From contig NZ_OZ245750.1 of the NCBI RefSeq assembly GCF_965227385.1, positions 3,360,552-3,424,551 of the forward strand: a DNA stretch of 64,000 nucleotides, given 5' to 3'. The stretch is from Sphingomonas sp. (GTDB lineage: Bacteria > Pseudomonadota > Alphaproteobacteria > Sphingomonadales > Sphingomonadaceae). The translations under genes were made by a program, and so were the position numbers. Under the pieces are notes generated by a model. It did no database searches, was not told where the DNA came from, and saw only the letters and a list, made by a program, of their open reading frames with translations. Shown piece after piece: positions 1-64,000 of the stretch. Positions within the stretch are counted from its first letter, which is position 1, and every line of letters begins with the position of its first letter.

Positions 1-759
1 CGGCCCGGCGACCCCGCCGCCACCTGCGCCCGCGACCGTCGCCGACGTTCCCGCCATCTGGCCATTGACCGCGGCAAGGCCGCTCTGTGCCGCCGCCAGC
101 TCCTGATTGACCTGCGCCAGCTGCGTCCGCGCCGCCGACAGCCGCTCCGACAAGGTGCCAGTGCCGGGTAGTGAACCCAGATAACGGTCCTGGAAGTCCG
201 CCTTCTTCGCCTCGGCCTCCTGCAAGGCCTTTTGCCGCTGGGCGAGCTGCTGGTCGAGGAACTGGAGCGACTGGCTCGCCTCGTCGCGGATCGTGCCCAG
301 ATTATCCTCGACGAAAATGTCGATCAGCTTCTGGACGATGGTGCGCGACAGCTTGCCGCTGTCCGCAGTCGCAGTGATCTCGAACAGATTGTCCTGCTGC
401 GCGGTGATCTTGATCTTCTTCTGCAGGCCCGCAACCCGGTCCGCGACATCCCGGTCGGTGGCGACCGTGTTGGCCAGGTCGGTACCGCGCACGACCTTTT
501 CCAGATTGGTCGCGCTCGCCAGCGTGGTGCGGACGCGGTCGATGTCCTTCTGCTGCTCCTGCTGCGTCGCAATGCCCTCGCCGGGCAGGATCGACCGCAG
601 CTGCACGAAGATGCGCGCGCGGCTCTCATACTGGTTGGGGATCTGTGACACGACCAGCCAGCCCGCCAGGCACACGGCCCAGGCGACGGCCACGGCGATC
701 CAGCGGCGTTGCCACACGCCGTGAAGTGCCGTCCTGATCTCGTCCCACAATCCCCCCAC
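1..759 (-). CDS. XrtA/PEP-CTERM system polysaccharide chain-length determinant (Wzc/Wzz-like); C-terminal part runs off the window edge
   Basis: Translated by hand from GTG at 759: MGGLWDEIRTALHGVWQRRWIAVAVAWAVCLAGWLVVSQIPNQYESRARIFVQ..., an N-terminal TM followed by coiled coil. No stop before base 1, so it is absent from the ORF track. Directly downstream of the export gene. Confidence 0.8.
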   Translation of the reverse strand, partial: MGGLWDEIRTALHGVWQRRWIAVAVAWAVCLAGWLVVSQIPNQYESRARIFVQLRSILPGEGIATQQEQQKDIDRVRTTLASATNLEKVVRGTDLANTVATDRDVADRVAGLQKKIKITAQQDNLFEITATADSGKLSRTIVQKLIDIFVEDNLGTIRDEASQSLQFLDQQLAQRQKALQEAEAKKADFQDRYLGSLPGTGTLSERLSAARTQLAQVNQELAAAQSGLAAVNGQMAGTSATVAGAGGGGVAGP

Positions 760-777
760 CGGGCGGTCTCCGTCTGG

Positions 778-1422
778 TTAGAACATGCTTTCGGGAATGA
801 TGATCACGTCGCCCGGCTCCAGCCGGACGTTCGCGCTTGTGTCGCCGTTCTTGAGCAGGTCCGACAGGCGCACCTTGTATTCGCGCTGCCTGCCCGTAGC
901 CTTGTCGTAGCGCACCAGCCGCGCGCGGTTACCCGCTGCAAACTCGCTCAAGCCCCCGACCGCGATCATCGCGTCGAGCAACGTCATGTTCGCGCGGTAC
1001 GGCAGCGACGCCGGCTTTTCGGTTGCACCGACGATGCGCACCTGTTGGCTGAACGTGCCCGAGAAGCTCTTGACCACGACCGATACGATCGGGTCCTTGA
1101 TATACTCGCCCAGCGCGTACTTCAGGTCATCGGCCAGCATGGCAGGCGTCTTGCCCACCGCCGGCATGTCGCTCACCAACGGCGTGGTAATGCGCCCGTC
1201 GGGGCGTACCTGCACCTCCGCCGACAATTCCTGGTTGCGCCAGACAAAGATCTGCAGCGTGTCGAGCGGGCCGATGACATATTCCTCGCCCGGCCCCTCG
1301 CGGCTCGCGACAAACGTGGTTGGCGGCAGCTCCGGACGATTCCCGCCGCCCATGCAGCCCGAAAGCGCCCCCGCCATCATCAGCGGAAGCGCCAGTCCTT
1401 TGCCGACCTGTCCCAAACGCAT
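778..1422 (-). CDS. XrtA/PEP-CTERM polysaccharide export lipoprotein (Wza/Poly_export + SLBB)
   Basis: Lipobox LSGC after MRLGQVGKGLALPLMMAGA; YVIGPLDTLQIFVW, VRPDGRITTPL, GGLSEFA and LEPGDVIIIPES motifs. Start moved to ATG 1422. Confidence 0.88.
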   Translation of the reverse strand: MRLGQVGKGLALPLMMAGALSGCMGGGNRPELPPTTFVASREGPGEEYVIGPLDTLQIFVWRNQELSAEVQVRPDGRITTPLVSDMPAVGKTPAMLADDLKYALGEYIKDPIVSVVVKSFSGTFSQQVRIVGATEKPASLPYRANMTLLDAMIAVGGLSEFAAGNRARLVRYDKATGRQREYKVRLSDLLKNGDTSANVRLEPGDVIIIPESMF

Positions 1423-1554
1423 CACAATCGAACCTCCAGACGTTCGTACAGCCCCGGCGTCCCGAGACGACATGCACGAACAACCGCTTTGCTATGGCGG
1501 CGGGAGGTAAAGATTGCGTTAGGAACGCGGCCGCTGGCGGCGTGACGTCAGCCG

Positions 1555-2757
1555 TCAGGCGACGATTTCGGACGCGGGTCCGTGGCCCAGGAAACCGGCC
1601 GGACTCGCACTCGCGCCATAGGCCCCGGCTAGGAAGACTGCGACCACATCGCCCACCTGCGCCTCCGGCAGCGCCACCTTGTCGCCCAACCGATCCAGCG
1701 GCGTACACAGCGGCCCGACCACCGAAACCGTCTCGACCGCGTCCGCGCCCATCTTGTCTGCAATCGCAATCGGATAGTTGCGCCGCACCACCGTCCCGAA
1801 ATTCCCCGATGCGGCAAGCTGGTGGTTCAGCCCCCCGTCACAGATCAGGAAGGTCTCGTCCCCGCTGATTTTCCGGTCGACGATCCGCGTCAGATACACG
1901 CCGCATTCCGCCGCGATCCACCGCCCCAACTCGATCGCATAGGCCTGATCCGGCTCCAGCACCTCGCCCAGCCGTGCGCCGACCAGTGCGATGTCCACCG
2001 GCGTATCGCCCGCAAAATAGGGCACGCCCAGCCCGCCCCCGATATTCACCAAAGGCGCCCGCGCGCCCACCGCTTCGGCCAGTTCGCGCGCCAACCCGAC
2101 GGTCGCCGCCTGCGTCTCGCAGATCGCTTCGCTGTCCAGCGCCTGCGATCCCGCAAAGATATGAAACCCGCGCCAGTCCGCGCCAACCGCGATTAGCCTT
2201 TTGACCAGCTCCGGCACCCGCACCGCATCGATCCCGAACGGCGATGGCCGTCCGCCCATCTTCATGCCCGACCCCTTGAGCTCGAACGACGGATTCACCC
2301 GCACCGCCAGCTTCGGCGTCACGCCCAACCGTTCGCCGATCGCCAGCGCGCGATCCGCCTCGCCCTCCGATTCAAGGTTCAGCGTCGCCCCGGCGGCAAT
2401 CGCCGCCTCCAGCTCGACATCGCGCTTCCCCGGCCCGGCAAAGCTGATGTGCCCCGCATCCTTGACCGCCAGCGCCGTTGCCAGCTCGCCCCCCGACGCC
2501 ACGTCCAGCCCGCCGACCAGCGGCGCGACCGCCGCCAGAAACGCGGGCAAGGGATTGGCTTTGATCGCAAAATGCATCTCGACCGCATCCGGCAGCGCGG
2601 CGCGCAACTGCCTGATCCGCTCGCGCACGATTGCGGTGTCGTAGACGAACAACGGAGTCCCCGCCTGTGCCGCCCAGTCGCTCGCCGACCGCCCCGCGAT
2701 CCGCAAGTCCCCGCTCTGCCCCGCAAAATAAGGGGGGATCGGCCCCATCGGCTTCAT
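1555..2757 (-). CDS. PLP-dependent decarboxylase, exosortase A system-associated (LysA/ODC fold)
   Basis: FAIKANP PLP-lysine, HIFAGSQ, GGGLG, ELGR, GPLCTPLD, GAYG; 4-nt overlap with the ligase. Confidence 0.88.
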   Translation of the reverse strand: MKPMGPIPPYFAGQSGDLRIAGRSASDWAAQAGTPLFVYDTAIVRERIRQLRAALPDAVEMHFAIKANPLPAFLAAVAPLVGGLDVASGGELATALAVKDAGHISFAGPGKRDVELEAAIAAGATLNLESEGEADRALAIGERLGVTPKLAVRVNPSFELKGSGMKMGGRPSPFGIDAVRVPELVKRLIAVGADWRGFHIFAGSQALDSEAICETQAATVGLARELAEAVGARAPLVNIGGGLGVPYFAGDTPVDIALVGARLGEVLEPDQAYAIELGRWIAAECGVYLTRIVDRKISGDETFLICDGGLNHQLAASGNFGTVVRRNYPIAIADKMGADAVETVSVVGPLCTPLDRLGDKVALPEAQVGDVVAVFLAGAYGASASPAGFLGHGPASEIVA

Positions 2758-4265
2758 GCCGTCATCTCCGCCTTCAGGCCCGACCGGTCGAGCTTCCCGT
2801 TCGCATTGCGCGGCAAATCCTCACGCCAGACATAGCGCGTCGGCTGCATGAACGCGGGCAGCTCGCGCCGCAACCGCTCGCGCAACGCCGCTTCGGCTGC
2901 CTCCGCCTCACCGCGCGCCACCGCGATCACCACCACCGCCTGCCCCAGGCGCGGGTCGGGCACACCCAACGCCACCGCCTCACGCGCCTCGCCCCCGGCC
3001 AGCACCGCTTCCTCGACCTCGGTCGGGCTGATCCGGTTGCCCGAGGATTTGATCATCTCGTCATCGCGCCCGACGAACCGCAACAGCCCGTCAGCGCCTT
3101 CCACGACGGTATCACCGGAAAACACCGCCATCCCGCCATAGCTGGACTCCGCCGGCGCCGGTTTGAACCGCAGCGCGGTCCGCTCCGCATCCTGCCAATA
3201 GCCTTGCGCGACCAGCGGCCCGGCATGCACCAGCTCCCCCGCCTCGCCCGGATCGGCGCGCGTGCCATCGGCCCGCACCACCATAATCTCGGCAAACGGA
3301 ATCGCCCGCCCCATCGATTCCGGGTGCGCGTCGACCAGGCTCGGGTCGAGATAGGTCGAGCGAAACGCCTCGGTCAGCCCGTACATCGGATACAGCGCGG
3401 CCTCAGGAAACCGCCCCCGCAACCCCCGCACCATACCGATCGTCAGCGCCCCACCCGAATTGGTCAGCCGCTTCAGCTTCGCCGCGACCGCCACCGGCCA
3501 CTCCGCCTCCAGCAACTGCGTCCACAGCGGCGGCACCCCCGCAATCGTGGTGGCGTCATGCCGGTCCACCGCCTTGATGACGTCGCGCGCGGTGAGATAG
3601 TCCAGCGGGATCACCCGCCCGCCAGCCGCCCAGGTCGACAGCAGCTGGTTTTGCCCATAGTCAAAGCTCAGCGGCAGTACACCCAGCACGCGATCCTCCG
3701 GCGTCACCTTCAGATAATGCGCCACGCTGATCGCACCGAGCCACAAATTGGCATGGCTCAGCATCACCCCCTTGGGCCGCCCCGTCGATCCCGATGTATA
3801 GAGGATCGCCGTCAACGCATTCGGATCACGCTGCGAATAGTCCAGCCCCTCTCCCGCCAGCGGCGCATCGGCATCGAACACGACACGACAGCCTGCGGGC
3901 ACATCGCCATCCTCCAGCGTCCCCGCCCGAGCCCCCTGCGTCAGCAACAGCCGCGCTCCGCTATCGGCCAGGATATGCGCCACCTGCGCGCGCTTGAGCA
4001 CCGGATTGACCGGCACATGCACCAAACCCGCCCGCGCCGCCGCCAGCGGCATCACGCACGCATGCCGCGTCTTGGGCAACCAGGTCGCAACGCGATCCCC
4101 CGGCTCCAGCCCCTGCCCACGCAGCCACAACGCCAGCGCGGCAACCGCAGCCTCCAGCTCGGCATAGGTCAGCGTCCCAGCGCGATCCTCCAGCGCCACG
4201 GCGTCAGGCGCCCCGCGCGTCGTCAACGCATCGATCGGATAGGGTGTAGGGTCGAGTTCCACCAT
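2754..4265 (-). CDS. AMP-forming acyl-CoA/acyl-ACP ligase, exosortase A system-associated
   Basis: Adenylation motifs YTSGSTGRPKGV, YGLTE, GRDDEMIKSSGNRISP, NGKLDR. Confidence 0.9.
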   Translation of the reverse strand: MVELDPTPYPIDALTTRGAPDAVALEDRAGTLTYAELEAAVAALALWLRGQGLEPGDRVATWLPKTRHACVMPLAAARAGLVHVPVNPVLKRAQVAHILADSGARLLLTQGARAGTLEDGDVPAGCRVVFDADAPLAGEGLDYSQRDPNALTAILYTSGSTGRPKGVMLSHANLWLGAISVAHYLKVTPEDRVLGVLPLSFDYGQNQLLSTWAAGGRVIPLDYLTARDVIKAVDRHDATTIAGVPPLWTQLLEAEWPVAVAAKLKRLTNSGGALTIGMVRGLRGRFPEAALYPMYGLTEAFRSTYLDPSLVDAHPESMGRAIPFAEIMVVRADGTRADPGEAGELVHAGPLVAQGYWQDAERTALRFKPAPAESSYGGMAVFSGDTVVEGADGLLRFVGRDDEMIKSSGNRISPTEVEEAVLAGGEAREAVALGVPDPRLGQAVVVIAVARGEAEAAEAALRERLRRELPAFMQPTRYVWREDLPRNANGKLDRSGLKAEMTA

Positions 4266-4385
4266 CGCGCCTGCATATCCCGCATCGGTTAACGATCCAG
4301 TGTCTATTATCGCTTAGCAGGTGCAGCACTTGGCATCGCGACGTCCAGCGCGTAACGGGCGCAAAACAACCGGGGATTTTGGGCC

Positions 4386-4658
4386 GTGCAGCCTGACGGA
4401 TATAACGAAGTCGAAGAAACCGTGCGCGGCGTGCTGCGCGATGTGCTGGGCATCGACGCCGCCCGCGCGGCGACCTTCGACGAAGCAACGCCGCTGTTCG
4501 GCGCGCTCCCCGAACTCGATTCGATGGCGGTTGCCGGCGTGCTGACCGAGATCGAGGACCGCCTCGGCATCATCATCGACGATGATGAGGTGGATGGCGA
4601 CATGCTCGAAACCTTCGGCGCGCTCGTCCGCTTCGCCGCGTCCAAGGCGCTCAGCTGA
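4386..4658 (+). CDS. Acyl carrier protein (phosphopantetheine-binding)
   Basis: Acidic 90-aa protein with FGALPELDSMAV attachment motif, divergent from the ligase. Confidence 0.85.
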   Translation: MQPDGYNEVEETVRGVLRDVLGIDAARAATFDEATPLFGALPELDSMAVAGVLTEIEDRLGIIIDDDEVDGDMLETFGALVRFAASKALS

Positions 4659-4699
4659 TCCGCGCGACCACCTATGACTGGGCCGGGGGCCGCGAAGCG

Positions 4700-5356
4700 A
4701 TGCTCCGCTTCGGCCCCGACACCGGTCCCGTAGTGGTCGTCGCGCTCCCCCTGTTCGAAGAAGCCAACCGCACCCGTGCCTTCGCGGTGACGATCCTGCG
4801 CGCGCTGGCGGAACGCGGCATTGCCGGGGCGCTGCCTGACCTGCCCGGCCAGGGCGAGAGCCTGCTGCCCACCCACGAAACCGATCTCGCCAAGCTCCGC
4901 GCAGCCTTCGCCGCCGCAGTCGCCAGCCTCACCGGGCCGACCTTGACCCTCGCCCTCCGCAGCGGCGCCCTGCTCGACAGCGACGCAGCCGTCAGCGCCC
5001 GCACCCACCTCTCCCCCATGACCGGCGCCGACCTGCGCCGCGAACTCATCCGCGCGCGCCAGGCCTCGGCGCGCGAATCCGGCGAGCCGTTCGATCCTGC
5101 CAGCCTCGACACCGCCACCGATCCGGTCGAACTCGCCGGCAATCTGGTCAGCCCGTTCCTGCTCGCCCAGCTAACCGACGCCAAGCCGTCACCCGATCAG
5201 ACCCGCACCGTCCGCCTCGCCACCGAAGCCAAGCCCGCCGACGTCAAGCTCCCCGGCACCCCGCTGTGGCGCCGCGCCGAGCCCGACAACGACCCCGACT
5301 TCGCTCAGGCCGTAGCCGACGACATCGCCCAATGGATCGCGACATGCGCCGTCTGA
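4700..5356 (+). CDS. Exosortase A system-associated hydrolase 2-like alpha/beta-fold protein
   Basis: LPLFEEANRTR, DLPGQGES, LALRSGALL motifs; position between the ACP and hydrolase 1. True start may lie ~15 codons upstream (TYDWAGGREA is in frame). Confidence 0.7.
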   Translation: MLRFGPDTGPVVVVALPLFEEANRTRAFAVTILRALAERGIAGALPDLPGQGESLLPTHETDLAKLRAAFAAAVASLTGPTLTLALRSGALLDSDAAVSARTHLSPMTGADLRRELIRARQASARESGEPFDPASLDTATDPVELAGNLVSPFLLAQLTDAKPSPDQTRTVRLATEAKPADVKLPGTPLWRRAEPDNDPDFAQAVADDIAQWIATCAV

Positions 5357-6171
5357 TCAGCTTCCCCTGCGCCGGCGAAACCCTCGCCGCCACGCTCGAC
5401 GAAGCCCCCGGCATCACCGGCCTGCTGATCGTCTCCGGCGGCAATGAAATCCGCATCGGCGCGCATCGCGGCATGGCCGAACTCGCCGCTACCGTGGCTG
5501 CATCTGGCCACCCGGTGTTCCGCTACGACCGCCGCGGCATCGGCGATTCATCCGGCGAAAACAACGGTTTCGCATCGACAGCGCAGGACATTGCTGAAGC
5601 CGCCAGCGCCTTCCGCCGCGAAGCTACGCACGCCACCCGCATCGTCGCCTTCGGCAATTGCGACGCCGCCAGCGCCCTCATCCTATTCCATGCCGATGCG
5701 CCGATCGACGCCTTGATCCTCACCAACCCCTGGACGATCGAGCCGAGCGCGGACGGCAACGACCTGCCCCCCGCCGCCGCGATCCGCTCGCGCTATCTCG
5801 AAAAGCTGAAGAACCCGCGCGAACTCCTCCGCCTGCTCACCGGAGGCGTCAATATCCGCAAATTAATCAGCGGCTTGGCCAAGGCATCGGCGAAACAGTC
5901 GCAACCCCCAACGAGCCTCCCCGCCCGCCTCGCAACATCGCTGGCAACGACGCAAATCCCGGTGACGATCCTGCTGGCCGAACGCGACAACACCGCCCTC
6001 GCCTTCGCCGACCACTGGAAAAGCGCAGCGTTCGCCCCAGCCCGCAATACCGCAACCCTGACCACCTGCCCCACCGACAGCCACAGCTTCGCCCGCCCAG
6101 CGGACAAGGCATGGCTTACGGAGCGTGTACTGGCTGCGCTGGCGGACCACCCATCGTCGCCCGGCGCCTGA
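5344..6171 (+). CDS. Exosortase A system-associated hydrolase 1 (alpha/beta fold, Cys at nucleophile elbow)
   Basis: GGNEIRIGAHRG, RYDRRGIGDS, FGNCDAASA, NPW, SHSF; ATG at 5344 overlaps the upstream gene. Confidence 0.82.
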   Translation: MRRLISFPCAGETLAATLDEAPGITGLLIVSGGNEIRIGAHRGMAELAATVAASGHPVFRYDRRGIGDSSGENNGFASTAQDIAEAASAFRREATHATRIVAFGNCDAASALILFHADAPIDALILTNPWTIEPSADGNDLPPAAAIRSRYLEKLKNPRELLRLLTGGVNIRKLISGLAKASAKQSQPPTSLPARLATSLATTQIPVTILLAERDNTALAFADHWKSAAFAPARNTATLTTCPTDSHSFARPADKAWLTERVLAALADHPSSPGA

Positions 6172-6240
6172 CCAGAGGCCGGGGTCCCAAGGCGACAAGA
6201 AGAAGCCTAGCCCCGGGTCAAGCCCGGGGCGCCGAATGGT
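6151..6240. repeat. REP-like palindromic element, copy 1 (degenerate)
   Basis: ccatcgtcgcccgg...tgacc...gggg...agaagcctagccccgggtcaagcccggggcg; aligns in the same orientation with 6607-6695. Confidence 0.65.
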
Positions 6241-6277
6241 GTAGCGCCAGTCGCAGTGCAAGCGCTAAGAACCCGGC

Positions 6278-6586
6278 ATGTCCACCGCCAAGACCCGCAT
6301 CATGTATATCGAGGACAAGTCCGAAAGCCTCGACGGCCCTGCGCGGATCGGTCGCGTCACCTTCTCCAAATCGGGTCGCTCCATCCAATATGCCGGGCGC
6401 ACCTTTCAGTCGCTCGACGGCAGCGGGTTCAAGGCGAACTATTTCGACGTCGAGTCCGGCGACCACTTCTGGATCTCCGGCCCGCGCAAGGACGGCATGG
6501 ATCGCCTGTATGGGGGCTCAACGCCGGTCGAGATCGATCCCGACGTCGCCCAGGAATATTGGCGCGACATTCGCGGACGCGATTAG
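6278..6586 (+). CDS. Conserved small hypothetical protein (102 aa)
   Basis: KTRIMYIE...ARIGRVTFSKSG...GFKANY...WISGPRKDG...LY pattern, which I recognise as a widespread uncharacterised family; GC3-rich codons. Confidence 0.75.
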   Translation: MSTAKTRIMYIEDKSESLDGPARIGRVTFSKSGRSIQYAGRTFQSLDGSGFKANYFDVESGDHFWISGPRKDGMDRLYGGSTPVEIDPDVAQEYWRDIRGRD

Positions 6587-6606
6587 CCCCATACATTGCA
6601 GCTCTC

Positions 6607-6695
6607 CCATCCGTCGCCCCGGACTTGACCCGGGGCGGGGCTACGTCATGCAATCACATAGAAGCTTAGCCCCGGGCCAAGGCCGGGTGACAAAG
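6607..6695. repeat. REP-like palindromic element, copy 2
   Basis: gtcgccccggacttgacccggggcggggct ... agccccgggccaaggccgggtgac: imperfect inverted arms. Confidence 0.7.
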
Positions 6696-6922
6696 GAAAT
6701 GACAAGGCTTTCCTACAAGACCCCGAAAAGCGCATAGACTGGTCGATGCGCCCCCGACTCGCCCCGAACTTCGCGAACCACAGCGACGCCCACGCCGAAA
6801 CTGTCAGGCAGCTATCAGCTTCCGCGCCGCACGCGCATCACATACCGCCATTTCCGTCAGCTTCGTCACCCAAAGCTGACAGAATCGCGCGCGTTGCCCG
6901 TAATTTCGTCAGTTTCCCCGGC

Positions 6923-7894
6923 TCACTCCGCCGCGTGGGCAACCGCCTCGAAATCCGCCTCGGCCAGGAAGCGTTCGGCGTCCAGCGCGGCCATGCAGCC
7001 GGTGCCCGCGGCGGTGATCGCCTGGCGATAGACCTTGTCCATCACGTCGCCGCACGCAAACACGCCGGGCACGCTGGTGCGGGTCGAACCGGTCTCGACG
7101 GTGATGTAGCTGTCTTCGTCCAGCTCCAGATGCCCGCGGAACAGCTCGGTCGCCGGGTGGTGGCCGATCGCGACAAAGCCGCCCTCGACATCGATGCTCG
7201 ACTCTTCGCCCGTCACCGTATCGCGCAGGCGCAGCGCGACCAGCCCCTCGGGATCGCCGCCGCCGACGAACTCGACCACTTCCTTGTTCCACAGCGTCTT
7301 GATCTTCGGATTGGCGAACAGCCGCTCCTGCAGGATCTTCTCAGCGCGCAGCGTGTCGCGGCGGTGGATCAGCGTCACGTCATGGCTGTGGTTGGTCAGG
7401 TACAGCGCCTCTTCGACCGCGGTGTTGCCGCCGCCGATCACCGCGACCTTCTTGCCGCGATAGAAAAAGCCGTCGCAGGTGGCACAGGCGCTTGCGCCCT
7501 TGCCCTTCATCGCGTCTTCGCTCTCCAGCCCCAGCCACTTGGCCTGCGCGCCGGTCGCGATCACCAGCGTGTCGCCCGAATAGACGGTGCCGCCATCGCC
7601 GATCAGGCGGAACGGGCGCTGCGACAAATCGACCTCGACGATCGTATCGTACATCATCTGCGCGCCGACATGCTCGGCCTGCGCCTGCATCTCGCCCATC
7701 AGCCACGGGCCCTGGATCACCTCGCGAAAGCCGGGATAATTCTCGACGTCGGTGGTGGTCATCAGCTGTCCGCCGGGCTGGATGCCCTGCACCACGATCG
7801 GCGCCAGCCCCGCGCGCGCGCCGTAAATAGCGGCGGACAGGCCGGCCGGGCCGGAACCAAGGATCAGCATGCGGGTCGAGTGGGTGGCGGTCAT
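6923..7894 (-). CDS. trxB: Thioredoxin-disulfide reductase
   Basis: ILGSGPAG, TTDVENYPG, CATCDGFF, GGGNTAVEEA, FACGDV; start set at MTATHS (7894). Confidence 0.97.
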   Translation of the reverse strand: MTATHSTRMLILGSGPAGLSAAIYGARAGLAPIVVQGIQPGGQLMTTTDVENYPGFREVIQGPWLMGEMQAQAEHVGAQMMYDTIVEVDLSQRPFRLIGDGGTVYSGDTLVIATGAQAKWLGLESEDAMKGKGASACATCDGFFYRGKKVAVIGGGNTAVEEALYLTNHSHDVTLIHRRDTLRAEKILQERLFANPKIKTLWNKEVVEFVGGGDPEGLVALRLRDTVTGEESSIDVEGGFVAIGHHPATELFRGHLELDEDSYITVETGSTRTSVPGVFACGDVMDKVYRQAITAAGTGCMAALDAERFLAEADFEAVAHAAE

Positions 7895-8058
7895 TCGAAA
7901 ATCCTGTTGAGCCCCGTGAAGCGGGTGGCGGTGCCGCATCTAGGGGGTCGGCACGGCCAAAGGCAACATGGGTGGTGGCCGCGCGCCTTCCAGCAAAGCG
8001 ATTCTGTTGTGGACGAAAGCCGGTTGAAGGGCGCCACGCGGCTGGGCAGACTGGCGGC

Positions 8059-8673
8059 ATGACCCTTCGCCGCACCCTGCTCGCCGCAGCCCTGCTGCTC
8101 CCCCTCCCCGCTTTGGCGCAGGAGGCCCCGACGCCTGCCCCAACGCCGGCAACGCAAAAGGTGGCGCTCGACACCAGCTTTGGTCGCATCGTGCTTGAAC
8201 TGGAAACTGAGCGCGCCCCGATCACCGCGCGCAATTTCCTGCGCTATGCCGATCAGAAGCGGCTGGACGGCATCGCCTTCTACCGGACGGTCAAGGTCGC
8301 CGACAAATTCGGCTTCATCCAGTTCGGGATCGACAACGACCCCAAGCGCATCCTGCCCCCGATCAAGCATGAGCCGACCACGCAAACCGGGGTGAAGCAC
8401 GTCAACGGCGCGATCAGCACCGCCCGCCTCGCGCCCGGCACCGCGCGCGGCGAGTTCACGATCAGCGTGGGGGATCAGCCCTCGCTCGACGCCGATCCGA
8501 CCCGGCCGGGCGACAATCTCGGCTATGCGGCCTTCGGCAAGGTGGTCGAGGGGATGGAGGTGGTGTGGAAGATCCTCGACGCCCCGACATCGCCGACGGC
8601 GGGCGAAGGCGTCATGAAAGGCCAGATGCTCAGCCCGAAAATCCGGATCCTGAAAGTGACCCGGGTGCCTTAG
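8059..8673 (+). CDS. Periplasmic cyclophilin-type peptidyl-prolyl isomerase
   Basis: Signal peptide MTLRRTLLAAALLLPLPALA; APITARNFLRY, FIQFG, HEPT, STARLAPG, GYAAFGKVVEGM. Confidence 0.9.
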   Translation: MTLRRTLLAAALLLPLPALAQEAPTPAPTPATQKVALDTSFGRIVLELETERAPITARNFLRYADQKRLDGIAFYRTVKVADKFGFIQFGIDNDPKRILPPIKHEPTTQTGVKHVNGAISTARLAPGTARGEFTISVGDQPSLDADPTRPGDNLGYAAFGKVVEGMEVVWKILDAPTSPTAGEGVMKGQMLSPKIRILKVTRVP

Positions 8674-8807
8674 GCTCCATTGAGCAGGACGAGGACAAAC
8701 AGCCAGAACAGCAGCGAACCGCACATGACCATCAGAAAGCCCGAACCCGCGGGCAGCGCGTCGTCCGTCGCATCGTCTGCGCTGGTGATCTCATGGTAAG
8801 AGGACAT
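8670..8807 (-). CDS. Small single-TM hypothetical protein (45 aa)
   Basis: Hand translation MSSYHEITSADDATDDALPAGSGFLMVMCGSLLFWLFVLVLLNGA*; RBS-like GGAGAG upstream; below the ORF-track length cutoff. Confidence 0.5.
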   Translation of the reverse strand: MSSYHEITSADDATDDALPAGSGFLMVMCGSLLFWLFVLVLLNGA

Positions 8808-8913
8808 GGCAACTCTCCGCTCGATGGTGCCATGCCTGCCACGCGCCGGGCGGGTTGCCCATATCGGGAAAATGCAATCGGGATTCTACGTGGGTCGGCG
8901 TTAATCCTGCCGA

Positions 8914-10674
8914 TCATTGCGCGGGCGGGTATTTCTCCGCCAGCGCGGCGCGGACATCTGCCGCCTTGATCGCCCGCCATTGCCGCGACGGCTCTTCGCC
9001 CGCAGCCAGGCTGATCGGGCGGATCAACAGGCGGTACTCGAACCCCTGCGGCGTCCCGCCACCGGCGCTGTAGCCATAGCCATAGCCATAGGTCACGGTG
9101 CGTTCGACCAGCACGGCACTCTCGATGACAAAGGCGTCCTTGCCCAGCCCGCGAACATGGTCCGCCGCCACCAGCATCGCCGCCTCCTCGACCATCGCCG
9201 GACTGGCCGAAAGGCTGCCCATCCGCAGGTTCACCAATTGGGGATCGTCGCTCTTCATGACCCGATATCCTTCCATATCGGTGCGCCAGAAATTGCTCCC
9301 CTCGTCCCGCATCTTGGGCATGGCTGCGGCATGCTCGCCGCGCGGCAGCAGCTTGACCAAATCGCCGAACCCCAATTGCAGCATCTTGGTCATGCCCAGG
9401 TCCTGCATCCGCCGGATCTGGTCGATCGTCGCATCGATCGCGCGGGCTTCCGCCGGATCGTCCGCCCGCAGTTGCGCGATCAGGTCGGACATGACGACCA
9501 TCGCCTCGCCGCGTGGCCGCTCGGTCTCGTCGGACAGCGCCTTCATCGTCAGCTTGCTCGCCCGCAACCGCAGGGCGATGGCCCGAGACCAGTCGTCCAG
9601 CACTGCGGTCGCCTTGTCCCCAGCGGCAACGCGGCGGCGATAATCCTCCTCCACCCGTTTGGGCTGCTTGCGCCCGTCGGGGCGCGGTGGCGGGGGCTCG
9701 ACGGCAAAGGCAACCTCGTCCCGCGCACCCTTCAGTTCGATCGCCGATTGTTCGGTCTTCCCCGAAGCGAGCAGCGCATAGGCCCTGGCACCGCGAATGG
9801 CGGCGCGATCCTGGATCTCGTCATATTTGCGATCGTCATCGCCGCTCAGCGTCCAGCCACCACGGCTTTTGGGAAGGTCGAAACTGATCTGGTCGGCATA
9901 GAGCGCGGCATTCTCGAAATCCCCGGTCTGCAGCGCGATCATCAGCATCAGCCGGAGCATGACCGGATTGTAGGAGGCCTGTTCGCGCAGCTGGGCGATA
10001 CGATTGCCGCGATCGGTGTCGAACAAGAGCCGGATCGCTGACGCCATCCGCCGCACGCTGGGCGAAAAAGGCCGCCGTGCGACAATCGAGTCGAGCATCT
10101 TCTGCGCCTCGGTCGCCTTCTTGGTCCGGTAGAGCGCGATGGCGCGCAGCGCGTCGCTTCCCAGACGGGTCGCCGCAAGCTCTTCCGGCGTGGCGTAGGT
10201 CGCGTGGAAGGTATCGAACTCGTCGAGAGTCGCCAGGGCGGTTGCGTCGCTCTTTTCGGCCAGTTCGTGCAGCGCGCGGGCACGGAGCAGCGAGAGACGG
10301 CGATTGCGAAACTCCGGCACTAGCATGGGGTCCGCGAGCGTCCGCTCGCACGCCGCGCTGCCCTGCACCCCGAACGACCGCAGCCGAATGCCGTAGTTCG
10401 GCCCCAGCCCGCCCCAGCCGCGATGTTCGGGCTGTGTATCGCCGGGCTTCAGCTTCTTCCTGGGGTTGGGGGCGGGATAGCCGTCACAGGCCGGATAATC
10501 CGACGCAGTGGCGGGCTGGGGCGCGACCGGGTTGGATGGAGTGGCCGGCGGTACAACTGCCATCGGCGGTGGCGGGGACGGCACTTCGACCGCCTCCGCC
10601 TGCCCCGCCTGCGCGCCATTTGCCAACCCGCCGGTCGCCAAGACGCCGACCAACGCTCCCCACAATCCCCGCAT
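8914..10674 (-). CDS. Large secreted hypothetical protein (~586 aa) with helical/TPR-like core
   Basis: Signal peptide MRGLWGALVGVLATGGLANGAQA, Pro-rich linker, long open frame with GC3 bias. The ORF-track extension to 11124 overlaps the peptidase and is rejected. Confidence 0.75.
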   Translation of the reverse strand: MRGLWGALVGVLATGGLANGAQAGQAEAVEVPSPPPPMAVVPPATPSNPVAPQPATASDYPACDGYPAPNPRKKLKPGDTQPEHRGWGGLGPNYGIRLRSFGVQGSAACERTLADPMLVPEFRNRRLSLLRARALHELAEKSDATALATLDEFDTFHATYATPEELAATRLGSDALRAIALYRTKKATEAQKMLDSIVARRPFSPSVRRMASAIRLLFDTDRGNRIAQLREQASYNPVMLRLMLMIALQTGDFENAALYADQISFDLPKSRGGWTLSGDDDRKYDEIQDRAAIRGARAYALLASGKTEQSAIELKGARDEVAFAVEPPPPRPDGRKQPKRVEEDYRRRVAAGDKATAVLDDWSRAIALRLRASKLTMKALSDETERPRGEAMVVMSDLIAQLRADDPAEARAIDATIDQIRRMQDLGMTKMLQLGFGDLVKLLPRGEHAAAMPKMRDEGSNFWRTDMEGYRVMKSDDPQLVNLRMGSLSASPAMVEEAAMLVAADHVRGLGKDAFVIESAVLVERTVTYGYGYGYSAGGGTPQGFEYRLLIRPISLAAGEEPSRQWRAIKAADVRAALAEKYPPAQ

Positions 10675-10790
10675 CGAAAGCCCCCTCACGATTCGTCGCG
10701 AAGATAGCGGCAGCCGGATGGGGCAGAAAGCGGCAAACATGCCGCAATCTCGACGGCCCCCGGGGACTGGGTGCCCCCGGCGACCGGCGT

Positions 10791-12941
10791 TTACTGGACC
10801 GGCTTGACGTCGAGCCCGGTCCACTTGGCGGCGAAGGCCCAGAGGTCGGAAGTCTCCTCGATGATCTTGTCGGTCGGCTTGCCCGAGCCATGACCAGCAC
10901 GGGTTTCGATCCGGACGAGATGCGGCTTGGGGCCGATGTCCGCCGCCTGCAGCGCGGCGGTGTATTTGAAAGTGTGGCCCGGCACCACGCGGTCGTCGGT
11001 ATCCGCAGTCGTGGCGAGGATAGCCGGATAGGTCTTGCCCGACTGGATGTTGTGATAGGGCGAGTAGCTGCGCAGAATTTTCCAGTCGGCTTCCTTCGAC
11101 GGATAGCCGTAATCGTCGACCCAATAGCGCCCCGCGGTCCAGCGGTCGAAGCGCAGCATGTCCATCACGCCGACGGCGGGCATCGCCGCGGCGAACAGAT
11201 CGGGGCGCTGATTGACGACCGCGCCGACCAGCAGGCCACCGTTCGACCCGCCCTGAATGGCGAGGCCGTCTTTCTTCGTGATCCCCTCAGCGATCAGATA
11301 TTCGCCCGCCGCGATGAAATCGTCGAACACATTCTGCTTGTTCTTGAGGCGACCGCCATCGTGCCATGCCTTACCATATTCGCCGCCGCCGCGAATATTG
11401 GCGAGGACGAACACCCCGCCCTGCTCCATCCAGGCCAGCCGCGCGGCGCTGAACGCCGGGCCATAGCTGATGTTGAACCCGCCATAGGCCCAGAGCAGGG
11501 TCGGCGCCGGGCCGGTCACATCCTTGCGCTTGACCACGAACATCGGAACCTTGGTCCCGTCCTTCGAGCTGAAGAAGCGCTGCTCCACGGCATATTTGGT
11601 CGGGTCGAACGCCACCTTGGGCTTGGCCCATTCGGTCGCTTTTCCCGTCTTGATATCATAGCGGTAGATGGTGGTGGGCGTGTTGAAGCTGGTGAAGGCG
11701 TAAAACGCCTCGCTTTCGTCCGGGTCGCCGGTGAAGCCCGCGACACTGCCGATCCCTGGGGTCTCGACCTTGCCGAGCAACTTGCCGTCGAGCGAATACC
11801 GGCGCAGTTCATCCTTGGCATCGACCAGATAATTGATGAGCAGCTGGCCGCCGGCAATGCCGGCGCCTTCCATCGTCGCCTTGTCCTCACCGATCAGGTC
11901 GGTCGCTACCGGATTGGCGGCGGCGACGTCCATCGTGACAACCTTCTTACGCGACGCGCCCTTGTCGGTGGTCCAGAAGAATTTGCTGCCGATATTGCCG
12001 GCCAGGCTCCACTCATTCTCGAGCCCCTTGATGATCGTGCGCGGCTTTGCAGCGGCATCCTTGAGGTTGAGGATGGTGATCTCGTAGCGATTGTCGGTCC
12101 CCTCGGTCGTGGTGATGACCAGCCAATTGCCGTCATCGGTGACCTGCGCGAAATGGCCACGCCGGGGGTGATCGGGCGTCGCGTAGATCAGCTTGTCCTG
12201 ATCCTGGCTGGTGCCGATGCGGTGGAAATAGACCGCCTGGTTTTCGTTGAGCGCCTGGAACGCCTCACCTTCCCGGACTGCGGGGAAACGCGAATAATAG
12301 AAGCCCGAGCCATCCTTGGCCCAGGACAGGGCGCTAAACTTGATCCATTTCAGCTCGTCCCCCAGCGTCTTGCCGGTGGCGACATCCATCACCCGCACCG
12401 TGCGCCAGTCCGAACCGCCGTCCTGGATGCCATAGACGAGCAGCTTGCCATCCTCCGACGGTACCCACTCCGACAGCGCGGTTGCGCCGTCCTTGGCCCA
12501 GCCATTGGGGTCGATCAGCACCCGCGCTGCGCCGTCGAGGCTGTCGCGCACCCACAGCACGTTCTGATTCTGAAGCCCCGTATTGTGGCTGTAGAAATAG
12601 CGGCTGCCCTTGCGGGTCGGGAGGCCAAAGCGTTCATAGTCGAACAGCTGCTTGATCCGGGCCTTGAAGATGTCGCGGCCGGGCAGCGTGTCGAGATAGG
12701 CGTCGGTCACCTTATTCTGGGCCGCGACCCATTCGGCGACTTCCTTGTCGTTGCGGACGTCGTTTTCGAGCCAGCGATAGGGGTCGGCGACCTTTTCCCC
12801 GAACGCCTCGTCGACGACATCGACGCGGCGGGTGTCGGGATAGGAAAGCGGTGCGGTCATGGTCGGCGCGGACTCCGGGCTGGCAACGGCGATGGGCGAA
12901 ACAAACAAAAGCGGCAGGGCGAGAATCGACGCGCGGCGCAT
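10791..12941 (-). CDS. Prolyl oligopeptidase (S9A), exported
   Basis: DPYRWLE, NIRGGGEYG, GGSNGG nucleophile, DTDDRV, AGHG triad motifs; signal peptide. Confidence 0.95.
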   Translation of the reverse strand: MRRASILALPLLFVSPIAVASPESAPTMTAPLSYPDTRRVDVVDEAFGEKVADPYRWLENDVRNDKEVAEWVAAQNKVTDAYLDTLPGRDIFKARIKQLFDYERFGLPTRKGSRYFYSHNTGLQNQNVLWVRDSLDGAARVLIDPNGWAKDGATALSEWVPSEDGKLLVYGIQDGGSDWRTVRVMDVATGKTLGDELKWIKFSALSWAKDGSGFYYSRFPAVREGEAFQALNENQAVYFHRIGTSQDQDKLIYATPDHPRRGHFAQVTDDGNWLVITTTEGTDNRYEITILNLKDAAAKPRTIIKGLENEWSLAGNIGSKFFWTTDKGASRKKVVTMDVAAANPVATDLIGEDKATMEGAGIAGGQLLINYLVDAKDELRRYSLDGKLLGKVETPGIGSVAGFTGDPDESEAFYAFTSFNTPTTIYRYDIKTGKATEWAKPKVAFDPTKYAVEQRFFSSKDGTKVPMFVVKRKDVTGPAPTLLWAYGGFNISYGPAFSAARLAWMEQGGVFVLANIRGGGEYGKAWHDGGRLKNKQNVFDDFIAAGEYLIAEGITKKDGLAIQGGSNGGLLVGAVVNQRPDLFAAAMPAVGVMDMLRFDRWTAGRYWVDDYGYPSKEADWKILRSYSPYHNIQSGKTYPAILATTADTDDRVVPGHTFKYTAALQAADIGPKPHLVRIETRAGHGSGKPTDKIIEETSDLWAFAAKWTGLDVKPVQ

Positions 12942-13224
12942 TGGTATCTCCTGAAACGGAAGCGCCTTACCCTATTGCGACACTGCGCAGGGTCAAGCGG
13001 GCCGTCCGACGATGCTGACAGAAAAGCGGGGGTTTTCCGGGCGAGGCGACCGGTTTGCCACCGCAATGGCACACCAACGCGACCGCCGCGCGACACCGAC
13101 GCGACAGTAACGCGCCGTCCGGACGACAGTGTCAGGCACGGCCCTTGGCTGGCGATCGGGGTTGGAGCGGCGGGGCATCGACCAGATTAGATCCGAGGAA
13201 ATCCAACATTCAAAGCCCCGATTC

Positions 13225-13341
13225 TCACGCGAAGGACATCAGCGCGCTTTCATAGGCGACCCAGCTCATGACCATCAGCGGGAGCGTCGCAAAGGCGAGC
13301 GCCACTGCGTTGCTTGCTCGATGTCCACGCGTATTTTTCAT
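13225..13341 (-). CDS. Small hydrophobic protein (38 aa), sigma54-promoter-associated
   Basis: MKNTRGHRASNAVALAFATLPLMVMSWVAYESALMSFA*; AGGAGG RBS at 13347-13352; -24/-12 element just upstream. Confidence 0.6.
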   Translation of the reverse strand: MKNTRGHRASNAVALAFATLPLMVMSWVAYESALMSFA

Positions 13342-13365
13342 CCAATCCTCCTGCGCCGCAGTGTT

Positions 13366-13381
13366 TGCAGGGCGCGTGCCA
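13366..13381 (-). promoter_or_regulatory. Putative sigma54 (-24/-12) promoter
   Basis: Minus strand TGGCACGCGCCCTGCA = GG-N10-GC with TGGCACG; expected TSS ~13355, just before the RBS of 13225-13341. Confidence 0.6.
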
Positions 13382-13508
13382 AATCGGCGATCGGCGGATT
13401 TCCGTCGGTTCTTCCGTTGGATCGTAAATGGGGAGTCGGACGCCGTACCAAAGTTCAGCGATTCTTACGGTGCCGCAACATTAGCTTGGGACGCCGCACC
13501 GTGGCAGG

Positions 13509-13877
13509 ATGAAGCGGATGTTCCTATCTGCCCTTATCCTCGCCACCCAGCCGCAGGCCGCCCCCGCCGCCGATGCCAGTCACTGCATCCGCGCGGCTCA
13601 GCCGGTCAGCGGGACGATCGGGACGCTGGAAAATCGCTGTCCCGATCGGCTGGTGGTGTTCATGTGCGTGACCGGACCGCCGGTGGCTGCGCGCGAGACC
13701 TATTTCGACTGCGCCAAGGGGCAGGTCGGGAGCTACGACGTGAAGGCGCACGGCAGCGCTCCGGCGATCTTTGCCGGGGCGCGACGGGTGCACATGTTCG
13801 CGTGCCGGTTTCCGCAGTTCCTGCCGCGCGATGTGCGGTATCACCATGGGCGAGGGCTGAAGGGGGTCTGTCGATAA
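13509..13877 (+). CDS. Secreted hypothetical protein with six Cys
   Basis: Signal-like N-terminus MKRMFLSALILATQPQAA, six cysteines, GC3-rich codons. Confidence 0.7.
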   Translation: MKRMFLSALILATQPQAAPAADASHCIRAAQPVSGTIGTLENRCPDRLVVFMCVTGPPVAARETYFDCAKGQVGSYDVKAHGSAPAIFAGARRVHMFACRFPQFLPRDVRYHHGRGLKGVCR

Positions 13878-13906
13878 CGCGGCGGCGCCAGTTGCCTTTC
13901 CTCCTG

Positions 13907-13990
13907 CCGTCATCCTGAACTTGGTTCAGTTCCACGGGCGACTGAGCAGCGGGTGGCGGGGTGGATGCTGAAACAAGTTCAGCATGACGG
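13907..13990. repeat. REP-like palindrome (GTCATCCTGAACTTG...CAAGTTCAGCATGAC type)
   Basis: ccgtcatcctgaacttggttcag / ctgaaacaagttcagcatgacgg inverted arms. Confidence 0.75.
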
Positions 13991-14015
13991 AAGAAGAAGA
14001 AGAAGAAGAAGAAGA
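13990..14015. repeat. (GAA)8 trinucleotide microsatellite
   Basis: Counted directly: eight GAA plus GA. Confidence 0.95.
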
Positions 14016-14069
14016 CCCTCCCCAACCCTCCCGCAAGCGAGCGGGCTTCAGAAGAAGCGGGAGGAGGGT
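14008..14069. repeat. CCCTCCC...CGCAAGCG-type intergenic hairpin repeat
   Basis: agaagaagaccctccccaaccctcccgcaagcg...; same start as the element at 19955-20002. Confidence 0.6.
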
Positions 14070-14137
14070 GACGCCGCCGCCGATCAGGCGCGTCTGTTGA
14101 GAAGAGCGAGCGGCGGTTAGCCCGCCCCAAACGAGAA

Positions 14138-14167
14138 GGGGCGGCCGCACCGTCGTGCGACCGCCCC
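14138..14167 (-). terminator. Likely intrinsic terminator of the rpsM-rpsK-rpoA-rplQ operon
   Basis: ggggcggccgcac-cgtc-gtgcgaccgcccc hairpin followed on the minus strand by TTCTCGTTT. Confidence 0.55.
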
Positions 14168-14193
14168 AGCTCTGGTCGATGAAGCGCCCGAAA

Positions 14194-14616
14194 TCAGGCT
14201 GCTTCGTCGAAATCTTCGTCGGTCATCACCGGACCCGAGTCCTGACCCTTGGCCGAGACATCGCGGTCGACGAGTTCGATGATCGCCATCGGTGCCGCGT
14301 CCGAAGCGCGCGGGCCCGTCTTGATGATGCGGGTGTAGCCGCCATTGCGGTCGGCGTAGCGCGACGCAAGCACGTCGAACAGCTTCACCAGCTGCGCGTC
14401 GTCAAGCAGACGCGCGTGCGCGAGACGGCGGTTCGAAAGACCACCCTTCTTCGCCAGCGTGATCAGCTTTTCGACGTAGGGACGCAGTTCCTTCGCCTTG
14501 GCGACGGTGGTGGTGATCTGCTCGTGCTTGATCAGCGCGGCCGACATGTTGCGGAACAGCGCGATGCGATGGGCCGAGGTGCGCTGGAGCTTACGACCGC
14601 CGTACTTATGGCGCAT
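14194..14616 (-). CDS. rplQ: 50S ribosomal protein L17
   Basis: [17 protein letters not shown]...GGYTRIIK...[10 protein letters not shown]. Confidence 0.99.
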
Positions 14617-14805
14617 GATGTCTTCCTTCGTTCGTTAAGGGGCCGTCTTACGGAACCCCAGACCAGGCAGCACTTGGGGTGGCAGCCCATTGACCCTTCT
14701 TCCAGGAGGCCTGCCGCGGCAAAGCCGCGGCGTCAGACGGAGCCTGCGGCCCCGCTGGCCGGACTGGCGCTGTATCCGGGTTAGCTTGCGCTAACCCGGT
14801 GCAGC

Positions 14806-15867
14806 TCAGCCCATGATTTCCTGCTCGAGCTTCTTGGCCATCTCTTCGATATTCTCAGGCGGCCAGCCCGGGATTTCCATGCCGAGGCGCAGACCCATCG
14901 ACGACAGCACTTCCTTGATTTCGTTCAGCGACTTGCGGCCGAAATTCGGGGTGCGCAGCATCTCGGCTTCGGTCTTCTGGACCAGATCGCCGATATAGAT
15001 GATGTTGTCGTTCTTGAGGCAGTTGGCCGAACGGACCGACAGCTCGAGCTCGTCCACCTTCTTGAGCAGGTAGCGGTTGATCGTCGCGGTATCGCTGCTG
15101 CCTTCCGACGCAGTCGACTGGGCGGCGACGCCGACCGGCGCGCTGCGCGTGATCGCCGAATCGTCGAAGTGGACGAACAGCGCCAGCTGGTCCTGAAGGA
15201 TGCGCGCGGCATAAGCGAGCGCGTCTTCCGGAGTGACGGTGCCGTCGGTCTCGATCGACAGGCTCAGCTTGTCATAGTCGAGTTCCTGACCCACGCGGGT
15301 GTTCTCGACCTTGTAGCTGACCTGGCGGACGGGCGAGTAGAGCGCATCGACCGGGATCAGACCGATCGGCGCATCCGCCGGACGGTTCGCACTGGCCGGG
15401 ACATAGCCCTTGCCGGTATCGGCGATGAGTTCCATGTTCAGCGTCGCACCATCGTCGAGATGGCACAGCACCAGTTCCGGGTTCATCACTTCGATGTCGC
15501 CCGAGACAGCGATGTCGCCAGCCTTCACCTCGGCCGGGCCGGTTGCGCTCAGCTGGAGGCGCTTCGCACCTTCGCCCTGCATGCGCAGCGCGATCTGCTT
15601 CACGTTGAGGACGAGATCGGTCACGTCCTCACGCACGCCGGCGAGCGAGCTGAATTCGTGCAGCACGTTTTCGATCTTGATCGAGGTCACCGCCGCGCCC
15701 TGGAGCGACGAGAGCAGCACGCGGCGCAGCGCGTTGCCGAGCGTAAGACCGAAGCCACGCTCCAGCGGCTCAGCGACAAAGGTCGCCTTCCGCTTGCCGT
15801 CACCGCCCTTTTTCTCAAGGCCGTTCGGCTTCTTCAGTTCCTGCCAGTTCTTTGCGTTGACAGACAC
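14806..15867 (-). CDS. rpoA: RNA polymerase alpha subunit
   Basis: [22 protein letters not shown]; alpha-[16 protein letters not shown]. Confidence 0.99.
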
Positions 15868-15972
15868 AGGCTTCCCCTGGGTTGGGCGGGACAGGGGAGG
15901 TCCCGCCAGGATTGGAGCCGCCTCCAGCCCGGACCCGGCATCCCGAGGCCGCGACGGAGGCGGAAAGTCAAA

Positions 15973-16362
15973 TCAGACGCGGCGACGCTTCGACGGGCGC
16001 ACGCCATTGTGCGGGATCGAGGTCACATCGCGGATCGACGTGATCTGGAAACCAACCGCCTGCAGCGCACGGAGCGCCGATTCGCGGCCCGAACCCGGAC
16101 CCTTCACCTCGACCTCGAGCGTGCGGACGCCGTGCTCGGCAGCCTTGCGGCCTGCGTCCTCGGCTGCGACCTGGGCTGCATAAGGCGTCGACTTGCGCGA
16201 GCCCTTGAAGCCCATCATGCCGGCCGACGACCAGCTGATCGCGTTGCCCTGGGCGTCCGTGATCGTGATCATGGTGTTGTTGAAGCTGGCGTTCACATGG
16301 GCGACGCCGGCGGTGATGTTCTTGCGTTCGCGACGGCGAAGACGCTGCGGTGCTTGTGCCAT
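15973..16362 (-). CDS. rpsK: 30S ribosomal protein S11
   Basis: [25 protein letters not shown]. Confidence 0.99.
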
Positions 16363-16420
16363 TATTCAGTAATCCTTCGAAAATCGAAGCAGGCGGGCCG
16401 CCGTGAAACGGCCCAGCGGC

Positions 16421-16789
16421 TTACTTCTTCTTGCCAGCGATCGGCTTCGCCTTGCCCTTGCGGGTACGGGCGTTGGTGTGCGTGCGCTGGCCGCGAACCG
16501 GCAGGCCCTTGCGATGACGCAGGCCGCGATAGCAGGCCAGATCCATCAGGCGCTTGATGTTCATCGCGGTCTGGCGACGAAGATCACCCTCGACCGTGTG
16601 GTCGGCGTCGATGGTTTCGCGGATCTGCAGCACTTCCGAATCGGTCAGGTCCTGCACGCGACGCTCAACGGTGATGCCGAGCTTTTCGGTGATTTCCTTG
16701 GCCTTTGCCGGGCCGATGCCGTGGATATACTGAAGCGCGATCAGAACGCGCTTGTTGGTGGGCAAGTTAACGCCCGCAATACGTGCCAT
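16421..16789 (-). CDS. rpsM: 30S ribosomal protein S13
   Basis: [36 protein letters not shown]. Confidence 0.99.
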
Positions 16790-17031
16790 GAACTAAATTC
16801 TCCCAGCTCCACGGGGCGTGCATGGCAGCAAACCCCATCTCGTCGCGTTGACCCGAAACGCATGCGCGCGGCAGACGTGCACGCACGCTGCCGTTAGCCG
16901 GTGTTTCGGAAGATGGGCGACATATTGACCGCGGCCCGCACTGTCAAGCGCCGGGTCGGTGCAAAAATCGGTTCGGATGCCATACACCAAAGCGGGACAG
17001 CGGCCAAGCGCTCACGATGGAGGCCGTGACC

Positions 17032-17553
17032 CTATTCGGCACGCTCCGCCGCAGCCTTGAGCCCCGGCATCTGCGCGGCGATGACCCCGTCGACCGGGGC
17101 GGCGAGCGTGGCGAGGCCTGCGGGATGGAAGCCGCCGACGACATAGGTGACGGTCAGCGTGGTCCCCTGCCCATCCGGCTTGAGTGCGAAGGTCATCGTC
17201 GCGGTGACGGCACCGCTTTGCAGTGGACCGAACGCACCGGACAGCCGCAGCGCCTTGCCCCGCACGGCATAGACGGTACGGCCATGCTCGACCGCGCCGC
17301 CGTCCAGCGTCTCGCACCAGCAGCCGCCGGGACGGGTGTCCCAGCTGATGTTGGCAGCATTGCCCGAGTAGGTGTGGTCCTTGCTCCACCACAGCGAGGG
17401 CCGCGCGATGGTGTCCCACACCTTTTCGGGCGGCGCGGCGATGACAAGGCGGTGCGTGGAGACGAAGCCACCGCCGTCCGACCGGGTCAGTTCCGCCGCC
17501 GCCGGTGCGGCGGCCAACGTCGTCATGAGTGCTGCTGCAACGCGTGTCTTCAT
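17032..17553 (-). CDS. Exported SRPBCC/polyketide-cyclase-like protein
   Basis: Signal peptide MKTRVAAALMTTLAAAPAAA; APPEKVW, WW..DHTYSG, LRLSGAFGPLQ. Confidence 0.8.
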   Translation of the reverse strand: MKTRVAAALMTTLAAAPAAAELTRSDGGGFVSTHRLVIAAPPEKVWDTIARPSLWWSKDHTYSGNAANISWDTRPGGCWCETLDGGAVEHGRTVYAVRGKALRLSGAFGPLQSGAVTATMTFALKPDGQGTTLTVTYVVGGFHPAGLATLAAPVDGVIAAQMPGLKAAAERAE

Positions 17554-17612
17554 GCGCCCCCTCCCCGCCATGCCCGACCGGGAGGGTGCGCCGCAGCCAC
17601 CGGATGGTCAAT

Positions 17613-19850
17613 TCATTTCGGGGGCGGCGCGTCCTTGCCCATGCGGCGGTCGAGGAAGTCGAGGATCGTGGTCCACAGATGCACGCTGATGCCCGGACCG
17701 GCGACGCGGTGCGTCTGGCCCGGATACAGCATCGTTTCGAACGGCACCGCCGCGCCCTGCATCCTGGCCATCATCACGGTCGAATGCTCCAGCACGACAT
17801 TGTCGTCGGCCATGCCGTGGATGAGCAACAGCGGATCGGTGATCTTGGTCGCATCGGCGACGGTATTCGCCTTGTCATAGGCGGCCTGCACCTGGCGCGG
17901 GTCGCCCATGTAGCGCTCGGTATAATGGGTGTCGTACAGCTCCCACTTGCTGACCGGCGCGCCGGAAATGCCCGCTGCAAACGTGCCGGGGGCGGCCTGG
18001 AGCATCTTGAGCGTCATATAGCCGCCGTACGACCAGCCATAGGTGGCGATGCGGTTGGCATCGACGAAATCGAGCGTCTTGAGATAGGCGGCCCCGGCGA
18101 GCTGATCCTCGACCTCGACCCCGCCCATCGCCTGGTACAGATGATCCTCGAACGCTTTGCCGCGATTAGCCGCGCCGCGATTGTCGAGCACGAACCAGAT
18201 ATAGCCGCGATCGACGAGATATTGCTGGAGCGCACCGCCCCATGCGCGGCTCACCTGCTGCGAATGCGGGCCGCCATAGTGATGGAAGAAGACGGGGTAT
18301 TTCTTGCCCGGCTCCAGCTTCGGCGTGATCATTTCCCAGTGCAGGACGGTGCCGTCGGCTGCCTTGATGGTGCCGAACTGCTTCTGCTGATGGCTGGCGA
18401 GATAGGGCGCATAGGGGTGGTCCCCGGCGACCGTGTTCTCGTTGACCCAGGCGAGCCGCTTGCCCGCGGCGTCGGTCAGCATCACCTGTGCCGGCTGATC
18501 GCTCTTCGAACGGGTGAGGATGATCTTGCTCGCCGTGCCGTTGGCGCTGGCACCGTGCCACCAGCCCGGTTCGGTGATGCGGGTCACGGTGCCGGGCTTA
18601 TTCAAATTCACCGTGTAGAGATGGCGTTCGAGCACGCCGTCCTTGTTGCCGGTGAAGGTGATGCGGCCGCTCGCCTCATCTACGCCGACGATATCGGCGA
18701 CTTCCCAGTCTCCCTTGGTCAGCTGCATCCATTTGCCCGATTTGAAGCGGTAGAGGTGGCCATGGCCGTCGCGTTCCGACCACCAGATCAGGCTGCCGTC
18801 CTTCATCGGGTGATAGGCGTCGGACAGGTTGATCCAGCTGCGTTCGCCCGACTTCTCGCTGAACAGCACGCGCGACGCGCCGGTGGCGGGATCGACCGCG
18901 AGCATGTCGAGCACGGTCTGCGTGCGGTTCTGGCGCTGGACGAGCAGGGTCTTGCCATCGGGCGTCCAGTCGACGCGGGCGAGGTAGATGTCGGTTTCGG
19001 TGCCGAGGTCGACCTTGACCCGGCCCGACCCGTCGGGGTTCATCACGTAGAGGTCGACCAGCACGTTCGCGGTGCCCGCCTTGGGGTAGCGCTGATCGTA
19101 GATCTTGGTGCCCTCCGCCCCGATCGCGGCGCGGCTGACGATGCCGACCGGGCTCTCGTCGAAGCGCTGGACGGCGATGCGCGTGTCGTCGGGCGACCAC
19201 CAGTAACCGGTGCGGCGGCCCATTTCCTCCTGCGCAACGAACTCGGCCTCGCCGAAGTAGACGGTCCCCTTGCCTTCGGTGGTCGCCTTGACCTCCTTGC
19301 CGCTGGTCAGGTCGAGCACGACGAGATTCTGGTCGCGGACGAAGCTGGCAAAGCCGCCGCGCGGGCTGATCACCGGGTTCAACTCGCCGCCTTCGGTGGC
19401 GGTCAGGCGGCGGACCTGGCCGTCGAGCGTGGCGAGGTAGAGGTCGCCGTCGAGGGGCACGAGGATCGACTTACCGTCGGGCGCCCAGTCATAGGCGACG
19501 ATGCCCTTGCTGCCGCCGATGCGCGCACGTTCGCGCTGCATTTTCTCGGCCTCGGACAGTTCGGCGCCGGTGCCGATCTTCGCGCTGTCGACCAGCATGC
19601 GCCATTGCCCGGTGGCGGTGTCCATCGCCCACAGGTCGAAGCGTTGATTGTCGTCGGCGCGGTTGCGCAGCACCGTCACCAGCGTGCCATCGGGCGAAAG
19701 CTTGAGCGCGCGCGGGGTGGTGCCGGCGAGGTCGGGGCTGGCGAACACGCGCTCCAGCGTCAGGTCGCCGCCTGCCACCTGCTGTGCCTCAACCGGCATC
19801 GCCACCCCCGCCGACAACAACGCCATCGCGCCCAACGCCGCTTTCCACAT
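17613..19850 (-). CDS. Dipeptidyl-peptidase IV family (S9B) peptidase
   Basis: FVAQEEM, YPKAG, GWSYGG, HGMADDNV, YPGQTH; signal peptide. Confidence 0.95.
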   Translation of the reverse strand: MWKAALGAMALLSAGVAMPVEAQQVAGGDLTLERVFASPDLAGTTPRALKLSPDGTLVTVLRNRADDNQRFDLWAMDTATGQWRMLVDSAKIGTGAELSEAEKMQRERARIGGSKGIVAYDWAPDGKSILVPLDGDLYLATLDGQVRRLTATEGGELNPVISPRGGFASFVRDQNLVVLDLTSGKEVKATTEGKGTVYFGEAEFVAQEEMGRRTGYWWSPDDTRIAVQRFDESPVGIVSRAAIGAEGTKIYDQRYPKAGTANVLVDLYVMNPDGSGRVKVDLGTETDIYLARVDWTPDGKTLLVQRQNRTQTVLDMLAVDPATGASRVLFSEKSGERSWINLSDAYHPMKDGSLIWWSERDGHGHLYRFKSGKWMQLTKGDWEVADIVGVDEASGRITFTGNKDGVLERHLYTVNLNKPGTVTRITEPGWWHGASANGTASKIILTRSKSDQPAQVMLTDAAGKRLAWVNENTVAGDHPYAPYLASHQQKQFGTIKAADGTVLHWEMITPKLEPGKKYPVFFHHYGGPHSQQVSRAWGGALQQYLVDRGYIWFVLDNRGAANRGKAFEDHLYQAMGGVEVEDQLAGAAYLKTLDFVDANRIATYGWSYGGYMTLKMLQAAPGTFAAGISGAPVSKWELYDTHYTERYMGDPRQVQAAYDKANTVADATKITDPLLLIHGMADDNVVLEHSTVMMARMQGAAVPFETMLYPGQTHRVAGPGISVHLWTTILDFLDRRMGKDAPPPK

Positions 19851-19954
19851 CCTGCAATCCGTTCATGGTTTTCACGATGCCCACGCCTATCGGGCTTCAC
19901 GCGGGCGAGGTAAAGTCCGCCCTCTTAGCCCGGAGGCTGGGCGAATGAATAAAC

Positions 19955-20002
19955 AGAAGAAGACCCTCCCCTTCCCCCCCCCCGCAGGCGGGAGGGGTTC
20001 TT
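19955..20002. repeat. CCCTCCC...CGCAGGCGGGAGGG intergenic hairpin repeat with C10 tract
   Basis: agaagaagaccctccccttcccccccccc gcaggc gggagggg; related to 14008-14069. Confidence 0.6.
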
Positions 20003-20020
20003 AGGAGAGAGCGGGCGGGT

Positions 20021-21658
20021 TCAACTCCGCGCCGCACGCAGCACACACAAGCTGAGCATGCGGTTGGCGATTTCGCGTTCGCCCAGCACCACATCGCCCG
20101 CCCCGCGCGCTTCGAGATGCTCGACTTCGGCGTCCGAATGCGCGCGCGCGACGACGGCGATGCCGGGGTTGAGTTCGCGCGCCGCCTGAACGACCGCGCC
20201 GCCCTCGAACCCCTCGGGGATCGCGATCAGCAGTTTTGCCGCGCGGTCGACCCCGGCGGCCTTCAGCGCTTCGGGATCGACGCCGTTGCCGCGCACCACG
20301 TCGAGGCCCGCGTCCTTGGCGACCTTGGCGACGTCCGCCTGATCCTCGATCAGGATGAACGGGCGCTTCTTTGCCAGCAGGTCGCGCGCGATCAGCTTGC
20401 CGACCCGGCCATAGCCGACCAGCACGATGTGGCCGGTGCGGTCGCCGGTATCCAGCGGCGGCTCGATCGGGTCGGTCTGCTCCTGCCGACGCGGGACGAA
20501 GGCGTTGAAGATGAACGGGTTGGCAAGGATCGACAGCAGCGCGCCCGCCAGCACCAGATCGCGCCCTTCCGGCGGCAGGATCTGCAGCGATACGCCGAGC
20601 CCGACCAGGATGAACGAAAATTCGCCGATCTGGGCAAGGCTGGCAGCGGCCGTCACCGCGATGCGATGCGTGCGGCCCAGCGCGCGGACGATGGCGTAGG
20701 CGACCAGCGACTTGCCGACCACGATGATCAGCACGGTCGCGATCAACGGCAGTGGCTGCTCCACGATCACCGCCGGGTTGAACAACATGCCGACCGACAC
20801 GAAGAACAGCACCGCGAACGCATCGCGCAGCGGCAGCGTCTCTTCGGTCGCCTGACGGCTGAGCGGCGTTTCGCCCAGGATCATGCCGGCGAAGAAGGCG
20901 CCGAGCGCGAAGGACACGTCGAACACAACCGCCGCGCCGAATGCGACGCCGAGTGCGATGGCAAGGACGGCGAGGCGGAACAGTTCGCGGGAACCGGTGT
21001 GGACCACCCAATGCAGCGCCATCGGGATCACGCGGCGCGCGACCAGCAGCATGACGACCAGGAAGCCGGTGACCTTGAACCCGATCTGCGCCAGCGGCAC
21101 CAGCAGCGCGCTCCACGTCATCGGGCCTTCGCTTTTCATGATCTGGGCCAGCACCGGCAGCAGCACCAGCGCGAGGACCATCACCAGATCCTCGACGATC
21201 AGCCACCCGACCGCGATCCGACCGCGTTCGGTATCGACAATGCCGAACCCCTGCAGACCGCGCAGCAGCACCACCGTACTCGCGACCGACAAGGCAAGGC
21301 CGAAGACGAACCCGGCGAGCGGGTCCCAGCCCAGCGTCCAGGACAGGCCCATGCCCATGACCACCGCGGCGGCGATCTGACCGATCGCCCCGGGCACCGC
21401 GATCTTGCGCACCGCGAGCAGGTCGCGGAGCGAGAAATGCAGGCCGACGCCGAACATCAGCAGGATGACGCCGATCTCGGCCAGTTCGGCGGCAAGGTCT
21501 CCGTCGGCGACGAAGCCGGGCGTGAACGGCCCGACCATGATCCCGGCGAGGAGATAGCCCGCGATGGGCGAAACCTTCAGTCTGTGGGCAATCGCCCCCA
21601 TGATGAAGGCGATGACGAGCCCGGCCACGATCGTGGCGATAAGCGGTGTGTGGTGCAT
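20021..21658 (-). CDS. ybaL: CPA2-family cation:proton antiporter with C-terminal TrkA-N/RCK domain
   Basis: MHHTPLIATIV...GPFTPGFVAD...LAEIGVILLMFGVGLHFS; HIVLVGYGRVG RCK motif. Confidence 0.92.
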   Translation of the reverse strand: MHHTPLIATIVAGLVIAFIMGAIAHRLKVSPIAGYLLAGIMVGPFTPGFVADGDLAAELAEIGVILLMFGVGLHFSLRDLLAVRKIAVPGAIGQIAAAVVMGMGLSWTLGWDPLAGFVFGLALSVASTVVLLRGLQGFGIVDTERGRIAVGWLIVEDLVMVLALVLLPVLAQIMKSEGPMTWSALLVPLAQIGFKVTGFLVVMLLVARRVIPMALHWVVHTGSRELFRLAVLAIALGVAFGAAVVFDVSFALGAFFAGMILGETPLSRQATEETLPLRDAFAVLFFVSVGMLFNPAVIVEQPLPLIATVLIIVVGKSLVAYAIVRALGRTHRIAVTAAASLAQIGEFSFILVGLGVSLQILPPEGRDLVLAGALLSILANPFIFNAFVPRRQEQTDPIEPPLDTGDRTGHIVLVGYGRVGKLIARDLLAKKRPFILIEDQADVAKVAKDAGLDVVRGNGVDPEALKAAGVDRAAKLLIAIPEGFEGGAVVQAARELNPGIAVVARAHSDAEVEHLEARGAGDVVLGEREIANRMLSLCVLRAARS

Positions 21659-21716
21659 AGGCTGGCAGCTGTCCCGGTTGTGGCCCGGACCGTAACGTAC
21701 GGCCCGGGCAGTGCGT

Positions 21717-21830
21717 TCAGCCGCTGGTGCCGCCGATCACGAGCGCCGCGGCCGCCGTGCTGGCCGCCACTCCACTCCAGACGATCGGCGCAAACCACCA
21801 GGGCTGCCGTTTGTCGTGCGCATTGTTCAT
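21717..21830 (-). CDS. Small hydrophobic ORF (37 aa) upstream of ybaL
   Basis: MNNAHDKRQPWWFAPIVWSGVAASTAAAALVIGGTSG*; AGGAG RBS; hand-translated. Confidence 0.5.
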   Translation of the reverse strand: MNNAHDKRQPWWFAPIVWSGVAASTAAAALVIGGTSG

Positions 21831-21872
21831 GACATCGCTCCTGAAACCGCGCCGAAGCGCGAACGGGGAATG

Positions 21873-22265
21873 TCAGACGACGGGCGGCGCGCGCGGGCTG
21901 CCGACGCGCGGCGGGTGGGACGGGCTGATGGGGACAGCGACGACGCCGGACGGTCGTGCGTCAATCGCATCGACGGCGGGGGAGATCAGCGCCGTTTCTG
22001 GGCTGGAAAGCGTGGCACTGCCGACTCCGACGACCGGATCAGGATCCGGGCGAACATCGGGTGCGACGATCCGCGGCGACGCGCGCAGCGGGCGAAGCGC
22101 ATCGACCGTGGTTGCAGGGTTGAAGGCCGAGCCGAACGCCATGGTGCGCGGCAGGCCGCTACTGAGCAGCGACGAGGCCAGTGCGACAATCAGCGCAATC
22201 CACAGCGCCGCAGCCCGGAGGAATCGAGCGTCTAGAGCGGCGAAGGCGGCGGAGCGGGCGGTCAC
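21873..22265 (-). CDS. Membrane-anchored leader-type ORF ending in RAPP (candidate arrest peptide)
   Basis: N-terminal TM (FLRAAALWIALIVALASSLL), Pro-rich spacer, C-terminus ...GSPRAPPVV*. Confidence 0.6.
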   Translation of the reverse strand: MTARSAAFAALDARFLRAAALWIALIVALASSLLSSGLPRTMAFGSAFNPATTVDALRPLRASPRIVAPDVRPDPDPVVGVGSATLSSPETALISPAVDAIDARPSGVVAVPISPSHPPRVGSPRAPPVV

Positions 22266-22301
22266 CCGATCAACTTAGTGTCGCCCGGCCCGGAATCAAA
22301 C

Positions 22302-22330
22302 GGGGCGCGGAAGCTTTCGCTCCGCGCCCC
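22302..22330 (-). terminator. Likely terminator hairpin after rplS
   Basis: ggggcgcgga...tccgcgcccc stem, GAAA loop on the minus strand, followed by GTTTGATT. Confidence 0.55.
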
Positions 22331-22354
22331 ACGCTTGTTGCTGCCGAGGGCCGA

Positions 22355-22747
22355 TTATTCGGCGGCTTCGGTGGTCTTGGCCGGACGCGGGTCGCGGCGC
22401 TCGGCGATACGTGCCGACTTGCCGGTACGACCGCGCAGATAATAGAGCTTCGCACGACGCACGACGCCGCGACGGACGACTTCGATGCTGTCGATGTTCG
22501 GCGAATAGAGCGGGAAGACGCGCTCGACGCCTTCACCGAACGAAATCTTGCGGACGGTGAAGTTGCTGCCCATGCCCTTGTTGGCGCGGGCGATGCAGAC
22601 GCCTTCATAGGCCTGAACGCGGGTGCGCTCGCCTTCGACGACCTTCACGCCAACGCGGACGGTGTCGCCGGGGCGGAATTCGGGGATCTTCTTGTCGGCG
22701 GAGAACTTCGCGACGTTCTCGGCCTCGATCTGCTGGAGCAGGTTCAT
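22355..22747 (-). CDS. rplS: 50S ribosomal protein L19
   Basis: [33 protein letters not shown]; start at MNLLQQ. Confidence 0.99.
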
Positions 22748-22752
22748 GGCTC

Positions 22753-23478
22753 TCATTCCTTTTCGCGCCGCGCACCAGAGGGAGACTGGACCCGAGCGCC
22801 CTCATGGCGCTCCCAAAGATCCGGCCTCCTTAGCCGTGTATCGGTCTCCGCCTGTTGCTTGCGCCAGGCGTTGATCCGCGCATGATCCCCCGATCGCAGC
22901 ACTTCGGGGATCGTGCGCCCTTCCCATTCGACGGGTCGGGTGTACTGCGGATATTCAAGGAGGCCGCTTTCGAAGCTTTCCTCGACTCCGCTGGAAGGCG
23001 CGCCCATTACGCCGGGAAGCAGCCGAATGCAAGCGTCGAGCAGCACCAGCGCGCCCATCTCGCCGCCCGACAGCACATAGTCGCCGATCGACACCTGTTC
23101 GATGGGGCGGGCGTCGAACAGCCGCTCGTCAAACCCCTCAAACCGGCCGCACAGGATCGACACGCCGGAACCGGCGGCGAGCGCGCGCACCCGGTCCTGC
23201 GTCAGCGGCGCGCCGCGCGGGGTCATCGCCAGCATCGGGCGGTCGTAACCGACGCTGTCACATGCGGCAGCGAGGATATCAGGCTTGAGCACCATCCCCG
23301 CACCGCCCCCGGCTGGCGTATCGTCCACCGTGCGGTGCCTGTCGGTCGCGAAGTCGCGGATCTGGACGGTGTCGAGGCTCCATTTCCCCTCGCTCAGCGC
23401 GCGCCCGGCGATCGAATGGCCTAGCGGCCCGGGAAACATGTCCGGGTAAAGCGTTAAGACGGTCGCGGCGAAGGTCAT
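22753..23478 (-). CDS. trmD: tRNA (guanine-37-N1)-methyltransferase
   Basis: [49 protein letters not shown]. Confidence 0.99.
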
Positions 23479-23522
23479 GGTGCCTGTTCGCCGCTGACGC
23501 CACGATTGGCAAGGGAGCGGGC

Positions 23523-24431
23523 ATGGAAGATTGCATCATAGTCGGCGCGGGGCCGGCCGGATTGACGGCGGCGATCTATCTGGCGCGCTATCACCTGTCG
23601 ATCCGGCTGTTCGATTGCGGGTCGAGCCGGGCGGCGCTGATCCCGCGCACGCACAATCATGCCGGCTATCCTGAGGGGATCGAAGGCGTCGAGCTGCTGC
23701 GGCGGATGCTGGCGCAGGCCGAGCTGTATGGCGCGGTGCGTGAGGCGGCGAAGGTGACGCGGGTCGAGCCGGTCGCGGACGGCTTTATCGTCCATGCGGG
23801 CGAGCGGCGGGTGGCGACACGCTCGGTGCTGCTAGCGACAGGCGTGGTCAACCATCGGCCCGAGGGGCTGGAGGATGCGGTGCATGATCCAGCACTGGCG
23901 CGCGGACTGCTGCGTTACTGCCCCGTTTGCGATGGGTATGAGGTGACCGACAAGCGCGTCGGCGTGATCGGGACTGGAGACCATGGGATGCGCGAGGCGC
24001 TGTTCCTGCGCGGCTTTACCCGCGACGTGACGCTGATCGCGCCGGATGTGGAGCATCGGCTGGATGCGGCGTGTGTCGCCAAGCTGGAGGAAGCGGGGAT
24101 CGCGCGAGTCGACGGGCCATGCGGGGGCTATGCGATCGAAGGCGACCGGATTGCGCTGGATACCGCGCATGGGCGGATGGCGTTCGACAGCCTCTACCCG
24201 GCGCTGGGGTCGCGCATCCGATCCGACCTGGCGGTAGCGGCGGGCGCGGCGGCGACGGCGGAGGGCTGCCTTGAGGTCGACGACCACCAGCGCACCAGCA
24301 TCCCCGGCCTGTTCGCGGCGGGTGACGTGGTGAAGGGGCTGGACCAGATCAGCAACGCGATGGGTCAGGCGGGCGTGGCGTCGACGACGATCCGGAACAT
24401 GCTGAGCGAGCAGCGGCGGATCTGGCGGTAG
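23523..24431 (+). CDS. TrxB-like NAD(P)/FAD-dependent oxidoreductase
   Basis: [23 protein letters not shown]. Confidence 0.88.
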
Positions 24432-24454
24432 CAGCCTGCGCAGTTGGCTCGACC

Positions 24455-24975
24455 TCAGCGACGTCTCCTGCCCCTGCAAATTCGCAAGGCACCCGCCAGA
24501 CAAATAGTCATCCCGAATGCACCGAGCAGGCAATCTCCAGCACGACTGCCTGTCAGGTAGTAGGCACTCTCACCGAATGGCATCGTCGTCGCGCCCGACC
24601 ACGAGGCGTAGTACTCCATCCACTCCCCTCGCCAGAGGCCCAGAACATAGCCGCCTTCCGGGGGCTGGCCCAATTCGGATGTGGCCTCTTCAAAATGCCG
24701 ATCCCCTGGTTCGATGATATATGGCCCATCGATCGACAAGTGCTGAGCAGTTTCGTCCTGATCCGGTAAGCGCCCGCGCTGCGCACGAAATCTGTCAACG
24801 ACCCGAGCAGCTTGTTTGAATTCAGCCTCCAGTTGGCGGCTATGCTCAATGGTATGGGTAACCATGCCTTCGCCACCCACGGACAGAAACAGAATCCCCC
24901 AAAAAAGAGGACCAGCGGCCAAAGCAATACGGCCCCAAGGCCGAAAAACGTGACTTCCATGGACCGTTTGGTCAT
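24455..24975 (-). pseudogene. Hypothetical membrane-anchored protein, probably frameshifted at a T6G5 run
   Basis: The ATG 24975 frame (RBS AAGGGG, hydrophobic FFGLGAVLLWPLVLFF) joins the 24455-24922 frame if one base is added at 24896-24906. Region is visibly more AT-rich than its flanks. Confidence 0.45.
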
Positions 24976-25115
24976 CTCATGCCCCTTCTATCGGAAGGGC
25001 AAACCTAATTCCGAGGTGATGAGCGGCATGAGCGAACCGTGAGGAATCAGTGAAATCGGCGAGGACGAATGTCCGCGACGGGATCGTCTGCCAATCCGCT
25101 TCTGTAACCCGTCCG

Positions 25116-26612
25116 TCAATCCGGCCGCGGATAGAACCGCAGCGCCTGGATCGCTGGTGGGTTGGTCGGGGCCAGCAGGATCTGGCCGTCGACCTTCCCC
25201 TTGGCGCAATTCCAACGAAAACTGGTCGACAGGTTGCCGGTCGGGGCGAGCGGTTCGGCGGTGGGGCAGTCGCCGACCAGCCCCTTGATCCGCGCGAATT
25301 CCGTCCGCCAGTGCGCGGCGTCGCGGTCCATCACGAAGTTCATCGCGAGCTTGCCGTCGAGCGGCTTGAGGTCGCCCGCCGCATAGGCGGCGCGGACGGC
25401 GTCGTGCATTTGCATGAGTAGCGGGTTGAGCGGGGTCGCGCGCGGATCGGCCGCCCCTGACCGCGCCAGCGACCACAACGACTGCCACACCGGCACGGCG
25501 GGGGCGGTATAGGTCTTGTTGGTGAAGGCGAAAGCGGCGATCCCGCGCTCCGGCACCAGTACGACATAGCTGCCATAGCCGGGGTAACCGCCGCCATGTT
25601 CGAGCGCGGTGCCGAGGTCGCAGTCGCTGGTGATGCGCAGGCCCATGCCATAGGCGGTGCCGTGCTTGCACGTATCCCCCTCCGGCGCGCCGCGACGCGG
25701 GCCGACGCGGACGAAGTTGAGGCCCTGGACCATCTCGCGCACCGTGGCCCGCTTGACCGGGCCGGTTTCGGCGACATCACGCGGGGGCCATGCGGAGAGC
25801 AGGAAGCCGACCCACTTGGCATAGTCATTGGCGGTGGTGATCATGCCGCCCATCGCCCCGAACGCACCGTCGCGCATTTCCGGCTCGGCCACCCACTTCT
25901 CATCCTCCCAGCGATAGCCGAGCGCGAACTTGTCGCGCGGCACCAGTGCGATGTCGTAGGTGGTCGCGGTCATGCCGAGCGGCTCTAGGATCGTACGCCC
26001 GATATAGGCCTGGTAGGGCTCGCCCGAGATGTTGGTGATGATGCGGCCGAGCAGCGCATAGCCATAGTTGGAATATTCGTGTGCCATGCCGCCGGTGCGG
26101 CTCCACGGCACGCCCTGCGCGATCATCGCGCTGAACTCCGCCTCGCTCAGCACCTGTTGCCGGTCGCCCCAGGGATCGTCGGTGACCATGCCGCCGACAT
26201 GCGCCAGCAGGTCGCGGATGCGGATGCGCGGGCTGTCGGTGGTCGGGTATTTCCAGCCGCGCATTTCGGGGATGTGCTGTTCGGCAAGGTCGTCGAGACG
26301 CAGCTTGCCCGCGTCGCGCAGGTGCAGGATCGCGAGCGCGGTGAACGCCTTGCTCATCGACGCGATGCGGAAGCGGGTGTCGAGCGTGACCGGCGCGCCG
26401 CCGGAGGTCTGCGTCCCGACCATAGAGGAGACCGCAGGCTTGCCGTCCTTGATGACCATATAGACCATGCCGGGGGTCGGGTTCTGCGCGCGATACTTGG
26501 CGAAATGGTCGCCGATCTCGGTCACCTGAGCGGGCGGGATATGGCCCGGCGGCGTCTGGGCGAGCGCGGGCAGCGGGGCGAACGCGAGGGCGGCGGCGAG
26601 GCGGAGCTTCAT
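25116..26612 (-). CDS. Exported serine hydrolase, beta-lactamase/AmpC-like (S12) family
   Basis: ASMSK (SxxK), YSN, HGGGYPG; signal peptide MKLRLAAALAFAPLPALA. Confidence 0.9.
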   Translation of the reverse strand: MKLRLAAALAFAPLPALAQTPPGHIPPAQVTEIGDHFAKYRAQNPTPGMVYMVIKDGKPAVSSMVGTQTSGGAPVTLDTRFRIASMSKAFTALAILHLRDAGKLRLDDLAEQHIPEMRGWKYPTTDSPRIRIRDLLAHVGGMVTDDPWGDRQQVLSEAEFSAMIAQGVPWSRTGGMAHEYSNYGYALLGRIITNISGEPYQAYIGRTILEPLGMTATTYDIALVPRDKFALGYRWEDEKWVAEPEMRDGAFGAMGGMITTANDYAKWVGFLLSAWPPRDVAETGPVKRATVREMVQGLNFVRVGPRRGAPEGDTCKHGTAYGMGLRITSDCDLGTALEHGGGYPGYGSYVVLVPERGIAAFAFTNKTYTAPAVPVWQSLWSLARSGAADPRATPLNPLLMQMHDAVRAAYAAGDLKPLDGKLAMNFVMDRDAAHWRTEFARIKGLVGDCPTAEPLAPTGNLSTSFRWNCAKGKVDGQILLAPTNPPAIQALRFYPRPD

Positions 26613-26661
26613 GGCGCGCAACCAATCAGAATTCCGCCCCGCACGCAAACCCCCGCGCGCG

Positions 26662-27162
26662 TTATGCCGCGAGGTAGCTGTCGAGCTTGTCGAAGCTACC
26701 GCTCCAGCCGCCGGTCATCGATTCCATCGCGGCGACGAAGCTTGCCGCCTGCTCCGCCGTCGGATTGATCGCAATCCAGCGCAGGGTGATGCGCGTGCCG
26801 TCCGCGACCGCCTCGAACCGGATATCGGTGCGCAGCGTGGCGGGCCAGGCGTCGAAGAACGGGCATGGCACGATATTGCCATCGGCATCAGCGAAGCTCT
26901 GGTCATAGACGAGGTGGTCGGGGCGATCGACCGTGCGATAGTCGCACAGCGTGTGCAGGACGCTGCCATCCGCCGCGTCGGAGCGGGCGTGGAGTTGCGC
27001 TCCGCTGGCGATCGTGCCGCTGAGCACGGTCACCTGCGTCCCCTCCGGCCCCGACCAGCGCGCCATTTGCACTGGATCGGCCCAGGCGTCGAACACGCGG
27101 TCGATCGGGGCGGCGAAGGTGCGCTGGATGGTGAATTCGGGGGTCACGGCGGCGTCGGTCAT
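26662..27162 (-). CDS. SRPBCC/AHSA1-domain protein
   Basis: RTFAAPIDRVFDAW, GGWSGSFDKL; coupled to the ArsR gene. Confidence 0.88.
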   Translation of the reverse strand: MTDAAVTPEFTIQRTFAAPIDRVFDAWADPVQMARWSGPEGTQVTVLSGTIASGAQLHARSDAADGSVLHTLCDYRTVDRPDHLVYDQSFADADGNIVPCPFFDAWPATLRTDIRFEAVADGTRITLRWIAINPTAEQAASFVAAMESMTGGWSGSFDKLDSYLAA

Positions 27163-27497
27163 GCGGGCTCTCCTGTGTTGAGCGTGGCGAGATAGGCGTC
27201 GAGGCGGTCGAACTTCGCATCCCAGTCGGCACCGAGCCGGTCGAGCCAGTCGGCGGGGAGCGCGAGCGCGGCGCGGTTGAGGCGGCGCGGGCGCGACTGT
27301 CCGGCGGTGGCGGTTTCGACGAAGCCGGCGCGCTCCAGCACCTTGAGGTGCTTGGAAATGGCGGGCTGGCTCACCGCAAAGGGCGCGGCGAGTTCGGATA
27401 CCGTGGCCTCCCCCTTTGCCAGCCGTGCGAGGATTGCGCGGCGGGTGGGGTCAGCCAGGGCAGCGAAGGCAAGATCGAGCGACTCATCCATAGCCAT
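27159..27497 (-). CDS. ArsR/SmtB-family transcriptional regulator
   Basis: FAALADPTRRAILARL, SQPAISKHLKVLERAG. Confidence 0.92.
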   Translation of the reverse strand: MAMDESLDLAFAALADPTRRAILARLAKGEATVSELAAPFAVSQPAISKHLKVLERAGFVETATAGQSRPRRLNRAALALPADWLDRLGADWDAKFDRLDAYLATLNTGEPA

Positions 27498-27529
27498 ATG
27501 GATATATAACTATACGGATATGTAAAGCA

Positions 27530-28273
27530 CTATGCGTCGGTCGGCGCCATTCCCGTGCGCAGCGCGGTGGTCCAGTCGGGGCGCCCTTCCCGCTCAGCCT
27601 TTTCCGCCGCGCGCGCATGATCATAGGCGACGGCGCGCAGTTGTACCTGATGGTCACGGACCAACGCGTAGCGGGCGCGGGGGTCGCCGGTCTGCGCGGC
27701 GTGGGGATAGGGCAGGTCTTCGCGATAGGCCTGCAACCCGACGCTGCCGGGATTGGCGACGGTGCGGCCATCGCCGAGCGTGCGGACGGCGGGGAGATGC
27801 GAGTGGCCGCACAGGGTGAGCAACGCGACCTCCTCGCCCAGCCGCGTGGCGATCTCGGTATCGGTGGCGGCGCGCAGGCCCGTTGGCTCGACCGTCTCCA
27901 GCAGCTGCTCGACATCGCTGCGGCGTGTGCCGTGGACCAGGCGGATGCCGTCGATGCTCAGCGTCGCCGGCTGGGCAGCGAGCCAGCACAGCTGTGCGTC
28001 ATCGAGGGTGGCGCGGGCGAAGCGATCGGAGGCATTCATCCGCTCGGGCGCGTCGGTGAGCAGCTGACGCTCGTGATTGCCGGCGATGGTCGGCCAGTCG
28101 AGCTGCATCAGCAGCGCGGCGGTCTCCGCCGGCCACAGCGGGCCGGACAGGCTGTCGCCCAGGTTGACGAAGCGCGTTGCGCCCGCCGCGTGCGCGTCGG
28201 CGATCACCGCTTCGAGCGCGGGCAGATTGCCGTGGATGTCGGACAGGACGGCGATCATGCCGTCCGCGCTCAT
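27530..28273 (-). CDS. Metallophosphoesterase (YfcE-like calcineurin fold)
   Basis: DIHGN, GDSL, GNHE, GHSH, NPGSVG; 4-nt overlap with the rimM stop. Confidence 0.9.
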   Translation of the reverse strand: MSADGMIAVLSDIHGNLPALEAVIADAHAAGATRFVNLGDSLSGPLWPAETAALLMQLDWPTIAGNHERQLLTDAPERMNASDRFARATLDDAQLCWLAAQPATLSIDGIRLVHGTRRSDVEQLLETVEPTGLRAATDTEIATRLGEEVALLTLCGHSHLPAVRTLGDGRTVANPGSVGLQAYREDLPYPHAAQTGDPRARYALVRDHQVQLRAVAYDHARAAEKAEREGRPDWTTALRTGMAPTDA

Positions 28274-28746
28274 TCCGCCCAGCCGTCGGCGATGGTGAGC
28301 GTGGTCGCGTCCCAGGCGGGTACGGCCTGCGCGCGCATCGGGATCATGAAGCGCTTGCCGTCGGGCTTTTCGATTTCAAGCACGTCGCCAGCGCCGAAAT
28401 TCTCCACCGTCACGATCGTGCCAATCGGGTCGCCGTTTTCCGCAACGGCGGACAGGCCGAGCAGGTCGGCGTGGTAATATTCGCCCTCACCCAGCGGCGG
28501 GAGTTCGGCGCGCGCGACGGTGAGTTCGGTGCCGCGCAACGCTTCGGCGGCGTTGCGGTCGGTCACTTCGGCAAAGCGCGCGATCGCGCCATTATTGCCG
28601 GGGCGCACCGATTTGAGCGTCAGCGCGCCGCCGTTGAAGCGGCGGTGCACCGACAGGTCTTCGGCAAAGACCTTGAGGCGGACCTCCCCCGTCACGCCGT
28701 GCGCGCCGATAATGACGGCGAGCGTGACGGGGGCGTCGTTAGCCAA
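28270..28746 (-). CDS. rimM: Ribosome maturation factor RimM
   Basis: GAHGVTGEVR, EGEYYHADLLG, NFGAGDVLEI. Confidence 0.97.
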   Translation of the reverse strand: MANDAPVTLAVIIGAHGVTGEVRLKVFAEDLSVHRRFNGGALTLKSVRPGNNGAIARFAEVTDRNAAEALRGTELTVARAELPPLGEGEYYHADLLGLSAVAENGDPIGTIVTVENFGAGDVLEIEKPDGKRFMIPMRAQAVPAWDATTLTIADGWAE

Positions 28747-28749
28747 GGA

Positions 28750-29244
28750 TCAGCCCTCGGCCTTTTCTTCGCCAGCTTCGGCAGCCGGAGCTTCCTCGGT
28801 GGTCGCTTCTTCAGCTGCCGGAGCTTCTTCAGCGGCGGGCTCTTCGGCCGGGGCGGCGGCAGCGGCTTCGGCAGCGGCCTTCGCTTCTGCGGCGGCTTCC
28901 TCGGCGGCCTTCAGCTTCTCAGCCTTCTCTTCGGCGCGCTCGACGGCCTTTTCGCCCGGCTTGCCCTTGTTCGGGTTGTTCTTGGCAGCGCGCTCCTTGA
29001 CGCCGGTGACGTCGAGGAAGCGGGCGACGCGGTCGGTCGGCTGCGCGCCGACGCTCAGCCAGTGCTTCGCGCGGTCGGTGTCGAGCACGATGCGCTTCTC
29101 GTCATCCTTGGCGAGCAGCGGATTGTAGGTGCCGATCTTCTCGATGAACTTGCCGTCGCGGGGCGAGCGCGCATCGGCAACGACGATGCGGTAATAAGGG
29201 CGCTTCTTCGAACCGCCACGCGACAGACGCATGCTGAGAGCCAT
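28750..29244 (-). CDS. rpsP: 30S ribosomal protein S16 with Ala/Glu-rich tail
   Basis: [38 protein letters not shown]. Confidence 0.99.
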
Positions 29245-29283
29245 TGTGTACTTCCTTCTGTAAATTCAAACGGTTGAAACGAA

Positions 29284-30768
29284 TTACTTCTTCTTGTTCA
29301 AAAACTTGGCGAGTTCTGGCGGGATGTTGCCGTCTCCGCCGGGAAGGCCCGGAAGCCCGCCGCCGGGACCGCCGAGCTTGCCCATCATGTCGCCCATGCC
29401 CGGACCGCCCAGCGCATTGCCGAGGCCGCCCATGCCGCCCTTGCCGAGCATGCCCAGCATCCCCTTGAGGCCGCCCATCTTCTTGAGCCGCTTCATCGCG
29501 GTTGACATTTCCTGGTGCATCTTGAGCAGCTTGTTCACGTCCTGAACGGTCGTGCCGCTACCCTTGGCAATCCGGATCTTGCGCTTCGCGTTGATCAGCT
29601 CGGGCTTGGCGCGTTCCTTGATCGTCATCGACGTGATGATCGCGTCCATCCGCAGCAGGATCTTGTCACCGCCGGCCTGTTCGACCGCGCCCTGCGCCTT
29701 CTTCATGCCCGGGATCATGCCGGCCAGCGCGCCAAGGCCACCCATCCGGCGCATCTGCGCAAGCTGGCCGCGCAGGTCGTTCATGTCGAACTGACCCTTG
29801 GCAAGCCGCGCCGCCATCTTCTCGGCGTCTTCCTGCTCGATCGCCTGTGCGGCCTTTTCGACCAGCGACACGACGTCGCCCATGCCGAGGATGCGGCCCG
29901 CGACGCGCGAGGGGTGGAACGGCTCGATCTGGTCGAGCTTTTCGCCGATGCCCGCGAACTTGATCGGCTTGCCGGTGACCGCGCGCATCGACAGCGCCGC
30001 ACCGCCGCGCGCATCGCCGTCCATGCGGGTCAGCACGACGCCGGTCAGCGGCACCTGATCGCTGAAGTTCTGCGCCACATTGACCGCGTCCTGGCCGGTC
30101 AGCGAGTCGACGACGAGCAGGATTTCTTGGGGGCGCGAGATGTCGGCAACCGCCTTCATCTCGTCCATCAGCTGCTGGTCGACGTGCAGACGGCCTGCGG
30201 TGTCGAGCATCAGCACGTCGAAGCCCTGGAGCTTCGCGGCCTGAATCGCGCGGCGGCCGATATCAACCGGCTGCTGGCCGGCCACGATCGGGAGGGTAGC
30301 GACCTCGATCTGGGTCCCGAGCACCGCCAGCTGTTCCTGCGCGGCCGGGCGATTGACGTCGAGCGACGCCATCATCACCTTCTTGCCCTGCTTCTTGAGC
30401 AGGCGGGCGAGCTTGGCGGTCGTGGTGGTCTTGCCCGAGCCCTGCAGGCCGACCATCATGATGACCGCGGGCGGGGTGACGTCGATCTGCAGCTCGGCCG
30501 TATCGGGGCCGAGCATCGCGACGAGCGCGTCGTTGACGATCTTGACGACCTGCTGCCCCGGCGTGACCGAACGCAGCACCTGCTGGCCGACCGCTTCCTC
30601 GGTCACCTTGTCGACGAACTGGCGCGCGACCGGCAGCGCGACGTCAGCCTCGAGCAGCGCGATACGCACTTCGCGCATCGCCGTCCGCACGTCCGCTTCG
30701 GTCAGCGCGCCACGGCCCTTGAGACGGTCAAATACGCCGCCAAGCCGTTCGCTCAGACTGTCAAACAC
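29284..30768 (-). CDS. ffh: Signal recognition particle protein Ffh
   Basis: GLQGSGKTTT, DTAGR, TRMDGDARGGAALS, Met-rich M domain; GTG start. Confidence 0.99.
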   Translation of the reverse strand: MFDSLSERLGGVFDRLKGRGALTEADVRTAMREVRIALLEADVALPVARQFVDKVTEEAVGQQVLRSVTPGQQVVKIVNDALVAMLGPDTAELQIDVTPPAVIMMVGLQGSGKTTTTAKLARLLKKQGKKVMMASLDVNRPAAQEQLAVLGTQIEVATLPIVAGQQPVDIGRRAIQAAKLQGFDVLMLDTAGRLHVDQQLMDEMKAVADISRPQEILLVVDSLTGQDAVNVAQNFSDQVPLTGVVLTRMDGDARGGAALSMRAVTGKPIKFAGIGEKLDQIEPFHPSRVAGRILGMGDVVSLVEKAAQAIEQEDAEKMAARLAKGQFDMNDLRGQLAQMRRMGGLGALAGMIPGMKKAQGAVEQAGGDKILLRMDAIITSMTIKERAKPELINAKRKIRIAKGSGTTVQDVNKLLKMHQEMSTAMKRLKKMGGLKGMLGMLGKGGMGGLGNALGGPGMGDMMGKLGGPGGGLPGLPGGDGNIPPELAKFLNKKK

Positions 30769-30990
30769 TCGCTTCTCCCATTGCTCTCAGGTCCGAAACG
30801 CATAAAACGCCGGCGGACGAAACCTCGTCGGCCAGCGTTGCCCGGGGGCATATGTCGTCGCGTTCGTGAGAACGGTCGGAGGCGCGCTTAGCCGCAAACC
30901 AAGATAAGTGCAACTCTCCCTGCGTTAACCCTCTTCCCGTCTTTGCCTTAACCCCTTCTACACGGTCCGCATGAGATATCCCCGGTTCGT

Positions 30991-32649
30991 ATGAAGGGGA
31001 GCAATTCCGGCATGTCGCTGGGCATCGACGACGACCAGAACGAGCGCAGTGGCGCCGGATCGGACCTGATCACGGGCGCGATCAGCGTTGCCGCGATCCT
31101 GATGTTCGTCGGCACCGGCAGCTCGGTGCTGTCCAAGACGCTGCGCCACTATCTGGAGGGCGCGGCCCCGGCCGATCGCACGCTGGTGATCGCATTGCTG
31201 CTCAATGTCGCGCTGATCCTGTTCGGCTGGCGCCGCCATCGCGGCCTGAGCAACGAAGTGCGCATCCGCGCCGCCGCCGAAGAGCGTGCGCAGATGCTGG
31301 CGAGCCGCGATCCGCTGACCGGCTTCCTCAACCGCCGCAGCCTGGCCGAGGAAGGCGCGGCGATGTTCGTGCGCGGGCAGAAGCGGCGCAAGGCGATGGC
31401 GATGATGATCATCGACCTCGACCATTTCAAGACGGTCAACGACATGCACGGCCACGCGGTTGGCGACGCGCTGTTGCGCGCGGCGGCGGGCGAGATTGCC
31501 GGCGCGATGCCGCCGATCGCGCTGACCGCGCGGCTGGGCGGCGACGAATTCGCCTGCGCCTTCCTGTTCGATCCGCAGCATCCCGACATGATCGAACGGA
31601 TTGCCGAGAAGCTGGTCGCGCAGATGGCGCAGCCGTTCGAAGCGGAGGGGCTGCGGCTGCATGTCAGCTGTTCGGTCGGCATCGCGCGGTCGGACTTCGA
31701 CTGTCACTCGATCGACTCGCTGATGCGATCGGCGGATATCGCGATGTATGTCGCCAAGAAATCGGGCCGCAACCGCTATGCCTGGTTCGACCATTCGATG
31801 GAGCGCGAGCTGCAGACGCGCAACGAGCTGGAAAACGGCCTGCGCACCGCGATCCCGCGCGGCGAGATCGTCCCCTATTTCGAACAGCAGATCGACCTGC
31901 AGACTGGAAAGCTGATCGGGTTCGAGGTGCTCGCCCGCTGGGAACATCCCACGCGCGGCCTGATCAGCCCCGAACTGTTCATCCCGATCGCCGAGGAAAC
32001 CGGCCTGATCGCGGACATGTCGCTCGCGTTGATGCATCAGGCATTCAACGCCGCGCGCGACTGGGACAGTTCGCTGACCCTGTCGGTCAACATCTCGCCA
32101 GTCCAGCTGCGCGACGCGTGGCTGGCGCAGAAGATCATCAAGGTACTGACCGAAACGCGTTTTCCGGCGAGCCGGCTGGAAATCGAGATTACCGAAAGCT
32201 CGCTGTTCGACAATCTCTCGCTCGCCCAATCGATCGTCGGCAGCCTGAAGAATCAGGGCGTCCGCCTGGCGCTGGACGATTTCGGCACCGGCTATTCCTC
32301 GCTCGCACACCTGCGCGCACTGCCGTTCGACCGGATCAAGATCGACAAGAGCTTCGTCATCTCATTGAACGAAAGCGCGGATTCGGCGGCGATCGTCAAT
32401 GCGATCGTGTCGCTCGGCGAAAGCCTCAACCTGCCGATCACCGCCGAGGGTGTCGAGGATGAGGCGATCGCAACGCGGCTCAAAGCATTGGGCTGTGCCA
32501 AGGCGCAGGGCTGGCATTATGGCAAGCCGCTGTCGGTCAGCGGTGCGCGCCGGCTGCTCGCCGAACGCCGCCTGCTGGTGCAATCTCCGCCAGTGCCGAC
32601 AATCGAGAGCGAATTGCCGGTGCAGGGCCCGGACCGGATGGCCGGATAA
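30991..32649 (+). CDS. Membrane-anchored GGDEF-EAL c-di-GMP enzyme
   Basis: Two N-terminal TMs, DPLTGFLNRR, RLGGDEF, FEVLARW, DDFGTGYSSL, KIDKSF, AEGVE. Start could be 31012. Confidence 0.93.
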   Translation: MKGSNSGMSLGIDDDQNERSGAGSDLITGAISVAAILMFVGTGSSVLSKTLRHYLEGAAPADRTLVIALLLNVALILFGWRRHRGLSNEVRIRAAAEERAQMLASRDPLTGFLNRRSLAEEGAAMFVRGQKRRKAMAMMIIDLDHFKTVNDMHGHAVGDALLRAAAGEIAGAMPPIALTARLGGDEFACAFLFDPQHPDMIERIAEKLVAQMAQPFEAEGLRLHVSCSVGIARSDFDCHSIDSLMRSADIAMYVAKKSGRNRYAWFDHSMERELQTRNELENGLRTAIPRGEIVPYFEQQIDLQTGKLIGFEVLARWEHPTRGLISPELFIPIAEETGLIADMSLALMHQAFNAARDWDSSLTLSVNISPVQLRDAWLAQKIIKVLTETRFPASRLEIEITESSLFDNLSLAQSIVGSLKNQGVRLALDDFGTGYSSLAHLRALPFDRIKIDKSFVISLNESADSAAIVNAIVSLGESLNLPITAEGVEDEAIATRLKALGCAKAQGWHYGKPLSVSGARRLLAERRLLVQSPPVPTIESELPVQGPDRMAG

Positions 32650-32652
32650 GTC

Positions 32653-33231
32653 CTACCAGCCGGCGTCCGGCCGCTTCAGATACTCCAGCTCCTCCGCCGT
32701 CGACTCGCGGCCAAGCGCTTCGTTGCGCGACGGGAAGCGGCCGAATTGTTCGATCACCACAGCGTGCTCCATCGCGAAGCGGAGATTTTCCGCGCGACCG
32801 AGTGCGGTGAATTTTTCGAGGCTCACCCGCTGCGCCTCGACATTTTCTGCGTGCATCAGCGGCATGTAGAGGAACGTCGCGCGCTCGGGCGCCATTTCGC
32901 GGTCCCAGCCCTTGCCGATCGCCTCCAGCGTGAGCGCCAGCGCGAGCGGGTCGGCGGCGAACGCCTGCGGCGTCCCGCGATGGATGTTGCGGCTGAACTG
33001 GTCGAGCAGGATAATCGCCGCGAGCAGGGCATCGGGATTGTCGCGCCAGCCCGCCGCACCGCTCGCCAGCACGACGTCGCGGGCGTGGCCGAAGCGGCGC
33101 GCAATCTCCGCATCGACCGCGTCGTCCTTGGCGAATTGCTGTTCGGGCTTCAGTTCGTCGAACCAATAGTCCAGCACCGCCTTCGCGCACGCATGGACTT
33201 CGATCCCGTGCGTCTCTAGATCGCCTGCCAT
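32653..33231 (-). CDS. DUF924-family protein
   Basis: VLDYWF, IILLDQFSRN, FLYMPLMHAE, FGRFPSRN; GGAGG RBS before ATG 33231. Confidence 0.9.
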   Translation of the reverse strand: MAGDLETHGIEVHACAKAVLDYWFDELKPEQQFAKDDAVDAEIARRFGHARDVVLASGAAGWRDNPDALLAAIILLDQFSRNIHRGTPQAFAADPLALALTLEAIGKGWDREMAPERATFLYMPLMHAENVEAQRVSLEKFTALGRAENLRFAMEHAVVIEQFGRFPSRNEALGRESTAEELEYLKRPDAGW

Positions 33232-34468
33232 GTCGTCCTCCATTGTCGCACCTGAGGTAATCAGCCTTGGCTGTCGGCTCAACCTTGCCGAAAGCGAAAC
33301 GATCCGCGCGCTGTTGGGGTCCAGCGACGTGGTGGTGGTCAACAGCTGTGCCGTAACCAACGAAGCGGTGCGCCAGACGCGCCAGGCGATCCGGCGCGCG
33401 CGGCGGGCGCGGCCCTCGGCGCAGCTGGTGGTGACGGGCTGCGCGGCGCAGATCGATCCGGCATCGTTCGGGGCAATGCCGGAGGTGGACCGCGTGATCG
33501 GCAATGCCGAAAAGCTGGTCCCAGCCTCATGGACGCGCGACGATGCGGCGCTGGTGCAGGATATCATGGCGGTGCGCCAGACCGCGCCGCACCTGGCCGC
33601 GAGCTTTTCCGCGCATGTCCGCGCCTTTGTCGAGGTGCAGAACGGGTGCGACCATCGCTGCACTTTCTGTGCGATCCCGTTCGGGCGCGGCAACAGCCGG
33701 TCGGTGCCAGCGGGCGCGGTGATCGAACGGGTGCAGGCTCTGGTCGATGCGGGGCATCGCGAGATCGTGCTGACCGGGGTCGACCTGACCAGCTACGGGC
33801 CCGATCTGCCCGGCGCGCCGACGCTGGGCCAACTGGTCGAGCGGGTGCTGGCGCATACGCGGGTCGAACGGCTGAGGCTGTCCTCGCTCGACGGGATCGA
33901 GATCGACGAGCGGCTGTTTGCTCTGCTGACGCAGGAGCGGCGGGTGCTGCCGCATGTGCACCTGTCGCTGCAGGCGGGCGACGACATGATCCTCAAACGG
34001 ATGAAGCGGCGGCATTCGCGGGCGCAGTCGGTGGAACTGGTCGCGCGACTGAAGAGGGCGCGGCCGGAGATTGCGATCGGCGCCGACCTCATTGCCGGCT
34101 TTCCCACCGAGGATGAGGCGATGGCCACGAACACGCTGGCGCTGATCGACGATTGCGACATCGTGCATGCGCACATCTTTCCCTATAGCCCGCGCGCGGG
34201 CACGCCGGCGGCGCGGATGCCGCAGGTTGCGCCGGGTGTCGCCAAGGCGCGCGCGGCGGCATTGCGTGAGCGGGCGGCGGAGCGGCGGACGAAGTGGTTG
34301 CGTGGGCTGGTCGGGACGAGCCAGCGGGTGCTGGTCGAGCGGCCGGGCGACCGGGGGCATGCTGAGAATTTCGCGGAAGTCATGCTTCCGCAGAGTGACA
34401 TTGGATCGGTGCAACAGGTGATGATCACGAACGTGCAGGACGACAAATTGATCGGAGCGCGCGCATGA
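33230..34468 (+). CDS. mtaB: tRNA t6A37 methylthiotransferase MtaB (radical SAM)
   Basis: LGCRLN, NSCAVT, CDHRCTFC, RLRLSS, HLSLQAG, GFPTE, FPYSPRAGT; start position uncertain. Confidence 0.93.
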   Translation: MSSSIVAPEVISLGCRLNLAESETIRALLGSSDVVVVNSCAVTNEAVRQTRQAIRRARRARPSAQLVVTGCAAQIDPASFGAMPEVDRVIGNAEKLVPASWTRDDAALVQDIMAVRQTAPHLAASFSAHVRAFVEVQNGCDHRCTFCAIPFGRGNSRSVPAGAVIERVQALVDAGHREIVLTGVDLTSYGPDLPGAPTLGQLVERVLAHTRVERLRLSSLDGIEIDERLFALLTQERRVLPHVHLSLQAGDDMILKRMKRRHSRAQSVELVARLKRARPEIAIGADLIAGFPTEDEAMATNTLALIDDCDIVHAHIFPYSPRAGTPAARMPQVAPGVAKARAAALRERAAERRTKWLRGLVGTSQRVLVERPGDRGHAENFAEVMLPQSDIGSVQQVMITNVQDDKLIGARA

Positions 34469-35397
34469 GCGGCCCGAGCTGGCGCGAGCGGTTGCTCGGC
34501 GGGTTCAAGAAGACGTCGGACCGGCTGGTCGGCAACCTGGCGGGACTGGGTACCGGGCGGCTGGACGAGGCGACGCTCGACGAGATCGAGGAGGCGCTGA
34601 TCGCGTCGGACCTTGGCCCCGCCACCGCGGCGCGGATTCGCGAGCGGTTGGCGGAGGAGCAGGTCGAGCGCGGGATGGAGGAGCTGGGCATCCGGCTGGT
34701 CGTCGCCGACGAGATCGAGAAGGTGCTGACCAAGGTCGCCAAGCCGCTGATCACCGACAAGGCCCGGCCGCAGGTGATGCTGGTGATCGGCGTCAACGGA
34801 TCGGGCAAGACCACGACCATCGCCAAGCTCGCCGCGATCCTGAAGGATCAGGGGCTTAAGGTGATGGTCGCGGCGGGCGACACGTTTCGCGCGGCTGCCA
34901 TCGGCCAGCTGCGGACCTGGGCCGAGCGGATCGGCGTGCCGATCGTCGCGGGGGCCGAGGGCGGCGATGCCGCAGGGGTCGCGCATGAGGCGCTGCGTCG
35001 CGCGACCGCCGAGGGGATCGACCTGCTGATCGTCGACACCGCCGGGCGGTTGCAGAACAAGCGCGAGCTGATGGACGAGCTGGCGAAGATCCGCCGCGTG
35101 CTGGGCAAGCTCGATCCCGACGCGCCGCATGACGTGCTGCTGGTGCTCGACGCGACCACGGGCCAGAATGCGCTCAACCAGATCGCGGTTTTTCAGGAAG
35201 TCGCCGGCGTCACCGGCATGGTGATGACCAAGCTCGACGGCACCGCGCGCGGCGGCGTGCTGGTCGCGGCGGCGGAGAAATACGGCCTGCCCATCCACGC
35301 GATCGGCGTCGGCGAGAAGGTCGACGATCTGCGCGGATTCGACCCGCGCGAAGTGTCGCGGATCATCGCCGGGGTGGAGGCGTTGACCAAGGGCTGA
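34465..35397 (+). CDS. ftsY: SRP receptor FtsY
   Basis: GVNGSGKTTT, DTFRAAA, DTAGRLQN, TKLDGTARGG. Confidence 0.98.
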   Translation: MSGPSWRERLLGGFKKTSDRLVGNLAGLGTGRLDEATLDEIEEALIASDLGPATAARIRERLAEEQVERGMEELGIRLVVADEIEKVLTKVAKPLITDKARPQVMLVIGVNGSGKTTTIAKLAAILKDQGLKVMVAAGDTFRAAAIGQLRTWAERIGVPIVAGAEGGDAAGVAHEALRRATAEGIDLLIVDTAGRLQNKRELMDELAKIRRVLGKLDPDAPHDVLLVLDATTGQNALNQIAVFQEVAGVTGMVMTKLDGTARGGVLVAAAEKYGLPIHAIGVGEKVDDLRGFDPREVSRIIAGVEALTKG

Positions 35398-35452
35398 CCG
35401 CCCCGCGTCCAGTTTTCTTCGACAAGCCCGGCGCCATTTGTAGAGTGAGTGC

Positions 35453-36094
35453 ATGACCGAATCCACGACGTCCCAAAACCCGGGCAAGCCCGCCCCTACC
35501 CCCGGCCTGCGCATGCTGATCGATTTCGGTCCGCTGGCGGTGTTCTTTGCCGTGAACAGCTTCATGGGCGGGCCGCAGCTGACGCGGATGCTGGCGGCGA
35601 CGGCGGCGTTTATGGTCGCGATCTTCCTCGCCATGGGGCTGTCGCTGTGGAAGACGCGGCATATCTCGCCGATGCTGTGGATCTCCGGCGTGCTCGTGCT
35701 GGTATTCGGCGGGCTGACCCTGTGGTTCCACAACGACACGTTCATCAAGGTCAAGCCGACGCTCGTCTATGCGATGTTCGCGATCGTCCTGATTTACGGC
35801 CTGATCACCAAGAAGCCGCTGCTGCAAATGCTGCTCGAGAGCGCCTATCCCGGGCTGACCGCGCGCGGGTGGCGGTTGCTCACGATCAACTGGGCGGTGT
35901 TCTTCGTCGTGATGGCCGTGCTGAACGAGATCGTCTGGCGCACGCAAAGCTGGGATTTCTGGGTCGCGTTCAAGCTGTGGGGCGTGGTGCCGCTGACGCT
36001 GTTGTTCGCAATCGGCAACGTGCCGTTGCTGCTGCGCCATGGGCTCAAGACCGATGGCGAGATCGTCGACAAGGCGCTGCCGCCGGAGCAGTAA
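35453..36094 (+). CDS. yciB: Inner membrane-spanning protein YciB (IspZ)
   Basis: DFGPLAVFF, FGGLTLWF, FIKVKPT, WVAFKLWG; follows ftsY. Confidence 0.92.
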   Translation: MTESTTSQNPGKPAPTPGLRMLIDFGPLAVFFAVNSFMGGPQLTRMLAATAAFMVAIFLAMGLSLWKTRHISPMLWISGVLVLVFGGLTLWFHNDTFIKVKPTLVYAMFAIVLIYGLITKKPLLQMLLESAYPGLTARGWRLLTINWAVFFVVMAVLNEIVWRTQSWDFWVAFKLWGVVPLTLLFAIGNVPLLLRHGLKTDGEIVDKALPPEQ

Positions 36095-36113
36095 GCGCAC
36101 ATCCGACCGCATC

Positions 36114-36218
36114 GTCACCCCGGCCCTGTGCCGGGGGCCACCGTGCGGCACGCGCGTCGCTCCAGGCTATTGCGTCGCGCTCGCCGATCCGTGGGCCCCG
36201 GCACAAGGCCGGGGTGAC
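36114..36218. repeat. REP-like palindrome (GTCACCCCGG...CCGGGGTGAC type)
   Basis: 28-bp arms gtcaccccggccctgtgccgggggccac / gtgggccccggcacaaggccggggtgac with 2 mismatches; ends GTGACAAAGG like 6607-6695. Confidence 0.8.
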
Positions 36219-36284
36219 AAAGGTTTGAATCAAAACGGGCCGAGGTTGCCCCCGGCCCGCTTCCTCGATCGATGATCGCGTGGA

Positions 36285-36902
36285 TCAGCCGGCCTGGTCG
36301 GCGCGGCTGACGCCCTCGCCGTCTAGGTTGGCGGCGACGAAATCCCAGTCGATGATCTTGGTGATCGCTTCCAGATAGCCCGGACGCGCGTTGCGGTAGT
36401 CGATGTAGTAGGCGTGCTCCCACACGTCGATCGTCAGCAGCGGCTTGTAGTCATAGACGACCGGCGTGTCGGCGTCGTGGAGCGAGGTCACCTTGATCTC
36501 GTCGCCGTCGAGCACGAGCCAGCCCCAACCGTTCGAGAAGTGCGCGGTGGACTCGGCGATGAGCTGCTTGACCAGCTCTTCCTTCGAGCCGAACTTGGCT
36601 TCGATCAGCTCGGCGAGCTTGCCGGTCGGCTCCTTGGGCTCCGGCGTCAGGCCGAACCAGTAGAAGCTGTGGTTCCAGATCTGTGCGCTGTTGTTGAACA
36701 GGCCCTTGTCGCCGGTTTCCTTGGCATGCTGGATCACCTCGACCAGCGACTTGCCCTCAAGCCCCTTGTCCGCGACGAAGCCGTTGGTCTTGTCGACATA
36801 GGCCTTGTGATGCTTGCCATAGTGGAACTCGAGCGTTTCGGCCGAGATCGTCGGCGCGAGCGCGTCCTTGGCATAGGGGAGCGTGGGAAGTTCGAACGCC
36901 AT
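36285..36902 (-). CDS. sodB: Fe superoxide dismutase
   Basis: HYGKHH, AQIWNH, DVWEHAYY. Confidence 0.95.
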   Translation of the reverse strand: MAFELPTLPYAKDALAPTISAETLEFHYGKHHKAYVDKTNGFVADKGLEGKSLVEVIQHAKETGDKGLFNNSAQIWNHSFYWFGLTPEPKEPTGKLAELIEAKFGSKEELVKQLIAESTAHFSNGWGWLVLDGDEIKVTSLHDADTPVVYDYKPLLTIDVWEHAYYIDYRNARPGYLEAITKIIDWDFVAANLDGEGVSRADQAG

Positions 36903-36997
36903 GGGATTACCCTCCGTTTTTTGGTTCGCGACCGCCTAACGCATGACGCCCATGATTGCCGCACAAATTTTTCTGCGGACTGGATCGAGTGGGGCGA

Positions 36998-38032
<1,035 letters not shown>

Positions 38033-38133
38033 GCCGAACTCTTGGGATATTTTCCCAAGTTTTGGCAAGTGCGAAGTTTGAGCCGCACCGCCTTTCGGTA
38101 AGAAAACGGCGGAAATCTGCGAAAAAAGCGAAT

Positions 38134-38149
38134 TGGCACGCCCCGTGCA
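38134..38149 (+). promoter_or_regulatory. sigma54 (-24/-12) promoter of the psp operon
   Basis: TGGCACGCCCCGTGCA (GG-N10-GC), between pspF and pspA. Confidence 0.8.
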
Positions 38150-38208
38150 AAGTTGCCGGCATGCCGCGAAGGGCGGCAACGAAACGAAGAAATCGAGGGA
38201 CGGAAACA

Positions 38209-38355
38209 ATGTATAAGGGCAACAACAGCTTTCGCACGACGCTGGCGGCGCTGGTCTGCACCCTGATCGTCAGCACCACCAGCCTGGCAACCGTGGTCGG
38301 CCCCGCCGTCACGGCGACGGATGGGGTCGCAGTTTCCACCCGAGCCATCGCGTAA
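38209..38355 (+). CDS. Small hydrophobic protein (48 aa), first ORF after the psp promoter
   Basis: MYKGNNSFRTTLAALVCTLIVSTTSLATVVGPAVTATDGVAVSTRAIA*; GAGGGA RBS. Confidence 0.6.
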   Translation: MYKGNNSFRTTLAALVCTLIVSTTSLATVVGPAVTATDGVAVSTRAIA

Positions 38356-38361
38356 GCGATC

Positions 38362-38395
38362 CCGCCGGGCGGGCACCCCCTAGTCCGCCCGGCGG
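38362..38395 (+). other. 11-bp GC hairpin between the small ORF and pspA (no U-tract)
   Basis: ccgccgggcgg-N12-ccgcccggcgg. Confidence 0.6.
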
Positions 38396-38422
38396 CACGA
38401 GTTTCCAAGGAGCTAAGTTCAG

Positions 38423-39091
38423 ATGGGCATTTTCTCTCGCACCCGCGATATCATCGCCGCCAACTTCACCGACCTGCTCGACAAGGCGGAAGACCCGGCG
38501 AAGATGATCCGCATGATCATCCTCGAGATGGAGGAGACGCTGGTCGAGGTTCGCGCCAGCGCGGCCCGCACCATCGCCGACCAGAAGGAAATGCGCCGCC
38601 ACATCGCCAAGCTGGAAAACCTCCAGATGAGCTGGACCGAGAAGGCCGAGCTGGCGCTGAGCAAGGACCGCGAGGACCTGGCCAAGGCTGCACTGGTCGA
38701 GCGCCAGAAGGCGTATGACATGTGCGATCAGCTGAATGCAGAGATCGCGGTGCTCGACGATGCGCTGCGCGCGTCGGAAGAGGACATCGCCAAGCTGCAG
38801 ACCAAGCTGCGCGACGCCCGTGCCCGCCAGAACGCGATCATGACCCGCCTGGAAAGCGCCAACAACCGCGTCAAGCTGCGCGAGATGACCCACGGGTCGA
38901 AGGTCAGCGACGCGTTCAGCCGCTTCGACCTGCTCGAGCGCCGCGTCGACTTTGCCGAGGGCCGCGCCGATGCGCTGGCACTGGGCGCGCCGAAGAAGTC
39001 GCTGGAAGAGGAAATCGCCGAGCTCCATTCGGCCGAAAAGGTCGATGCCGAGCTGGCCGCGCTCAAGGCGCGCCTGAACAAGGGGAATTAA
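38423..39091 (+). CDS. pspA: Phage shock protein A
   Basis: MGIFSRTRDIIAAN, EDPAKMIR, long coiled coil, FDLLERRV. Confidence 0.97.
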   Translation: MGIFSRTRDIIAANFTDLLDKAEDPAKMIRMIILEMEETLVEVRASAARTIADQKEMRRHIAKLENLQMSWTEKAELALSKDREDLAKAALVERQKAYDMCDQLNAEIAVLDDALRASEEDIAKLQTKLRDARARQNAIMTRLESANNRVKLREMTHGSKVSDAFSRFDLLERRVDFAEGRADALALGAPKKSLEEEIAELHSAEKVDAELAALKARLNKGN

Positions 39092-39094
39092 GCC

Positions 39095-39376
39095 ATGGAA
39101 GACGTGTTTCTTCCGATCATCATCGTCGGCATGCTCTTCATCGGCATGCCCTGGGTCATCCTCCACTATGTCACCAAGTGGAAGCAGGCCAAGACGCTGA
39201 CCGGCGAGGACGAGAATCTGCTGGACGAGCTGCACTACACCGCACGCCGCCTGGAGGATCGTCTCCACACCATCGAGCGGATCATCGCCGCCGACAATCC
39301 CGAGTTCCGCATCCGCAGCACCGAAACGCCGCCGGTTCGCGAGCTCCCCGACTATGAACGCGCACGGAGGAACTGA
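39095..39376 (+). CDS. pspB: Envelope stress membrane protein PspB
   Basis: LFIGMPWVILHY, ARRLEDRLHTIERII..DNP. Confidence 0.93.
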   Translation: MEDVFLPIIIVGMLFIGMPWVILHYVTKWKQAKTLTGEDENLLDELHYTARRLEDRLHTIERIIAADNPEFRIRSTETPPVRELPDYERARRN

Positions 39377-39377
39377 G

Positions 39378-39755
39378 ATGTCTGTCAGCCGCACGCAACT
39401 GTACCGCGACAAGGTCAACGGCAAATGGCTCGGCGTCTGTGAAGGGCTGGGCGAATATACCGGGGTCGACCCGCTGTGGATCCGCCTGGGCTTCTTGGCC
39501 CTGCTGGTCGCAACCTTTCCGCTGATGTTCTTCGTCTATATCGGCCTCGCCATGATCACCTCGCAGAAGCCGCTCGGCCTCTACGACAATGCCGAGGAAG
39601 CGAAATTCTGGCAGGGCGTGCGGGCCAACCCGCGCCGCTCGACCCAGGAAGTCCGCTCCAAGCTGCGCGACATCGATCGCCGCATGGCCGACATCGAGAC
39701 ATTCTACACGAGCCGCAACACGCAGCTCGCCGACGAGATCGAGCGCCTGCGCTGA
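39378..39755 (+). CDS. pspC: Envelope stress membrane protein PspC
   Basis: LYRDKVNGKWLGVCEGLGEYTGVDPLWIR PspC domain. Confidence 0.93.
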   Translation: MSVSRTQLYRDKVNGKWLGVCEGLGEYTGVDPLWIRLGFLALLVATFPLMFFVYIGLAMITSQKPLGLYDNAEEAKFWQGVRANPRRSTQEVRSKLRDIDRRMADIETFYTSRNTQLADEIERLR

Positions 39756-39784
39756 CAGCGCGCGCTCAACAGGAGGGAAGTATC

Positions 39785-40075
39785 ATGAGTTGGGGTGGAC
39801 CGGGTTTTGTTATCGCGATCATCGCGATCTCGACCTTCGGATGGCTCGCTTCGACCTGGATCCGCGCCAAGCACGGATATCCGATCGAAAATGAGTGGAC
39901 CGGCACGACCGAGAAGCCGGACGCCGGCGCGGCCCGCAAGATCGAGCTGCTGACGAGCGAGAACGAGCGGCTGACCGGGCAGATCAGCCGGCTGGAGGAG
40001 CGGATCGCGGTGCTTGAGCGCATCGCCACCGACCCCGCCGAACGGACCGCCCGCGCCATCGACGCGCTGCGCTGA
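39785..40075 (+). CDS. PspB-like small membrane protein 1
   Basis: N-terminal TM plus coiled coil ending LEERIAVLERIATD...IDALR. Confidence 0.82.
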   Translation: MSWGGPGFVIAIIAISTFGWLASTWIRAKHGYPIENEWTGTTEKPDAGAARKIELLTSENERLTGQISRLEERIAVLERIATDPAERTARAIDALR

Positions 40076-40088
40076 AGGGACCGACCTA

Positions 40089-40409
40089 ATGGACAAGCTC
40101 TCCTTTTTCACCGCACTGGCCCCCACGATCGCCATCGTCGGCGTGGCCGGGATGATCGGGTGGATGTTCACCACCTGGCTCCGCATCAAGAATGGCTATC
40201 CGCTCGACGGGGCCTGGGGCCAGGCGGTCTATCCGCAGAAGAACGAAGAGATGATCGAGCGGATCAAGCTGATCAGCCAGGAAAATGCCCAGCTCCGCGC
40301 GGAATTGGGTTCGGTCAAGGACCGGCTGGCCAATGTCGAGCGGATCGTGACCGACAGCAGCCACGCGCTGGATCGCGAGATCGAAGCGCTGCGGGTGGGC
40401 AAGAATTGA
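40089..40409 (+). CDS. PspB-like small membrane protein 2
   Basis: TM, NGYP, KDRLANVERIVTD..LDREIEALR. Confidence 0.82.
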   Translation: MDKLSFFTALAPTIAIVGVAGMIGWMFTTWLRIKNGYPLDGAWGQAVYPQKNEEMIERIKLISQENAQLRAELGSVKDRLANVERIVTDSSHALDREIEALRVGKN

Positions 40410-40419
40410 GGACCTGACG

Positions 40420-40701
40420 ATGGGCGACAAACAGAGCTTCATACTCGGCTTCTTCTTCATCGTGGTCGGTATCCCGGTGATCCTCGGCGTCGGCGGCGAC
40501 ATGTTCCGGCGCTGGCTGAAGCACAAGGAGAAGATGGCCGAAGCGCTGAGCGCACAGACCGCCGAGAAGGCCGCGCAATATGCGGCGCATACCGAGCGGC
40601 TGGAGCAGCGGGTGCGGGTGCTGGAGCGGATCGTCACCGACAAGGGCCTGGACCTGTCGGACCAGATCGAACGGCTGCGCGACGAGCGGCCGGTGAACTG
40701 A
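40420..40701 (+). CDS. PspB-like small membrane protein 3
   Basis: TM, LEQRVRVLERIVTD..LSDQIERLR. Confidence 0.82.
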   Translation: MGDKQSFILGFFFIVVGIPVILGVGGDMFRRWLKHKEKMAEALSAQTAEKAAQYAAHTERLEQRVRVLERIVTDKGLDLSDQIERLRDERPVN

Positions 40702-40731
40702 ACCACCGAATTTTGTTAGGGAGTATCTACC

Positions 40732-40863
40732 ATGTTGATCGGAGTTTTCGCGGTGCTGGGCGTCATTGGCGCGATCGGCGTCACGATGGCCGAGATGCGC
40801 GACCGCCCCGCCCGCCGTGCCGAGCGGCTGGCGCGCGAAGCGGCGGCTCAGCCGGCCGAGTAA
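40732..40863 (+). CDS. Small single-TM protein (43 aa)
   Basis: Hand translation MLIGVFAVLGVIGAIGVTMAEMRDRPARRAERLAREAAAQPAE*; AGGGAG RBS. Confidence 0.65.
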   Translation: MLIGVFAVLGVIGAIGVTMAEMRDRPARRAERLAREAAAQPAE

Positions 40864-40906
40864 GCCCGACCGGGCTGGCACCAGAACAGACGAACAGGAG
40901 GCAGGT

Positions 40907-41173
40907 ATGGATTGGGCGTTCATGGTGGTCGCGATCGTGGCGATCGTAACCATCGGCAACATCGTCCGCGCCAAGATGGGCATCCAGAAGGACAGCCGCG
41001 GCAACGACTATGTCCCCCATGATCCCGCGGCGAGCGCCGAAGCCCGCCGCCTGGAGCAGGAAGTGCGCACGCTCAAGGACCGTATCGCGGTGCTGGAGCG
41101 GGTGATCACCGACAATCATTCGAGCGTCAGCCTCGACCGCGAGATCGAGAAGCTGCGCGACGGACGGAACTGA
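40907..41173 (+). CDS. PspB-like small membrane protein 4
   Basis: TM, LKDRIAVLERVITD..LDREIEKLR; AGGAGG RBS. Confidence 0.82.
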   Translation: MDWAFMVVAIVAIVTIGNIVRAKMGIQKDSRGNDYVPHDPAASAEARRLEQEVRTLKDRIAVLERVITDNHSSVSLDREIEKLRDGRN

Positions 41174-41214
41174 ATTTTGACGCAACTGAAGTCCGGCCCC
41201 GGTCGGAGGAGGAT

Positions 41215-41463
41215 GTGATGACTGACCCCAATTTCTACATGGTCATGGCGCTGGCGACCCTTGCGGGTCTCGGGATGGTGACCGGAGCGAGCCTGGCCGG
41301 ATGGCGCGGCTGGCTGGCGCTGAAGCGGCAGGAACTGTCGCTGGTGCATCAGGGCGAAACGCCCCAGGCGGCGCAGGGCAATGCCGGCGCACGGATCGAG
41401 ATCGCGGACCTCAAGGAACGCATCCGCAAGCTCGAGGCGATCGCCGCAGGCGTGGACCTCTAA
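41215..41463 (+). CDS. PspB-like small membrane protein 5 (divergent)
   Basis: TM, DLKERIRKLEAIA; GGAGG RBS. Confidence 0.75.
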   Translation: MMTDPNFYMVMALATLAGLGMVTGASLAGWRGWLALKRQELSLVHQGETPQAAQGNAGARIEIADLKERIRKLEAIAAGVDL

Positions 41464-41570
41464 CCAACCCCCGGAGCAGCGGCGGACGGTTGGGAGGCCA
41501 CCGCCACTGCACCACGGGAGCGGCAGCTGCAGACGCCGCTCCCACCCCAAGACCCAGAGTAAGTCTTGAC

Positions 41571-42437
41571 CTAGTCGATCACGCGGTGACGCTTAAGAAA
41601 GGTCACCGCATCGGCCATCAGCCGGTCCTGCACCTCGGGACCGAATTTCCCATGTACCCCGCCGGACACGATGTGCAGCTCGGCCGGCACCTTCGCCCGG
41701 TCGAGCGCGGCTTTCAGGGCGGTCGAGGCGGCGAACGGGACGACCGGATCGGCATCGCCATGGACGATGAACACCGGCGGCAGGCCCGGACGGACGCGGG
41801 TGATCGGCGACATGCGGGCGGCCATCGCGGCGCCCGCCTCCCCTTCCCCGACCCATTTGCCGATCGAGGGGCTGTTCCAGGCGCCCAGTGATTGCGGGCG
41901 CAGGTCGGTCGGTCCGTAGAAATCGATCACTGCAGCGGCGCGCGGCGCGGGTCCGCACTCCGCCGGGTCCAGCCCCTCACGCTTGTCGATTGTTGCCGCC
42001 ATCAGCGCCAGATGCGCGCCCGCCGATGTGCCCATCAGCACGATCTTCTGCGGGTCCAGCCCTTCCCGCTCCGCCGCACGCGCAATCCAGCCCATGACGC
42101 ACCGGACATCCTCGACCGCCGCAGGCGCGCGCGCCTGGCCCGACAAGCGATACTGCATGCTGACCACCGCGAACCCGGCATCGACGAAGCGACGATAGCT
42201 GGTCCAGCCCTTGGGCCGCTCGCCGCGCGCCCAGGCTCCGCCATGGATGACGACGAGCACCGGCGCACGCTTGCCCTTGGCGGTGCTTGGGCGGTGGAGG
42301 TCGAGATGCAGCGGGCCGGTATCGGTCGCGCGATAGACGACCTCGCGCTCGCTCACGACAGCCGGTTGCGACTGTCGCGCGGGCGCGGGCGCCGCCAATA
42401 TCGTCGTTGCCAGTCCCAGCCCGATCCATCTCAGCAT
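41571..42437 (-). CDS. Exported alpha/beta hydrolase (BD-FAE/HSL-like esterase)
   Basis: HGGAW, GTSAG, HGDADPVV, HG; signal peptide. Confidence 0.88.
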   Translation of the reverse strand: MLRWIGLGLATTILAAPAPARQSQPAVVSEREVVYRATDTGPLHLDLHRPSTAKGKRAPVLVVIHGGAWARGERPKGWTSYRRFVDAGFAVVSMQYRLSGQARAPAAVEDVRCVMGWIARAAEREGLDPQKIVLMGTSAGAHLALMAATIDKREGLDPAECGPAPRAAAVIDFYGPTDLRPQSLGAWNSPSIGKWVGEGEAGAAMAARMSPITRVRPGLPPVFIVHGDADPVVPFAASTALKAALDRAKVPAELHIVSGGVHGKFGPEVQDRLMADAVTFLKRHRVID

Positions 42438-42533
42438 CCACGCGCTCCTCTACCGTCAGACCAGCCTAGGGGCCGCGCGTCCCTGCACGCAAGACCGGGT
42501 GACGCGGGCGCGTGGTCCCGCTAAGGGCGCGGC

Positions 42534-42941
42534 ATGACCAGCCTGTCCGACCTGACCGACGAATATGAGTTTCTCGACGCCGACGACCGCTACCGGTTGC
42601 TGATCGACCTGGGCAAGGCGCTGGAGCCGATGCCCGATGCGCTCAAGACCGATGCGACACTGGTGCGCGGCTGTTCGGCGGCGGTGTGGGTCTATCCCAC
42701 GGTGCGGGACGACGGGACGCTCCACTTTCTTGCGGACAGCAACGCCGCGATCACCAAGGGGATCATCGCGCTGGTCCTGCTGACGGTACAGGATCGCGCG
42801 CCGGGCGAGATTCTGGCGACGGATATCGAAGGTGCGCTGGCGCCGTTCGACCTGCGCAACCAGCTCAGCTCCAACCGGACTCAGGGCATCCCAAACATGA
42901 TCGCACTGATCCGCGCGACGGCGGAACGCTACGCCGGATGA
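42534..42941 (+). CDS. sufE: SufE-family Fe-S sulfur acceptor
   Basis: RYRLLIDLG, VRGCSAAVW, ADSNAAITKG, LSSNRTQG. Confidence 0.9.
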   Translation: MTSLSDLTDEYEFLDADDRYRLLIDLGKALEPMPDALKTDATLVRGCSAAVWVYPTVRDDGTLHFLADSNAAITKGIIALVLLTVQDRAPGEILATDIEGALAPFDLRNQLSSNRTQGIPNMIALIRATAERYAG

Positions 42942-44278
42942 GCGCGGAGGGGGGCAAGCTCTACCGCGCGATCTGGCGCTGGCATTTCTATGCCGGATTG
43001 TTCGTGGTGCCGTTCATCCTGCTGCTGGCGCTGACCGGGGCAATCTATCTGTTCAAGCCGCAGCTCGATGCGTGGCAGGAGCGCGACTGGCGCAACCTGC
43101 CCGTCACCGGGGTGGTGACGCCCGACGCGCAGTTGAAGGCCGCGCTCGCCGCGGTGCCGGGTGCGAGCTTCCACAGCTATCGCCTGCCCGCAGCGGCCGG
43201 TGACGCCGCGGTCATCCATGTCGGGCTGGCCGAAGGGGGCATGCGCGACATCGCCGTGTCGCCACAGGGCGTGGTGGTCGCGGTCGACCATCCCGAGGCG
43301 CGGATCGCCGCGACCGTATCACGCATCCATGGCTCGCTGCTGCTTGGTCAATGGGGCGGGCTTCTGGTCGAGATTGCGGCGAGCTGGGCGATCCTGCTGA
43401 TCCTGTCGGGCCTGTACCTGTGGTGGCCGCGTGGGCGCGGACTGGCGGGCGTGCTGTGGCCGCGGCTAGGTGCGCATGGGCGCGTCATTTGGCGCGATCT
43501 GCATGCGGTCACCGGCTTTTGGGTTTCCGGGCTGGCGCTGGTGCTGCTCGTGTCGGGCCTGCCCTGGACCGATGGCTGGGCGACCGCCTTCCGCGCGGTC
43601 CGGGCCGAGCTGGGTCTGGTGCAGGGGCCGCAGCAATGGAAGGGCGGCGTCGATCTGCATGCCGAGCATGACCATGACGCGATGCTGCGCGCGGCGGCGG
43701 GCGGCAAGCCGGTGCCGATCGGCATGACGCTGACCGACATGGTGCAGCGCGCGCAGGCAGAGGATGTCGCCGCCCCCGCGATCCTGTCCCCACCCGGCGC
43801 GCCCGCGCAGTTCGGCCCGCCCAATGGCAATGTCTGGAAGCTGACCAGCGAAACGCAAAACCGCCCGGTTGCCCGCACCGTGACCTTCGATCCGATGACC
43901 GGCGACGTGCTTGCGCGCAGCGGCTTTGCCGACAAGCACCCGATCGACCGGGTGATCGGGTATGGCATCGCATGGCATGAGGGCCAGTTGTTCGGATGGG
44001 TCAACCAGCTGGTCGGCGTGTTGACCGCGCTGGCACTGATGCTGCTGGCGGTGAGCGGTATCGTCATGTGGTGGCGGCGACGGCCCCAAGGCTCGCTTGG
44101 CGCGCCGCCGCGTCCTGCCGACGCAAAGCTGCGCGTCGTGGCGGGGATCACCCTTATCATGGCGGCGCTGCTGCCGATGCTGGCGCTGTCGCTGATCGCG
44201 GTGTTCGTCTTCGACCGGCTGATCCTGCCGCGCTTTCCGCGCGCGGCACGCTGGTTCAACCGTACCCGCCCGGCCTGA
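42938..44278 (+). CDS. PepSY-associated TM helix domain protein
   Basis: WRWHFYAGL, LTGAIY, IHGSL, LSGLYLWWP, RDLHAVTG, WHEG; ATGA overlap with sufE. Confidence 0.9.
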   Translation: MSAEGGKLYRAIWRWHFYAGLFVVPFILLLALTGAIYLFKPQLDAWQERDWRNLPVTGVVTPDAQLKAALAAVPGASFHSYRLPAAAGDAAVIHVGLAEGGMRDIAVSPQGVVVAVDHPEARIAATVSRIHGSLLLGQWGGLLVEIAASWAILLILSGLYLWWPRGRGLAGVLWPRLGAHGRVIWRDLHAVTGFWVSGLALVLLVSGLPWTDGWATAFRAVRAELGLVQGPQQWKGGVDLHAEHDHDAMLRAAAGGKPVPIGMTLTDMVQRAQAEDVAAPAILSPPGAPAQFGPPNGNVWKLTSETQNRPVARTVTFDPMTGDVLARSGFADKHPIDRVIGYGIAWHEGQLFGWVNQLVGVLTALALMLLAVSGIVMWWRRRPQGSLGAPPRPADAKLRVVAGITLIMAALLPMLALSLIAVFVFDRLILPRFPRAARWFNRTRPA

Positions 44279-44385
44279 GAGACAGCGGCCGGGCGGGCGG
44301 TAGTCCCGCCGATGGTCAAAGAGGGAAATCACATCGGCGGGGTGCCGCGCGGGACCGGGTAAAAACCCGCGCGACGGGGGTGGGG

Positions 44386-44943
44386 TCAGGGCATCAGCAC
44401 CGTGTCGACGACGTGGATCACGCCGTTCTTTTGCGCCACATCGGCGATGGTGATGTTGGACGTGCCGCCCTTGGCATCGGTGACGATCCAGCCATTGCCG
44501 CGCTTCGACAGCGTGATCTTCTCACCCTGAACCGTGGTCAGCTCGAGCTTGCCGCCATTGGCCTTCGCCTTGGCCGCGATATCGCCCGCCATCATCTTGC
44601 CGGGGACGACATGATAAGTCAGCACGGCGGTCAGCGTGCCCTTGTTCTCCGGCTTCAACAGCGTGTCGACGGTGCCGGCGGGAAGCTTAGCGAACGCGGC
44701 GTTGGTCGGCGCGAACACGGTGAACGGTCCCGGCGACTTCAGCGTGTCGACCAGGCCGGCGGCCTTCACCGCCGCGACCAGCGTGGTGTGATCCTTCGAA
44801 TTGACCGCGTTATCAACGATATCCTTGGTCGGATACATGGCGGCGCCGCCGACCATCTTGTTCTGTCCGGCGACGGCGACCGAGCCGGTTGCCAGTGCAG
44901 CACCGGCCAACGCCAATGCGAAATGCGAGGTACGAAACTTCAT
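44386..44943 (-). CDS. Secreted fasciclin (FAS1) domain protein
   Basis: TVFAPTNAAF, LTYHVVPG, NGVIHVVDTVLMP. Confidence 0.95.
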   Translation of the reverse strand: MKFRTSHFALALAGAALATGSVAVAGQNKMVGGAAMYPTKDIVDNAVNSKDHTTLVAAVKAAGLVDTLKSPGPFTVFAPTNAAFAKLPAGTVDTLLKPENKGTLTAVLTYHVVPGKMMAGDIAAKAKANGGKLELTTVQGEKITLSKRGNGWIVTDAKGGTSNITIADVAQKNGVIHVVDTVLMP

Positions 44944-45001
44944 ACATCCTCCTGCTTTCGTGGCAGTGCCCGGCCGCCTCGTGACCGGGTTGCGCAGGAG
45001 A

Positions 45002-45027
45002 TACGGACGCGGATGCGCGCCGGATGT
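45002..45027 (-). promoter_or_regulatory. Candidate ECF-sigma promoter for the fasciclin gene
   Basis: Minus strand ACATCC-N16-CGTA, shaped like ECF -35/-10 elements, just upstream of the fasciclin RBS. Confidence 0.4.
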
Positions 45028-45758
45028 CAGATGCCGAAAATTTTTCCTGCAGCGACGCGCGGGCCGGTCGGCGCAGGGTGCGGCGCGGTCGCGCGCGGCT
45101 CCATCGTGATCGCCAACGTGGCGCCGTCATGCATCATCGACCGATGCCCTTCGGCCACGACCAGCCGAGTATCGCCCGCCGGCCGGATGACGCCGAGCGA
45201 GCGCGGGATCCCGTCCTCGGGAATGATCCACAGCTCCGGCACGCGCGGATCCTCGCCCATATCCTGCGCAACCAGCCGCAGCTGTGCAGTCGCCGGATCG
45301 TAGCGCGCGGCGACCAGCGGCCCCTCCCCCTCGCCGCGCAGCTGCGCGACGATGGCGGGCTGCACCGCGACCTGGGTCGGCGGCAGGATGATCGACGGCT
45401 CCGGGCGCGGAATCACTAGCATGACCGCAAGCGCTGCGGCGACCGCGCCCGCTGCGGCGGTACCGAACTGCCAGAGGCGCAGCTGGCGACGCGGCACCAG
45501 ATCCACCACCGGCGCGGGCGCGATGCCATCGATCGCGCGTTCGATCCGGTTCCACAGTTCTTCCGGCGGCGTCTCGTCGGGCACGTCGAGCGCCATGCCT
45601 GCCAGCCGCTCGCGCCACGCCTCGACCTCTTCGGCAAAGGCGGCGTCGGTCAGCAGGCGACGGTTGGCGGATGCCAGCGCATCGCCCTCCAGCACGCCCA
45701 GCGCCAGCTCGGCCGCAAGCAGTTCGCGCGCGTCGGGAAGGTCCATCGGGTCAACCAT
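45027..45758 (-). CDS. RskA-like anti-sigma factor
   Basis: LAAELALGVL, central TM, ELWII, AITMEP.GGPxxAP-like PHPAPTGP tail. Confidence 0.88.
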   Translation of the reverse strand: MVDPMDLPDARELLAAELALGVLEGDALASANRRLLTDAAFAEEVEAWRERLAGMALDVPDETPPEELWNRIERAIDGIAPAPVVDLVPRRQLRLWQFGTAAAGAVAAALAVMLVIPRPEPSIILPPTQVAVQPAIVAQLRGEGEGPLVAARYDPATAQLRLVAQDMGEDPRVPELWIIPEDGIPRSLGVIRPAGDTRLVVAEGHRSMMHDGATLAITMEPRATAPHPAPTGPRVAAGKIFGI

Positions 45759-46323
45759 CGCCCAGGCACGCCTTTAACTGCAACAGGCCGCGGCGAATCC
45801 ACGTCTTCATCGTGCCGAGCGGGACCCGGTCGCGTTCCGCCAGTTCGGCATAGGTCAGCCCGCCGAAAAAGGCCGCGCGGATCGCCGAGGACGCACGCGC
45901 CTCCAGCGCATCGAGACAGGCGCTCATGCGGCCCTGTTCCTGCGCCTCCTCGATGACGGCATCGGCAGAGGGACGGTCGTCGGCAATCTCCCCCGCAGCG
46001 TCGATCGGCGCAGCAGCGGCCGCCGGACGCGCGCGCAACCGGTCGATCGCGCTGTTGCGGGTGATCGCGGCAAGCCACGTGATCGGGCTGGCGCGCTCGG
46101 GGTCGAAGCGCCCCGCCCGCTGCCACACCTTCACATAGACTTCCTGCACCACGTCCTCCGCTTCCTCCCGGTTCCCGCAGATACGCAGGCAAATGCCGAA
46201 AAGCTTCGCGCTGGTCAGATTATAGACTTCTGCCAGCGCGGCACGATCGCCCCGACCGACGGAAATCAACGCATCGGCCAACTGCTTGCGCGCGAGAGTT
46301 GCGGAGGGCGAAGCGGCGGTCAC
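45751..46323 (-). CDS. ECF RNA polymerase sigma factor (SigK-like)
   Basis: EAEDVVQEVYVKVW, WLAAITRNSAID, VPLGTMKTWIRRG. Confidence 0.93.
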   Translation of the reverse strand: MTAASPSATLARKQLADALISVGRGDRAALAEVYNLTSAKLFGICLRICGNREEAEDVVQEVYVKVWQRAGRFDPERASPITWLAAITRNSAIDRLRARPAAAAAPIDAAGEIADDRPSADAVIEEAQEQGRMSACLDALEARASSAIRAAFFGGLTYAELAERDRVPLGTMKTWIRRGLLQLKACLGDG

Positions 46324-46362
46324 GCGCGGACCGTAGCGTGCGCTGCGCGCCGTGCAAGGCGA

Positions 46363-46680
46363 TTAGCGCGGGTCGAGACCAAGCGCGTGCGCGACTGTAT
46401 CGAGATCAGCACCCGCCGGAACCAGCAGCCATTCGCGGCTGGCGGCGCCGTTCACGACGGTCACCGCGCCGCGCGGGCAAACGCCGAGGCATTTGACGTC
46501 AACGACACCCGCCGCGGCCTTCCGCCCCTTTTTCAGGTGAAGCTGCTTGCGCAGCGCCTTGCCGAGCGAAGCCTTGCCCTTGGGACCGAACCCGCCATCC
46601 AGCTTCTTGGAGCATTTTGCGCAGACCAGAACCGCGTTCGCCCAGTTCGACCGGACCCGCGTCTTCAATCCGGCCGCCAT
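46363..46680 (-). CDS. Thioredoxin-like (2Fe-2S) ferredoxin-domain protein
   Basis: VLVCAKC...KCLGVCP four-Cys pattern. Confidence 0.7.
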   Translation of the reverse strand: MAAGLKTRVRSNWANAVLVCAKCSKKLDGGFGPKGKASLGKALRKQLHLKKGRKAAAGVVDVKCLGVCPRGAVTVVNGAASREWLLVPAGADLDTVAHALGLDPR

Positions 46681-47201
46681 TGCCGCCGCTCATCGGCCGC
46701 GCGCAGCACTTCATAGGCCGCCTGGATCGCCTGAAAGCGCTTGGCCGCTTCGGCGTCGCCGGGGCGGATATCGGGATGGTTCGATTTGGCGAGCCGGCGC
46801 CATGCGGTGCGCACGTCCTCAAAGCTGGCGTCCGGCTCGAGTTCAAGCACGTCGAGCGCGCGCATCTCGTCGCGCGAGCGGGTGCCGTCGCCCGGACCAG
46901 CCCAGGCATTGTGCTTGCTTTCGGAATATCCGTTGGCCGTGCGCCGCTCATCGGCCTCGCGCTTGGCGGCCTCCTCGGCGGTCAATCCTTCGAAATAATT
47001 CCAGTTGCGATTATATTCGCCGGCGTGTTCTTCGCAGAAATACCAGCGTTCCGGGCTGTTGGGCGATTTGGGTGCAGGGCGGTCGCCCGGCTTGTCGCAG
47101 CCCTCCCGGTCGCACAGGCGCACTTTGACCGCCTCGCGCTCAGCGCCATAAGCTCGCCAGCGAGGGAAGCCCCAGTCCATCGATCGTGAAGAACGCGCCA
47201 T
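46665..47201 (-). CDS. J-domain (DnaJ-like) protein
   Basis: N-terminal CDREGC...WYFCEEH motif, C-terminal J domain with HPD. Confidence 0.9.
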   Translation of the reverse strand: MARSSRSMDWGFPRWRAYGAEREAVKVRLCDREGCDKPGDRPAPKSPNSPERWYFCEEHAGEYNRNWNYFEGLTAEEAAKREADERRTANGYSESKHNAWAGPGDGTRSRDEMRALDVLELEPDASFEDVRTAWRRLAKSNHPDIRPGDAEAAKRFQAIQAAYEVLRAADERRQWRPD

Positions 47202-47265
47202 GCGACGCCAGATAGGGCGCGTTCGCGGCGAACGCCACCCCGTCCGGTGTTTTCACCCACCCGGG

Positions 47266-47294
47266 TTGACGCCCCGCCCGCCCCCCGATAAAGG
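47266..47294 (+). promoter_or_regulatory. Likely sigma70 promoter of tRNA-Glu
   Basis: TTGACG-N17-TAAAGG followed by a GC-rich discriminator. Confidence 0.5.
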
Positions 47295-47312
47295 CCCCGC
47301 TTCCGCTCGCGC

Positions 47313-47388
47313 GGCCCCTTCGTCTAGCGGTCTAGGACGTCGCCCTCTCACGGCGAAAACACGGGTTCGAGTCCCGTAGGGGTCACCA
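47313..47388 (+). tRNA. tRNA-Glu, anticodon CTC
   Basis: Acceptor GGCCCCT/AGGGGTC-A-CCA, anticodon arm TCGCC-CTCTCAC-GGCGA, T-loop GGTTCGAGTCC; 76 nt. Confidence 0.97.
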
Positions 47389-47472
47389 GGCCGCCGAAAA
47401 TGGCGGAAATGGCGGTTTTCCGAACTTTTGAGTCTCTGCGGGTGCACCTGATGAGTACACCGGACACGTTCG

Positions 47473-49077
47473 ATGACGAGATTGAAGGGCCTTTGGCAGG
47501 ATCCGCGCAGCGGCATCTTTTACCTTCGCCGCAAGGTGCCCGGGGCGCTGCGGCCGATGTTCAATTGCGGCGAGCTCTACAAGGTGACGCTCGGCACGTC
47601 GGATTAGCGTGAGGCCGGGAAGAAGCTGGCGATCGCCAATGGCGAGTTCGAGAAGAAGCTCGAGACCTTCCGTGAGACGCTGAAGAACCAGGGCGTTGGC
47701 GCCCCGTCGCCTGAGGAGGCTCAGGCGTTGGTCGAGCGGCACCTTACGCGACGATCGGAAAGCGGCTTCGCTTCGGGCGGGGTGGACGTCGCATTCCTGC
47801 TGCGCGAACTCGACGACGCGGTAGCGGATCTCGCGGGCGAGCGCCTGCCGACTGCCCAATCGATGCCGCCCGCAGAATGGATTGCCTATCGCAAGCGCGT
47901 CGCGGGCAGCGATACCGATGACGAACTGTCCGATGAAGCCATCGCAAGGCTGGAGGCGGAAATGGCGACTCGCCATCGCCCACCCGGCGAGCTCTGGTTC
48001 GACTATCAACGCCGGACGCCGCGCCGGCGCTGGCGGGCGTTGATGACCGAACCGGTCGCTGCGCTCAAGCGCCAGATCGGTCTGGTCGAAGGCAACATAC
48101 CAGGCATCGATGAACCGTTGGCCGACGCGATCGCTGCGGCACTGGCATCGCCGCAACTGCGTGAGCAAGTGCCGCAGGTCCAGTCATCTCGCCGTCGTCC
48201 CAACGCGACCCGCGCGCGCCCGGACATGAAGCTCGGCGACCTCGCCAAGGTGTGGAAGGCGGCACGCAGGCCGGGCAAGAAGGCCGTCGCGGCAGCCGAC
48301 AAGGCGGTCGAAGACTTCACCAGCTTCATCGGTGACATCGGCATTGGCGAGATCACGGCCGATGACTGTTTCGAGTTCCGCGATGCAGTAGCCAAAATGC
48401 CGGTAAGCATGGGCGAGCGCGATGAGGCAGGCCGGCTTCTCCCCGAGCAAGACGCCGGCCGCGGGGTGTTGAAGGCCGACCTGTTCCGGCCCGAGGGCGT
48501 CGCGCCCCTATTCGAAGCCGTCGAATCCGACGCGCGCTTCGTCATGATCGCTACGCCGGCCGGCGGCCTTACCAAAATCGACGAACTCAGCGAGAATCTC
48601 GGCGCGAGCCACCTTATCCAGCACATCGTCGATTGCGGGCGGCAGCCGATCGTCATGGTGCCGTTTTCGCCGGACGTCGCTTCGATCAGGGGCGTCGCCA
48701 AGGCAGTGGAACGGTTCGGCGCCAGCGCGTCGATCGTCGCGATGCGCAGCATGGTCGGCGTCAAGGAGAGCGACTACCGTCTGTGGTCCGCCGAGAACTT
48801 CCAGGACCAGTACGGACGTCAGGTCGGAGGTCGAACCCGCGCCGCCTTCGAAGCGGTCGGCGGCCGGATGATCGACATCCCGGCTCTGACTGCCGGCCCG
48901 AACGCCATGGCCGAAGCACTGAGCCTCACTTACGCTCAAGCGGCCCGCTATGCCGGTGACGGTTGGCAGACCTACGACCGTCTCAATGTCCAGCAGTGGC
49001 TGTTTGGCTGGGTGGCCGAATTGAAGAAGGTGGCCGACCTCCTTGGGTTGGAAGATGCCGACTGGAGGGCGTACTGA
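47473..49077 (+). pseudogene. Tyrosine integrase N-terminus (DUF6538-like + core-binding) with internal TAG, fused in frame to the C-terminal part of a TraL/ParA-like protein
   Basis: MTRLKGLWQDPRSGIFYLRRKVP...GTSD*REA (TAG 47605-47607). Core-binding-like segment to ...FRDAVAKMP (~48410), then unrelated sequence; no R-H-R-H-Y catalytic domain and no Walker A. Confidence 0.7.
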
Positions 49078-49724
49078 TGAGCGCGTCCTTCTCCGACACG
49101 TCCGGTTTCGATGCTACATCGGCCCGTGCCCTGCTCGAGCGCTATTGCTATGGCCACACGCCCGACGTCGAGGCCATCCTGCGCTTTGCGCACGATCATC
49201 GCCTCACGGAAGACAACGTCGTCTTCCTCTTGGTCGCCATCCTCAAGGTTAATGAGAGAATAATCGGGAACCTGCTGACGGCGATTGCCAGTGCTGATCG
49301 TGTGATCGACAATGCCAAACACGCCGGTCAGGCGCTCCGCACCCTGTCTCAGACTGAAATCGCGCAAATCGAGGCAGCAGGCATCAGAGCCGCCGGTCAC
49401 CTCAATGTTGCAGCCGATCGGCTGATGCGAACGGCAGCGAAAGCTGAGCAGCTCTGCGAACGCATCCTGGCGGCCGGCGGCGATCTCACAGCGGCGCGCG
49501 GAGCGTTCGAACACGCTGCCGAACTCAGAAGCGGCCAGCGGGCGCTCGACAGCATGATCGAGATGATCCGCAGGCAGGCTCAGGCCGACCTCAGGGGATA
49601 CCATGGCGAGATCATCGAAGGGCTGCAAAGCGACATACGCCGGGAACTCCGGGGCATCCACGCTTACGGGTTGATCGGGCTCGGAGGTTGGCTCGTCAGC
49701 ATCGTCGTCTGGTTGTGGGCGTAG
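49077..49724 (+). CDS. Hypothetical coiled-coil protein with C-terminal TM (TraM/mobilisation-accessory-like)
   Basis: TGATG coupling to the upstream ORF; ILRFAHDHRLTEDNVVFLLV resembles the TraM-type N-terminus (by eye); C-terminal TM. Confidence 0.6.
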   Translation: MSASFSDTSGFDATSARALLERYCYGHTPDVEAILRFAHDHRLTEDNVVFLLVAILKVNERIIGNLLTAIASADRVIDNAKHAGQALRTLSQTEIAQIEAAGIRAAGHLNVAADRLMRTAAKAEQLCERILAAGGDLTAARGAFEHAAELRSGQRALDSMIEMIRRQAQADLRGYHGEIIEGLQSDIRRELRGIHAYGLIGLGGWLVSIVVWLWA

Positions 49725-49919
49725 CAGCCGTCCAAGCCCCCACGAGCCCGCGAAGCCCTCCCCGGCATTAGTCCGGCCACTCCTCGCACCGGCCCAGCCA
49801 ATGCCTGGGCCGGTGCCCCTCAATTATTGGAATAATTAACATGCGTGATCCGCCCGCACGTAAGCCGATGACGGTGCGGTCATGTATGTGGACTGGCATG
49901 GACGCTTTACGCGTGACGA

Positions 49920-50221
49920 GGTGGATGATCTACGAGGTCAACGACATCAAACACCGCCTCAACAGGCCGAACCATCCTGGACCAACGGGCAAGTCGAGCG
50001 GATAAACCGCACCATCAAAGGGGCGACCGTCAAACGCTTCAACTACGACAGCCACAAACAGCTACGAACGCAACTCGCCGACTTCACCGCCCCCTGCAAT
50101 TTCGGCCGCAGGCTCAAGATCCTCAGCGCCCTCACACCCTACGAATACATCAGCAAGATCTGGACTTAAGAGCCAGAACGATTCATCCTCAACCCGATCA
50201 ACCAGATGCCGTGCCTGAACA
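49920..50221 (+). mobile_element. IS481-family transposase 3' fragment (pseudogene) with right end
   Basis: ..EVNDIKHRLNRPNHP/WTNGQVERINRTIK...LTPYEYISKIWT*EPERFILNPINQMPCLN; 1-bp frameshift ~49977, TAA at 50167-50169, ends ...AACA. Confidence 0.85.
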
Positions 50222-50396
50222 CCTAGCCTGTGTTGGCAAAAGGGATTCCCAACAGGAATGTTCTCCGGCGACCGGCCGGTTGGCAGGCCCGAAATCAATC
50301 GGCTGAACTGCGCCACAAATACTTGCTGGACGGCAACCTTGAATTCGGGCGCAAACGTCGCGACGCAACCGATCCGGGGCCTGCATGCACGTTCTC

Positions 50397-51617
50397 TCAG
50401 ACGAGCTCTTTGAGCGGCACGCTGGCATCGGCGAGTGCCACCGGATCGGGCGACAGCCGCTCCACCACCAGCTTGCGCCCCTGAACATAATCCTTGGTCG
50501 CGTTGACGCAGTCCAGCGCGATCACGCGGCCTTCCTTCAGGTACAGGACCGAAAAGCTGCGGTTCGCCGGATCGCCGCGCAGGATCGCCTGATCATGGCC
50601 GGTCGACAGGCCGACGGTCTGGAGCTTGAGGTCGTACTGGTTCGACCAGAACCACGGCACCGCGTCATAGGCCAGTTCCTGACCCATGATCGTCTTCGCC
50701 ACCAACGTCGCCTGATCATTGGCGTTCTGTACCGACTCGAGCCGGATCGGCATATCGTCGGCGAAGCGGTTGGCGTGCAGCGCGCAGTCGCCGATGGCGA
50801 AGATATCGGGCAGCGAGGTGCGGCACTGGTGATCGACCGCGACGCCATTGCCGCCCTGCGCGCCTGCCGCGATCAGCGGTTCGACGGCGGGCACGATGCC
50901 GATGCCGACGATCACCATTTGCGCCGGGATCACCGTGCCGTCCTGCATCCGCACACCGGTCACCCGGCCATCACCCTCGATACACTCGACCGCCGCCGCC
51001 AGCCGCACATCGACCCCATGCGCGCGATGCTCGGCCTCATAGAAGCGCGATAGCGGCTCGCCCGCGACGCGCGCCAGCACCCGGTCGAGCGCTTCGAGCA
51101 GCACGACCTTCTTGCCGAACTTGGCGAGCACCGCCGCCGCTTCCAGCCCGATATAGCCGCCGCCGATCACCACCGCCTGTTCGACACCGTCCAGCTCGGC
51201 CAGCATCCGATCGGCGTCTGCGCGGGTGCGCACGGTGTGGACGCCGATCAGGTCGTTGCCGGCGCACCCGATCCGGCGCGGGCTGCCCCCGGTGGCCCAG
51301 ATCAGCTGGCCATAGCCGATCGTCGCGCCATCGGCTGTGGTCACGCTGTGCGCGACGGGATCGACCGAAACCACACGCCGGTTCAGCAGCATCTCGACAT
51401 TGCGCTCGGCCCAGAAGGCCGCGGGGCGGATCATGATCCGTTCGAACGCCTTCTCTCCCGAAAAATACTCTTTCGAAAGCGGCGGGCGCTCGTAGGGCAG
51501 CTCGGGTTCGTCACCGATCATCGCGATCGTCCCCTCGAACTTGGCCTGGCGCAGCGCGATCGCCGCCTGTGCCCCGCCATGCCCCGCACCTACGATCACG
51601 ATATCGATACCGGTCAT
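50397..51617 (-). CDS. Ferredoxin reductase (putidaredoxin-reductase / oxygenase-coupled type)
   Basis: [44 protein letters not shown]. Confidence 0.93.
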
Positions 51618-51800
51618 GCGATCAGCCTTTGCGTCGAAGGGAATTCCGGACGCGGTAGTTTAACGACGAGCCCTACGGCATGGCCTTTCGTAAAGTCGGC
51701 GGGCAACTGCCCCCCACCTTCGCGTATCCCCCTACCGAAGGTCCGGTTTTCGGTCGACTTCGCCCAACCCACCCCCGATCGTCGCGACGATCACGCGCTG

Positions 51801-52913
51801 TCAGAACACGACGACGCTGCGGATGCTTGTCCCCGCATGCATCAGGTCGAACCCCTTGTTGATGTCGTCCAGTCCCATGACATGGGTGATCATCGGGTCG
51901 ATCTCGATCTTGCCGGTCATGTACATGTCGACGATCTTGGGCACGTCGGTGCGGCCCTTTGCCCCGCCGAACGCGGTGCCGCGCCAGTTGCGGCCGGTGA
52001 CCAGCTGGAACGGGCGCGTGGCGATTTCCTTGCCCGCCTCGGCCACGCCGATGATGATGCTGGTGCCCCAGCCGCGATGGCATGCCTCCAGCGCGATGCG
52101 CATGACGTCCGTGTTGCCTGTCGCGTCGAACGTATAGTCGGCGCCGCCATCGGTCATCGCAACGATCCGCGCCACCACATCCTCGCGGCTCATGCCGCGC
52201 GAATTGAGGAAGTCGGTCATGCCGAACTTGCGCCCCCATTCCTCGCGATCGGGGTTGATGTCGACGCCGATGATCTGGTTCGCCCCGGCCAGCCGCGCGC
52301 CCTGAATGACGTTGAGGCCGATGCCGCCAAGGCCGAACACCACGACATTGTCGCCGACCTGCACCTTGGCCGTGTTGATGACCGCGCCGACCCCGGTGGT
52401 GACGCCGCAGCCGATATAGCAGCTGGTCTGGAACGGCGCGTCCTCGCGAATCTTGGCGACCGCGATCTCGGGCAGCACGGTGAAGTTCGAGAAGGTCGAG
52501 CAGCCCATGTAGTGATAGATCGGCTGGCCCTTGTAGGAAAAGCGCGTGGTGCCATCCGGCATCAGCCCCTTGCCCTGGGTTGCGCGGATCGCGGTACACA
52601 AATTGGTCTTGCCGCTGAGGCACGACTTACACTGGCGACATTCCGGCGTGTAGAGCGGGATGACATGGTCGCCCGGCGTCACGCTGGTCACGCCCGCGCC
52701 GACCTCGCGGACCACCCCCGCGCCTTCATGCCCCAGCACGCTCGGGAAGATCCCCTCGCTGTCGAACCCGTCCAGCGTATAGGCGTCGGTATGGCAGATG
52801 CCGGTCGCCATGATCTCGACCAGCACTTCCCCGGCTTTCGGCCCCTCCAGATCAAGCTCGACAATCTCGAGCGGCTTCCTGGCCTCGAATGCGACAGCGG
52901 CGCGGGTCTTCAT
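51801..52913 (-). CDS. frmA: S-(hydroxymethyl)glutathione dehydrogenase / class III alcohol dehydrogenase
   Basis: [49 protein letters not shown]. Confidence 0.96.
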
Positions 52914-53004
52914 GCTGGTCTCCTGATTTGCCAACCCCTCTAAATTCATTGCGAAGCAGGGAAAATCCGTCTTTTCTGCAAAACACTATCGCTCAGGAGA
53001 AACA

Positions 53005-53883
53005 ATGGCGGGTCCGTGGGATGGTATCGACGAGGTTGCGGCAGTTGCTGAAACGGGCAGCTTCGTCGGCGCAGCGCGACGCCTCGACGTCTCCGTATCG
53101 CACATCAGTCGCGCAGTGGCGCGATGTGAGGACAGGCTGCAGGTGCAGTTGTTCGCCCGTACGACCCGCTCGGTACGTGTCACCGACACGGGGCGGCTGT
53201 TGGTCGAGCAATTCCAGCGCCTGATCGCTGAGCGCGAGGAAGCGTTCGCGATGATCGAAGCCAATGGCGCGCCTCAGGGAGCGTTGCGCGTGACCTGCTC
53301 GATCGCCCTGGGCGAACGCTTCGTGGCGCCGGTCTTGCGATCATTCGCTCAGAAGTACCCCTCTTTGACCGTGGAGCTCGATCTATCGAATCGCGTCGTG
53401 GACTTGATCTCCGAAGGATATGACCTTGCCATTCGAACCGGTGCCCTGACCGACACGCGGCTATTGCGGCGGCAGATTTGCACCCGCCACGTGACGATAT
53501 GTGCTGCGCCCGCATATCTCAGCCGCCGCGGCATCCCCGGGTCGATCGCGGACCTGGACAGGCACGACTGTCTGGTGGGTTCTACGCGAATCTGGCAATT
53601 CGCTGTCGACGGAGCGCTGCAAAGCTACCGGCCTGTTCCGCGCTGGCAATGTAACAGCGGTATGGCAATCGCCGAGGCAGCTATCGCCGGAATGGGCGTT
53701 TGCCATCTGCCGACATTCTACCTGCGCGAGGCGCTCGCGTCGGGACAGTTGGTTCAGCTCCTCCAGCTGCACCACCCGCCCGCCGAGCCGGTATGGGCGG
53801 TCTATCCGCAGCGGCGGCACCTGCTCCCGAAGGTGCGCCGGGTGGTGGACCTGTTAGCGACAAATCTGGGTGACGGCCTCTAG
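53005..53883 (+). CDS. LysR-family regulator (CrgA-like)
   Basis: GSFVGAARRL, LFARTTRSVRVT, DLISEGYDLAIR; divergent from frmA. Confidence 0.93.
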   Translation: MAGPWDGIDEVAAVAETGSFVGAARRLDVSVSHISRAVARCEDRLQVQLFARTTRSVRVTDTGRLLVEQFQRLIAEREEAFAMIEANGAPQGALRVTCSIALGERFVAPVLRSFAQKYPSLTVELDLSNRVVDLISEGYDLAIRTGALTDTRLLRRQICTRHVTICAAPAYLSRRGIPGSIADLDRHDCLVGSTRIWQFAVDGALQSYRPVPRWQCNSGMAIAEAAIAGMGVCHLPTFYLREALASGQLVQLLQLHHPPAEPVWAVYPQRRHLLPKVRRVVDLLATNLGDGL

Positions 53884-54020
53884 CGGTTCTCCCAGACCGG
53901 CCCAGTCACTGGTCGTAGCGCAGTTTGCGACAAGTACCATCGCCGTTCAATCTATGTCGCCTTCCAGATCGCATTCCTATCAAGTGGGCTGCAATAAAGA
54001 AACTATGAGGGGAGGCAGTT

Positions 54021-56261
54021 TTGAAACAGCTATTGATGTCATCCGTTGCAACAGCCGTATTGCTGAGCGGAGCTACCGCGCATGCCGCAGACCCGGCCCC
54101 TGCCGCGCCGCAGAGCGAAACAACCCCGGCCAAGAAGGACCCCGAAGCCGACCGAGCGGGTATCGAGGAGGTCATCGTCACGGCCCAACGCACGGAGACC
54201 AGCCTCCAGCGCACACCCGTATCGGTCCAGGCCTACACCGCAGAAGAACTGACCCGACGTGGGGTCAGCGATATCGCGTCGCTGGTTCAGAACGATAGCA
54301 GCGTCAATCTCAACCTCTCGACCGGCCAGCCGATCATTGCCGTTCGCGGTGTGTCGAGCCAGAACGCGACCGAGGTGGGCGACCCCGCCGTGTCGGTGGC
54401 CACCGACGGCATCTTTACCAATCGGCCCTACGGCATCTTCGCCAGCATATATGACGTGGCGCGCGTTGAAATCCTTCGCGGCCCCCAGGGTACGCTGTTT
54501 GGTCGCAATGCCACCGGCGGCACGATCAACGTCATCACTGCGCGCCCGACGGATGGCAACGAGGCAATGGTGACAGGCGAAGTTGGAAGCTACTCGCTCG
54601 TCGGCGCTGAAGGTTACGTTAATTTTGGCGTCGCCAAGGGCGTGAACGGCCGCATTTCGTTCAACCTGCGCAACCGCAATGGTTACCGGGATCTGACACC
54701 GAACAAGACACGCGGCGATGACGAGGATCTGAAGTCGATCCGCGCCCAGTTCGCCTTCGAATCCGGCGCATTGGAGGGGTGGATTCTCGGCCAATACAGC
54801 CAGCTTGGCGGTGGCGGAGCCGTGCGTGAGACCCTGCCCTTCATCTTCCGGAACGGCGTGAGCGGCGAGCCGGTGCACGAGCTACATCCCGACATCAGCG
54901 ATGGCCGCACCTTTCCGGCGTACGTACCGTATGTTCGTGACATGCGGCACTGGGAATTGCGCGGCGGCCTGACGTACACCTTCGCAGACGACATCTCGAT
55001 CAGCTATCTCGGCGGCTACGACCGGATCAATTATTTACGGCAACAGGCGATCAGCCCCTTCTTCGCCGGGTTCGGGAATGGACCGCTGCCGGTGCCGCGG
55101 GTCTATGACAGCCGCGAGAAGCCCGAGACGATCAACCAGGAAATCCGCGTTGCATCCGCGCCGAACGCGCGGTTCTCCTGGCAGGCAGGCGCCTATTACT
55201 TCCGCGAACGCAACAGCGTTTTTGTCGATATCGTGTTCAATCCGAATTCCAACGCGCGACGCCTGGGAACGCAGTTCCAGTATCCGTCGATCACCTCCAC
55301 ATCAAAGGCGCTGTTTGCTCAGGCCAGCTATGGCCTGACCGAGGAACTGCGACTGACCGTAGGCGGGCGCTATACGTGGGACAACAAGGAACGGGTCGGC
55401 ACCTTCATCCTGCATCCCGCGCAAACTGGTGGTGCAAACATCATCCGGATTGACCAACCGGCGACCTCCAAGTCGAACAAGCCGACGTGGACGGTTGGCC
55501 TCGACTATCAGGCAACGCCCGACAACCTGCTCTATGCAAAGGTCAGCACCGGCTACAAGGTCGGAGGTTTCAACAACGCCGTCAGCGTCTATGGCCCCGA
55601 AACCGTCACATCCTACGAGATCGGCTCGAAGAACAGCTTTCTCGACCGGCACCTGCAACTGAATGTCAGCGCGTTCCGCATGGACTACTCGGACCAGCAG
55701 GTCACGCAGTTCGTCGCTGGTGTCCAGAGCTCCGGCTCGCTTACCGTGAATGCCGGCCGCTCGCGCATCTGGGGGGCAGAGCTCAACCTGATCGCGCAGG
55801 ACGATGCATTCGGGCGCGTGGCAATCTCCGGCAACTTCACCGATGCAAAGTATAAAGAGTTCATCGCATCCGCGGGGTGGAACTCGTCGATCAACCTCAA
55901 TCTCGCCGGCAACACACTGCCACTCGCGCCGCGCTGGTCATTCACGGGCGAATACATGCTGCCGATCGAACTCGCGAGCGGCGCAACCGTGACGCCGCGG
56001 ATTTCCGGCAAATACCAGAGCGATCAATGGTTTGCTGCCACGAACTACAACTCGCAGAAGAACCCAGCTTATGGCCTCGTCGATCTGGGCCTGGACTACG
56101 AAACAAGCGACGGCAATGTGCTGGTTCAGCTGTGGGTCAAAAATCTGTTCGACAAGACCGTATTCAGCGACGCAACTGAATTCTATCTCTACAATAACTA
56201 TCAGTATTCCTATCAGCCGCCACGGACTTACGGCATCCGGGCACGGGTGAAGATCCGCTAG
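54021..56261 (+). CDS. TonB-dependent outer-membrane receptor
   Basis: Signal peptide, EEVIVTAQR, VEILRGPQGTLFGRNATGG, C-terminal PRTYGIRARV; TTG start. Confidence 0.95.
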   Translation: MKQLLMSSVATAVLLSGATAHAADPAPAAPQSETTPAKKDPEADRAGIEEVIVTAQRTETSLQRTPVSVQAYTAEELTRRGVSDIASLVQNDSSVNLNLSTGQPIIAVRGVSSQNATEVGDPAVSVATDGIFTNRPYGIFASIYDVARVEILRGPQGTLFGRNATGGTINVITARPTDGNEAMVTGEVGSYSLVGAEGYVNFGVAKGVNGRISFNLRNRNGYRDLTPNKTRGDDEDLKSIRAQFAFESGALEGWILGQYSQLGGGGAVRETLPFIFRNGVSGEPVHELHPDISDGRTFPAYVPYVRDMRHWELRGGLTYTFADDISISYLGGYDRINYLRQQAISPFFAGFGNGPLPVPRVYDSREKPETINQEIRVASAPNARFSWQAGAYYFRERNSVFVDIVFNPNSNARRLGTQFQYPSITSTSKALFAQASYGLTEELRLTVGGRYTWDNKERVGTFILHPAQTGGANIIRIDQPATSKSNKPTWTVGLDYQATPDNLLYAKVSTGYKVGGFNNAVSVYGPETVTSYEIGSKNSFLDRHLQLNVSAFRMDYSDQQVTQFVAGVQSSGSLTVNAGRSRIWGAELNLIAQDDAFGRVAISGNFTDAKYKEFIASAGWNSSINLNLAGNTLPLAPRWSFTGEYMLPIELASGATVTPRISGKYQSDQWFAATNYNSQKNPAYGLVDLGLDYETSDGNVLVQLWVKNLFDKTVFSDATEFYLYNNYQYSYQPPRTYGIRARVKIR

Positions 56262-56287
56262 GTTCCGGTCATCCCAAAGCGCCATCG

Positions 56288-56319
56288 GGGCGGGACATTT
56301 GATGTCCCGCCCTTTTTTT
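56288..56319 (+). terminator. Intrinsic terminator after the TonB receptor
   Basis: gggcgggacat-ttg-atgtcccgccc followed by T7. Confidence 0.85.
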
Positions 56320-56417
56320 GGCGGGAAATCCGGCAAGTCGGAGCGCGCAAATCCGCATGTCGCTCAGGGGGCAGACGGGTATGCTCCAAACTGGATAATA
56401 GCGTTCGGGAGTGGATT

Positions 56418-57764
56418 TTGATCATGAGCGAGGCCGCCGTAGCGCCACACCGACACAAGCTCTCGCATCTCGAGGTCCTCAGCTATGGAGGAGGCTCAGT
56501 CGCTTCCAGCCTTTCCTGGAACATGGTCGCCGGCTTTCTGATCGTCTATTACACCGATACGATCCTTCTGCCGGTCGCTGCGGTCGGGACGCTCGTCTTT
56601 CTGACGCGCCTGATCGACGCATTGTTCGACCCAGTCGTCGGCATGCTCGTAGATCGAACACGGTCGCGGTGGGGCAAGGCGCGGCCATATCTGCTGTTCA
56701 TGCCGATCCCGTTCGCGATATTGTGCGTGCTGACATTCGCCGTCCCGGACGGCACGACCAACGAGAAGCTGGTCTACGCCTATATCACCTTCGGCCTGCT
56801 GGGTCTGGTCTACTCGTTGCTCTATGTGCCCTACGGCGCGCTTCAACCGCTGCTGACCTCTGACAGACCGCAATTGCTGACCATCAGCAGCGTGCGTGCG
56901 ATGGGCACGTCGGTCGCATCGATTTTCGTGTACGCGCTTGTCGTCCCGACTATCGCCTTCTTCGGCGGCGGGCGAGCCGGCTACACTTGGGCGGCGGCGG
57001 TGTTCGCACTCTGCACGACCGCACTTTATTTCGTGACCTTTGCAAATTGTCGCGAACGGACTGCCGGTGATGCCGAGTCCGATCGCTCGCCATTCAAAAA
57101 GGCGTTTCCGCGCGCGCTGCGCAATCGCGTTTGGGTCGTCGCGATGCTGTTCGAGATTCTGATCTTCATTCGTCTCGGTATCATGACCGCCGCCATGGCC
57201 TTTTATGCACGCATCGTGCTGGGTTCGGCGGCATCGATCTCGATCCTGCTCCCGACTCTCTCGGTCGGCATCCTTCTGGGTGGCTTCATCGCGGCGCCGT
57301 ATCTGCGCCGCTTCGGCAAACGACGGGGGGTCAGCTGGTTTCTGCTGTTCACCATCTTCATCTTCGCGCTGGTTCCGGTGATCGGCCACACCGTGCTCGG
57401 CTTCAGCTTGATCCTGTTCTTCGGCGCAATCGGCGCTGGCGTTCAGGCAACGATGGTCTTTGCGATGGTTTCGGAATCAGTGGAGGCCCAGTTGCGGCTG
57501 TTCGGGTTTCGGGATGCGGGGCTGCTGACGTCGTTCGCAGCGTTCAACTCCAAGGTCGGCTTCGCGCTGGGAAGCGCGGGCGTTGCCTGGGCGCTGGCGC
57601 TTGCCGATTACAGCCCGAACCTGCCCGCCGCTGCGGTCGCGCCGACATTGATCTGGATCTTCTGCCTGTCCCCGATCGTGCTGTCCCTGCTCCAGCTTGT
57701 GGTGATCCGCTACTATCCGGAGGACATGGCAGCGCTTGCGGCGGACCGGGCAGCCGCGGCGTGA
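56418..57764 (+). CDS. Glycoside-pentoside-hexuronide (GPH/MelB-like) cation symporter
   Basis: DALFDPVVGMLVDRTRSRWGKARPY, ~12 TM helices, KVGFALG. Confidence 0.92.
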   Translation: MIMSEAAVAPHRHKLSHLEVLSYGGGSVASSLSWNMVAGFLIVYYTDTILLPVAAVGTLVFLTRLIDALFDPVVGMLVDRTRSRWGKARPYLLFMPIPFAILCVLTFAVPDGTTNEKLVYAYITFGLLGLVYSLLYVPYGALQPLLTSDRPQLLTISSVRAMGTSVASIFVYALVVPTIAFFGGGRAGYTWAAAVFALCTTALYFVTFANCRERTAGDAESDRSPFKKAFPRALRNRVWVVAMLFEILIFIRLGIMTAAMAFYARIVLGSAASISILLPTLSVGILLGGFIAAPYLRRFGKRRGVSWFLLFTIFIFALVPVIGHTVLGFSLILFFGAIGAGVQATMVFAMVSESVEAQLRLFGFRDAGLLTSFAAFNSKVGFALGSAGVAWALALADYSPNLPAAAVAPTLIWIFCLSPIVLSLLQLVVIRYYPEDMAALAADRAAAA

Positions 57765-58588
57765 TCGCGCGGCGCACGGTCCTCGGCGCGGGCGGCCTTG
57801 TCGTCGCCCAATCGCTGGTCGGACGGGTTCGCGCATCGGCCCCCGGGCAACTCCTGTTCGACGGGCGCAGCCTTGCCGGCTGGCGCTATCACGAAGGCGG
57901 ACGCCCGCGTGAAGTACCTCGGCATATCGTGACGCGCGCGGGCGAACTGCATGTCCTCGCCGATCCGCTGCCCGACGGCGCCGAAGTGCCCTTCGGCTAT
58001 CTGGCGACCGACCGCAGCTTCGCCGATTTTCACCTGCGGCTCGACTATCGCTGGGGTCCCGCGCGCTATGCACCAAGAGCGCTCGCAAAGCGCAACAGCG
58101 GCGTGATGTACCATTTGTCGCCCAGTCCCGACCCGGGCGTCGAGCACGCGATCGAGTTTCAGATCCAGGAAAGCAATGTCGGGGACATCATCGCAATCAA
58201 CGCCCGCGCTCTGGAGGCACCGCAACCCGGCGGAACGCCTGCCTGGCCGGAATGGCCCAGCTGGGTCCCCCGCACCTATGCCGAGCCATCCATCGCCGGG
58301 GGCATCTCACGCCAATGGTTTCGTGGCGCCGGTGATTTCGAACTGCGGGATCGGTGGAACCGGCTCGACGTCATCGCTTATCGCGACCAGGCCGCACATC
58401 TCGTCAACGGTCGTATCGTCGCGGCGGTCTACGGGCTGCGTGCAACAAGCGCGACCGGCATGGCCACAGCCGATCCGCTGATGTCCGGGCGGATCGCCCT
58501 GCAGATCGAAGCCGCGCAGATCGCATTCCGCAATATCCGCATCCGCCCGATCAGTCACCCGATGGACCTGAGTTCGGCCCGCGACTGA
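57761..58588 (+). CDS. DUF1080 (3-keto-disaccharide hydrolase family) protein with Tat-like signal
   Basis: GTG start, IARRTVLG signal, LFDGRSLAGW, FADFHLRLDYRW, NSGV, EFQIQE, WNRLDV, GRIALQ..FRNIRI. Confidence 0.88.
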   Translation: MIARRTVLGAGGLVVAQSLVGRVRASAPGQLLFDGRSLAGWRYHEGGRPREVPRHIVTRAGELHVLADPLPDGAEVPFGYLATDRSFADFHLRLDYRWGPARYAPRALAKRNSGVMYHLSPSPDPGVEHAIEFQIQESNVGDIIAINARALEAPQPGGTPAWPEWPSWVPRTYAEPSIAGGISRQWFRGAGDFELRDRWNRLDVIAYRDQAAHLVNGRIVAAVYGLRATSATGMATADPLMSGRIALQIEAAQIAFRNIRIRPISHPMDLSSARD

Positions 58589-58699
58589 CGTCGGTTTGCC
58601 CAGGGTCGCGCCCGCACTTTGCCCGCTGCGCAGTCCCGACCGAGGCCGATTGACGATATTTGGACGTTCGTACAGCACCTGAGTTCAATGGAGGGCAAG

Positions 58700-59839
58700 G
58701 TGGCAGATACGCACGCGGGCGGGCGCCCACGGACACTGGACGAGGCAAAGGAGTGGATGCGCCAAAAGGCGGTCGCTCGCCAGCATCCGATGAACAACCT
58801 GAGTGTAGAGGACACCGAAAGCGTCCTCGCAACGCTTCCCGGACTCGACGGCGCATCCTGGGCGCCGGCTTGGACGACGGCGGGCGAAGCTGCGTTCGAA
58901 CAGGCCATGCAATCGCAGCGGGAGGGGGACCGGACCACGGCACGGGAACACTTCCTGCGCGCTCATGGCTTCTTCTTCATGGGGCGTTTCCCATGCCCCA
59001 ACCACCCGTTCAAGCTCGAATCCGCCCAGCGCGAACGCGATGCCTATCTCGCCGCAGGGGCGCTGTTCGATCGTCCCGTGGAGCGCGTCACCGTGCCCTT
59101 CCAAGGACGCGAGGGCGAGGGCGATGCGGTGGTCTTCCTGTTCCGCCGCCCTGCCACGACCGGACCTGTCCCAGTGGTGGTGATGTGGGGCGGCGTCGAC
59201 GCCTGGAAGGAACAGATGACCGCCGCGAGCGACCTGTTGCTCGCCCGCGGCGTGGCCACGATCGCCATGGACGGACCCGGGACTGGCGAGTCACCGGTCA
59301 AGGGTGTCCCGGATGCCGACCGCCAGTTCCTGCCGGTGTTCGACTGGGTCGAGCGCCGGGATGATCTGATCGGTCGTCCGGCATGTCTGGGGCGCTCGTT
59401 CGGCGGCTATTGGGCAACGCGCCTCGCCCACGTCCATGCCAGCCGCATCAGTGCAGCAGTCAACTGGGGTGGCGGCGCCCATTACATGTTTCAGGCCGAC
59501 TGGATCGCGGCATCCCGCTATCCCGACAGCTATCTCATGGAACTGGTAGAGACGCGGATGCGAATGCTCGGCGCCAGTACCGATGCCGAGTATCTCGGCT
59601 TCTTCGAACGCCTGTCGCTACTCGATCAAGGTCTGCTCGACCAGCCTTGCGCACCGATGCTGCTGGTCAACGGGCGGGAGGACAAGCAATGCCCGGTCGC
59701 GGACATCGACCTGCTCGTTTCGCACGGATCGCCCAAATCAGTGCGCATGTTCCCGGGCGGCCATATGGGCATTACCCCTGAGACGCTGCCGCTGATCGTC
59801 GAATGGCTCGCCGCGCGCGCGCATGAGGGTGCACGGTGA
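58700..59839 (+). CDS. Alpha/beta hydrolase, FrsA / 2,6-dihydroxypseudooxynicotine-hydrolase-like
   Basis: GGVDAWKE, DGPGTGES, GRSFGG nucleophile, NGREDKQ Asp, GGH His. Start GTG 58700 or ATG 58688. Confidence 0.85.
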   Translation: MADTHAGGRPRTLDEAKEWMRQKAVARQHPMNNLSVEDTESVLATLPGLDGASWAPAWTTAGEAAFEQAMQSQREGDRTTAREHFLRAHGFFFMGRFPCPNHPFKLESAQRERDAYLAAGALFDRPVERVTVPFQGREGEGDAVVFLFRRPATTGPVPVVVMWGGVDAWKEQMTAASDLLLARGVATIAMDGPGTGESPVKGVPDADRQFLPVFDWVERRDDLIGRPACLGRSFGGYWATRLAHVHASRISAAVNWGGGAHYMFQADWIAASRYPDSYLMELVETRMRMLGASTDAEYLGFFERLSLLDQGLLDQPCAPMLLVNGREDKQCPVADIDLLVSHGSPKSVRMFPGGHMGITPETLPLIVEWLAARAHEGAR

Positions 59840-60144
59840 CCGCGTCGAACTGGGTCGGGACGCTGCCTTCCCAAGAGGCCTATGCGATCAACCGCATCCT
59901 GTACGATGTGCAACACGATCGCGCCGAGGAGGCACGCTACTTCGCCGATCCAAAGGCCTATCTGGCGGACCTGCCCGGGCTTTCGGATCGCGCGGTTGCG
60001 GCGTTGAGCACGACCGATGTGGGGCAGCTCTATCTGCTCGGCGCCAACCCCTATCTGCTGCGTGCCTATTGCCTGCAACTTCGCATGCCCGATCCCGAAT
60101 ATCTCGCCGCGCTGCGCGCCGTGGGAGGAACGAACCATGGCTGA
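59836..60144 (+). CDS. LigA-like small subunit of an extradiol ring-cleavage dioxygenase
   Basis: YAINRILY, YFADPKAYL, LYLLGANPYLL; coupled to the LigB-like gene. Confidence 0.75.
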   Translation: MTASNWVGTLPSQEAYAINRILYDVQHDRAEEARYFADPKAYLADLPGLSDRAVAALSTTDVGQLYLLGANPYLLRAYCLQLRMPDPEYLAALRAVGGTNHG

Positions 60145-60961
60145 TATCGTCGGCATCTTCGCGGTCAGCCACACCCCGGTAATGACCAATCTGCCCGACG
60201 CGCCGGCGCCAGCCGAGCGCGACGAGATCTTTGCCCATTTCCGCCAGATCGGCCGGACCATCGCCGACCAGCGACCCGATGCGATCATCGTGATCTCCGA
60301 CGATCACCTGCACAATTTCTTCCTCGATAACATGCCGGCCTTCTGCATCGGCGCGGGGGAGAGCCACGACAGCCCTATGGAGGCATGGCTGAGGGTCGAG
60401 CGTCGCCAATTGCGCGGCCACCGCGACCTTGCCGCGCATCTCATCGATCGCAGCTTCGCGAGCGGGTTCGACCCGTCCTTCTCACTCTCGCTGACACTCG
60501 ATCATGGCATGATCACACCGCTCGAGCTTGCCGGTATCGCCACGCTCGCCCCGATTGTTCCGGTCATCGTCAATACGGTGCAACCGCCGATGCCGCGCAT
60601 GCCGCGCTGCATCGCGTTCGGCCGGGCGCTCGGCGCGGCTCTTCGCGACTATCAGGAGTGCCAGCGGATCGTCGTGCTGGCGACGGGCGGGCTCAGCCAC
60701 GATGTCGGCACGCCGCGCATGGGCATGGTGAACGAGGCGTTCGACCGTGGCTTCCTCGATCGCCTCGAAGCCGGCGACGAGTCCGCGCTCGTCGCGTTTG
60801 CGGAAGCGGAAGTCGGGCGGGCCGGAAACGGCGCGGAGGAAGTGCGGAACTGGCTTGTCGCCCACGGCATCGCCGACGGCGCGCGCTTCCAGCCAATTCA
60901 CTATCGCGCCGTGCCGAGCTGGTACACCGGGATCGCCCTTGGCCGCTGGGTGCAGGCGTGA
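60137..60961 (+). CDS. LigB/MhpB-type (class III) extradiol dioxygenase catalytic subunit
   Basis: SHTP, DDHLHNFF, LDHG, TGGLSH, EEVRNW: expected Fe ligands and catalytic His are present. Confidence 0.9.
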   Translation: MADIVGIFAVSHTPVMTNLPDAPAPAERDEIFAHFRQIGRTIADQRPDAIIVISDDHLHNFFLDNMPAFCIGAGESHDSPMEAWLRVERRQLRGHRDLAAHLIDRSFASGFDPSFSLSLTLDHGMITPLELAGIATLAPIVPVIVNTVQPPMPRMPRCIAFGRALGAALRDYQECQRIVVLATGGLSHDVGTPRMGMVNEAFDRGFLDRLEAGDESALVAFAEAEVGRAGNGAEEVRNWLVAHGIADGARFQPIHYRAVPSWYTGIALGRWVQA

Positions 60962-61734
60962 CGGCGCTGAACCATCGCACCTGGGGCAACGACGCCGCGC
61001 CCCCGGTGGTCCTACTGCACGCGATCGGGACTTCGGGCGCGATGTGGACCCCGCAGCTGCTCAGCTGGGGCAGTCGCTTTCGGATCGTTGCGCTGGATCT
61101 GCCCGGCCATGGCAGCAGCCCCCCGATCCCGGACGGTGCCACGTTCGGCGACTATGCGGCATTGGTCGCCGCCACACTGGAACAGCTTGGAATTCGATCA
61201 GCGGCGGTCGTCGGCCTGTCGTTCGGGTCAATGATTGCGATGCGCCTCGCTCATGATCGCCCGGATCTGGTTTCGAGCCTGGTGCTGGCGAACGGCGTCG
61301 CGATCGCGCCATCGCCAGTACGGCGCGCATGGGCTGAGCGCATCGCCGCCGTCCAGACCGGCGGCATATCGGCCATTGTCGCGGGCACGCTCGATCGGTG
61401 GTTCACGCCAGCCTTTGCCGCCGTCGCACCGATGACGATTGAGGCGGTCGGCAACCTTGTGCGCGCGACCCGGCCGGACGGCTTCTGCGCCGCCGCGCAG
61501 GCGATCGCCACCCTCGATCAAACGGCGTTGCTCGGAGCAATCGCCTGCCCAACGCTTGTCGTCGCGGGCAGCAAGGATGCGGCCGCGCCGCCCGAACAGG
61601 TCGCGGACATCGCCCGGGCCATCCCGGGCGCCCGACTGATCGAACTGGATGCGCCGCATATGTCCAATATCGAATGCGCAGATGCGTTCAGCGAAGGGGT
61701 TGGCGCATTCCTGAGCGAGGTGACGGGACAATGA
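60958..61734 (+). CDS. PcaD-like alpha/beta hydrolase (3-oxoadipate enol-lactonase family)
   Basis: HAIGT, DLPGHG, GLSFG, DRWFT, GSKDAAAPP, APHMSNIE. Confidence 0.85.
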   Translation: MTALNHRTWGNDAAPPVVLLHAIGTSGAMWTPQLLSWGSRFRIVALDLPGHGSSPPIPDGATFGDYAALVAATLEQLGIRSAAVVGLSFGSMIAMRLAHDRPDLVSSLVLANGVAIAPSPVRRAWAERIAAVQTGGISAIVAGTLDRWFTPAFAAVAPMTIEAVGNLVRATRPDGFCAAAQAIATLDQTALLGAIACPTLVVAGSKDAAAPPEQVADIARAIPGARLIELDAPHMSNIECADAFSEGVGAFLSEVTGQ

Positions 61735-62864
61735 GCGTCACCGACTTGCGGATCCTGATCGTGGGCGGTGGCATCGCCGGGATGAGCAGCGCCATTCGCC
61801 TGCGCGCAATCGGTGCTTCCGTCGATCTGATCGACCTTGACCCGCTCTGGCGCGTTTACGGCGCAGGTATCACGGTCACGAGTCCGACGTTGCGCGCGTT
61901 CGACCAGTTGGGGATTTTGCGCGATTTTCTGGAGGTGGGCTATGCTGGCGACGGCATCCGCATCTGCGCGCCCGACGGCAGCTGGGTCGAGGATCTGACC
62001 GACCCGTTCGATTCGCGGACCGGCATTCCCGGCAGTGGCGGGATCATGCGGCCCGAATTGCACCGCATTCTTTCGGAACGGGTGCGGGCCAGCGGTACAA
62101 CCATACGACTAGGGCTGACGGTCGAACATCTTGATCAGACCGCGGGCGACGGCGTCACCGTCCGCTTCAGCGATGGATCCACGAGCTGGTATGACCTCGT
62201 TATCGGCGCTGATGGCCTGTATTCAACGGTGCGCAAGCTGACGTTCACGCATGCGCCAAGCCCCGCCTATACCGGTCAGATGGTCTGGAGACTCTTTGCT
62301 CCGCGACCAGCCGGGGTCGACCGCCGTCATTATTATCTTGGCGGGCCCATGAAGGTGGGCGTCTGTCCCGTGTCCGACACGCACCTCTATCTGTTCCTGC
62401 TCGAAAAGACCCCGCAGCATCCGATCATACCCGAAGAGGAATTGCAGGGCAGGCTGGCCGCGCTGATGGCGGGCTATGGCGGGGTGATCGGCGACCTGCG
62501 CGATGGATTGAACCGCGACTCGCAGATCGTCGTGCGACCGCTAGAAGCATTCGAAATGCCGCCGCCCTGGCATTCCGGCCGCGTCGTGATTATCGGTGAC
62601 GCAGTGCATCCGACGACCCCGCAACTCGCCTCGGGCGCGGGCATGGCGGTGGAGGATGCGCTGGTACTGTCGGAGGAGCTTGTAAACGCGAATGGCGACA
62701 TCGACGCGATGCTGCCGCGCTTCGTCGCGCGACGGTGGGCGCGGTGCCGCATAGTCGTTGCCAATTCGCTCGAGATCGGACGACGGGAACAGGCAGGGCG
62801 CCCCCCATCCGAACAAACCGACCTGGTGACCCAGTCGCTCGAGAAGCTGGCAGAACCGATCTGA
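61731..62864 (+). CDS. Group A FAD-dependent aromatic monooxygenase
   Basis: VGGGIAG, GADGLYS (DG), IIGDAVH (GD), GAGMAVEDA. Confidence 0.92.
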   Translation: MSVTDLRILIVGGGIAGMSSAIRLRAIGASVDLIDLDPLWRVYGAGITVTSPTLRAFDQLGILRDFLEVGYAGDGIRICAPDGSWVEDLTDPFDSRTGIPGSGGIMRPELHRILSERVRASGTTIRLGLTVEHLDQTAGDGVTVRFSDGSTSWYDLVIGADGLYSTVRKLTFTHAPSPAYTGQMVWRLFAPRPAGVDRRHYYLGGPMKVGVCPVSDTHLYLFLLEKTPQHPIIPEEELQGRLAALMAGYGGVIGDLRDGLNRDSQIVVRPLEAFEMPPPWHSGRVVIIGDAVHPTTPQLASGAGMAVEDALVLSEELVNANGDIDAMLPRFVARRWARCRIVVANSLEIGRREQAGRPPSEQTDLVTQSLEKLAEPI

Positions 62865-63382
62865 TGCTGCACCCCCTTCCCGACTCTGAGTGGCCCGCAG
62901 AAATTGCCGACATGCGTGAGGGCTTTGCCGGGAAGCTGAACGTCTATCGCGTGATGGCGCACCATCCGGCGCTGCTGCGGGCCTGGAGCGATTTCCGCAA
63001 TCATGTCGTGACGCAGTCAGCACTGACGCCGATCCAGTCGGAACTCGTCATCCTCCGCACAGGCTATCGCCATCGTTCCCGTTACGAATGGGCGCATCAC
63101 GTGGCACGCGGGTTGGCAGTCGGACTGTCAGACCAGCGGATCAACGCCACCGCGCGCGGTGCGGAAGGGAACGAGGACGGCCTACTCATCGCCGCAGTCG
63201 ATGCGTTGCTCGATCACGGAAAGCTTTCACCGGCCCTGCTTGACCGGATCACCCGTAAACTCGGTACGCCGGCTGTGCTGGATATTATTTCCACCGTCGG
63301 CATGTACACGACTCTCGCCTTCCTGATCGAGACGTTTCAGGTGCCGATCGATCGCGGCATCGATCCCGTTCCGCTGCCCTAA
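62864..63382 (+). CDS. Carboxymuconolactone decarboxylase / AhpD-like family protein
   Basis: NVYRVMAHHP, ELVILRT, YEWAHH; TGATG coupling. Confidence 0.85.
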   Translation: MLHPLPDSEWPAEIADMREGFAGKLNVYRVMAHHPALLRAWSDFRNHVVTQSALTPIQSELVILRTGYRHRSRYEWAHHVARGLAVGLSDQRINATARGAEGNEDGLLIAAVDALLDHGKLSPALLDRITRKLGTPAVLDIISTVGMYTTLAFLIETFQVPIDRGIDPVPLP

Positions 63383-63524
63383 AGCTGGCTTTTCCCGCAG
63401 CGCGCCAGCAGTTGCCGGATTGCGCATCCCACACCGGGAGGTTGATCGAATCTCTCTAGCCGCAACCGTTGCACTGACGTAAGTTTGGACGATCGTGCAA
63501 AAATGGCACGGCTGGAGAGGTTTC

Positions 63525-64000
63525 ATGATCGAGCAAGCGGTCCCGGATACCGGCATCACCGAGCCGGCAGCATTTACGCAGAAATTGTCGAGCCTGTTTC
63601 ATGTCGGCTTCATCGTCGAGCCGACCGGTCCGGACGCATTTCAGGCCGTGATCAAGCCGGTCGAAATTGGCCGGCTGAACATCGCACAATTGAGCTTCTC
63701 TCCGCACAAGACGCGCCGATCGATCACCCCTGTGGCGCACGCGCGCGAGTATTTCCTGCTCAACCACCTGATTGAAGGAAGCGCCTGGATTAGCCAGGAC
63801 GGGCGCGAGGCAGAGGTCGCGGCGGGGGATCTCTACCTCATCAACACGATGCGGGACTTCAACATTGAAACCGGGTCGATGCGCGCGAATTCCGTTTACA
63901 TCGACGCTGCCTATTTCCGCTCCGTCTATCCCGAGATCGACTGCTGTCTGGGTGTTCGCCTGGACGGCAATAGCAGCACGACGCGAATCGTAGTGGATCT
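63525..64000 (+). CDS. AraC-family regulator (FeaR/NitR-type ligand-binding N-domain), runs off the window edge
   Basis: Hand translation from ATG 63525 (GGAGAGG RBS): MIEQAVP...IGRLNIAQLSFSPH...QDGREAEVAAGDLYLIN...; open to base 64000, so absent from the ORF track. Confidence 0.75.
   Translation, partial: MIEQAVPDTGITEPAAFTQKLSSLFHVGFIVEPTGPDAFQAVIKPVEIGRLNIAQLSFSPHKTRRSITPVAHAREYFLLNHLIEGSAWISQDGREAEVAAGDLYLINTMRDFNIETGSMRANSVYIDAAYFRSVYPEIDCCLGVRLDGNSSTTRIVVD

What the first reader, a model, noticed from the sequence alone, without database searches (positions are those of the whole stretch)
21659..22265. Candidate RAPP-type ribosome-arrest leader controlling a CPA2 antiporter
Seen: a 130-aa ORF with N-terminal TM, unstructured Pro-rich spacer and C-terminal R-A-P-P two residues before the stop. 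It is followed by a cUUCGg hairpin (21848-21861) next to the RBS of a 37-aa hydrophobic ORF, then a long hairpin (21684-21708) and ybaL, which has a weak RBS. Established: RAPP/RGPP motifs stall ribosomes in ApdA/ApdP/ApcA-type peptides upstream of Sec/YidC genes and end DUF2946/CruR-type leaders; a membrane-targeted N-terminus relieves arrest by pulling force. Inference: a force- or ion-sensing leader for a K+/H+ antiporter, a target class I do not know to be described.
Basis: partly seen in the sequence, partly recalled or inferred. Interest (0 to 1): 0.65.

Follow-up and report, generated by a model that had tools for sequence, protein, structure and literature searches.

The report
RAPP leader peptide before ybaL antiporter
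A small, conserved membrane-targeted leader gene that ends in the ribosome-stalling motif Arg-Ala-Pro-Pro sits, with a second tiny membrane-protein gene, in front of a K+/H+ antiporter gene in many sphingomonads; it very probably controls translation of the genes behind it, and a 2025 census already lists this leader type without testing it.

Summary
ORF130 (22265-21873, minus strand) has an N-terminal hydrophobic helix, a disordered Pro-rich tail and R-A-P-P two codons before its stop.

In 61 loci from other Sphingomonadaceae, 58 leaders end in R[AG]PP plus 2-3 residues. A ybaL homologue follows in 57. Third codon positions vary freely, so selection acts on the peptide.

New here:
- An invariant GSAFNPATT motif lies after the helix, 68-76 residues before RAPP.
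- The 37-aa ORF is a conserved small membrane protein (RPPWWF motif, strong SD), present in 49 of the 57.
- The leader's stop-codon region pairs with that ORF's ribosome-binding region, within reach of a ribosome stalled on RAPP. Covariation is modest, and the pairing energy in the window's own clade is no better than shuffles.

The target class is not undescribed. Fujiwara et al. 2025 (EMBO J) list YbaL-family genes downstream of RAPP/RGPP uORFs (32 vs 5; 9 vs 0) in appendix source data, including a homologue of this leader. Nothing has been tested, and the sensed signal is unknown.

Verdict: a new, better-defined member of a known kind. Interest is moderate.

The parts
22302..22330 (-). rplS terminator hairpin (GGGGCGCGG...CCGCGCCCC), followed by GTTTGATT. 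It marks the end of the trmD-rplS unit just upstream of the leader.
   Evidence: Sequence read. Invariant in 9 close relatives.
22272..22299 (-). Possible sigma-70-like promoter: TTGATT (22299-22294), 16-nt spacer, TAAGTT (22277-22272). It would start transcription at or within 1-2 nt of the GTG start codon. Inferred only.
   Evidence: Conserved in the alignment. Not found by the consensus scan. No RNA data.
21873..22265 (-). Leader ORF (ORF130, 130 aa), the candidate RAPP arrest peptide.
22155..22217 (-). N-terminal hydrophobic helix (about residues 17-37), a signal sequence or signal anchor, preceded by Arg residues.
   Evidence: Invariant or near-invariant LW.AL.VAL.S.L. Kyte-Doolittle profile. 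AlphaFold2 helix 3-36, pLDDT 90-97.
22107..22133 (-). Invariant motif GSAFNPATT (residues 45-53), the candidate sensor or recognition element.
   Evidence: Identical in 62 of 62 leaders, encoded by 57 different nucleotide versions. GSAF[NSD]P[AS]T[TS] in the wider family.
21882..21893 (-). R-A-P-P codons (residues 125-128). The predicted stall has Pro127 (21887-21885) in the P site and Pro128 (21884-21882) in the A site.
   Evidence: The stall register is taken from PMC12992588.
21866..21878 (-). 5' strand of the outer stem (GUC UGA CAUUCCC): the last leader codon, the stop codon and a C/U-rich anti-SD stretch.
   Evidence: MFE fold. Consensus pairs CCUGAC/GUCAUGG. 95.7% of cells paired, against 18-57% when the partner is slid.
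21847..21862 (-). Inner GC hairpin with a UUCG loop.
   Evidence: Covarying pairs (CG/GC/AU) at alignment columns 44-45/55-56.
21828..21842 (-). RBS of the small ORF (AGGAG 21842-21838, spacer, ATG 21830-21828), forming the 3' strand of the outer stem.
21717..21830 (-). Small ORF (37 aa, MNNAHDKRQPWWFAPIVWSG...): a conserved single-helix membrane protein.
   Evidence: Found in 49 of the 57 loci where ybaL follows the leader, plus L021. Invariant R-x-P-W-W-F. 101 database homologues, all Sphingomonadaceae and all 'hypothetical'. Codon score 0.41.
21683..21709 (-). Second conserved hairpin (12 bp, 3-nt loop, no U tract) between the small ORF and ybaL. Role unresolved.
20021..21658 (-). ybaL-like CPA2 K+/H+ antiporter with a C-terminal KTN/RCK domain. 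Its RBS is weak.

Best explanation
ORF130 is the leader peptide of a three-cistron operon: leader, a roughly 40-aa membrane protein, then ybaL. It acts as a RAPP-type translation-arrest peptide.

Shown:
- It is a conserved, translated small protein. It has an N-terminal membrane-targeting helix, an invariant GSAFNPATT motif, a variable disordered linker of nearly constant length, and R[AG]PP 2-3 codons before the stop.
- The module travels with ybaL.

Inferred:
- The ribosome stalls with Pro127 in the P site and Pro128 in the A site.
- By then about 90 residues have left the tunnel, so the helix and GSAFNPATT are already at or across the membrane.
- The stalled ribosome covers the mRNA to about 15 nt past the P-site codon. 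That is exactly the last codon, the UGA and the first bases after it.
- This stretch otherwise pairs with the SD/AUG region of the small ORF.
- While the ribosome is stalled, the small ORF can be initiated. ybaL, which has only a poor SD of its own, is then expressed through coupling, through protection from Rho, or both.
- Export or insertion of the leader's N-terminal part, or an event at the GSAFNPATT motif, sets how long the stall lasts.

The operon would thus report the state of the membrane or its energisation. My best guess for the signal is slowed Sec/PMF-dependent export, but this is not established.
For: Conservation of the motif:
- R[AG]PP plus 2-3 residues plus stop in 58 of 61 loci, while the flanking sequence diverges to 22-30% identity.
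- RAPP or RGPP in 120 of the 150 best of 402 representative clusters.

Selection on the peptide, not the RNA:
- Codon positions 1-2 are invariant and position 3 is free.
- Arg is encoded by both CGN and AGR.

Linkage to ybaL:
- ybaL lies directly downstream in 57 of 61 loci, whether or not rplS is upstream.
- Leader and ybaL co-occur in 4 of the 5 same-genus genomes that have ybaL.
- ybaL genes without the leader have ordinary SDs, AAGGAG or GGAGAGGAG.

mRNA pairing:
- The stop-codon region pairs with the RBS region of the next cistron in both clades. In the Sphingomonas clade CCUGAC pairs with GUCAUGG. In the Sphingobium clade UUCC-UGACG pairs with CGUC-AGGAA next to AAAGGAG.
- 96% and 90% of cells are paired, against 18-74% when the partner is slid.
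- Duplex z is about -3 in many Sphingobium loci.

Geometry:
- Spacing from GSAFNPATT to RAPP is 68-76 residues in all 62 leaders.

Precedents:
- RAPP and RGPP stall with the third codon in the P site and resist EF-P. Seven of seven C-terminal RAPP/RGPP proteins tested from S. lividans stalled, and so did CruR (PMC12992588).
- The CutF stall melts a stem-loop that shields the next RBS.
Against:
- RAPP alone is not sufficient for arrest. The preceding tunnel segment matters and differs between the clades here (PMC7897499).
- In the window's own clade the stop-region/RBS duplex is no more stable than shuffled controls (z about 0; whole-region fold z 0.4-0.7).
- Four of the six outer-stem pairs never vary, so they say nothing either way.
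- The pairing partner differs between clades: the AUG in one, upstream of the SD in the other.
- Any terminating ribosome would also open the stem, so plain translational coupling explains the RNA features without a stall.
- How the small ORF connects to ybaL is unclear. Hairpin 2 does not overlap the RBS, and a terminating ribosome would reach only its base.
- Three loci have REPP or RDPP instead.
- ORF130 has a weak codon-usage score and no SD.
Confidence: 0.62

Rival explanations
1. The leader works as in CruR. A stall at RAPP keeps a ribosome at the end of the leader and blocks Rho-dependent transcription termination in the two untranslated gaps. RBS unmasking is secondary or absent. This can coexist with the main model.
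For: In B. pertussis CruR the RAPP lies 3 residues before the C-terminus. Mutating it causes constitutive Rho-dependent termination in a 162-bp gap (PMC9426467). The thermodynamic support for RBS sequestration in the window's clade is weak. Two C-rich gaps with hairpins but no U tracts exist here.
Against: The gaps are short (42 and 58 nt) and the first is followed at once by a translated ORF with a strong SD, leaving little naked RNA for Rho. The conserved complementarity between the stop region and the next RBS in two clades is not needed in this model.
Confidence: 0.15
2. This is plain translational coupling without regulated arrest. The leader is translated, and each terminating ribosome transiently opens the small ORF's RBS. 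RAPP gives at most a constitutive pause that tunes the coupling, and nothing is sensed.
For: The stem's 5' strand includes the stop codon, so termination alone opens it. No ligand-binding residues such as Cys or His are conserved.
Against: It does not explain several conserved features: R[AG]PP itself, which is avoided in proteomes (PMC12992588; 16 RAPP vs 68 AAPP in this genome); the export helix; the invariant GSAFNPATT motif; and the constant 68-76-residue spacing, all kept over 400 clusters.
Confidence: 0.12
3. ORF130 and the small protein are stable accessory subunits of YbaL, comparable to the KefF/KefG ancillary proteins. The C-terminal RAPP is a structural or interaction motif, not an arrest signal.
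For: The three genes are tightly co-inherited. The invariant 9-residue motif suggests a specific protein contact. The small protein is clearly conserved as a peptide.
Against: Two thirds of the leader is unconserved and predicted to be disordered. Only the position of RAPP relative to the stop is fixed. The Sphingobium tail codons after RAPP are complementary to the region next to the small ORF's SD, which suggests an RNA constraint rather than a protein one. Every C-terminal RAPP/RGPP protein tested so far stalled. L021 keeps the leader and small ORF without ybaL.
Confidence: 0.06
4. ORF130 is a chance open frame in GC-rich DNA and is not translated.
For: Low codon-usage score (0.18). No SD. 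GTG start. Long shadow ORFs on the other strand.
Against: Selection is at the amino-acid level, with free third positions, across 62 loci and 402 clusters. The frame, the length and both motifs are conserved.
Confidence: 0.01

Closest known systems
RAPP/RGPP-containing small secretory or membrane proteins upstream of non-Sec genes (Fujiwara, Tsuji, Sakiyama, Niki, Chiba, EMBO J 2025; PMC12992588)
   Same: A small ORF under 300 aa with an N-terminal localisation signal, RAPP or RGPP within a few residues of the C-terminus, and a co-oriented downstream gene. Their Appendix Fig. S2 source data list the YbaL family as a downstream class (RAPP 32 vs AAPP 5; RGPP 9 vs AGPP 0). One of their table rows is a homologue of this leader.
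   Different: That work gives only counts by annotation. It gives no family description, no mention in the main text (0 hits for antiporter or YbaL) and no experiment on this class. Not noted there: the GSAFNPATT motif, the constant spacing, the intervening small ORF and the mRNA pairing.
CruR / DUF2946 (B. pertussis Bp2923; Roy et al., mBio 2022; PMC9426467) and CutF (R. capsulatus; Ozturk et al., bioRxiv 10.1101/2025.02.05.636593)
   Same: An exported leader with one conserved sensor motif at a fixed distance from a C-terminal RAPP or Pro-rich motif, 2-3 residues before the stop. It controls the next genes post-transcriptionally.
   Different: There is no Pfam DUF2946 match, no CXXC and no conserved Cys or His, so this leader is not a copper sensor. 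The spacing is 68-76 residues rather than 45. The target is a K+/H+ antiporter rather than a TonB receptor or multicopper oxidase. A translated small ORF lies in between.
ApdA / ApdP (Sakiyama et al., NAR 2021, PMC7897499; Morici et al., Nat Commun 2024, PMC10951233)
   Same: Similar size (128-140 aa), an N-terminal signal, and RAPP 5-6 residues from the end. ApdP is alphaproteobacterial. The stall has RAP-tRNA in the P site and Pro-tRNA in the A site.
   Different: Those leaders precede secDF, and no sequestering hairpin was predicted for them. There is no sequence similarity outside RAPP.
SecM-secA, MifM-yidC2 and VemP-secDF2 monitoring substrates
   Same: The logic is the same. An export-dependent stall near the end of a leader opens a stem that hides the next RBS.
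   Different: The arrest motifs differ. The regulated gene here is not part of the machinery that exports the leader, so the feedback loop, if there is one, is indirect.

Membership tests
RAPP/RGPP-type arrest peptides (class defined in PMC12992588 and PMC7897499) | Small protein (<300 aa) with RAPP or RGPP near the C-terminus | tested here: met
   130 aa, with RAPP at residues 125-128, two residues before the stop.
RAPP/RGPP-type arrest peptides (class defined in PMC12992588 and PMC7897499) | The motif and its position are conserved among homologues while the rest diverges | tested here: met
   58 of 61 loci. RAPP or RGPP in 120 of 150 representative clusters. Selection is at the peptide level.
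RAPP/RGPP-type arrest peptides (class defined in PMC12992588 and PMC7897499) | N-terminal signal sequence or transmembrane segment | tested here: met
   Hydrophobic helix at about residues 16-37. No SignalP or DeepTMHMM was run here. The paper's DeepTMHMM calls the YbaL-class uORF products SP in 39 of 41 cases.
RAPP/RGPP-type arrest peptides (class defined in PMC12992588 and PMC7897499) | Co-oriented downstream gene in the same operon | tested here: met
   The small ORF follows after 42 nt and ybaL after 214 nt. ybaL follows in 57 of 61 loci.
RAPP/RGPP-type arrest peptides (class defined in PMC12992588 and PMC7897499) | The ribosome actually stalls (peptidyl-tRNA accumulates, toeprint at the Pro-Pro codons) and the stall depends on the Arg | not testable with these tools
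   This needs in vitro translation, toeprinting or ribosome profiling.
RAPP/RGPP-type arrest peptides (class defined in PMC12992588 and PMC7897499) | The stall changes expression of the downstream gene | not testable with these tools
   Only an RNA architecture consistent with it was found. Statistical support is modest.
DUF2946 / CruR family (Pfam PF11162) | Match to the family profile, and a CXXC motif at a fixed distance from RAPP | tested here: not met
   No Pfam hit at E<=1. No conserved Cys. Not a member. A separate DUF2946-like RGPP leader does exist elsewhere in this genome.
Sec/YidC monitoring substrates (SecM, MifM, VemP, ApdA/P, ApcA) | The downstream gene encodes a component of the protein-localisation machinery | tested here: not met
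   Downstream are a 37-aa membrane protein and a CPA2 antiporter.
YbaL (RosB-like) family of CPA2 transporters, for the downstream gene | Na_H_Exchanger membrane domain plus a single KTN/RCK domain, without the Kef C-terminal extension, and scoring above the NF007950 cut-off | tested here: inconclusive
   The domain architecture is met. NF007950 is by far the best model (E 3.7e-201, full-length match), but at 669.7 bits it is just under the curated cut-off of 700.

The most novel reading that the evidence does not exclude
The leader does not monitor Sec capacity. It is a dedicated sensor in which the invariant GSAF[NSD]PATT segment, held about 70 residues from the peptidyl-transferase centre at the moment of stalling, reads a property of the energised membrane: PMF or delta-pH, K+, or damage of the kind caused by cationic peptides. 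Through a two-step relay (leader, then the RPPWWF mini-protein, then ybaL) it switches on a K+/H+ exchanger that acidifies the cytoplasm. Together with the many RAPP uORFs catalogued upstream of Kef, NhaD, Mrp, NhaP-type and TrkA genes, this would mean that nascent-chain arrest is a general, so far unstudied way for bacteria to regulate cation/proton homeostasis.
Probability: 0.25. Interest if true: 0.75.

Novelty: new member of a known kind. Interest (0 to 1): 0.5.

Why it matters
YbaL/RosB-like antiporters are widespread, but their physiological role and regulation are not established (PMC10224563). A leader that couples their synthesis to the fate of an exported nascent chain would give a first handle on when cells want this transporter.

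It would also extend arrest-peptide control from secretion and copper homeostasis to ion and pH homeostasis. That class is so far only counted in a census.

The family offers an unusually clean test system:
- one invariant 9-residue motif;
- one arrest motif;
- a fixed spacing between them;
- a built-in small-ORF relay.

Tried and rejected
- Known families: Pfam and NCBIfam give no family for the leader or the small ORF. Rfam finds no known RNA in 21500-22450.
- Promoter: the consensus promoter scan found nothing. A TTGATT-16-TAAGTT candidate seen by eye is unverified.
- Single-sequence folding: the energies are not better than shuffles.
- Accessibility test: comparing RBS accessibility with and without a stalled ribosome gave only a small average gain, 0.43 to 0.49. 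I do not lean on it.
- Duplex-energy test: it supports the pairing in Sphingobium only.
- Second relay stem: GCGGCUG/CAGCUGC around hairpin 2 folds well in the window (z -2.2) but is not conserved outside the closest relatives. It is not claimed.
- Hairpin 2 as an intrinsic terminator: rejected, because there is no U tract.
- AlphaFold2: it gave only the N-terminal helix, so no fold search was run.
- Membership of DUF2946/CruR: rejected.

Full report
**Setting**

The window is a GC-rich (65.5%) sphingomonad chromosome. On the minus strand the order is:
- trmD (23478-22753);
- rplS (22756-22355);
- a terminator hairpin;
- ORF130 (22265-21873);
- a 37-aa ORF (21830-21717);
- a YbaL-like CPA2 antiporter (21658-20021);
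- a DPP-IV-type peptidase.

The antiporter has Na_H_Exchanger and TrkA_N domains. Its best NCBIfam model is the YbaL family, at 669.7 bits against a cut-off of 700.

**Observation**

These are the 130-aa ORF ending GSPRAPPVV-stop, the N-terminal hydrophobic helix, the Pro-rich tail (21% Pro in residues 54-130), the cgcgcUUCGgcgcg hairpin, the AGGAG-led 37-aa ORF, the 12-bp hairpin and a ybaL start without a proper SD. AlphaFold2 on a 62-sequence alignment gives one confident helix (3-36, pLDDT 90-97) and a disordered remainder.

**Is the leader a real, translated gene?**

Composition alone is ambiguous. GC3 is 0.77, and my codon score is 0.18 against a cut-off of 0.25. Comparison settles the question.
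- A protein search found 27 homologues.
- A pattern scan of species-representative genomes found 61 loci in Sphingomonas, Sphingobium, Blastomonas and related MAGs.
- An exhaustive profile search found 402 clusters at 50% identity.
- Across 62 leaders, GSAFNPATT is invariant yet encoded by 57 different nucleotide strings. Codon positions 1 and 2 are fixed and position 3 is free.
- R[AG]PP has 37 nucleotide versions, and Arg is encoded by both CGN and AGR.

Selection is therefore on the peptide.

- RAPP or RGPP sits 2 or 3 residues before the stop in 58 of 61 loci. The other three have REPP or RDPP at the same place.
- Among the 150 best representative clusters, 120 have RAPP or RGPP within six residues of the end. 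Most of the rest have it slightly further in or are truncated.
- A ybaL homologue (64-98% identity) follows on the same strand in 57 of 61 loci. Two of the exceptions are contig ends.
- The upstream neighbour is rplS only in the Sphingomonas clade, so the module moves as a unit.
- Within the family the leader is patchy: 18 of 251 genomes and 14 of 112 genera.
- Among close relatives, ybaL occurs in five same-genus genomes, and four of them have the leader next to it.
- The four leaderless ybaL genes I inspected have ordinary strong SDs and no RAPP ORF upstream.

**What is new relative to the finding**

1. A core motif, GSAFNPATT, lies a few residues after the helix. It is GSAF[NSD]P[AS]T[TS] in the wider family, and it is the most conserved part of the protein.
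2. The distance from that motif to the Arg of RAPP is 68-76 residues in all 62 leaders, although the linker is otherwise unconserved. This recalls the fixed CXXC-RAPP spacing in CruR.
3. The 37-aa ORF is a conserved protein. It has a basic N-terminus, an invariant R-x-P-W-W-F and one hydrophobic helix, and it follows a strong SD. It is present in 49 of the 57 loci where ybaL follows the leader. It has 101 database homologues, all from Sphingomonadaceae and all annotated as hypothetical.
4. The eight ybaL-linked loci that lack the small ORF include the Blastomonas type, where the leader abuts ybaL directly.

**RNA**

The UUCG hairpin does not touch the RBS. It is enclosed by an outer helix whose 5' strand is the last leader codon, the UGA and the following C/U-rich bases. 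The 3' strand is the SD-spacer-AUG of the small ORF.

RNAalifold recovers this outer helix in two clades:
- In 21 Sphingomonas-clade sequences, CCUGAC pairs with GUCAUGG. One pair covaries (CG in 15 sequences, UA in 4), and the inner hairpin also covaries.
- In 20 Sphingobium sequences, UUCC-UGACG pairs with CGUC-AGGAA next to AAAGGAG. There the three tail codons after RAPP (GCC UUU UCC in L055, for example) form part of the anti-SD strand.

Paired cells are 95.7% and 90.0%, against 18-57% and 36-74% when the partner is slid.

The support is modest.
- Most outer-stem pairs never vary.
- Single-sequence z-scores are not significant.
- A duplex-energy test is clearly significant only in Sphingobium. 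The window itself scores z 0.1.

The geometry does fit. With Pro127 in the P site, a ribosome protects about 15 nt downstream. That reaches through the UGA, which is the 5' strand of the stem. This step is inference from published stall registers.

A second hairpin between the small ORF and ybaL is conserved in position in both clades, with different sequences. It has no U tract, and its role is unresolved.

**Mechanism proposed**

I read this as a RAPP-type arrest leader. The duration of the stall is set by export or insertion of the N-terminal part, or by an event at GSAFNPATT. That duration determines how long the small ORF's RBS stays open. ybaL follows by coupling, by protection from Rho, or both.

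The rivals are a CruR-like Rho mechanism, unregulated coupling, and a structural-subunit role. They are listed with tests in the Rival explanations section. The sensed signal is unknown. The only functional clue for YbaL relatives is that Yersinia RosB lowers cytoplasmic pH against cationic peptides. Slowed PMF/Sec-dependent export is my guess, not a result.

**Comparison with what is known**

The class is published. Fujiwara et al. 2025 showed three things:
- RAPP and RGPP are avoided in proteomes.
- They cluster at the C-termini of small exported proteins upstream of diverse genes.
- Seven of seven such S. lividans proteins, and CruR, stall.

Their Appendix Fig. S2 source data list YbaL-family genes (RAPP 32 vs AAPP 5; RGPP 9 vs AGPP 0). 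They also list other cation/proton transporters: Kef 12 vs 2, NhaD 12 vs 1, Mrp subunit A 37 vs 3, potassium/proton antiporter 25 vs 7 and TrkA 20 vs 1. One row is a homologue of this leader from S. turrisvirgatae, the same record as my locus L024.

The main text does not mention antiporters, and none of these leaders was tested. The family-level anatomy given here is not in that paper.

The leader is not a DUF2946/CruR member: it has no Pfam hit and no CXXC. It is not a Sec/YidC monitoring substrate by target.

**Verdict**

This is a real, conserved and probably regulatory feature, a new and better-defined member of a known kind. Interest is moderate (0.5). It would be higher if the GSAFNPATT motif proves to sense ion or energy status.

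Noticed in passing
outside the window: G000:C1:2061684-2062112 (+), locus L079:385-813: There is a second C-terminal arrest-type leader in the same genome. It is a 142-aa ORF (MTGGFPAANR...LWPPLRGPPLIS, RGPP 3 residues before the stop) lying 71 nt upstream of a TonB-dependent receptor with Plug and beta-barrel domains. The arrangement is CruR-like, although Pfam gives no DUF2946 hit at E<=0.001.
   Followed up: partly
window 22107-22133 (-): The invariant GSAFNPATT resembles the aquaporin NPA signature (SGAHxNPAVT), which forms a membrane re-entrant half-helix. I recall this from memory and have not tested it. AlphaFold2 gives the segment low confidence (about 54).
   Followed up: no
window 21830-21717 (-), residues 8-13 of the small ORF: The invariant R-P/Q-P-W-W-F contains Pro-Pro-Trp in most homologues. 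From my own knowledge this is among the strong EF-P-dependent pause motifs. A second translational pause just after initiation of the small ORF is therefore possible. In the window itself the motif is Q-P-W.
   Followed up: no
L021:1100-2950: In one MAG the leader and small ORF are intact behind rplS, but ybaL is replaced by unrelated genes before the DPP-IV gene. This is either a natural ybaL deletion or an assembly artefact.
   Followed up: partly
L078 (G019:C10:59000-61500), minus strand: This is a degenerate relative of the leader (…RHGSAFNPTTVEVAL…) that ends …HAPPRA, without RAPP. Its genome has no ybaL orthologue. It suggests that the arrest motif decays when the partner gene is lost.
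   Followed up: partly
window 22272-22330 (-): The rplS terminator overlaps a conserved TTGATT-16-TAAGTT promoter-like pair. Its predicted transcription start falls on or next to the GTG start codon, so the leader may be translated from a leaderless or near-leaderless mRNA, or by read-through from rplS. All nine aligned relatives start with GTG and none has an SD.
   Followed up: partly
window 21660-21724 (-): In the window and its closest relatives the last codons and stop of the small ORF (GCGGCUG) can pair with CAGCUGC 10-16 nt before the ybaL ATG, enclosing hairpin 2 (fold z -2.2). This mirrors the first gap, but it is not conserved in the other clades.
   Followed up: yes
L044, L047, L049, L060 (Blastomonas-type loci): These loci have the RAPP leader but no small ORF, and the leader is separated from ybaL by 167-228 nt (L049 lacks a ybaL hit). 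The ybaL SD-like AGAGAG lies in a local CUCUC/GAGAG hairpin. They are a natural variant for asking whether the small ORF is needed.
   Followed up: no

Follow-up and report, generated by a model that had tools for sequence, protein, structure and literature searches.

An array of PspB-like membrane paralogs downstream of pspABC in the Sphingomonadaceae

In the 64,000-nucleotide stretch of Sphingomonas sp. DNA analyzed here (the window), the psp locus runs from pspF through a sigma-54 promoter, pspA, pspB and pspC into six further co-oriented small genes, S1 to S6 (39785-41463). Profile comparisons identify S1, S2, S3 and S5, together with the divergent S6, as ancient paralogs of the PspB superfamily, and by the same comparisons their cytoplasmic domain is homologous both to the part of PspB that lies in the cytoplasm and to the C-terminal PspC tail. 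By analogy with the studied systems, we favor, with a probability of roughly 0.55, the reading that the S proteins are PspB-type anchors whose zipper pairing with PspC, PspB or PspA tunes or localizes the Psp response. How PspB and PspC sense membrane damage, and how PspA passes from PspF to the membrane, are questions still under study even in E. coli and Yersinia. The Sphingomonadaceae keep about three to eight extra copies of the PspB/PspC contact domain as separate conserved orthogroups, and the S array thereby constitutes a natural experiment on the partners and specificity of this domain.

PspA, PspB and PspC of the window all score above their curated HMM cut-offs. The pspA gene (38423-39091, + strand), the only copy in the genome, reaches 278.8 bits against TIGR02977 (cut-off 242.95) and 130.7 bits against PF04012. 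It is followed by a canonical pspB (39095-39376, +; PF06667 94.3 bits, cut-off 25.6; TIGR02976 79.6 bits, cut-off 51.7) and by pspC (39378-39755, +; TIGR02978 111.1 bits, cut-off 104), which carries a PspB-like C-terminal tail (…DIDRRMADIETFYTSRNTQLADEIERLR). The span 39095-41463, at which the sequence-only reading had set the feature, proved right, with its first position at the start of pspB and its last at the stop of the final small gene. Divergent from the operon lies pspF (36998-38032, - strand; start set at MERTTHV), coding for the sigma-54 enhancer-binding activator, with matches in synteny at all related loci. A putative sigma-54 type promoter, TGGCAC-GCCCC-GTGCA, can be read at 38134-38149 (+); of 26 related loci scanned, 22 have an equivalent box, TGGCAC-N5-(C/G/T)TGC(A/T), in the corresponding position. 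Between this promoter and pspA are a conserved hydrophobic leader ORF of 48 residues, ‘X’ (38209-38355, +), and, ahead of the pspA ribosome-binding site, a GC-rich 13-bp hairpin (38362-38396, +; fold -42.8 kcal/mol, z -4.9), which may be an attenuator, a processing site or a stabilizer. Nearly all same-genus loci have a comparable ORF of 35-52 residues with the motif SAT.V.GAVGPA, and its counterparts are the ‘X’ of Ravi et al. (Table S3, PMC11237479) and the hypothetical ZMO1062 of Z. mobilis.

S1 to S6 are real genes, all six of which are conserved at the protein level in related genomes. As the sequence-only reading had noted, each of the six ORFs has an RBS and encodes one N-terminal hydrophobic helix; the RBS-like stretches are rich in purines and lie 6-11 nt ahead of the start, that of S2 being the weakest. 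Four of them, all on the + strand, encode the PspB-like paralogs proper: S1 (39785-40075, 96 aa), with WIRAKHGYP following its TM helix and a tail with …LEERIAVLERIATDPAERTARAIDALR; S2 (40089-40409, 106 aa), with RIKNGYPLDGAWGQAVYP and …KDRLANVERIVTDSSHALDREIEALR in the corresponding positions; S3 (40420-40701, 93 aa), with …AEKAAQYAAHTERLEQRVRVLERIVTD…QIERLR and a family-profile E-value of 5e-26; and S5 (40907-41173, 88 aa), with …LKDRIAVLERVITDNHSSVSLDREIEKLR, a member of the minimal core set. These four form one family with a short N-out end, a TM helix and a predicted cytoplasmic coiled coil ending in LERIxTD...EIExLR; they match one another in phmmer searches at E-values of 1e-5 to 1e-16, and their orthogroup profiles match pairwise with hhalign probabilities of 98-99.7%. 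The last gene of the array, S6 (41218-41463, +, 81 aa), is a divergent member with a TM helix, WRGWLALK and …ARIEIADLKERIRKLEAIAAGVDL; it is joined to the family by a profile link only (hhalign 94%) and keeps the first half of the motif (DLKERIRKLEAIAAG). Thus, of the five proteins previously said to share the coiled-coil signature, four bear it in full and S6 in part. A search of the whole 3.97-Mb genome with the family profile recovered just S1, S2, S3 and S5 (E 5e-26 to 1e-47) and the PspC tail (E 0.03). Since the matches are confined to these, the shared signature lies far beyond chance. Homologs of S5 number 1281 at E<=0.01.

The kinship with PspB and PspC emerges from alignment-to-alignment comparisons. 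The S-family alignment matches that of PspB with hhalign probabilities of 95.5-95.7% (E 1.5e-8) over the TM segment plus helix, and the S-family profile matches the PspC tail (residues 88-127) at 95.9% (E 6e-9), whereas reversed-sequence controls reach 9-14% at most. PspB and PspC compared directly yield only 22%. The earlier view of the small proteins as PspB-like membrane paralogs, with a motif common to PspB and the PspC tail, is upheld by these values. The C-terminal domain of the S proteins aligns whole to PspC residues 88-127, terminal motif included (ERYVTS...L..EF..L in enterobacteria; here IETFYTSRNTQLADEIERLR). Like PspB of E. coli and Yersinia enterocolitica, the S proteins are of about 75-105 residues, with a predicted short N-out end, a single TM segment, a gene probably belonging to the pspA operon, and an amphipathic helix, predicted to be cytoplasmic, that bears R...(L/I)ER(I/V)..(A/T)D; unlike PspB, they have an additional C-terminal EIExLR segment, otherwise a property of PspC, and score below the family cut-offs. 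Unlike PspC, they are devoid of the PspC domain proper, with no match to PF04024 in any S protein, and the tail is joined directly to an N-terminal TM anchor. Relative to known PspB systems, the window has four to five S copies on top of a canonical PspB.

These same comparisons bear on whether the S proteins have anything to do with Psp. They could be membrane coiled-coil proteins that share merely a transcript or neighborhood with pspABC, their likeness to PspB and PspC being convergent coiled-coil composition. In keeping with this, every direct HMM score is under threshold: all S proteins fall short of the curated cut-offs for PspB and PspC (PF06667, TIGR02976, TIGR02978), the best direct PspB match being S3 (PF06667 18.0 bits, cut-off 25.6; TIGR02976 23.3 bits, cut-off 51.7), with S1, S2 and S5 at <=18.4 bits or without a match to the PspB HMMs; against TIGR02978, the last 40-50 positions alone align, at 18-20 bits (cut-off 104). 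Moreover, in a library of 1.8 billion proteins the S-family profile also catches long unrelated coiled-coil proteins, so part of the homology signal is compositional, and a sequence search of the PDB found no solved relative and only weak coiled-coil/TM look-alikes, such as the C-terminal bundle of KcsA (E 6e-4). Against convergence stand the collapse of the match from 95% to <=14% with reversed profiles and the register of the shared motif positions, which coincide with PspB over the TM segment plus helix and with PspC at the terminal EIExLR. Together with the conserved synteny and the co-occurrence with pspA described below, this makes independence from Psp very improbable.

The predicted topology is likewise that of PspB. 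In every orthogroup, the flank preceding the TM helix has about 0 lysine or arginine residues and the 15 residues that follow the helix have 2.3-4.0, compared with 0 and 2.6 in PspB. An AF2 monomer model of S5, at a moderate confidence (pLDDT 67), has a TM helix at residues 3-24 and one long helix at 40-87. The S proteins are therefore predicted to be single-pass inner-membrane proteins, N-out/C-in, with a cytoplasmic amphipathic coiled coil, an architecture of the PspB type. Because of this charge distribution the N-terminal helix is best understood as a PspB-like anchor, and its interpretation as a signal peptide (‘SIG+PspB’; Ravi et al., PMC11237479) was rejected. The predicted periplasmic N-termini comprise only about 2-8 residues and the conserved domain is predicted to be cytoplasmic, so any sensing would need the TM helix. 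On the same grounds, the suggestion that the set is tuned to different secretins or to a glycosphingolipid envelope finds no support.

The array is not special to this genome. In a copy-number survey of the kind that the sequence-only reading had proposed, the S family was present in 134 of the 151 Sphingomonadaceae genomes, with 1-7 copies and a median of 3. In the 43 Sphingomonadaceae loci that we read, S copies adjoin pspABC, and nearly every locus has sufE on their far side. Apart from truncation at contig ends and three loci in which no S6 was called, the order pspF, X, pspA, pspB, pspC, S genes, S6, sufE is found in 23/23 same-genus loci and 20/20 from other genera of the family, and S6 closes the array ahead of sufE in 38 of the 43. 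Some of the paralogs are old, individually conserved orthogroups that span genera: the S1 clade (26 rows) has an SH-aLRT support of 99, S2 is monophyletic (24 rows; 97) and S5 forms a clade of 38 rows (95). Some genera keep S5 and S6 only, and Zymomonas-type genomes have a single extra copy, between pspC and sufE. Across the 151 genomes, the S family and pspA are both present in 133 and both absent in 12, with PspA only in five and S only in one (Fisher p 4e-13), and the association persists in genomes whose S gene is not linked to psp. Three observations support the attribution of the S proteins to Psp: the synteny is conserved, the genes are closely spaced, and across genomes the family occurs together with pspA. 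The strictness of this co-occurrence and a synteny conserved across >100 genera (43 loci read) are at odds with the Psp-independent alternative considered above. Several other families of the order possess a lone S-like gene away from psp. No sigma-54 box was found upstream of these lone genes at nine loci, and their neighbors were not conserved among the eight loci compared, which suggests that the S family can work outside the operon but offers no hint of its function.

Within the window, the gaps between the genes of the array are of 10-44 nt, and the 190 junctions measured in related loci have a median gap of 24 nt, with 29 junctions overlapping or abutting and 94% at <=60 nt. After S6, between convergent genes, two GC-rich hairpins (41473-41543, +; fold -49.6 kcal/mol, z -3.4) likely mark the end of the operon; as they have no U-tract, they are putative terminators. 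A scan for sigma-70 promoters and terminators over 37900-41700 returned nothing above shuffled sequences, and the single terminator-like match that the + strand has within the array coincides with the S3 stop and has a weak stem of just 5 bp. The loose pattern TGGC-N7-TGC does not occur in 29331-42979, a pattern that also misses the psp promoter itself, where 8 nt separate TGGC and TGC; no Rfam RNA family was detected in 36000-43000. Given the tight spacing, the sigma-54 box ahead of pspA and the hairpins after S6, the S genes probably share with pspABC a transcript that starts at the PspF/sigma-54 promoter, so that the S proteins would rise with PspA under membrane stress.

In the favored reading, and by analogy with the homologous domains, the S proteins would use their zipper surface to oligomerize at the membrane, either among themselves or with PspC, PspB or PspA; the additional anchors or switch subunits would set the threshold of the Psp response or localize it, and the distinct TM and juxtamembrane segments of each orthogroup could supply distinct membrane inputs. 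We infer each of co-transcription, binding partners and direction of effect (activating, silencing or effector). [quoted passage not shown] The S proteins might be silencers or decoys, which occupy the PspC tail like PspB in its off state, or titrate PspA, so that their co-induction provides a negative feedback reset. Their homology to the cytoplasmic domain of PspB, which in Yersinia keeps the response silent by pairing with PspC (Flores-Kim and Darwin, 2016, cited in PMC5596341), and the probable co-expression with PspA from one promoter would both fit such a role. The sequences do not tell activation from silencing, and five anciently separated orthogroups with distinct juxtamembrane motifs exceed the needs of simple titration; we hold this option to be improbable.

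A further alternative sees the S proteins as effectors only, comparable to PspG and PspD of E. coli: co-induced and stabilizing the stressed inner membrane, for example as zipper oligomers, without binding PspA, PspB or PspC or affecting signaling. PspG is unlinked and polytopic, and PspD is peripheral. As with these two enterobacterial proteins, the S proteins are small, probably belong to the Psp regulon as distal or accessory members, and are restricted to certain lineages. Their genes make up the far end of the probable operon, a part in which accessory psp genes come and go (PMC3041696), genomes carry anywhere from 0 to 7 of them, and the lone copies away from psp in other families would also suit an effector. 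This account is nonetheless doubtful: what is conserved in the S proteins is the domain through which PspB, PspC and PspA make contact in the systems studied, and not a membrane-active segment, and S1-S6 have no similarity to PspD or PspG among Pfam or NCBIfam matches at E<=1.

The preferred reading, that of PspB-type anchors, can be carried further, if only speculatively and with the odds against it; the combinatorial sensor or adaptor set put forward in the sequence-only reading is likewise a hypothesis. A core of S5 and S6 and the accessory S1, S2 and S3 might be a fixed set of anciently separated anchors whose zippers assemble combinatorially with the PspC tail and PspA, with insults read by TM/juxtamembrane segments, such as the GYPL(E/D) of S1 and S2, releasing or nucleating the ESCRT-III-like PspA polymer at different sites. 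If this were true, the combinatorial S set would provide a bacterial ESCRT-III with a front end of several receptors.

The layout itself has a precedent. Ravi et al. (2024, mSystems, Table S3, PMC11237479) catalogued it in Erythrobacter litoralis (AOL22920.1 context), where the operon is listed with ‘PspB duplicates’, and also reported that PspC carries a divergent PspB domain. Their treatment of the duplicates consists of a single sentence and a single row in a table and does not cover orthogroups, distribution or function. The earlier remark that no functional description is known stands insofar as our literature search found no functional study of S-type PspB-like genes, though the layout was already on record. 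Given this, the window is another instance, to which distribution, topology and co-occurrence data are now added, and does not represent a novel type of system. The gain in practical terms is modest. A genetic entry point is offered by the Zymomonas-type single-copy genomes and by the genera with S5 and S6 only. No mention of ZMO1066, the S gene of Zymomonas, was found in the literature, and it is absent from the ethanol-stress supplement; the psp genes of this sphingomonad, Z. mobilis, are induced by ethanol (PMC3495753).

Gene by gene, the E. litoralis locus and the window have the same order, namely pspF, X, pspA, pspB, pspC with its PspB-like tail, S1, S2, S3, S5 and S6, to which the window adds S4 (40732-40863, +), a TM mini-protein of 43 aa with a basic tail. 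S4 is without the PspB-like motif and, matching the S family with an hhalign probability of just 27%, is unrelated to it. It is conserved in 5 of the 35 loci compared, this window counted, with the motif ER.DRPRRRA.

The Psp locus in the window is complete. A minus-strand pspF (36998-38032) precedes a sigma-54 type box (TGGCAC-GCCCC-GTGCA, 38134-38149), followed by pspA (38423-39091), pspB (39095-39376) and pspC (39378-39755); all three encoded proteins exceed the curated Pfam and NCBIfam cut-offs, and pspA is the single PspA/IM30 gene of the 3.97-Mb genome. As the sequence-only reading correctly described and located, the psp genes are succeeded by six small genes on the same strand: S1 (39785-40075, 96 aa), S2 (40089-40409, 106 aa), S3 (40420-40701, 93 aa), S4 (40732-40863, plus strand, 43 aa), S5 (40907-41173, 88 aa) and S6 (41218-41463, 81 aa). 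From pspC through S6 they are separated by gaps of 29, 13, 10, 30, 43 and 44 nt, and each is preceded by a purine-rich stretch resembling a ribosome-binding site, as had also been claimed.

The same reading held that five of these genes share a coiled-coil signature. The full motif (LERIxTD...EIExLR) is present in four, S1, S2, S3 and S5, which match one another in phmmer searches (E = 1e-5 to 1e-16) and align with 12 invariant positions, including an R, ER, TD, and the I and LR of the tail. S6, a divergent member, retains no more than the motif's first half and is tied to the family through profile comparison (94%). Searched against the whole genome, the four-gene profile recovers S1, S2, S3 and S5 (E = 5e-26 to 1e-47) and, as its sole additional match, the PspC tail (E = 0.03). 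A database search with S5 alone gives 1281 relatives at E<=0.01; most are Sphingomonas ‘hypothetical proteins’, and UniRef calls a few ‘Phage shock protein B’. S4, which sits as an insert between S3 and S5, is a separate transmembrane mini-protein whose tail is basic (ER.DRPRRRAER); it is kept in five of the compared loci, and just some same-genus genomes carry it (L019, L027, L028 and L033). S1 and S2 additionally have in common a cytoplasmic juxtamembrane motif directly after the transmembrane helix, W(I/L)R(A/I)(K/R)(H/N)GYP(L/I)(E/D)..W; this motif is kept across genera and is absent from S3, S5, S6, PspB and PspC.

Direct HMM matches of the S proteins all fall under threshold. S3 gives the best scores (PF06667, 18.0 bits; TIGR02976, 23.3 bits), and the final 40-50 positions of the PspC model are matched at up to 18-20 bits. 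Profile-profile comparison with hhalign, using alignments built from 35 loci, relates the S family to PspB at 95.5% and to PspC residues 88-127 at 95.9%, while PspB and PspC compared directly reach only 22%. Because coiled coils are prone to false positives, each alignment was also reversed as a control, which brought the probabilities down to 1-14%; the S profile does also match long multi-repeat coiled-coil proteins in a library of 1.8 billion proteins. The motif common to PspB and the PspC tail thus stands as first noticed. With PspB the S family has in common the architecture of N-terminal anchor plus helix, and with PspC the full tail including the terminal EIExLR. This dual kinship fits the published view in which a divergent PspB domain forms the PspC tail (PMC11237479). 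The region that supports the homology is a short helical domain. Profile comparison sets S4 apart from this family as an unrelated protein.

Every orthogroup has essentially no Lys/Arg before the hydrophobic helix, whose N-terminal flank is 2-8 residues long, and the S orthogroups have 2.3-4.0 Lys/Arg in the 15 residues after it (PspB: 0 before, 2.6 after). Since the Lys/Arg residues sit after the helix, the positive-inside rule places the conserved domain in the cytoplasm. An AlphaFold2 model of S5 from 30 homologs has a transmembrane helix (3-24) joined by a loop to a single long helix (40-87); its confidence is only moderate (pLDDT 67), as would be expected of a subunit dependent on partners. 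A PDB search found no solved relative.

Family matches occur in all 24 genomes of the same genus, at 2-5 each. Loci from 22 of these have the order sodB-like, pspF, X (a small ORF), pspA, pspB, pspC, a variable subset of S1-S5, S6, sufE. The copy-number survey proposed earlier found 1-7 copies, not counting S6, in 134/151 genomes and 101/112 genera of the Sphingomonadaceae in the GTDB sense (median 3). Twenty loci from its other genera keep this order, the number of downstream genes ranging from 1 to 8; the minimal sets are S5 and S6 or, in a Zymomonas-like genome of 2.1 Mb, S5 on its own. Genes overlap or abut at 29 of 190 junctions, and at 94% the gap is <=60 nt. The S proteins are most likely co-produced with PspA. 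In other families of the order there are 0-2 copies, some after pspC and others alone. These lone genes (L038, L039, L041, L043-L048) encode 73-90 aa, lie away from the psp genes beside varied neighbors (rpoD, a GAF-domain gene), and show the pattern LEERVRVLERIxTDKxxxLxxEIDxL; their loci have neither a sigma-54 box nor conserved neighbors, although PspA is still encoded in these genomes. Such a stand-alone gene may represent the family's ancestral form. Across the rest of the class (401 genomes sampled), a search limited to 14 scored candidates per genome, which may miss weak matches, recovered S-type genes outside the Sphingomonadaceae in only two genomes, both from one other family. In a maximum-likelihood tree of 158 sequences, S1 (26 rows, SH-aLRT 99), S2 (24 rows, 97) and S5 (38 rows, 95) form clades that each mix genera, indicating old paralogs, each kept separately, rather than a recent amplification.

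The family also tracks PspA. Among the 151 Sphingomonadaceae genomes, 133 have both, 12 neither, five PspA only (two of these being fragmented assemblies) and one an S gene only (a 66% complete genome; Fisher p = 4e-13). Adding 18 genomes of other families gives 145, 16, 6 and 2, respectively (p = 1e-15). Common ancestry of the genomes means that these p-values overstate independence; the co-occurrence is still clear, and extends to genomes where the S gene is not adjacent to psp.

In Yersinia and E. coli, PspB and PspC assemble into an inner-membrane complex; once the system is on, PspC binds PspA through its cytoplasmic C-terminal domain, freeing PspF (PMC5596341); going by their titles, Flores-Kim & Darwin 2015 and 2016 (cited there) report that PspB-PspC cytoplasmic-domain contacts silence the response. 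The S proteins carry this domain on a PspB-type anchor. The best-supported reading, from sequence and by analogy, is that they take part in the zipper network as additional partners of PspC, PspB or PspA at the membrane, to which they are anchored, and would thereby tune or localize the Psp response; the sequences fit activating, silencing and effector roles without discriminating between them. The suggested tuning to secretins or a glycosphingolipid outer membrane finds nothing in its support: the periplasmic parts are a few residues, so any input would come via the transmembrane helix or cytoplasmic partners.

The earlier remark that no functional description was known agrees with our literature search on PspB-like proteins, PspB paralogs and sphingomonad psp, which found no functional work. 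The architecture with PspB duplicates, however, was already published by Ravi et al. 2024 (PMC11237479), whose ‘SIG’ label most likely reflects the N-terminal helix read as a signal peptide; the window thus adds a further case of a psp variant that is catalogued yet unstudied. Zymomonas studies report induction of pspA, pspB and pspC by ethanol (PMC3495753) and furfural; they place a hypothetical gene, ZMO1062, between pspF and pspA and are silent on the one that lies between pspC and sufE.

The ORF between the sigma-54 promoter and pspA (38209-38355, plus strand) is a conserved hydrophobic reading frame of 48 aa, MYKGNNSFRTTLAALVCTLIVSTTSLATVVGPAVTATDGVAVSTRAIA, and is followed, just 5' of the pspA ribosome-binding site, by a 13-bp GC hairpin (38362-38396, z = -4.9). 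The ORF corresponds to ‘X’ in Table S3 of Ravi et al. and, probably, to ZMO1062; it could act as a leader peptide or attenuator, or be one more small protein of the Psp system. At this position, a 35-52 aa ORF carrying the motif SAT.V.GAVGPA occurs in nearly all same-genus loci, and in three loci from other families there is a different small ORF, likewise conserved.

On the other flank, two GC-rich hairpins (fold z = -3.4) lie 3' of S6, opposite a convergent minus-strand gene for an esterase/lipase-like alpha/beta-hydrolase with a signal peptide (41571-42437). As sufE directly follows S6 in almost all related loci, this gene, lying between the two, looks like a lineage-specific insertion. A homolog occurs on the opposite side of pspF in one related locus (L024).

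A second sigma-54-like box, TTGGCACGCGCCCTGCA, lies with a small ORF on the minus strand at 13225-13385 and is almost identical in sequence to the psp promoter, TTGGCACGCCCCGTGCA. It is followed by AGGAGG and a 38-aa hydrophobic ORF, MKNTRGHRASNAVALAFATLPLMVMSWVAYESALMSFA, possibly an unlinked PspF-regulon member analogous to pspG. Both boxes have CGGAAATC 15-16 nt upstream.

Follow-up and report, generated by a model that had tools for sequence, protein, structure and literature searches.

Genes and enzymes at the window end

The right-hand end of the window, the whole 64,000-nucleotide stretch of Sphingomonas DNA that was analyzed, carries ten genes, all on the + strand. Genes were called from open reading frames and matches to Pfam and NCBIfam.

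54021..56261, +, TonB-dependent receptor (746 aa), likely for glycoside uptake; Pfam Plug and TonB_dep_Rec_b-barrel
56287..56313, +, hairpin resembling an intrinsic terminator; 12-bp stem with 8 GC pairs, then TTTTTTT
56418..57764, +, GPH-family (MFS_2) glycoside:cation symporter; TIGR00792, 277.6 bits against a cutoff of 231
57761..58588, +, DUF1080 (PF06439) protein, candidate periplasmic 3-keto-glycoside lyase / 3-keto-2-hydroxyglucal hydratase; Pfam, 98 bits
58700..59839, +, AYG, alpha/beta hydrolase (379 aa) of the Ayg1/Wdyg1/DHPONH type, candidate retro-Claisen aryl-ketone C-C hydrolase
59836..60144, +, LigA-like small subunit of an extradiol dioxygenase (102 aa); Pfam LigA, 23.5 bits, cutoff 25.3
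60137..60961, +, LigB-type catalytic subunit of a class III extradiol dioxygenase; Pfam LigB, 150 bits
60958..61734, +, ABH, PcaD-like alpha/beta hydrolase (258 aa), candidate enol-lactone or ester hydrolase; TIGR02427, 222 bits
61731..62864, +, FMO, group A FAD monooxygenase (377 aa), candidate (poly)phenol hydroxylase; NF005313, 438 bits against a cutoff of 372
62864..63382, +, CMD-family (carboxymuconolactone decarboxylase-like) protein (172 aa); Pfam CMD, 42 bits
63495..64000, running on to window-equivalent 64487, +, AraC-family regulator (330 aa); Pfam AraC_binding_2 and HTH_18 in the full gene

The families and the common orientation given in an earlier note, made from the letters of the window, were all recovered, as was the overlap of the six genes at 58700 to 63382: every junction of AYG/LigA/LigB/ABH/FMO/CMD overlaps, by 4, 8, 4, 4 and 1 nt. 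AYG starts with a GTG preceded by the Shine-Dalgarno sequence GGAGGG. The GTG start of the DUF1080 gene overlaps the GPH stop by 4 nt, and this pair is separated from the receptor by the hairpin and, on its other side, from AYG by a 111-nt gap. Given the strong terminator-like hairpin 3' of the receptor, the ten genes do not form one transcript, and the 111-nt gap together with the independent mobility of the cassette described below makes co-regulation of GPH-DUF1080 with the operon only putative.

FrsA had been proposed as a relative of the first hydrolase, but the best solved relatives of AYG are Wdyg1p (PDB 8qd7, E 1e-51, about 40% identity) and Afyg1p (8qd1, E 3e-45). DHPONH (2jbw, E 7e-15) belongs to the same family and has the GRS-x-GG motif in common with AYG. 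By retro-Claisen chemistry, Wdyg1p takes the acetyl group off acetyl-tetrahydroxynaphthalene and Afyg1p the acetoacetyl group off YWA1 (PMC11165489). Ser233 (in GRSFGG), Asp328 and His355 of AYG align with the Ser-Asp-His triad of both enzymes. These relatives strengthen the earlier assignment as a candidate aryl-ketone C-C hydrolase. Across 120 orthologues, Arg232, Phe234 and Arg286 never vary; Arg286 aligns with a residue of the acyl pocket in Afyg1p and Wdyg1p, which points towards an acyl group that is anionic or oxygenated and away from a hydrophobic phenylpropionyl one.

The LigB-type protein matched DesB gallate dioxygenase (E 4e-31), LigB (E 1e-27) and MhpB (E 6e-24), scoring under the cutoff of every NCBIfam equivalog. 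The alignment places its His12, DH, DHG, GGLSH and EV residues on the Fe ligands and catalytic His of DesB; at the residues checked, here and in the AYG triad, the catalytic motifs are intact, as had been claimed. The LigA-like match lies below the Pfam cutoff, and the gene in the same position is called LigA by Pfam in relatives (41–72% identity across cassette loci). ABH has a GLSFGS elbow and is found in most, not all, cassette copies; assignment to the TIGR02427 equivalog was rejected at a cutoff of 256 bits. The nearest solved relatives of FMO are all distant (E 1e-26 to 1e-19) and comprise HpxO, NicC and the 3-hydroxybenzoate and salicylate hydroxylases. The CMD-family protein contains no cysteines; it has homologues of 54–59% identity in locus L011 and Logan contig L089/L091, and a CMD of a different subfamily accompanies the cassette in nine other loci.

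A five-gene cassette in other genomes

The AYG-LigA-LigB-ABH-FMO core is a separately mobile cassette, widespread but uncharacterized. Conservation of the cluster, a check suggested earlier, was borne out for this core, which recurred in the same order in about 55–60 of the 75 loci fetched from other genomes, with 55–73% identity across about 55–60 genomes. About 55 of the ~60 copies have no glycoside genes nearby. The commonest partners are a CoxL-type Mo hydroxylase (in at least 11 loci as well as a Rhizobium rosettiformans plasmid and Sphingomonas faeni), an Amidohydro_1 enzyme, NitT/TauT ABC transporters and TctC binding proteins. Genes for beta-keto-acid enzymes (BKACE, 3-oxoacid CoA transferase, thiolase) often flank the cassette, and in sphingomonads CMD or Asp_Glu_race genes lie directly 3' of it. 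Pseudacidovorax has AYG-ABH-TctC-CMD without LigAB or FMO, so the hydrolase, lactonase and CMD can work together where no ring is cleaved, and the steps may run in another order than the one proposed below; Nocardia and Streptomyces have AYG with FMO and without LigAB.

Four places with differing gene orders have the cassette, or a partial variant, no more than 10 kb from C-glycoside deglycosidase (CGD) genes; the chance expectation for such co-locations, roughly estimated, is below 0.05 among the 75 loci. One is this genome. Another, Logan contig ERR11040786_5088 (AYG 69%, CGDa 76%), has a different gene order and brings the Mo hydroxylase, the cassette and GPH-CGD together. The third is a Steroidobacteraceae MAG, L026 (AYG 62%, CGDa 62%, GPH 55%, GMC 56%). 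The fourth, in the actinomycete Amycolatopsis acidicola (L065), is a partial variant only (AYG-like 48%, FMO 37%): LigA, LigB and ABH are absent, and a VOC dioxygenase replaces LigAB.

Sugar-side genes and the island beyond the window

Just past the window end come a CGD beta/alpha pair, a GMC protein with a Tat small subunit, a GFO and a TIM barrel, together with a CoA/beta-oxidation operon (aryl-acid CoA ligase, hydratase, dehydrogenase, thiolase); the GMC/Tat-subunit dehydrogenases beyond the window number two and are periplasmic. A second GMC / small subunit / TIM / GFO / TBDR set is found further along. CGD beta matches PF19906 (52 bits), and CGD alpha matches PDB 7dnm (E 8e-62) and keeps the EIHAP and SSEWEGH motifs; a close CGDa was found in none of 24 congeners and is thus rare. 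The GMC protein looks like the large subunit of an FAD-glucose or fructose dehydrogenase, and its Gluconate_2-dh3 partner carries a twin-arginine lipoprotein signal (LSRRLLLG...LSGC). The island also encodes an MhpA-subfamily hydroxylase (471 bits, cutoff 390), a DHB-AMP-ligase-like CoA ligase and a VanA-like O-demethylase, and VOC dioxygenase and FAH genes also neighbor the operon. It adjoins a tRNA-Glu gene and a decayed integrase, for which reason we consider it mosaic.

Novosphingobium sp. KA1, Telluria mixta and three metagenome contigs have the canonical order TBDR-GPH-CGDb-CGDa-G2DH3-GMC-GFO-TIM-(DUF1080). The window's receptor is 33–45% identical to those heading canonical loci L092, L094, L089 and L090, its symporter 43–63% identical to the MFS_2 proteins directly before CGD beta/alpha in L026, L089, L090, L092, L093 and L094, and its DUF1080 protein, with the Tat-like N-terminus IARRTVLGAGG, 43–47% identical to those of L092 and L093. 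By sequence, the three are orthologues of genes of the canonical proteobacterial C-glycoside locus. DUF1080 is described as a family of 3-keto-glycoside lyases / 3-keto-2-hydroxyglucal hydratases (bioRxiv 10.1101/2024.03.25.586180). The AraC regulator is 49% identical to the one directly upstream of GPH-CGD in L090 and 35–39% identical to AraC genes adjoining the cassette in other loci. In L090, a hydroxyquinol-type module (FAD monooxygenase, intradiol dioxygenase, Fe-ADH, CoA transferase, thiolase) follows the CGD genes, so that a polyhydroxybenzene ring pathway is there joined to CGD by another route.

The window end is best explained as the left part of a horizontally acquired island of about 38 kb (at least 38 kb) for aerobic plant C-glycoside catabolism, an explanation that, taken whole, we give about an even chance; O-glycosides may be further substrates. 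The sugar-removal half is of a known kind, Car/Dgp/Pur-type oxidation with CGD, its functions being those we infer from homology. The plant phenolic O- or C-glycoside pathway proposed earlier is largely borne out, as a C-glycoside system, by the genes past the window, but the aromatic operon it included is an independent cassette.

Proposed aglycone breakdown and alternative readings

Our best reading, held with middling confidence, is that the six-gene operon serves as the aglycone module of a C-glycoside island, with AYG acting first. The receptor would bring the glycoside into the periplasm, where the Tat-exported, lipoprotein-anchored GMC dehydrogenase encoded outside the window would oxidize the sugar at C3 and the Tat-exported DUF1080 protein may act on 3-keto-O-glycosides or the keto-glycal. 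The GPH symporter would import the (3-keto) C-glycoside, and cytoplasmic CGD alpha/beta would cut the sugar C-C bond. AYG, from the module placed between the symporter and deglycosidase genes, would then split an acyl-polyphenol aglycone at its aryl-ketone C-C bond in a retro-Claisen reaction, releasing a carboxylic acid and a ring of the phloroglucinol or resorcinol type. The aglycone could be a dihydrochalcone, a benzophenone, an acetophenone, or a ring-opened flavonoid or isoflavonoid. FMO would place a new hydroxyl beside an existing one, the two-subunit LigAB-type dioxygenase would open the ring, and the PcaD-like hydrolase and CMD-like protein would carry the resulting lactone or carboxylated compound on in the direction of a beta-keto acid. 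The acid half would pass to the aryl-acid CoA ligase/hydratase/dehydrogenase/thiolase operon with the MhpA-like hydroxylase, VOC dioxygenase and FAH. In other genomes, the Mo hydroxylase would feed the cassette and may add the second hydroxyl that plant polyphenols already have. We infer this substrate range and step order, and agree with the earlier note that sequence by itself does not reveal the substrate.

The same island and coupling could also work in reverse order, which we consider rather unlikely. FMO would act first, on the intact aglycone or an aromatic acid and possibly with decarboxylation, followed by LigAB and last by AYG, as C-C hydrolase of a ring-fission product (a vinylogous 1,3/1,5-diketone) like those of classical meta-cleavage pathways; ABH and CMD would work on further fragments. 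In the ifc/fde clusters, a FAD monooxygenase and an A-ring dioxygenase occur alongside a DHPONH-like hydrolase, and hydroxylation and ring cleavage are the first steps (PMC11069340); AYG would have the role suspected for that hydrolase; in Variovorax, however, deletion of the DHPONH-like gene left daidzein degradation unaffected (PMC11069340). The solved relatives of FMO include the decarboxylating NicC, salicylate hydroxylase, and 4-hydroxybenzoate and vanillate 1-hydroxylases, Arg286 in the putative acyl pocket would suit a carboxylated ring-fission product, and the beta-keto-acid enzymes beside the cassette fit as well. On the other hand, Wdyg1p, Afyg1p and DHPONH, the characterized close relatives of AYG, all act on intact aromatic ketones, and Pseudacidovorax has AYG beside ABH and CMD where there is neither a dioxygenase nor a monooxygenase, while Nocardia and Streptomyces have it with FMO but no LigAB.

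The usual partners of the cassette point to N-heteroaromatic or carboxylate substrates and count against our best reading. We nevertheless find it improbable that the cassette is a module for an N-heteroaromatic ketone or hydroxypyridine, analogous to the Arthrobacter kdh / DHPONH / 2,6-dihydroxypyridine hydroxylase steps, its place in a mosaic island being an accident with no functional coupling. The Mo hydroxylase is the most frequent neighbor, often with Amidohydro_1 and NitT/TauT transporters, AYG shares family and motif with DHPONH, and FMO is distantly related to NicC, HpxO and 2,6-dihydroxypyridine hydroxylase. Yet AYG is much nearer to Wdyg1p than to DHPONH, a close orthologue of the Mo hydroxylase that goes with the cassette is missing from this genome, and two rare gene sets adjoin in four places with varied gene orders, in the Logan contig together with that very hydroxylase.

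We likewise give little credence to a lactone-first route from a coumarin-, chromone- or isoflavone-type O-heterocycle (a 4-hydroxycoumarin-like enol lactone), made where needed by the Mo hydroxylase. ABH would open the lactone to an aroyl-acetate and AYG would release resorcinol or phloroglucinol and a (substituted) malonate, whose carboxylate Arg286 would bind; the CMD-like protein, or the arylmalonate-decarboxylase-like Asp_Glu_race of other loci, would decarboxylate the malonate, and FMO and LigAB would degrade the phenol. Puerarin, an isoflavone C-glycoside, is a growth substrate for soil bacteria (PMC12724307). The route would explain all accessory proteins together: the Mo hydroxylase partner, the near-PcaD score of ABH, the invariant Arg286, the CMD or Asp_Glu_race genes 3' of sphingomonad cassettes and the self-contained Pseudacidovorax operon. 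It is purely inferential, however; several otherwise complete cassettes have no ABH, and this genome has no orthologue of the Mo hydroxylase. A literature search found no Mo hydroxylase acting on chromones or coumarins, and we know of none shown to be active on them.

Under our best reading, the island joins sugar-removal genes of a known type to an uncharacterized five-gene cassette, whose probable role is to split an acyl-polyphenol aglycone and open its ring. The proposal of a single undescribed system did not survive, since the sugar-removal half is of a known kind and the aromatic operon mostly occurs without glycoside genes and often with the Mo hydroxylase. The earlier note knew of no pathway that matches the combination, and we found no published description of the cassette; functional analogues exist in the fde/ifc clusters for flavonoids and in the kdh-dhponh-dhph segment of Arthrobacter.

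Gene content and arrangement of the cluster

The host genome is a single 3.97-Mb contig of ~63% G+C, with the window at G000:C1:3360552-3424551. An earlier note had described ten co-oriented genes and named their families, and ORF and profile searches recovered all of them on the forward strand.

54021-56261, +: TonB-dependent receptor (plug and barrel)
56418-57764, +: GPH symporter (TIGR00792, 277.6 bits, above cutoff)
57761-58588, +: PF06439/DUF1080 protein (98 bits) with a Tat-like N-terminus, IARRTVLGAGG
58700-59839, +: FrsA-like hydrolase of 379 aa (AYG), with a GGAGGG Shine–Dalgarno sequence ahead of the GTG at 58700
59836-60144, +: LigA-like protein (PF07746, 23.5 bits, slightly below the Pfam cutoff of 25.3)
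60137-60961, +: LigB (PF02900, 150 bits)
60958-61734, +: PcaD-like alpha/beta hydrolase (ABH; TIGR02427, 222 bits against a cutoff of 255.85)
61731-62864, +: group A FAD monooxygenase (FMO; NF005313, 438 bits against a cutoff of 372)
62864-63382, +: carboxymuconolactone decarboxylase (CMD)-family protein (42 bits)
63495 onward, past the window end, +: AraC regulator, 330 aa and full length when read beyond the window

The six genes at 58700-63382 are joined by overlapping start and stop codons, as had been claimed, with overlaps of 4, 8, 4, 4 and 1 nt from AYG through LigA, LigB, ABH and FMO to CMD. The GPH and DUF1080 genes also overlap by 4 nt, and gaps of 156 and 111 nt precede GPH and AYG, respectively. 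A GC-rich 12-bp hairpin with a T-run (56287-56313) lies 3' of the receptor gene and thus splits the cluster into at least two transcription units; there are probably three.

The note had also called the catalytic motifs intact, which holds for the residues checked: the AYG triad against Wdyg1p and Afyg1p, and the LigB iron ligands and catalytic histidine against DesB. AYG is a member of the Pfam family FrsA-like (PF06500, 58 bits), and its length is the same in a 92%-identical relative (P0002). Its best solved relatives were Wdyg1p (8qd7; E 1e-51, ~40% identity) and Afyg1p (8qd1; E 3e-45), followed by DHPONH (E 7e-15); the alignments to 8qd7 and 8qd1 span residues 32-375, an alpha/beta hydrolase with an N-terminal helical domain. 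FrsA structures matched at only E 3e-7, and we rejected a reading of AYG as an FrsA esterase. Of the previous label "FrsA/DHPONH-like", the first half therefore falls and the second stands, although Wdyg1p and Afyg1p are far closer than DHPONH. The triad aligns with that of the Ayg1p/Wdyg1p/DHPONH family, which shares the PF06500 fold. All 120 orthologues compared keep the Ser of GRSFGG, the Asp of NGREDKQ and the His of GGHMG, together with Arg232, Phe234 and Arg286.

Wdyg1p takes the acetyl group off 2-acetyl-1,3,6,8-tetrahydroxynaphthalene and Afyg1p the acetoacetyl group off YWA1, both by retro-Claisen chemistry via an acyl-serine (PMC11165489). AYG is by homology a candidate C–C hydrolase for an acyl-substituted polyhydroxy (hetero)arene. 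Its pocket differs from those of the two fungal enzymes: Phe234 follows the nucleophile, and at the acyl-pocket position taken by Trp309 in Afyg1p and Leu308 in Wdyg1p AYG has Arg286, suggesting that the acyl group is oxygenated or anionic.

The ring-cleaving enzyme could be placed by class. In LigB, His12, DH(59), DHG(124), GGLSH(192) and E-V(239) aligned with DesB, the two His and Glu iron ligands and the catalytic His being conserved. All NCBIfam equivalog and subfamily scores were below their cutoffs (best NF009901, 181 against 290 bits), so that LigB falls in no characterised substrate subfamily; assignment as a gallate, protocatechuate or MhpB dioxygenase was rejected, as the protein scored below the cutoffs and is equally far from DesB (E 4e-31), LigB and MhpB. 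Orthologues of the sub-cutoff LigA-like protein in relatives are called LigA by precomputed Pfam, and the RefSeq name is "subunit of meta cleavage enzyme". The sub-cutoff TIGR02427 score of ABH led us to reject a PcaD/PcaC protocatechuate/beta-ketoadipate assignment. The CMD protein had no NCBIfam match, and PcaB, PcaG and PcaH were not found in the operon 58700-63382. All solved relatives of FMO are distant, with 2,6-dihydroxypyridine hydroxylase matching at E 1e-12.

The island beyond the window

The window cluster forms the left-hand end of an island that spans at least 38 kb. The next 28 kb after the window were taken as two stretches, L002 and L003, and encode the two subunits of a C-glycoside deglycosidase (CGD) among other catabolic genes.

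Directly past the AraC gene, -: operon of a thiolase, Amidohydro_2, two enoyl-CoA hydratases, an aryl-acid CoA ligase and an SDR (profile matches)
L002 16696-17178, 6.7 kb past the window end, +: CGD beta (PF19906, 52 bits against a cutoff of 27.6)
L002 17175-18200, +: CGD alpha, a TIM barrel (AP_endonuc_2) whose start overlaps the CGD beta stop
After the CGD pair: TetR gene, second TIM-barrel protein, GFO/IDH/MocA oxidoreductase
After the GFO gene: GMC flavoprotein of 615 aa (FAD-glucose/fructose dehydrogenase large subunits, E 1e-34)
After the GMC gene and its small subunit: DHDPS-like protein, VanA-type Rieske O-demethylase, LysR gene
L003 9303-13122 (~81.3-85.1 kb): LysR-controlled MhpA-subfamily hydroxylase (471 bits against a cutoff of 390), two-domain VOC extradiol dioxygenase, FAH-family hydrolase
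L003 13276-19968 (~85.3-92.0 kb), -: second, paralogous set of GMC, Gluconate_2-dh3, TIM, GFO/IDH/MocA and TonB receptor genes

For CGD alpha, the solved soil-bacterial CGD 7dnm gave a match at E 8e-62 in which both EIHAP and SSEWEGH are conserved; 7dnm and 7bvr are CGD alpha/beta structures. The roles of the catalytic His and Glu residues of CGD alpha are those described in PMC8563793. The partner of the GMC flavoprotein is a Gluconate_2-dh3 small subunit with a twin-arginine lipoprotein signal (LSRRLLLG...LSGC), and the flavoprotein is nearer to glucose/fructose dehydrogenases than to the CarA-type oxidase 7qf8 (E 3e-9). The island contains two such GMC and Gluconate_2-dh3 pairs and two GFO/IDH/MocA genes, the paralogous set in L003 giving it two periplasmic glycoside dehydrogenase systems. 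The aryl-acid CoA ligase scored 522 bits on the DHB-AMP-ligase model, below its cutoff. The LysR-controlled MhpA-like, VOC and FAH genes may form a branch of the hydroxyphenylpropionate type that handles the part of the aglycone other than the A ring.

To the left of 54021 lie a LysR gene, a class III alcohol dehydrogenase and a ferredoxin reductase. By eye, the dehydrogenase (51801-52949, -; divergent LysR at 53005-53883) resembles S-(hydroxymethyl)glutathione dehydrogenase, and it could detoxify formaldehyde after the Rieske O-demethylase of the island. A tRNA-Glu(CTC) gene is found at 47313-47388, ~6.6 kb upstream of the cluster; the layout suggests that the catabolic region from ~50.4 kb on is the cargo of an old integrative element. 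A close AYG copy was present in 1 of 24 congeneric species and a close CGD alpha in none of the 24, which makes the island accessory. One congener (L084, G002:C3:327144-328190) has a distant FMO (48%) followed by an Ayg1-like hydrolase (37%) without LigAB, and the same pairing was seen in Nocardia and Streptomyces (L063-L081).

The cassette in other genomes and its predicted chemistry

A scan of one genome per species gave 75 loci with AYG relatives. In ~55-60 of these, AYG (55-73% identity), LigA (41-72%), LigB (53-64%) and FMO (48-65%) occurred together, usually with ABH, and we refer to AYG-LigA-LigB-ABH-FMO as the cassette. Its hosts include Sphingomonadaceae, Herbaspirillum, Hydrogenophaga, Polaromonas, Duganella, Delftia, Ralstonia pickettii, Pseudomonas, Pusillimonas, Povalibacter and Steroidobacteraceae, and copies were also found on Rhizobium and Novosphingobium megaplasmids; the RefSeq names of its genes are generic. 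The commonest neighbor was a CoxL-type Mo hydroxylase (at least 11 loci), sometimes with Amidohydro_1, and NitT/TauT ABC or TctC transporters, BKACE or 3-oxoacid CoA transferase and a second CMD subfamily were also frequent, while the Herbaspirillum cassettes adjoin a VanA/VanB-like pair. The neighborhood tallies come from approximate GC3-based gene calling, which produced antisense artefacts (families f24, f26, f27, f44, f45, f50 and f78), and conclusions were drawn only from the tblastn matrix and contig gene calls.

Two variants were observed. In several other sphingomonads (Sphingomonas faeni L006/L017 at 13035-13667, L008 and L010), the place of the CMD-like gene is taken by an Asp/Glu-racemase-family protein of 210-229 aa that resembles arylmalonate decarboxylase or maleate isomerase and lies immediately after the cassette. 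In Pseudacidovorax intermedius (L038 8942-13554), a LysR-controlled operon has AYG, ABH, a TctC-type binding protein and a CMD-like gene, with LigAB and the monooxygenase absent; this would be a truncated cassette, the substrate of which must need no local ring cleavage.

The receptor, GPH and DUF1080 genes are outside the conserved set. The earlier view of one system running from glycoside to ring cleavage thus needs revision: the cassette is an independent unit, conserved without those three genes, and the coupling survives through the CGD genes past the window. In three further places, the cassette or a partial variant of it lies <10 kb from CGD genes, with a different gene order in each. 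The Logan contig ERR11040786_5088 encodes AYG (69%), CGD alpha (76%), GPH (63%), a DHDPS-like protein (86%) and a CMD-like protein (59%), with a Mo hydroxylase between the cassette and the CGD set. In a Steroidobacteraceae MAG (L026), one strand carries GMC, its small subunit, CGD alpha, CGD beta and GPH, and the other AraC, FMO and AYG-LigA-LigB-ABH. In Amycolatopsis acidicola (L065), CGD beta and alpha are followed by FMO (37%), an AYG-like gene (48%) and a VOC dioxygenase instead of LigAB; lacking LigA, LigB and ABH, this is a partial variant and not a cassette. Both gene sets are rare and, by a rough estimate, <0.05 chance co-locations would be expected among the 75 loci; on this ground we regard the coupling in these genomes as functional. 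A pathway for a plant phenolic O- or C-glycoside, as had been proposed, agrees with the CGD genes just past the window and with these co-locations, its chemistry being predicted.

From gene content and arrangement we infer the substrates, the order of the steps and the co-regulation of the genes as follows. The most likely course, with about an even chance of being right, is that an acyl-polyphenol aglycone formed by C-deglycosylation passes through AYG, FMO, LigAB and ABH/CMD. A C-glycoside would be oxidized at C3 in the periplasm, imported and deglycosylated; AYG would then cut the bond between ring and carbonyl by retro-Claisen cleavage, giving phloroglucinol or resorcinol and an acid. FMO would convert the freed ring to a vicinal triol or tetrol, LigAB would open it, and the PcaD-like and CMD-like proteins would turn the lactone or carboxylated product into a beta-keto acid for the thiolase. 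The acid half would go to the CoA-ligase operon and the MhpA-like branch. A close orthologue of the cassette-associated Mo hydroxylase is absent from the host genome (best match 30% identity), which fits the predicted course in that plant polyphenols already bear the second ring hydroxyl that this enzyme would install elsewhere. The idea, by analogy with the Arthrobacter nicotine pathway, is that the added hydroxyl is required for the retro-Claisen cleavage.

The invariance of Arg286 and the Pseudacidovorax operon, with AYG, ABH, TctC and CMD and neither dioxygenase nor monooxygenase, keep three other readings alive. An order in which ring cleavage comes first is unlikely, yet the best placed of these. 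A lactone-first order, with coumarin- or isoflavone-type substrates, has only a slim chance. Equally improbable is a mosaic adjacency only, the cassette being a module for N-heteroaromatics, set against a coupling to CGD genes that we take as functional.

C-glycosides such as vitexin, orientin, puerarin, mangiferin, aspalathin and carminic acid withstand ordinary glycosidases. With the retro-Claisen route as the preferred reading, the locus suggests how Gram-negative soil and plant-associated bacteria move such compounds across two membranes, strip the sugar and mineralize the aglycone. A wider interpretation is tentative, and we would sooner doubt it than rely on it: the island would encode a complete aerobic pathway, the first of its kind, leading from a plant C-glycoside into central metabolism, and the cassette a widespread unrecognized pathway, in which an Ayg1-type hydrolase, as the aerobic alpha/beta-fold counterpart of phloretin hydrolase, frees the phloroglucinol- or resorcinol-type A ring of acyl-polyphenols; once hydroxylated, this ring would be degraded by a new subfamily of LigAB. 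The version with a Mo hydroxylase would perform the same chemistry on heteroaromatic ketones, coumarins and isoflavones without the second hydroxyl. The cassette could then fill the missing genes for aerobic bacterial breakdown of flavonoid-derived phloroglucinol- and resorcinol-type rings, and assigning one substrate would annotate all ~55-60 copies.

Full-text literature searches, covering few subscription journals and so making absence weak evidence, returned no published description of the cassette, of a bacterial aerobic phloroglucinol/tetrahydroxybenzene gene cluster or of a proteobacterial C-glycoside locus. A fungal 1,2,3,5-tetrahydroxybenzene pathway has reportedly been found.

Relation to known systems

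The reaction shared by the Ayg1p, Wdyg1p and DHPONH family is a retro-Claisen cleavage in which a poly-hydroxylated (hetero)aromatic ring loses its acyl group. Ayg1p and Wdyg1p are biosynthetic enzymes of fungal melanin and DHPONH belongs to nicotine catabolism, whereas AYG heads a catabolic operon in Proteobacteria and, if the prediction is true, represents a new catabolic use of the fold.

In the fde genes of Herbaspirillum and ifc genes of Variovorax, an FAD monooxygenase, a ring-cleaving dioxygenase and a DHPONH-like alpha/beta hydrolase act on flavonoid aglycones (PMC11069340), a logic shared by the cassette. Compared by description, however, their dioxygenase (FdeC/IfcB) is of the VOC/glyoxalase type and not LigAB, the monooxygenase is of another subfamily, cupins are essential and there is no PcaD-like or CMD partner. 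The set of FdeE/IfcA, FdeC/IfcB VOC and IfcD cupin, again known to us by description, was not matched in the operon, where the dioxygenase is LigAB-type and Pfam searches gave no cupin. The VOC dioxygenase of the island is paired with the MhpA-subfamily hydroxylase and the FAH hydrolase.

In Arthrobacter nicotinovorans, a Mo hydroxylase (kdh) produces a 2,6-dihydroxy aryl ketone, DHPONH frees the dihydroxy ring and an FAD monooxygenase (dhph) converts it to a triol. The same three-enzyme logic is seen in many cassette contexts, but the enzymes are only distantly related (E 7e-15 for DHPONH and E 1e-12 for the dihydroxypyridine hydroxylase), and the host genome lacks the cassette-associated Mo hydroxylase. 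We know of no ring-cleaving LigAB in the Arthrobacter pathway.

LigAB, DesB and GalA, and MgaAB-MgaC of Pseudomonas sp. NGC7 for 3-O-methylgallate, resemble the cassette in that an alpha/beta hydrolase for the ring-fission product comes after a class III extradiol dioxygenase of two subunits, and a VanA-type O-demethylase is near the cassette in some loci, as in the mga case (PMC12314914). The cassette LigB is only moderately related to DesB and is below the NCBIfam equivalog cutoffs, and the lower-pathway genes GalD, GalB and GalC are not present with the cassette. The NGC7 syringate pathway was rejected, as the mga cluster, compared by description, has no Ayg1-like hydrolase or FAD monooxygenase and requires GalD/B/C.

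We examined five other contigs, reached from CGD alpha: Novosphingobium sp. KA1 (L093, CP021248.1 408558-429565), Telluria mixta and three metagenome contigs. Their common order is TBDR, MFS_2/GPH, CGD beta, CGD alpha, Gluconate_2-dh3, GMC, GFO and TIM, often with DUF1080 close by. Identities of the window counterparts to these canonical loci were 43-63% for GPH, 43-47% for DUF1080 and 33-45% for the receptor, and the window AraC is 49% identical to the AraC immediately 5' of GPH-CGD in the metagenome contig L090. Here, ~13 kb of aromatic operon, AraC and CoA operon separate GPH-DUF1080 from CGD beta/alpha. In KA1 and the metagenome contig L092, the canonical locus is followed by a LysR gene, a ~535-aa FAD monooxygenase and a 382-aa glyoxalase-type dioxygenase, and in KA1 then by an alpha/beta hydrolase. 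In L090, the segment 3' of the CGD locus (14504-20772) encodes an aldehyde dehydrogenase, a TPP enzyme, an FAD monooxygenase, a maleylacetate-reductase-like Fe-ADH and an intradiol dioxygenase, with a CoA transferase and thiolase upstream; this looks like a hydroxyquinol-type route in the place of the cassette, another answer to seemingly the same problem of disposing of a polyhydroxybenzene ring.

CarA/CarBC of Microbacterium, PurA/PurBC of Paenarthrobacter and DgpA/DgpBC of gut bacteria have, like the island, adjacent CGD beta (PF19906) and TIM-barrel alpha subunits, with a GFO/IDH/MocA oxidoreductase and a flavoenzyme encoded close by; for the island flavoenzymes, oxidation at C3 is predicted. 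The Car/Pur-type oxidase is soluble, whereas in the island a GMC dehydrogenase, exported by Tat and paired with a lipoprotein small subunit, stands in its place, and the island adds a TonB receptor, GPH symporter and DUF1080 to the set. Bacteroides/Alistipes non-Koshland 3-keto-glycoside operons also pair DUF1080 with a TIM-barrel lyase and with oxidation at C3 of the GFO or flavin type, but they free both sugar and aglycone from O-glycosides and have no link to aromatic ring cleavage. In Agrobacterium, a glycoside 3-dehydrogenase is said to work with an O-glycoside beta-eliminase in a comparable keto-glycoside logic, likewise on O-glycosides and unconnected with aromatic ring cleavage. DUF1080 proteins are 3-keto-alpha-glucoside lyases and 3-keto-2-hydroxyglucal hydratases, and the Bacteroides/Alistipes-type lyases act on O-glycosides, not on 3-keto-C-glycosides (bioRxiv 10.1101/2024.03.25.586180). 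C3 oxidation followed by C–C cleavage by CGD is established in Actinobacteria and gut bacteria, and the known bacterial processing, studied in gut Firmicutes and soil Actinobacteria, ends at the aglycone (PMC8563793, PMC12724307), whereas the island additionally encodes predicted aglycone ring cleavage.

The earlier description of the whole as a new system therefore fits one half. By its gene families, the sugar half belongs to the Car/Dgp/Pur kind as a new Gram-negative member; what the cited papers do not have is its TonB receptor, its symporter and the Tat-exported dehydrogenase complex. The cassette has no published description that we found and, judged by its dioxygenase class or subfamily, its partners and its sub-cutoff scores (fde/ifc and Mga by description), is not a member of fde/ifc, the Arthrobacter pathway or MgaAB-MgaC. 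It appears to be a hydroxylase, extradiol dioxygenase and hydrolase pathway with an Ayg1-type C–C hydrolase at its head, joined to C-glycoside deglycosylation.
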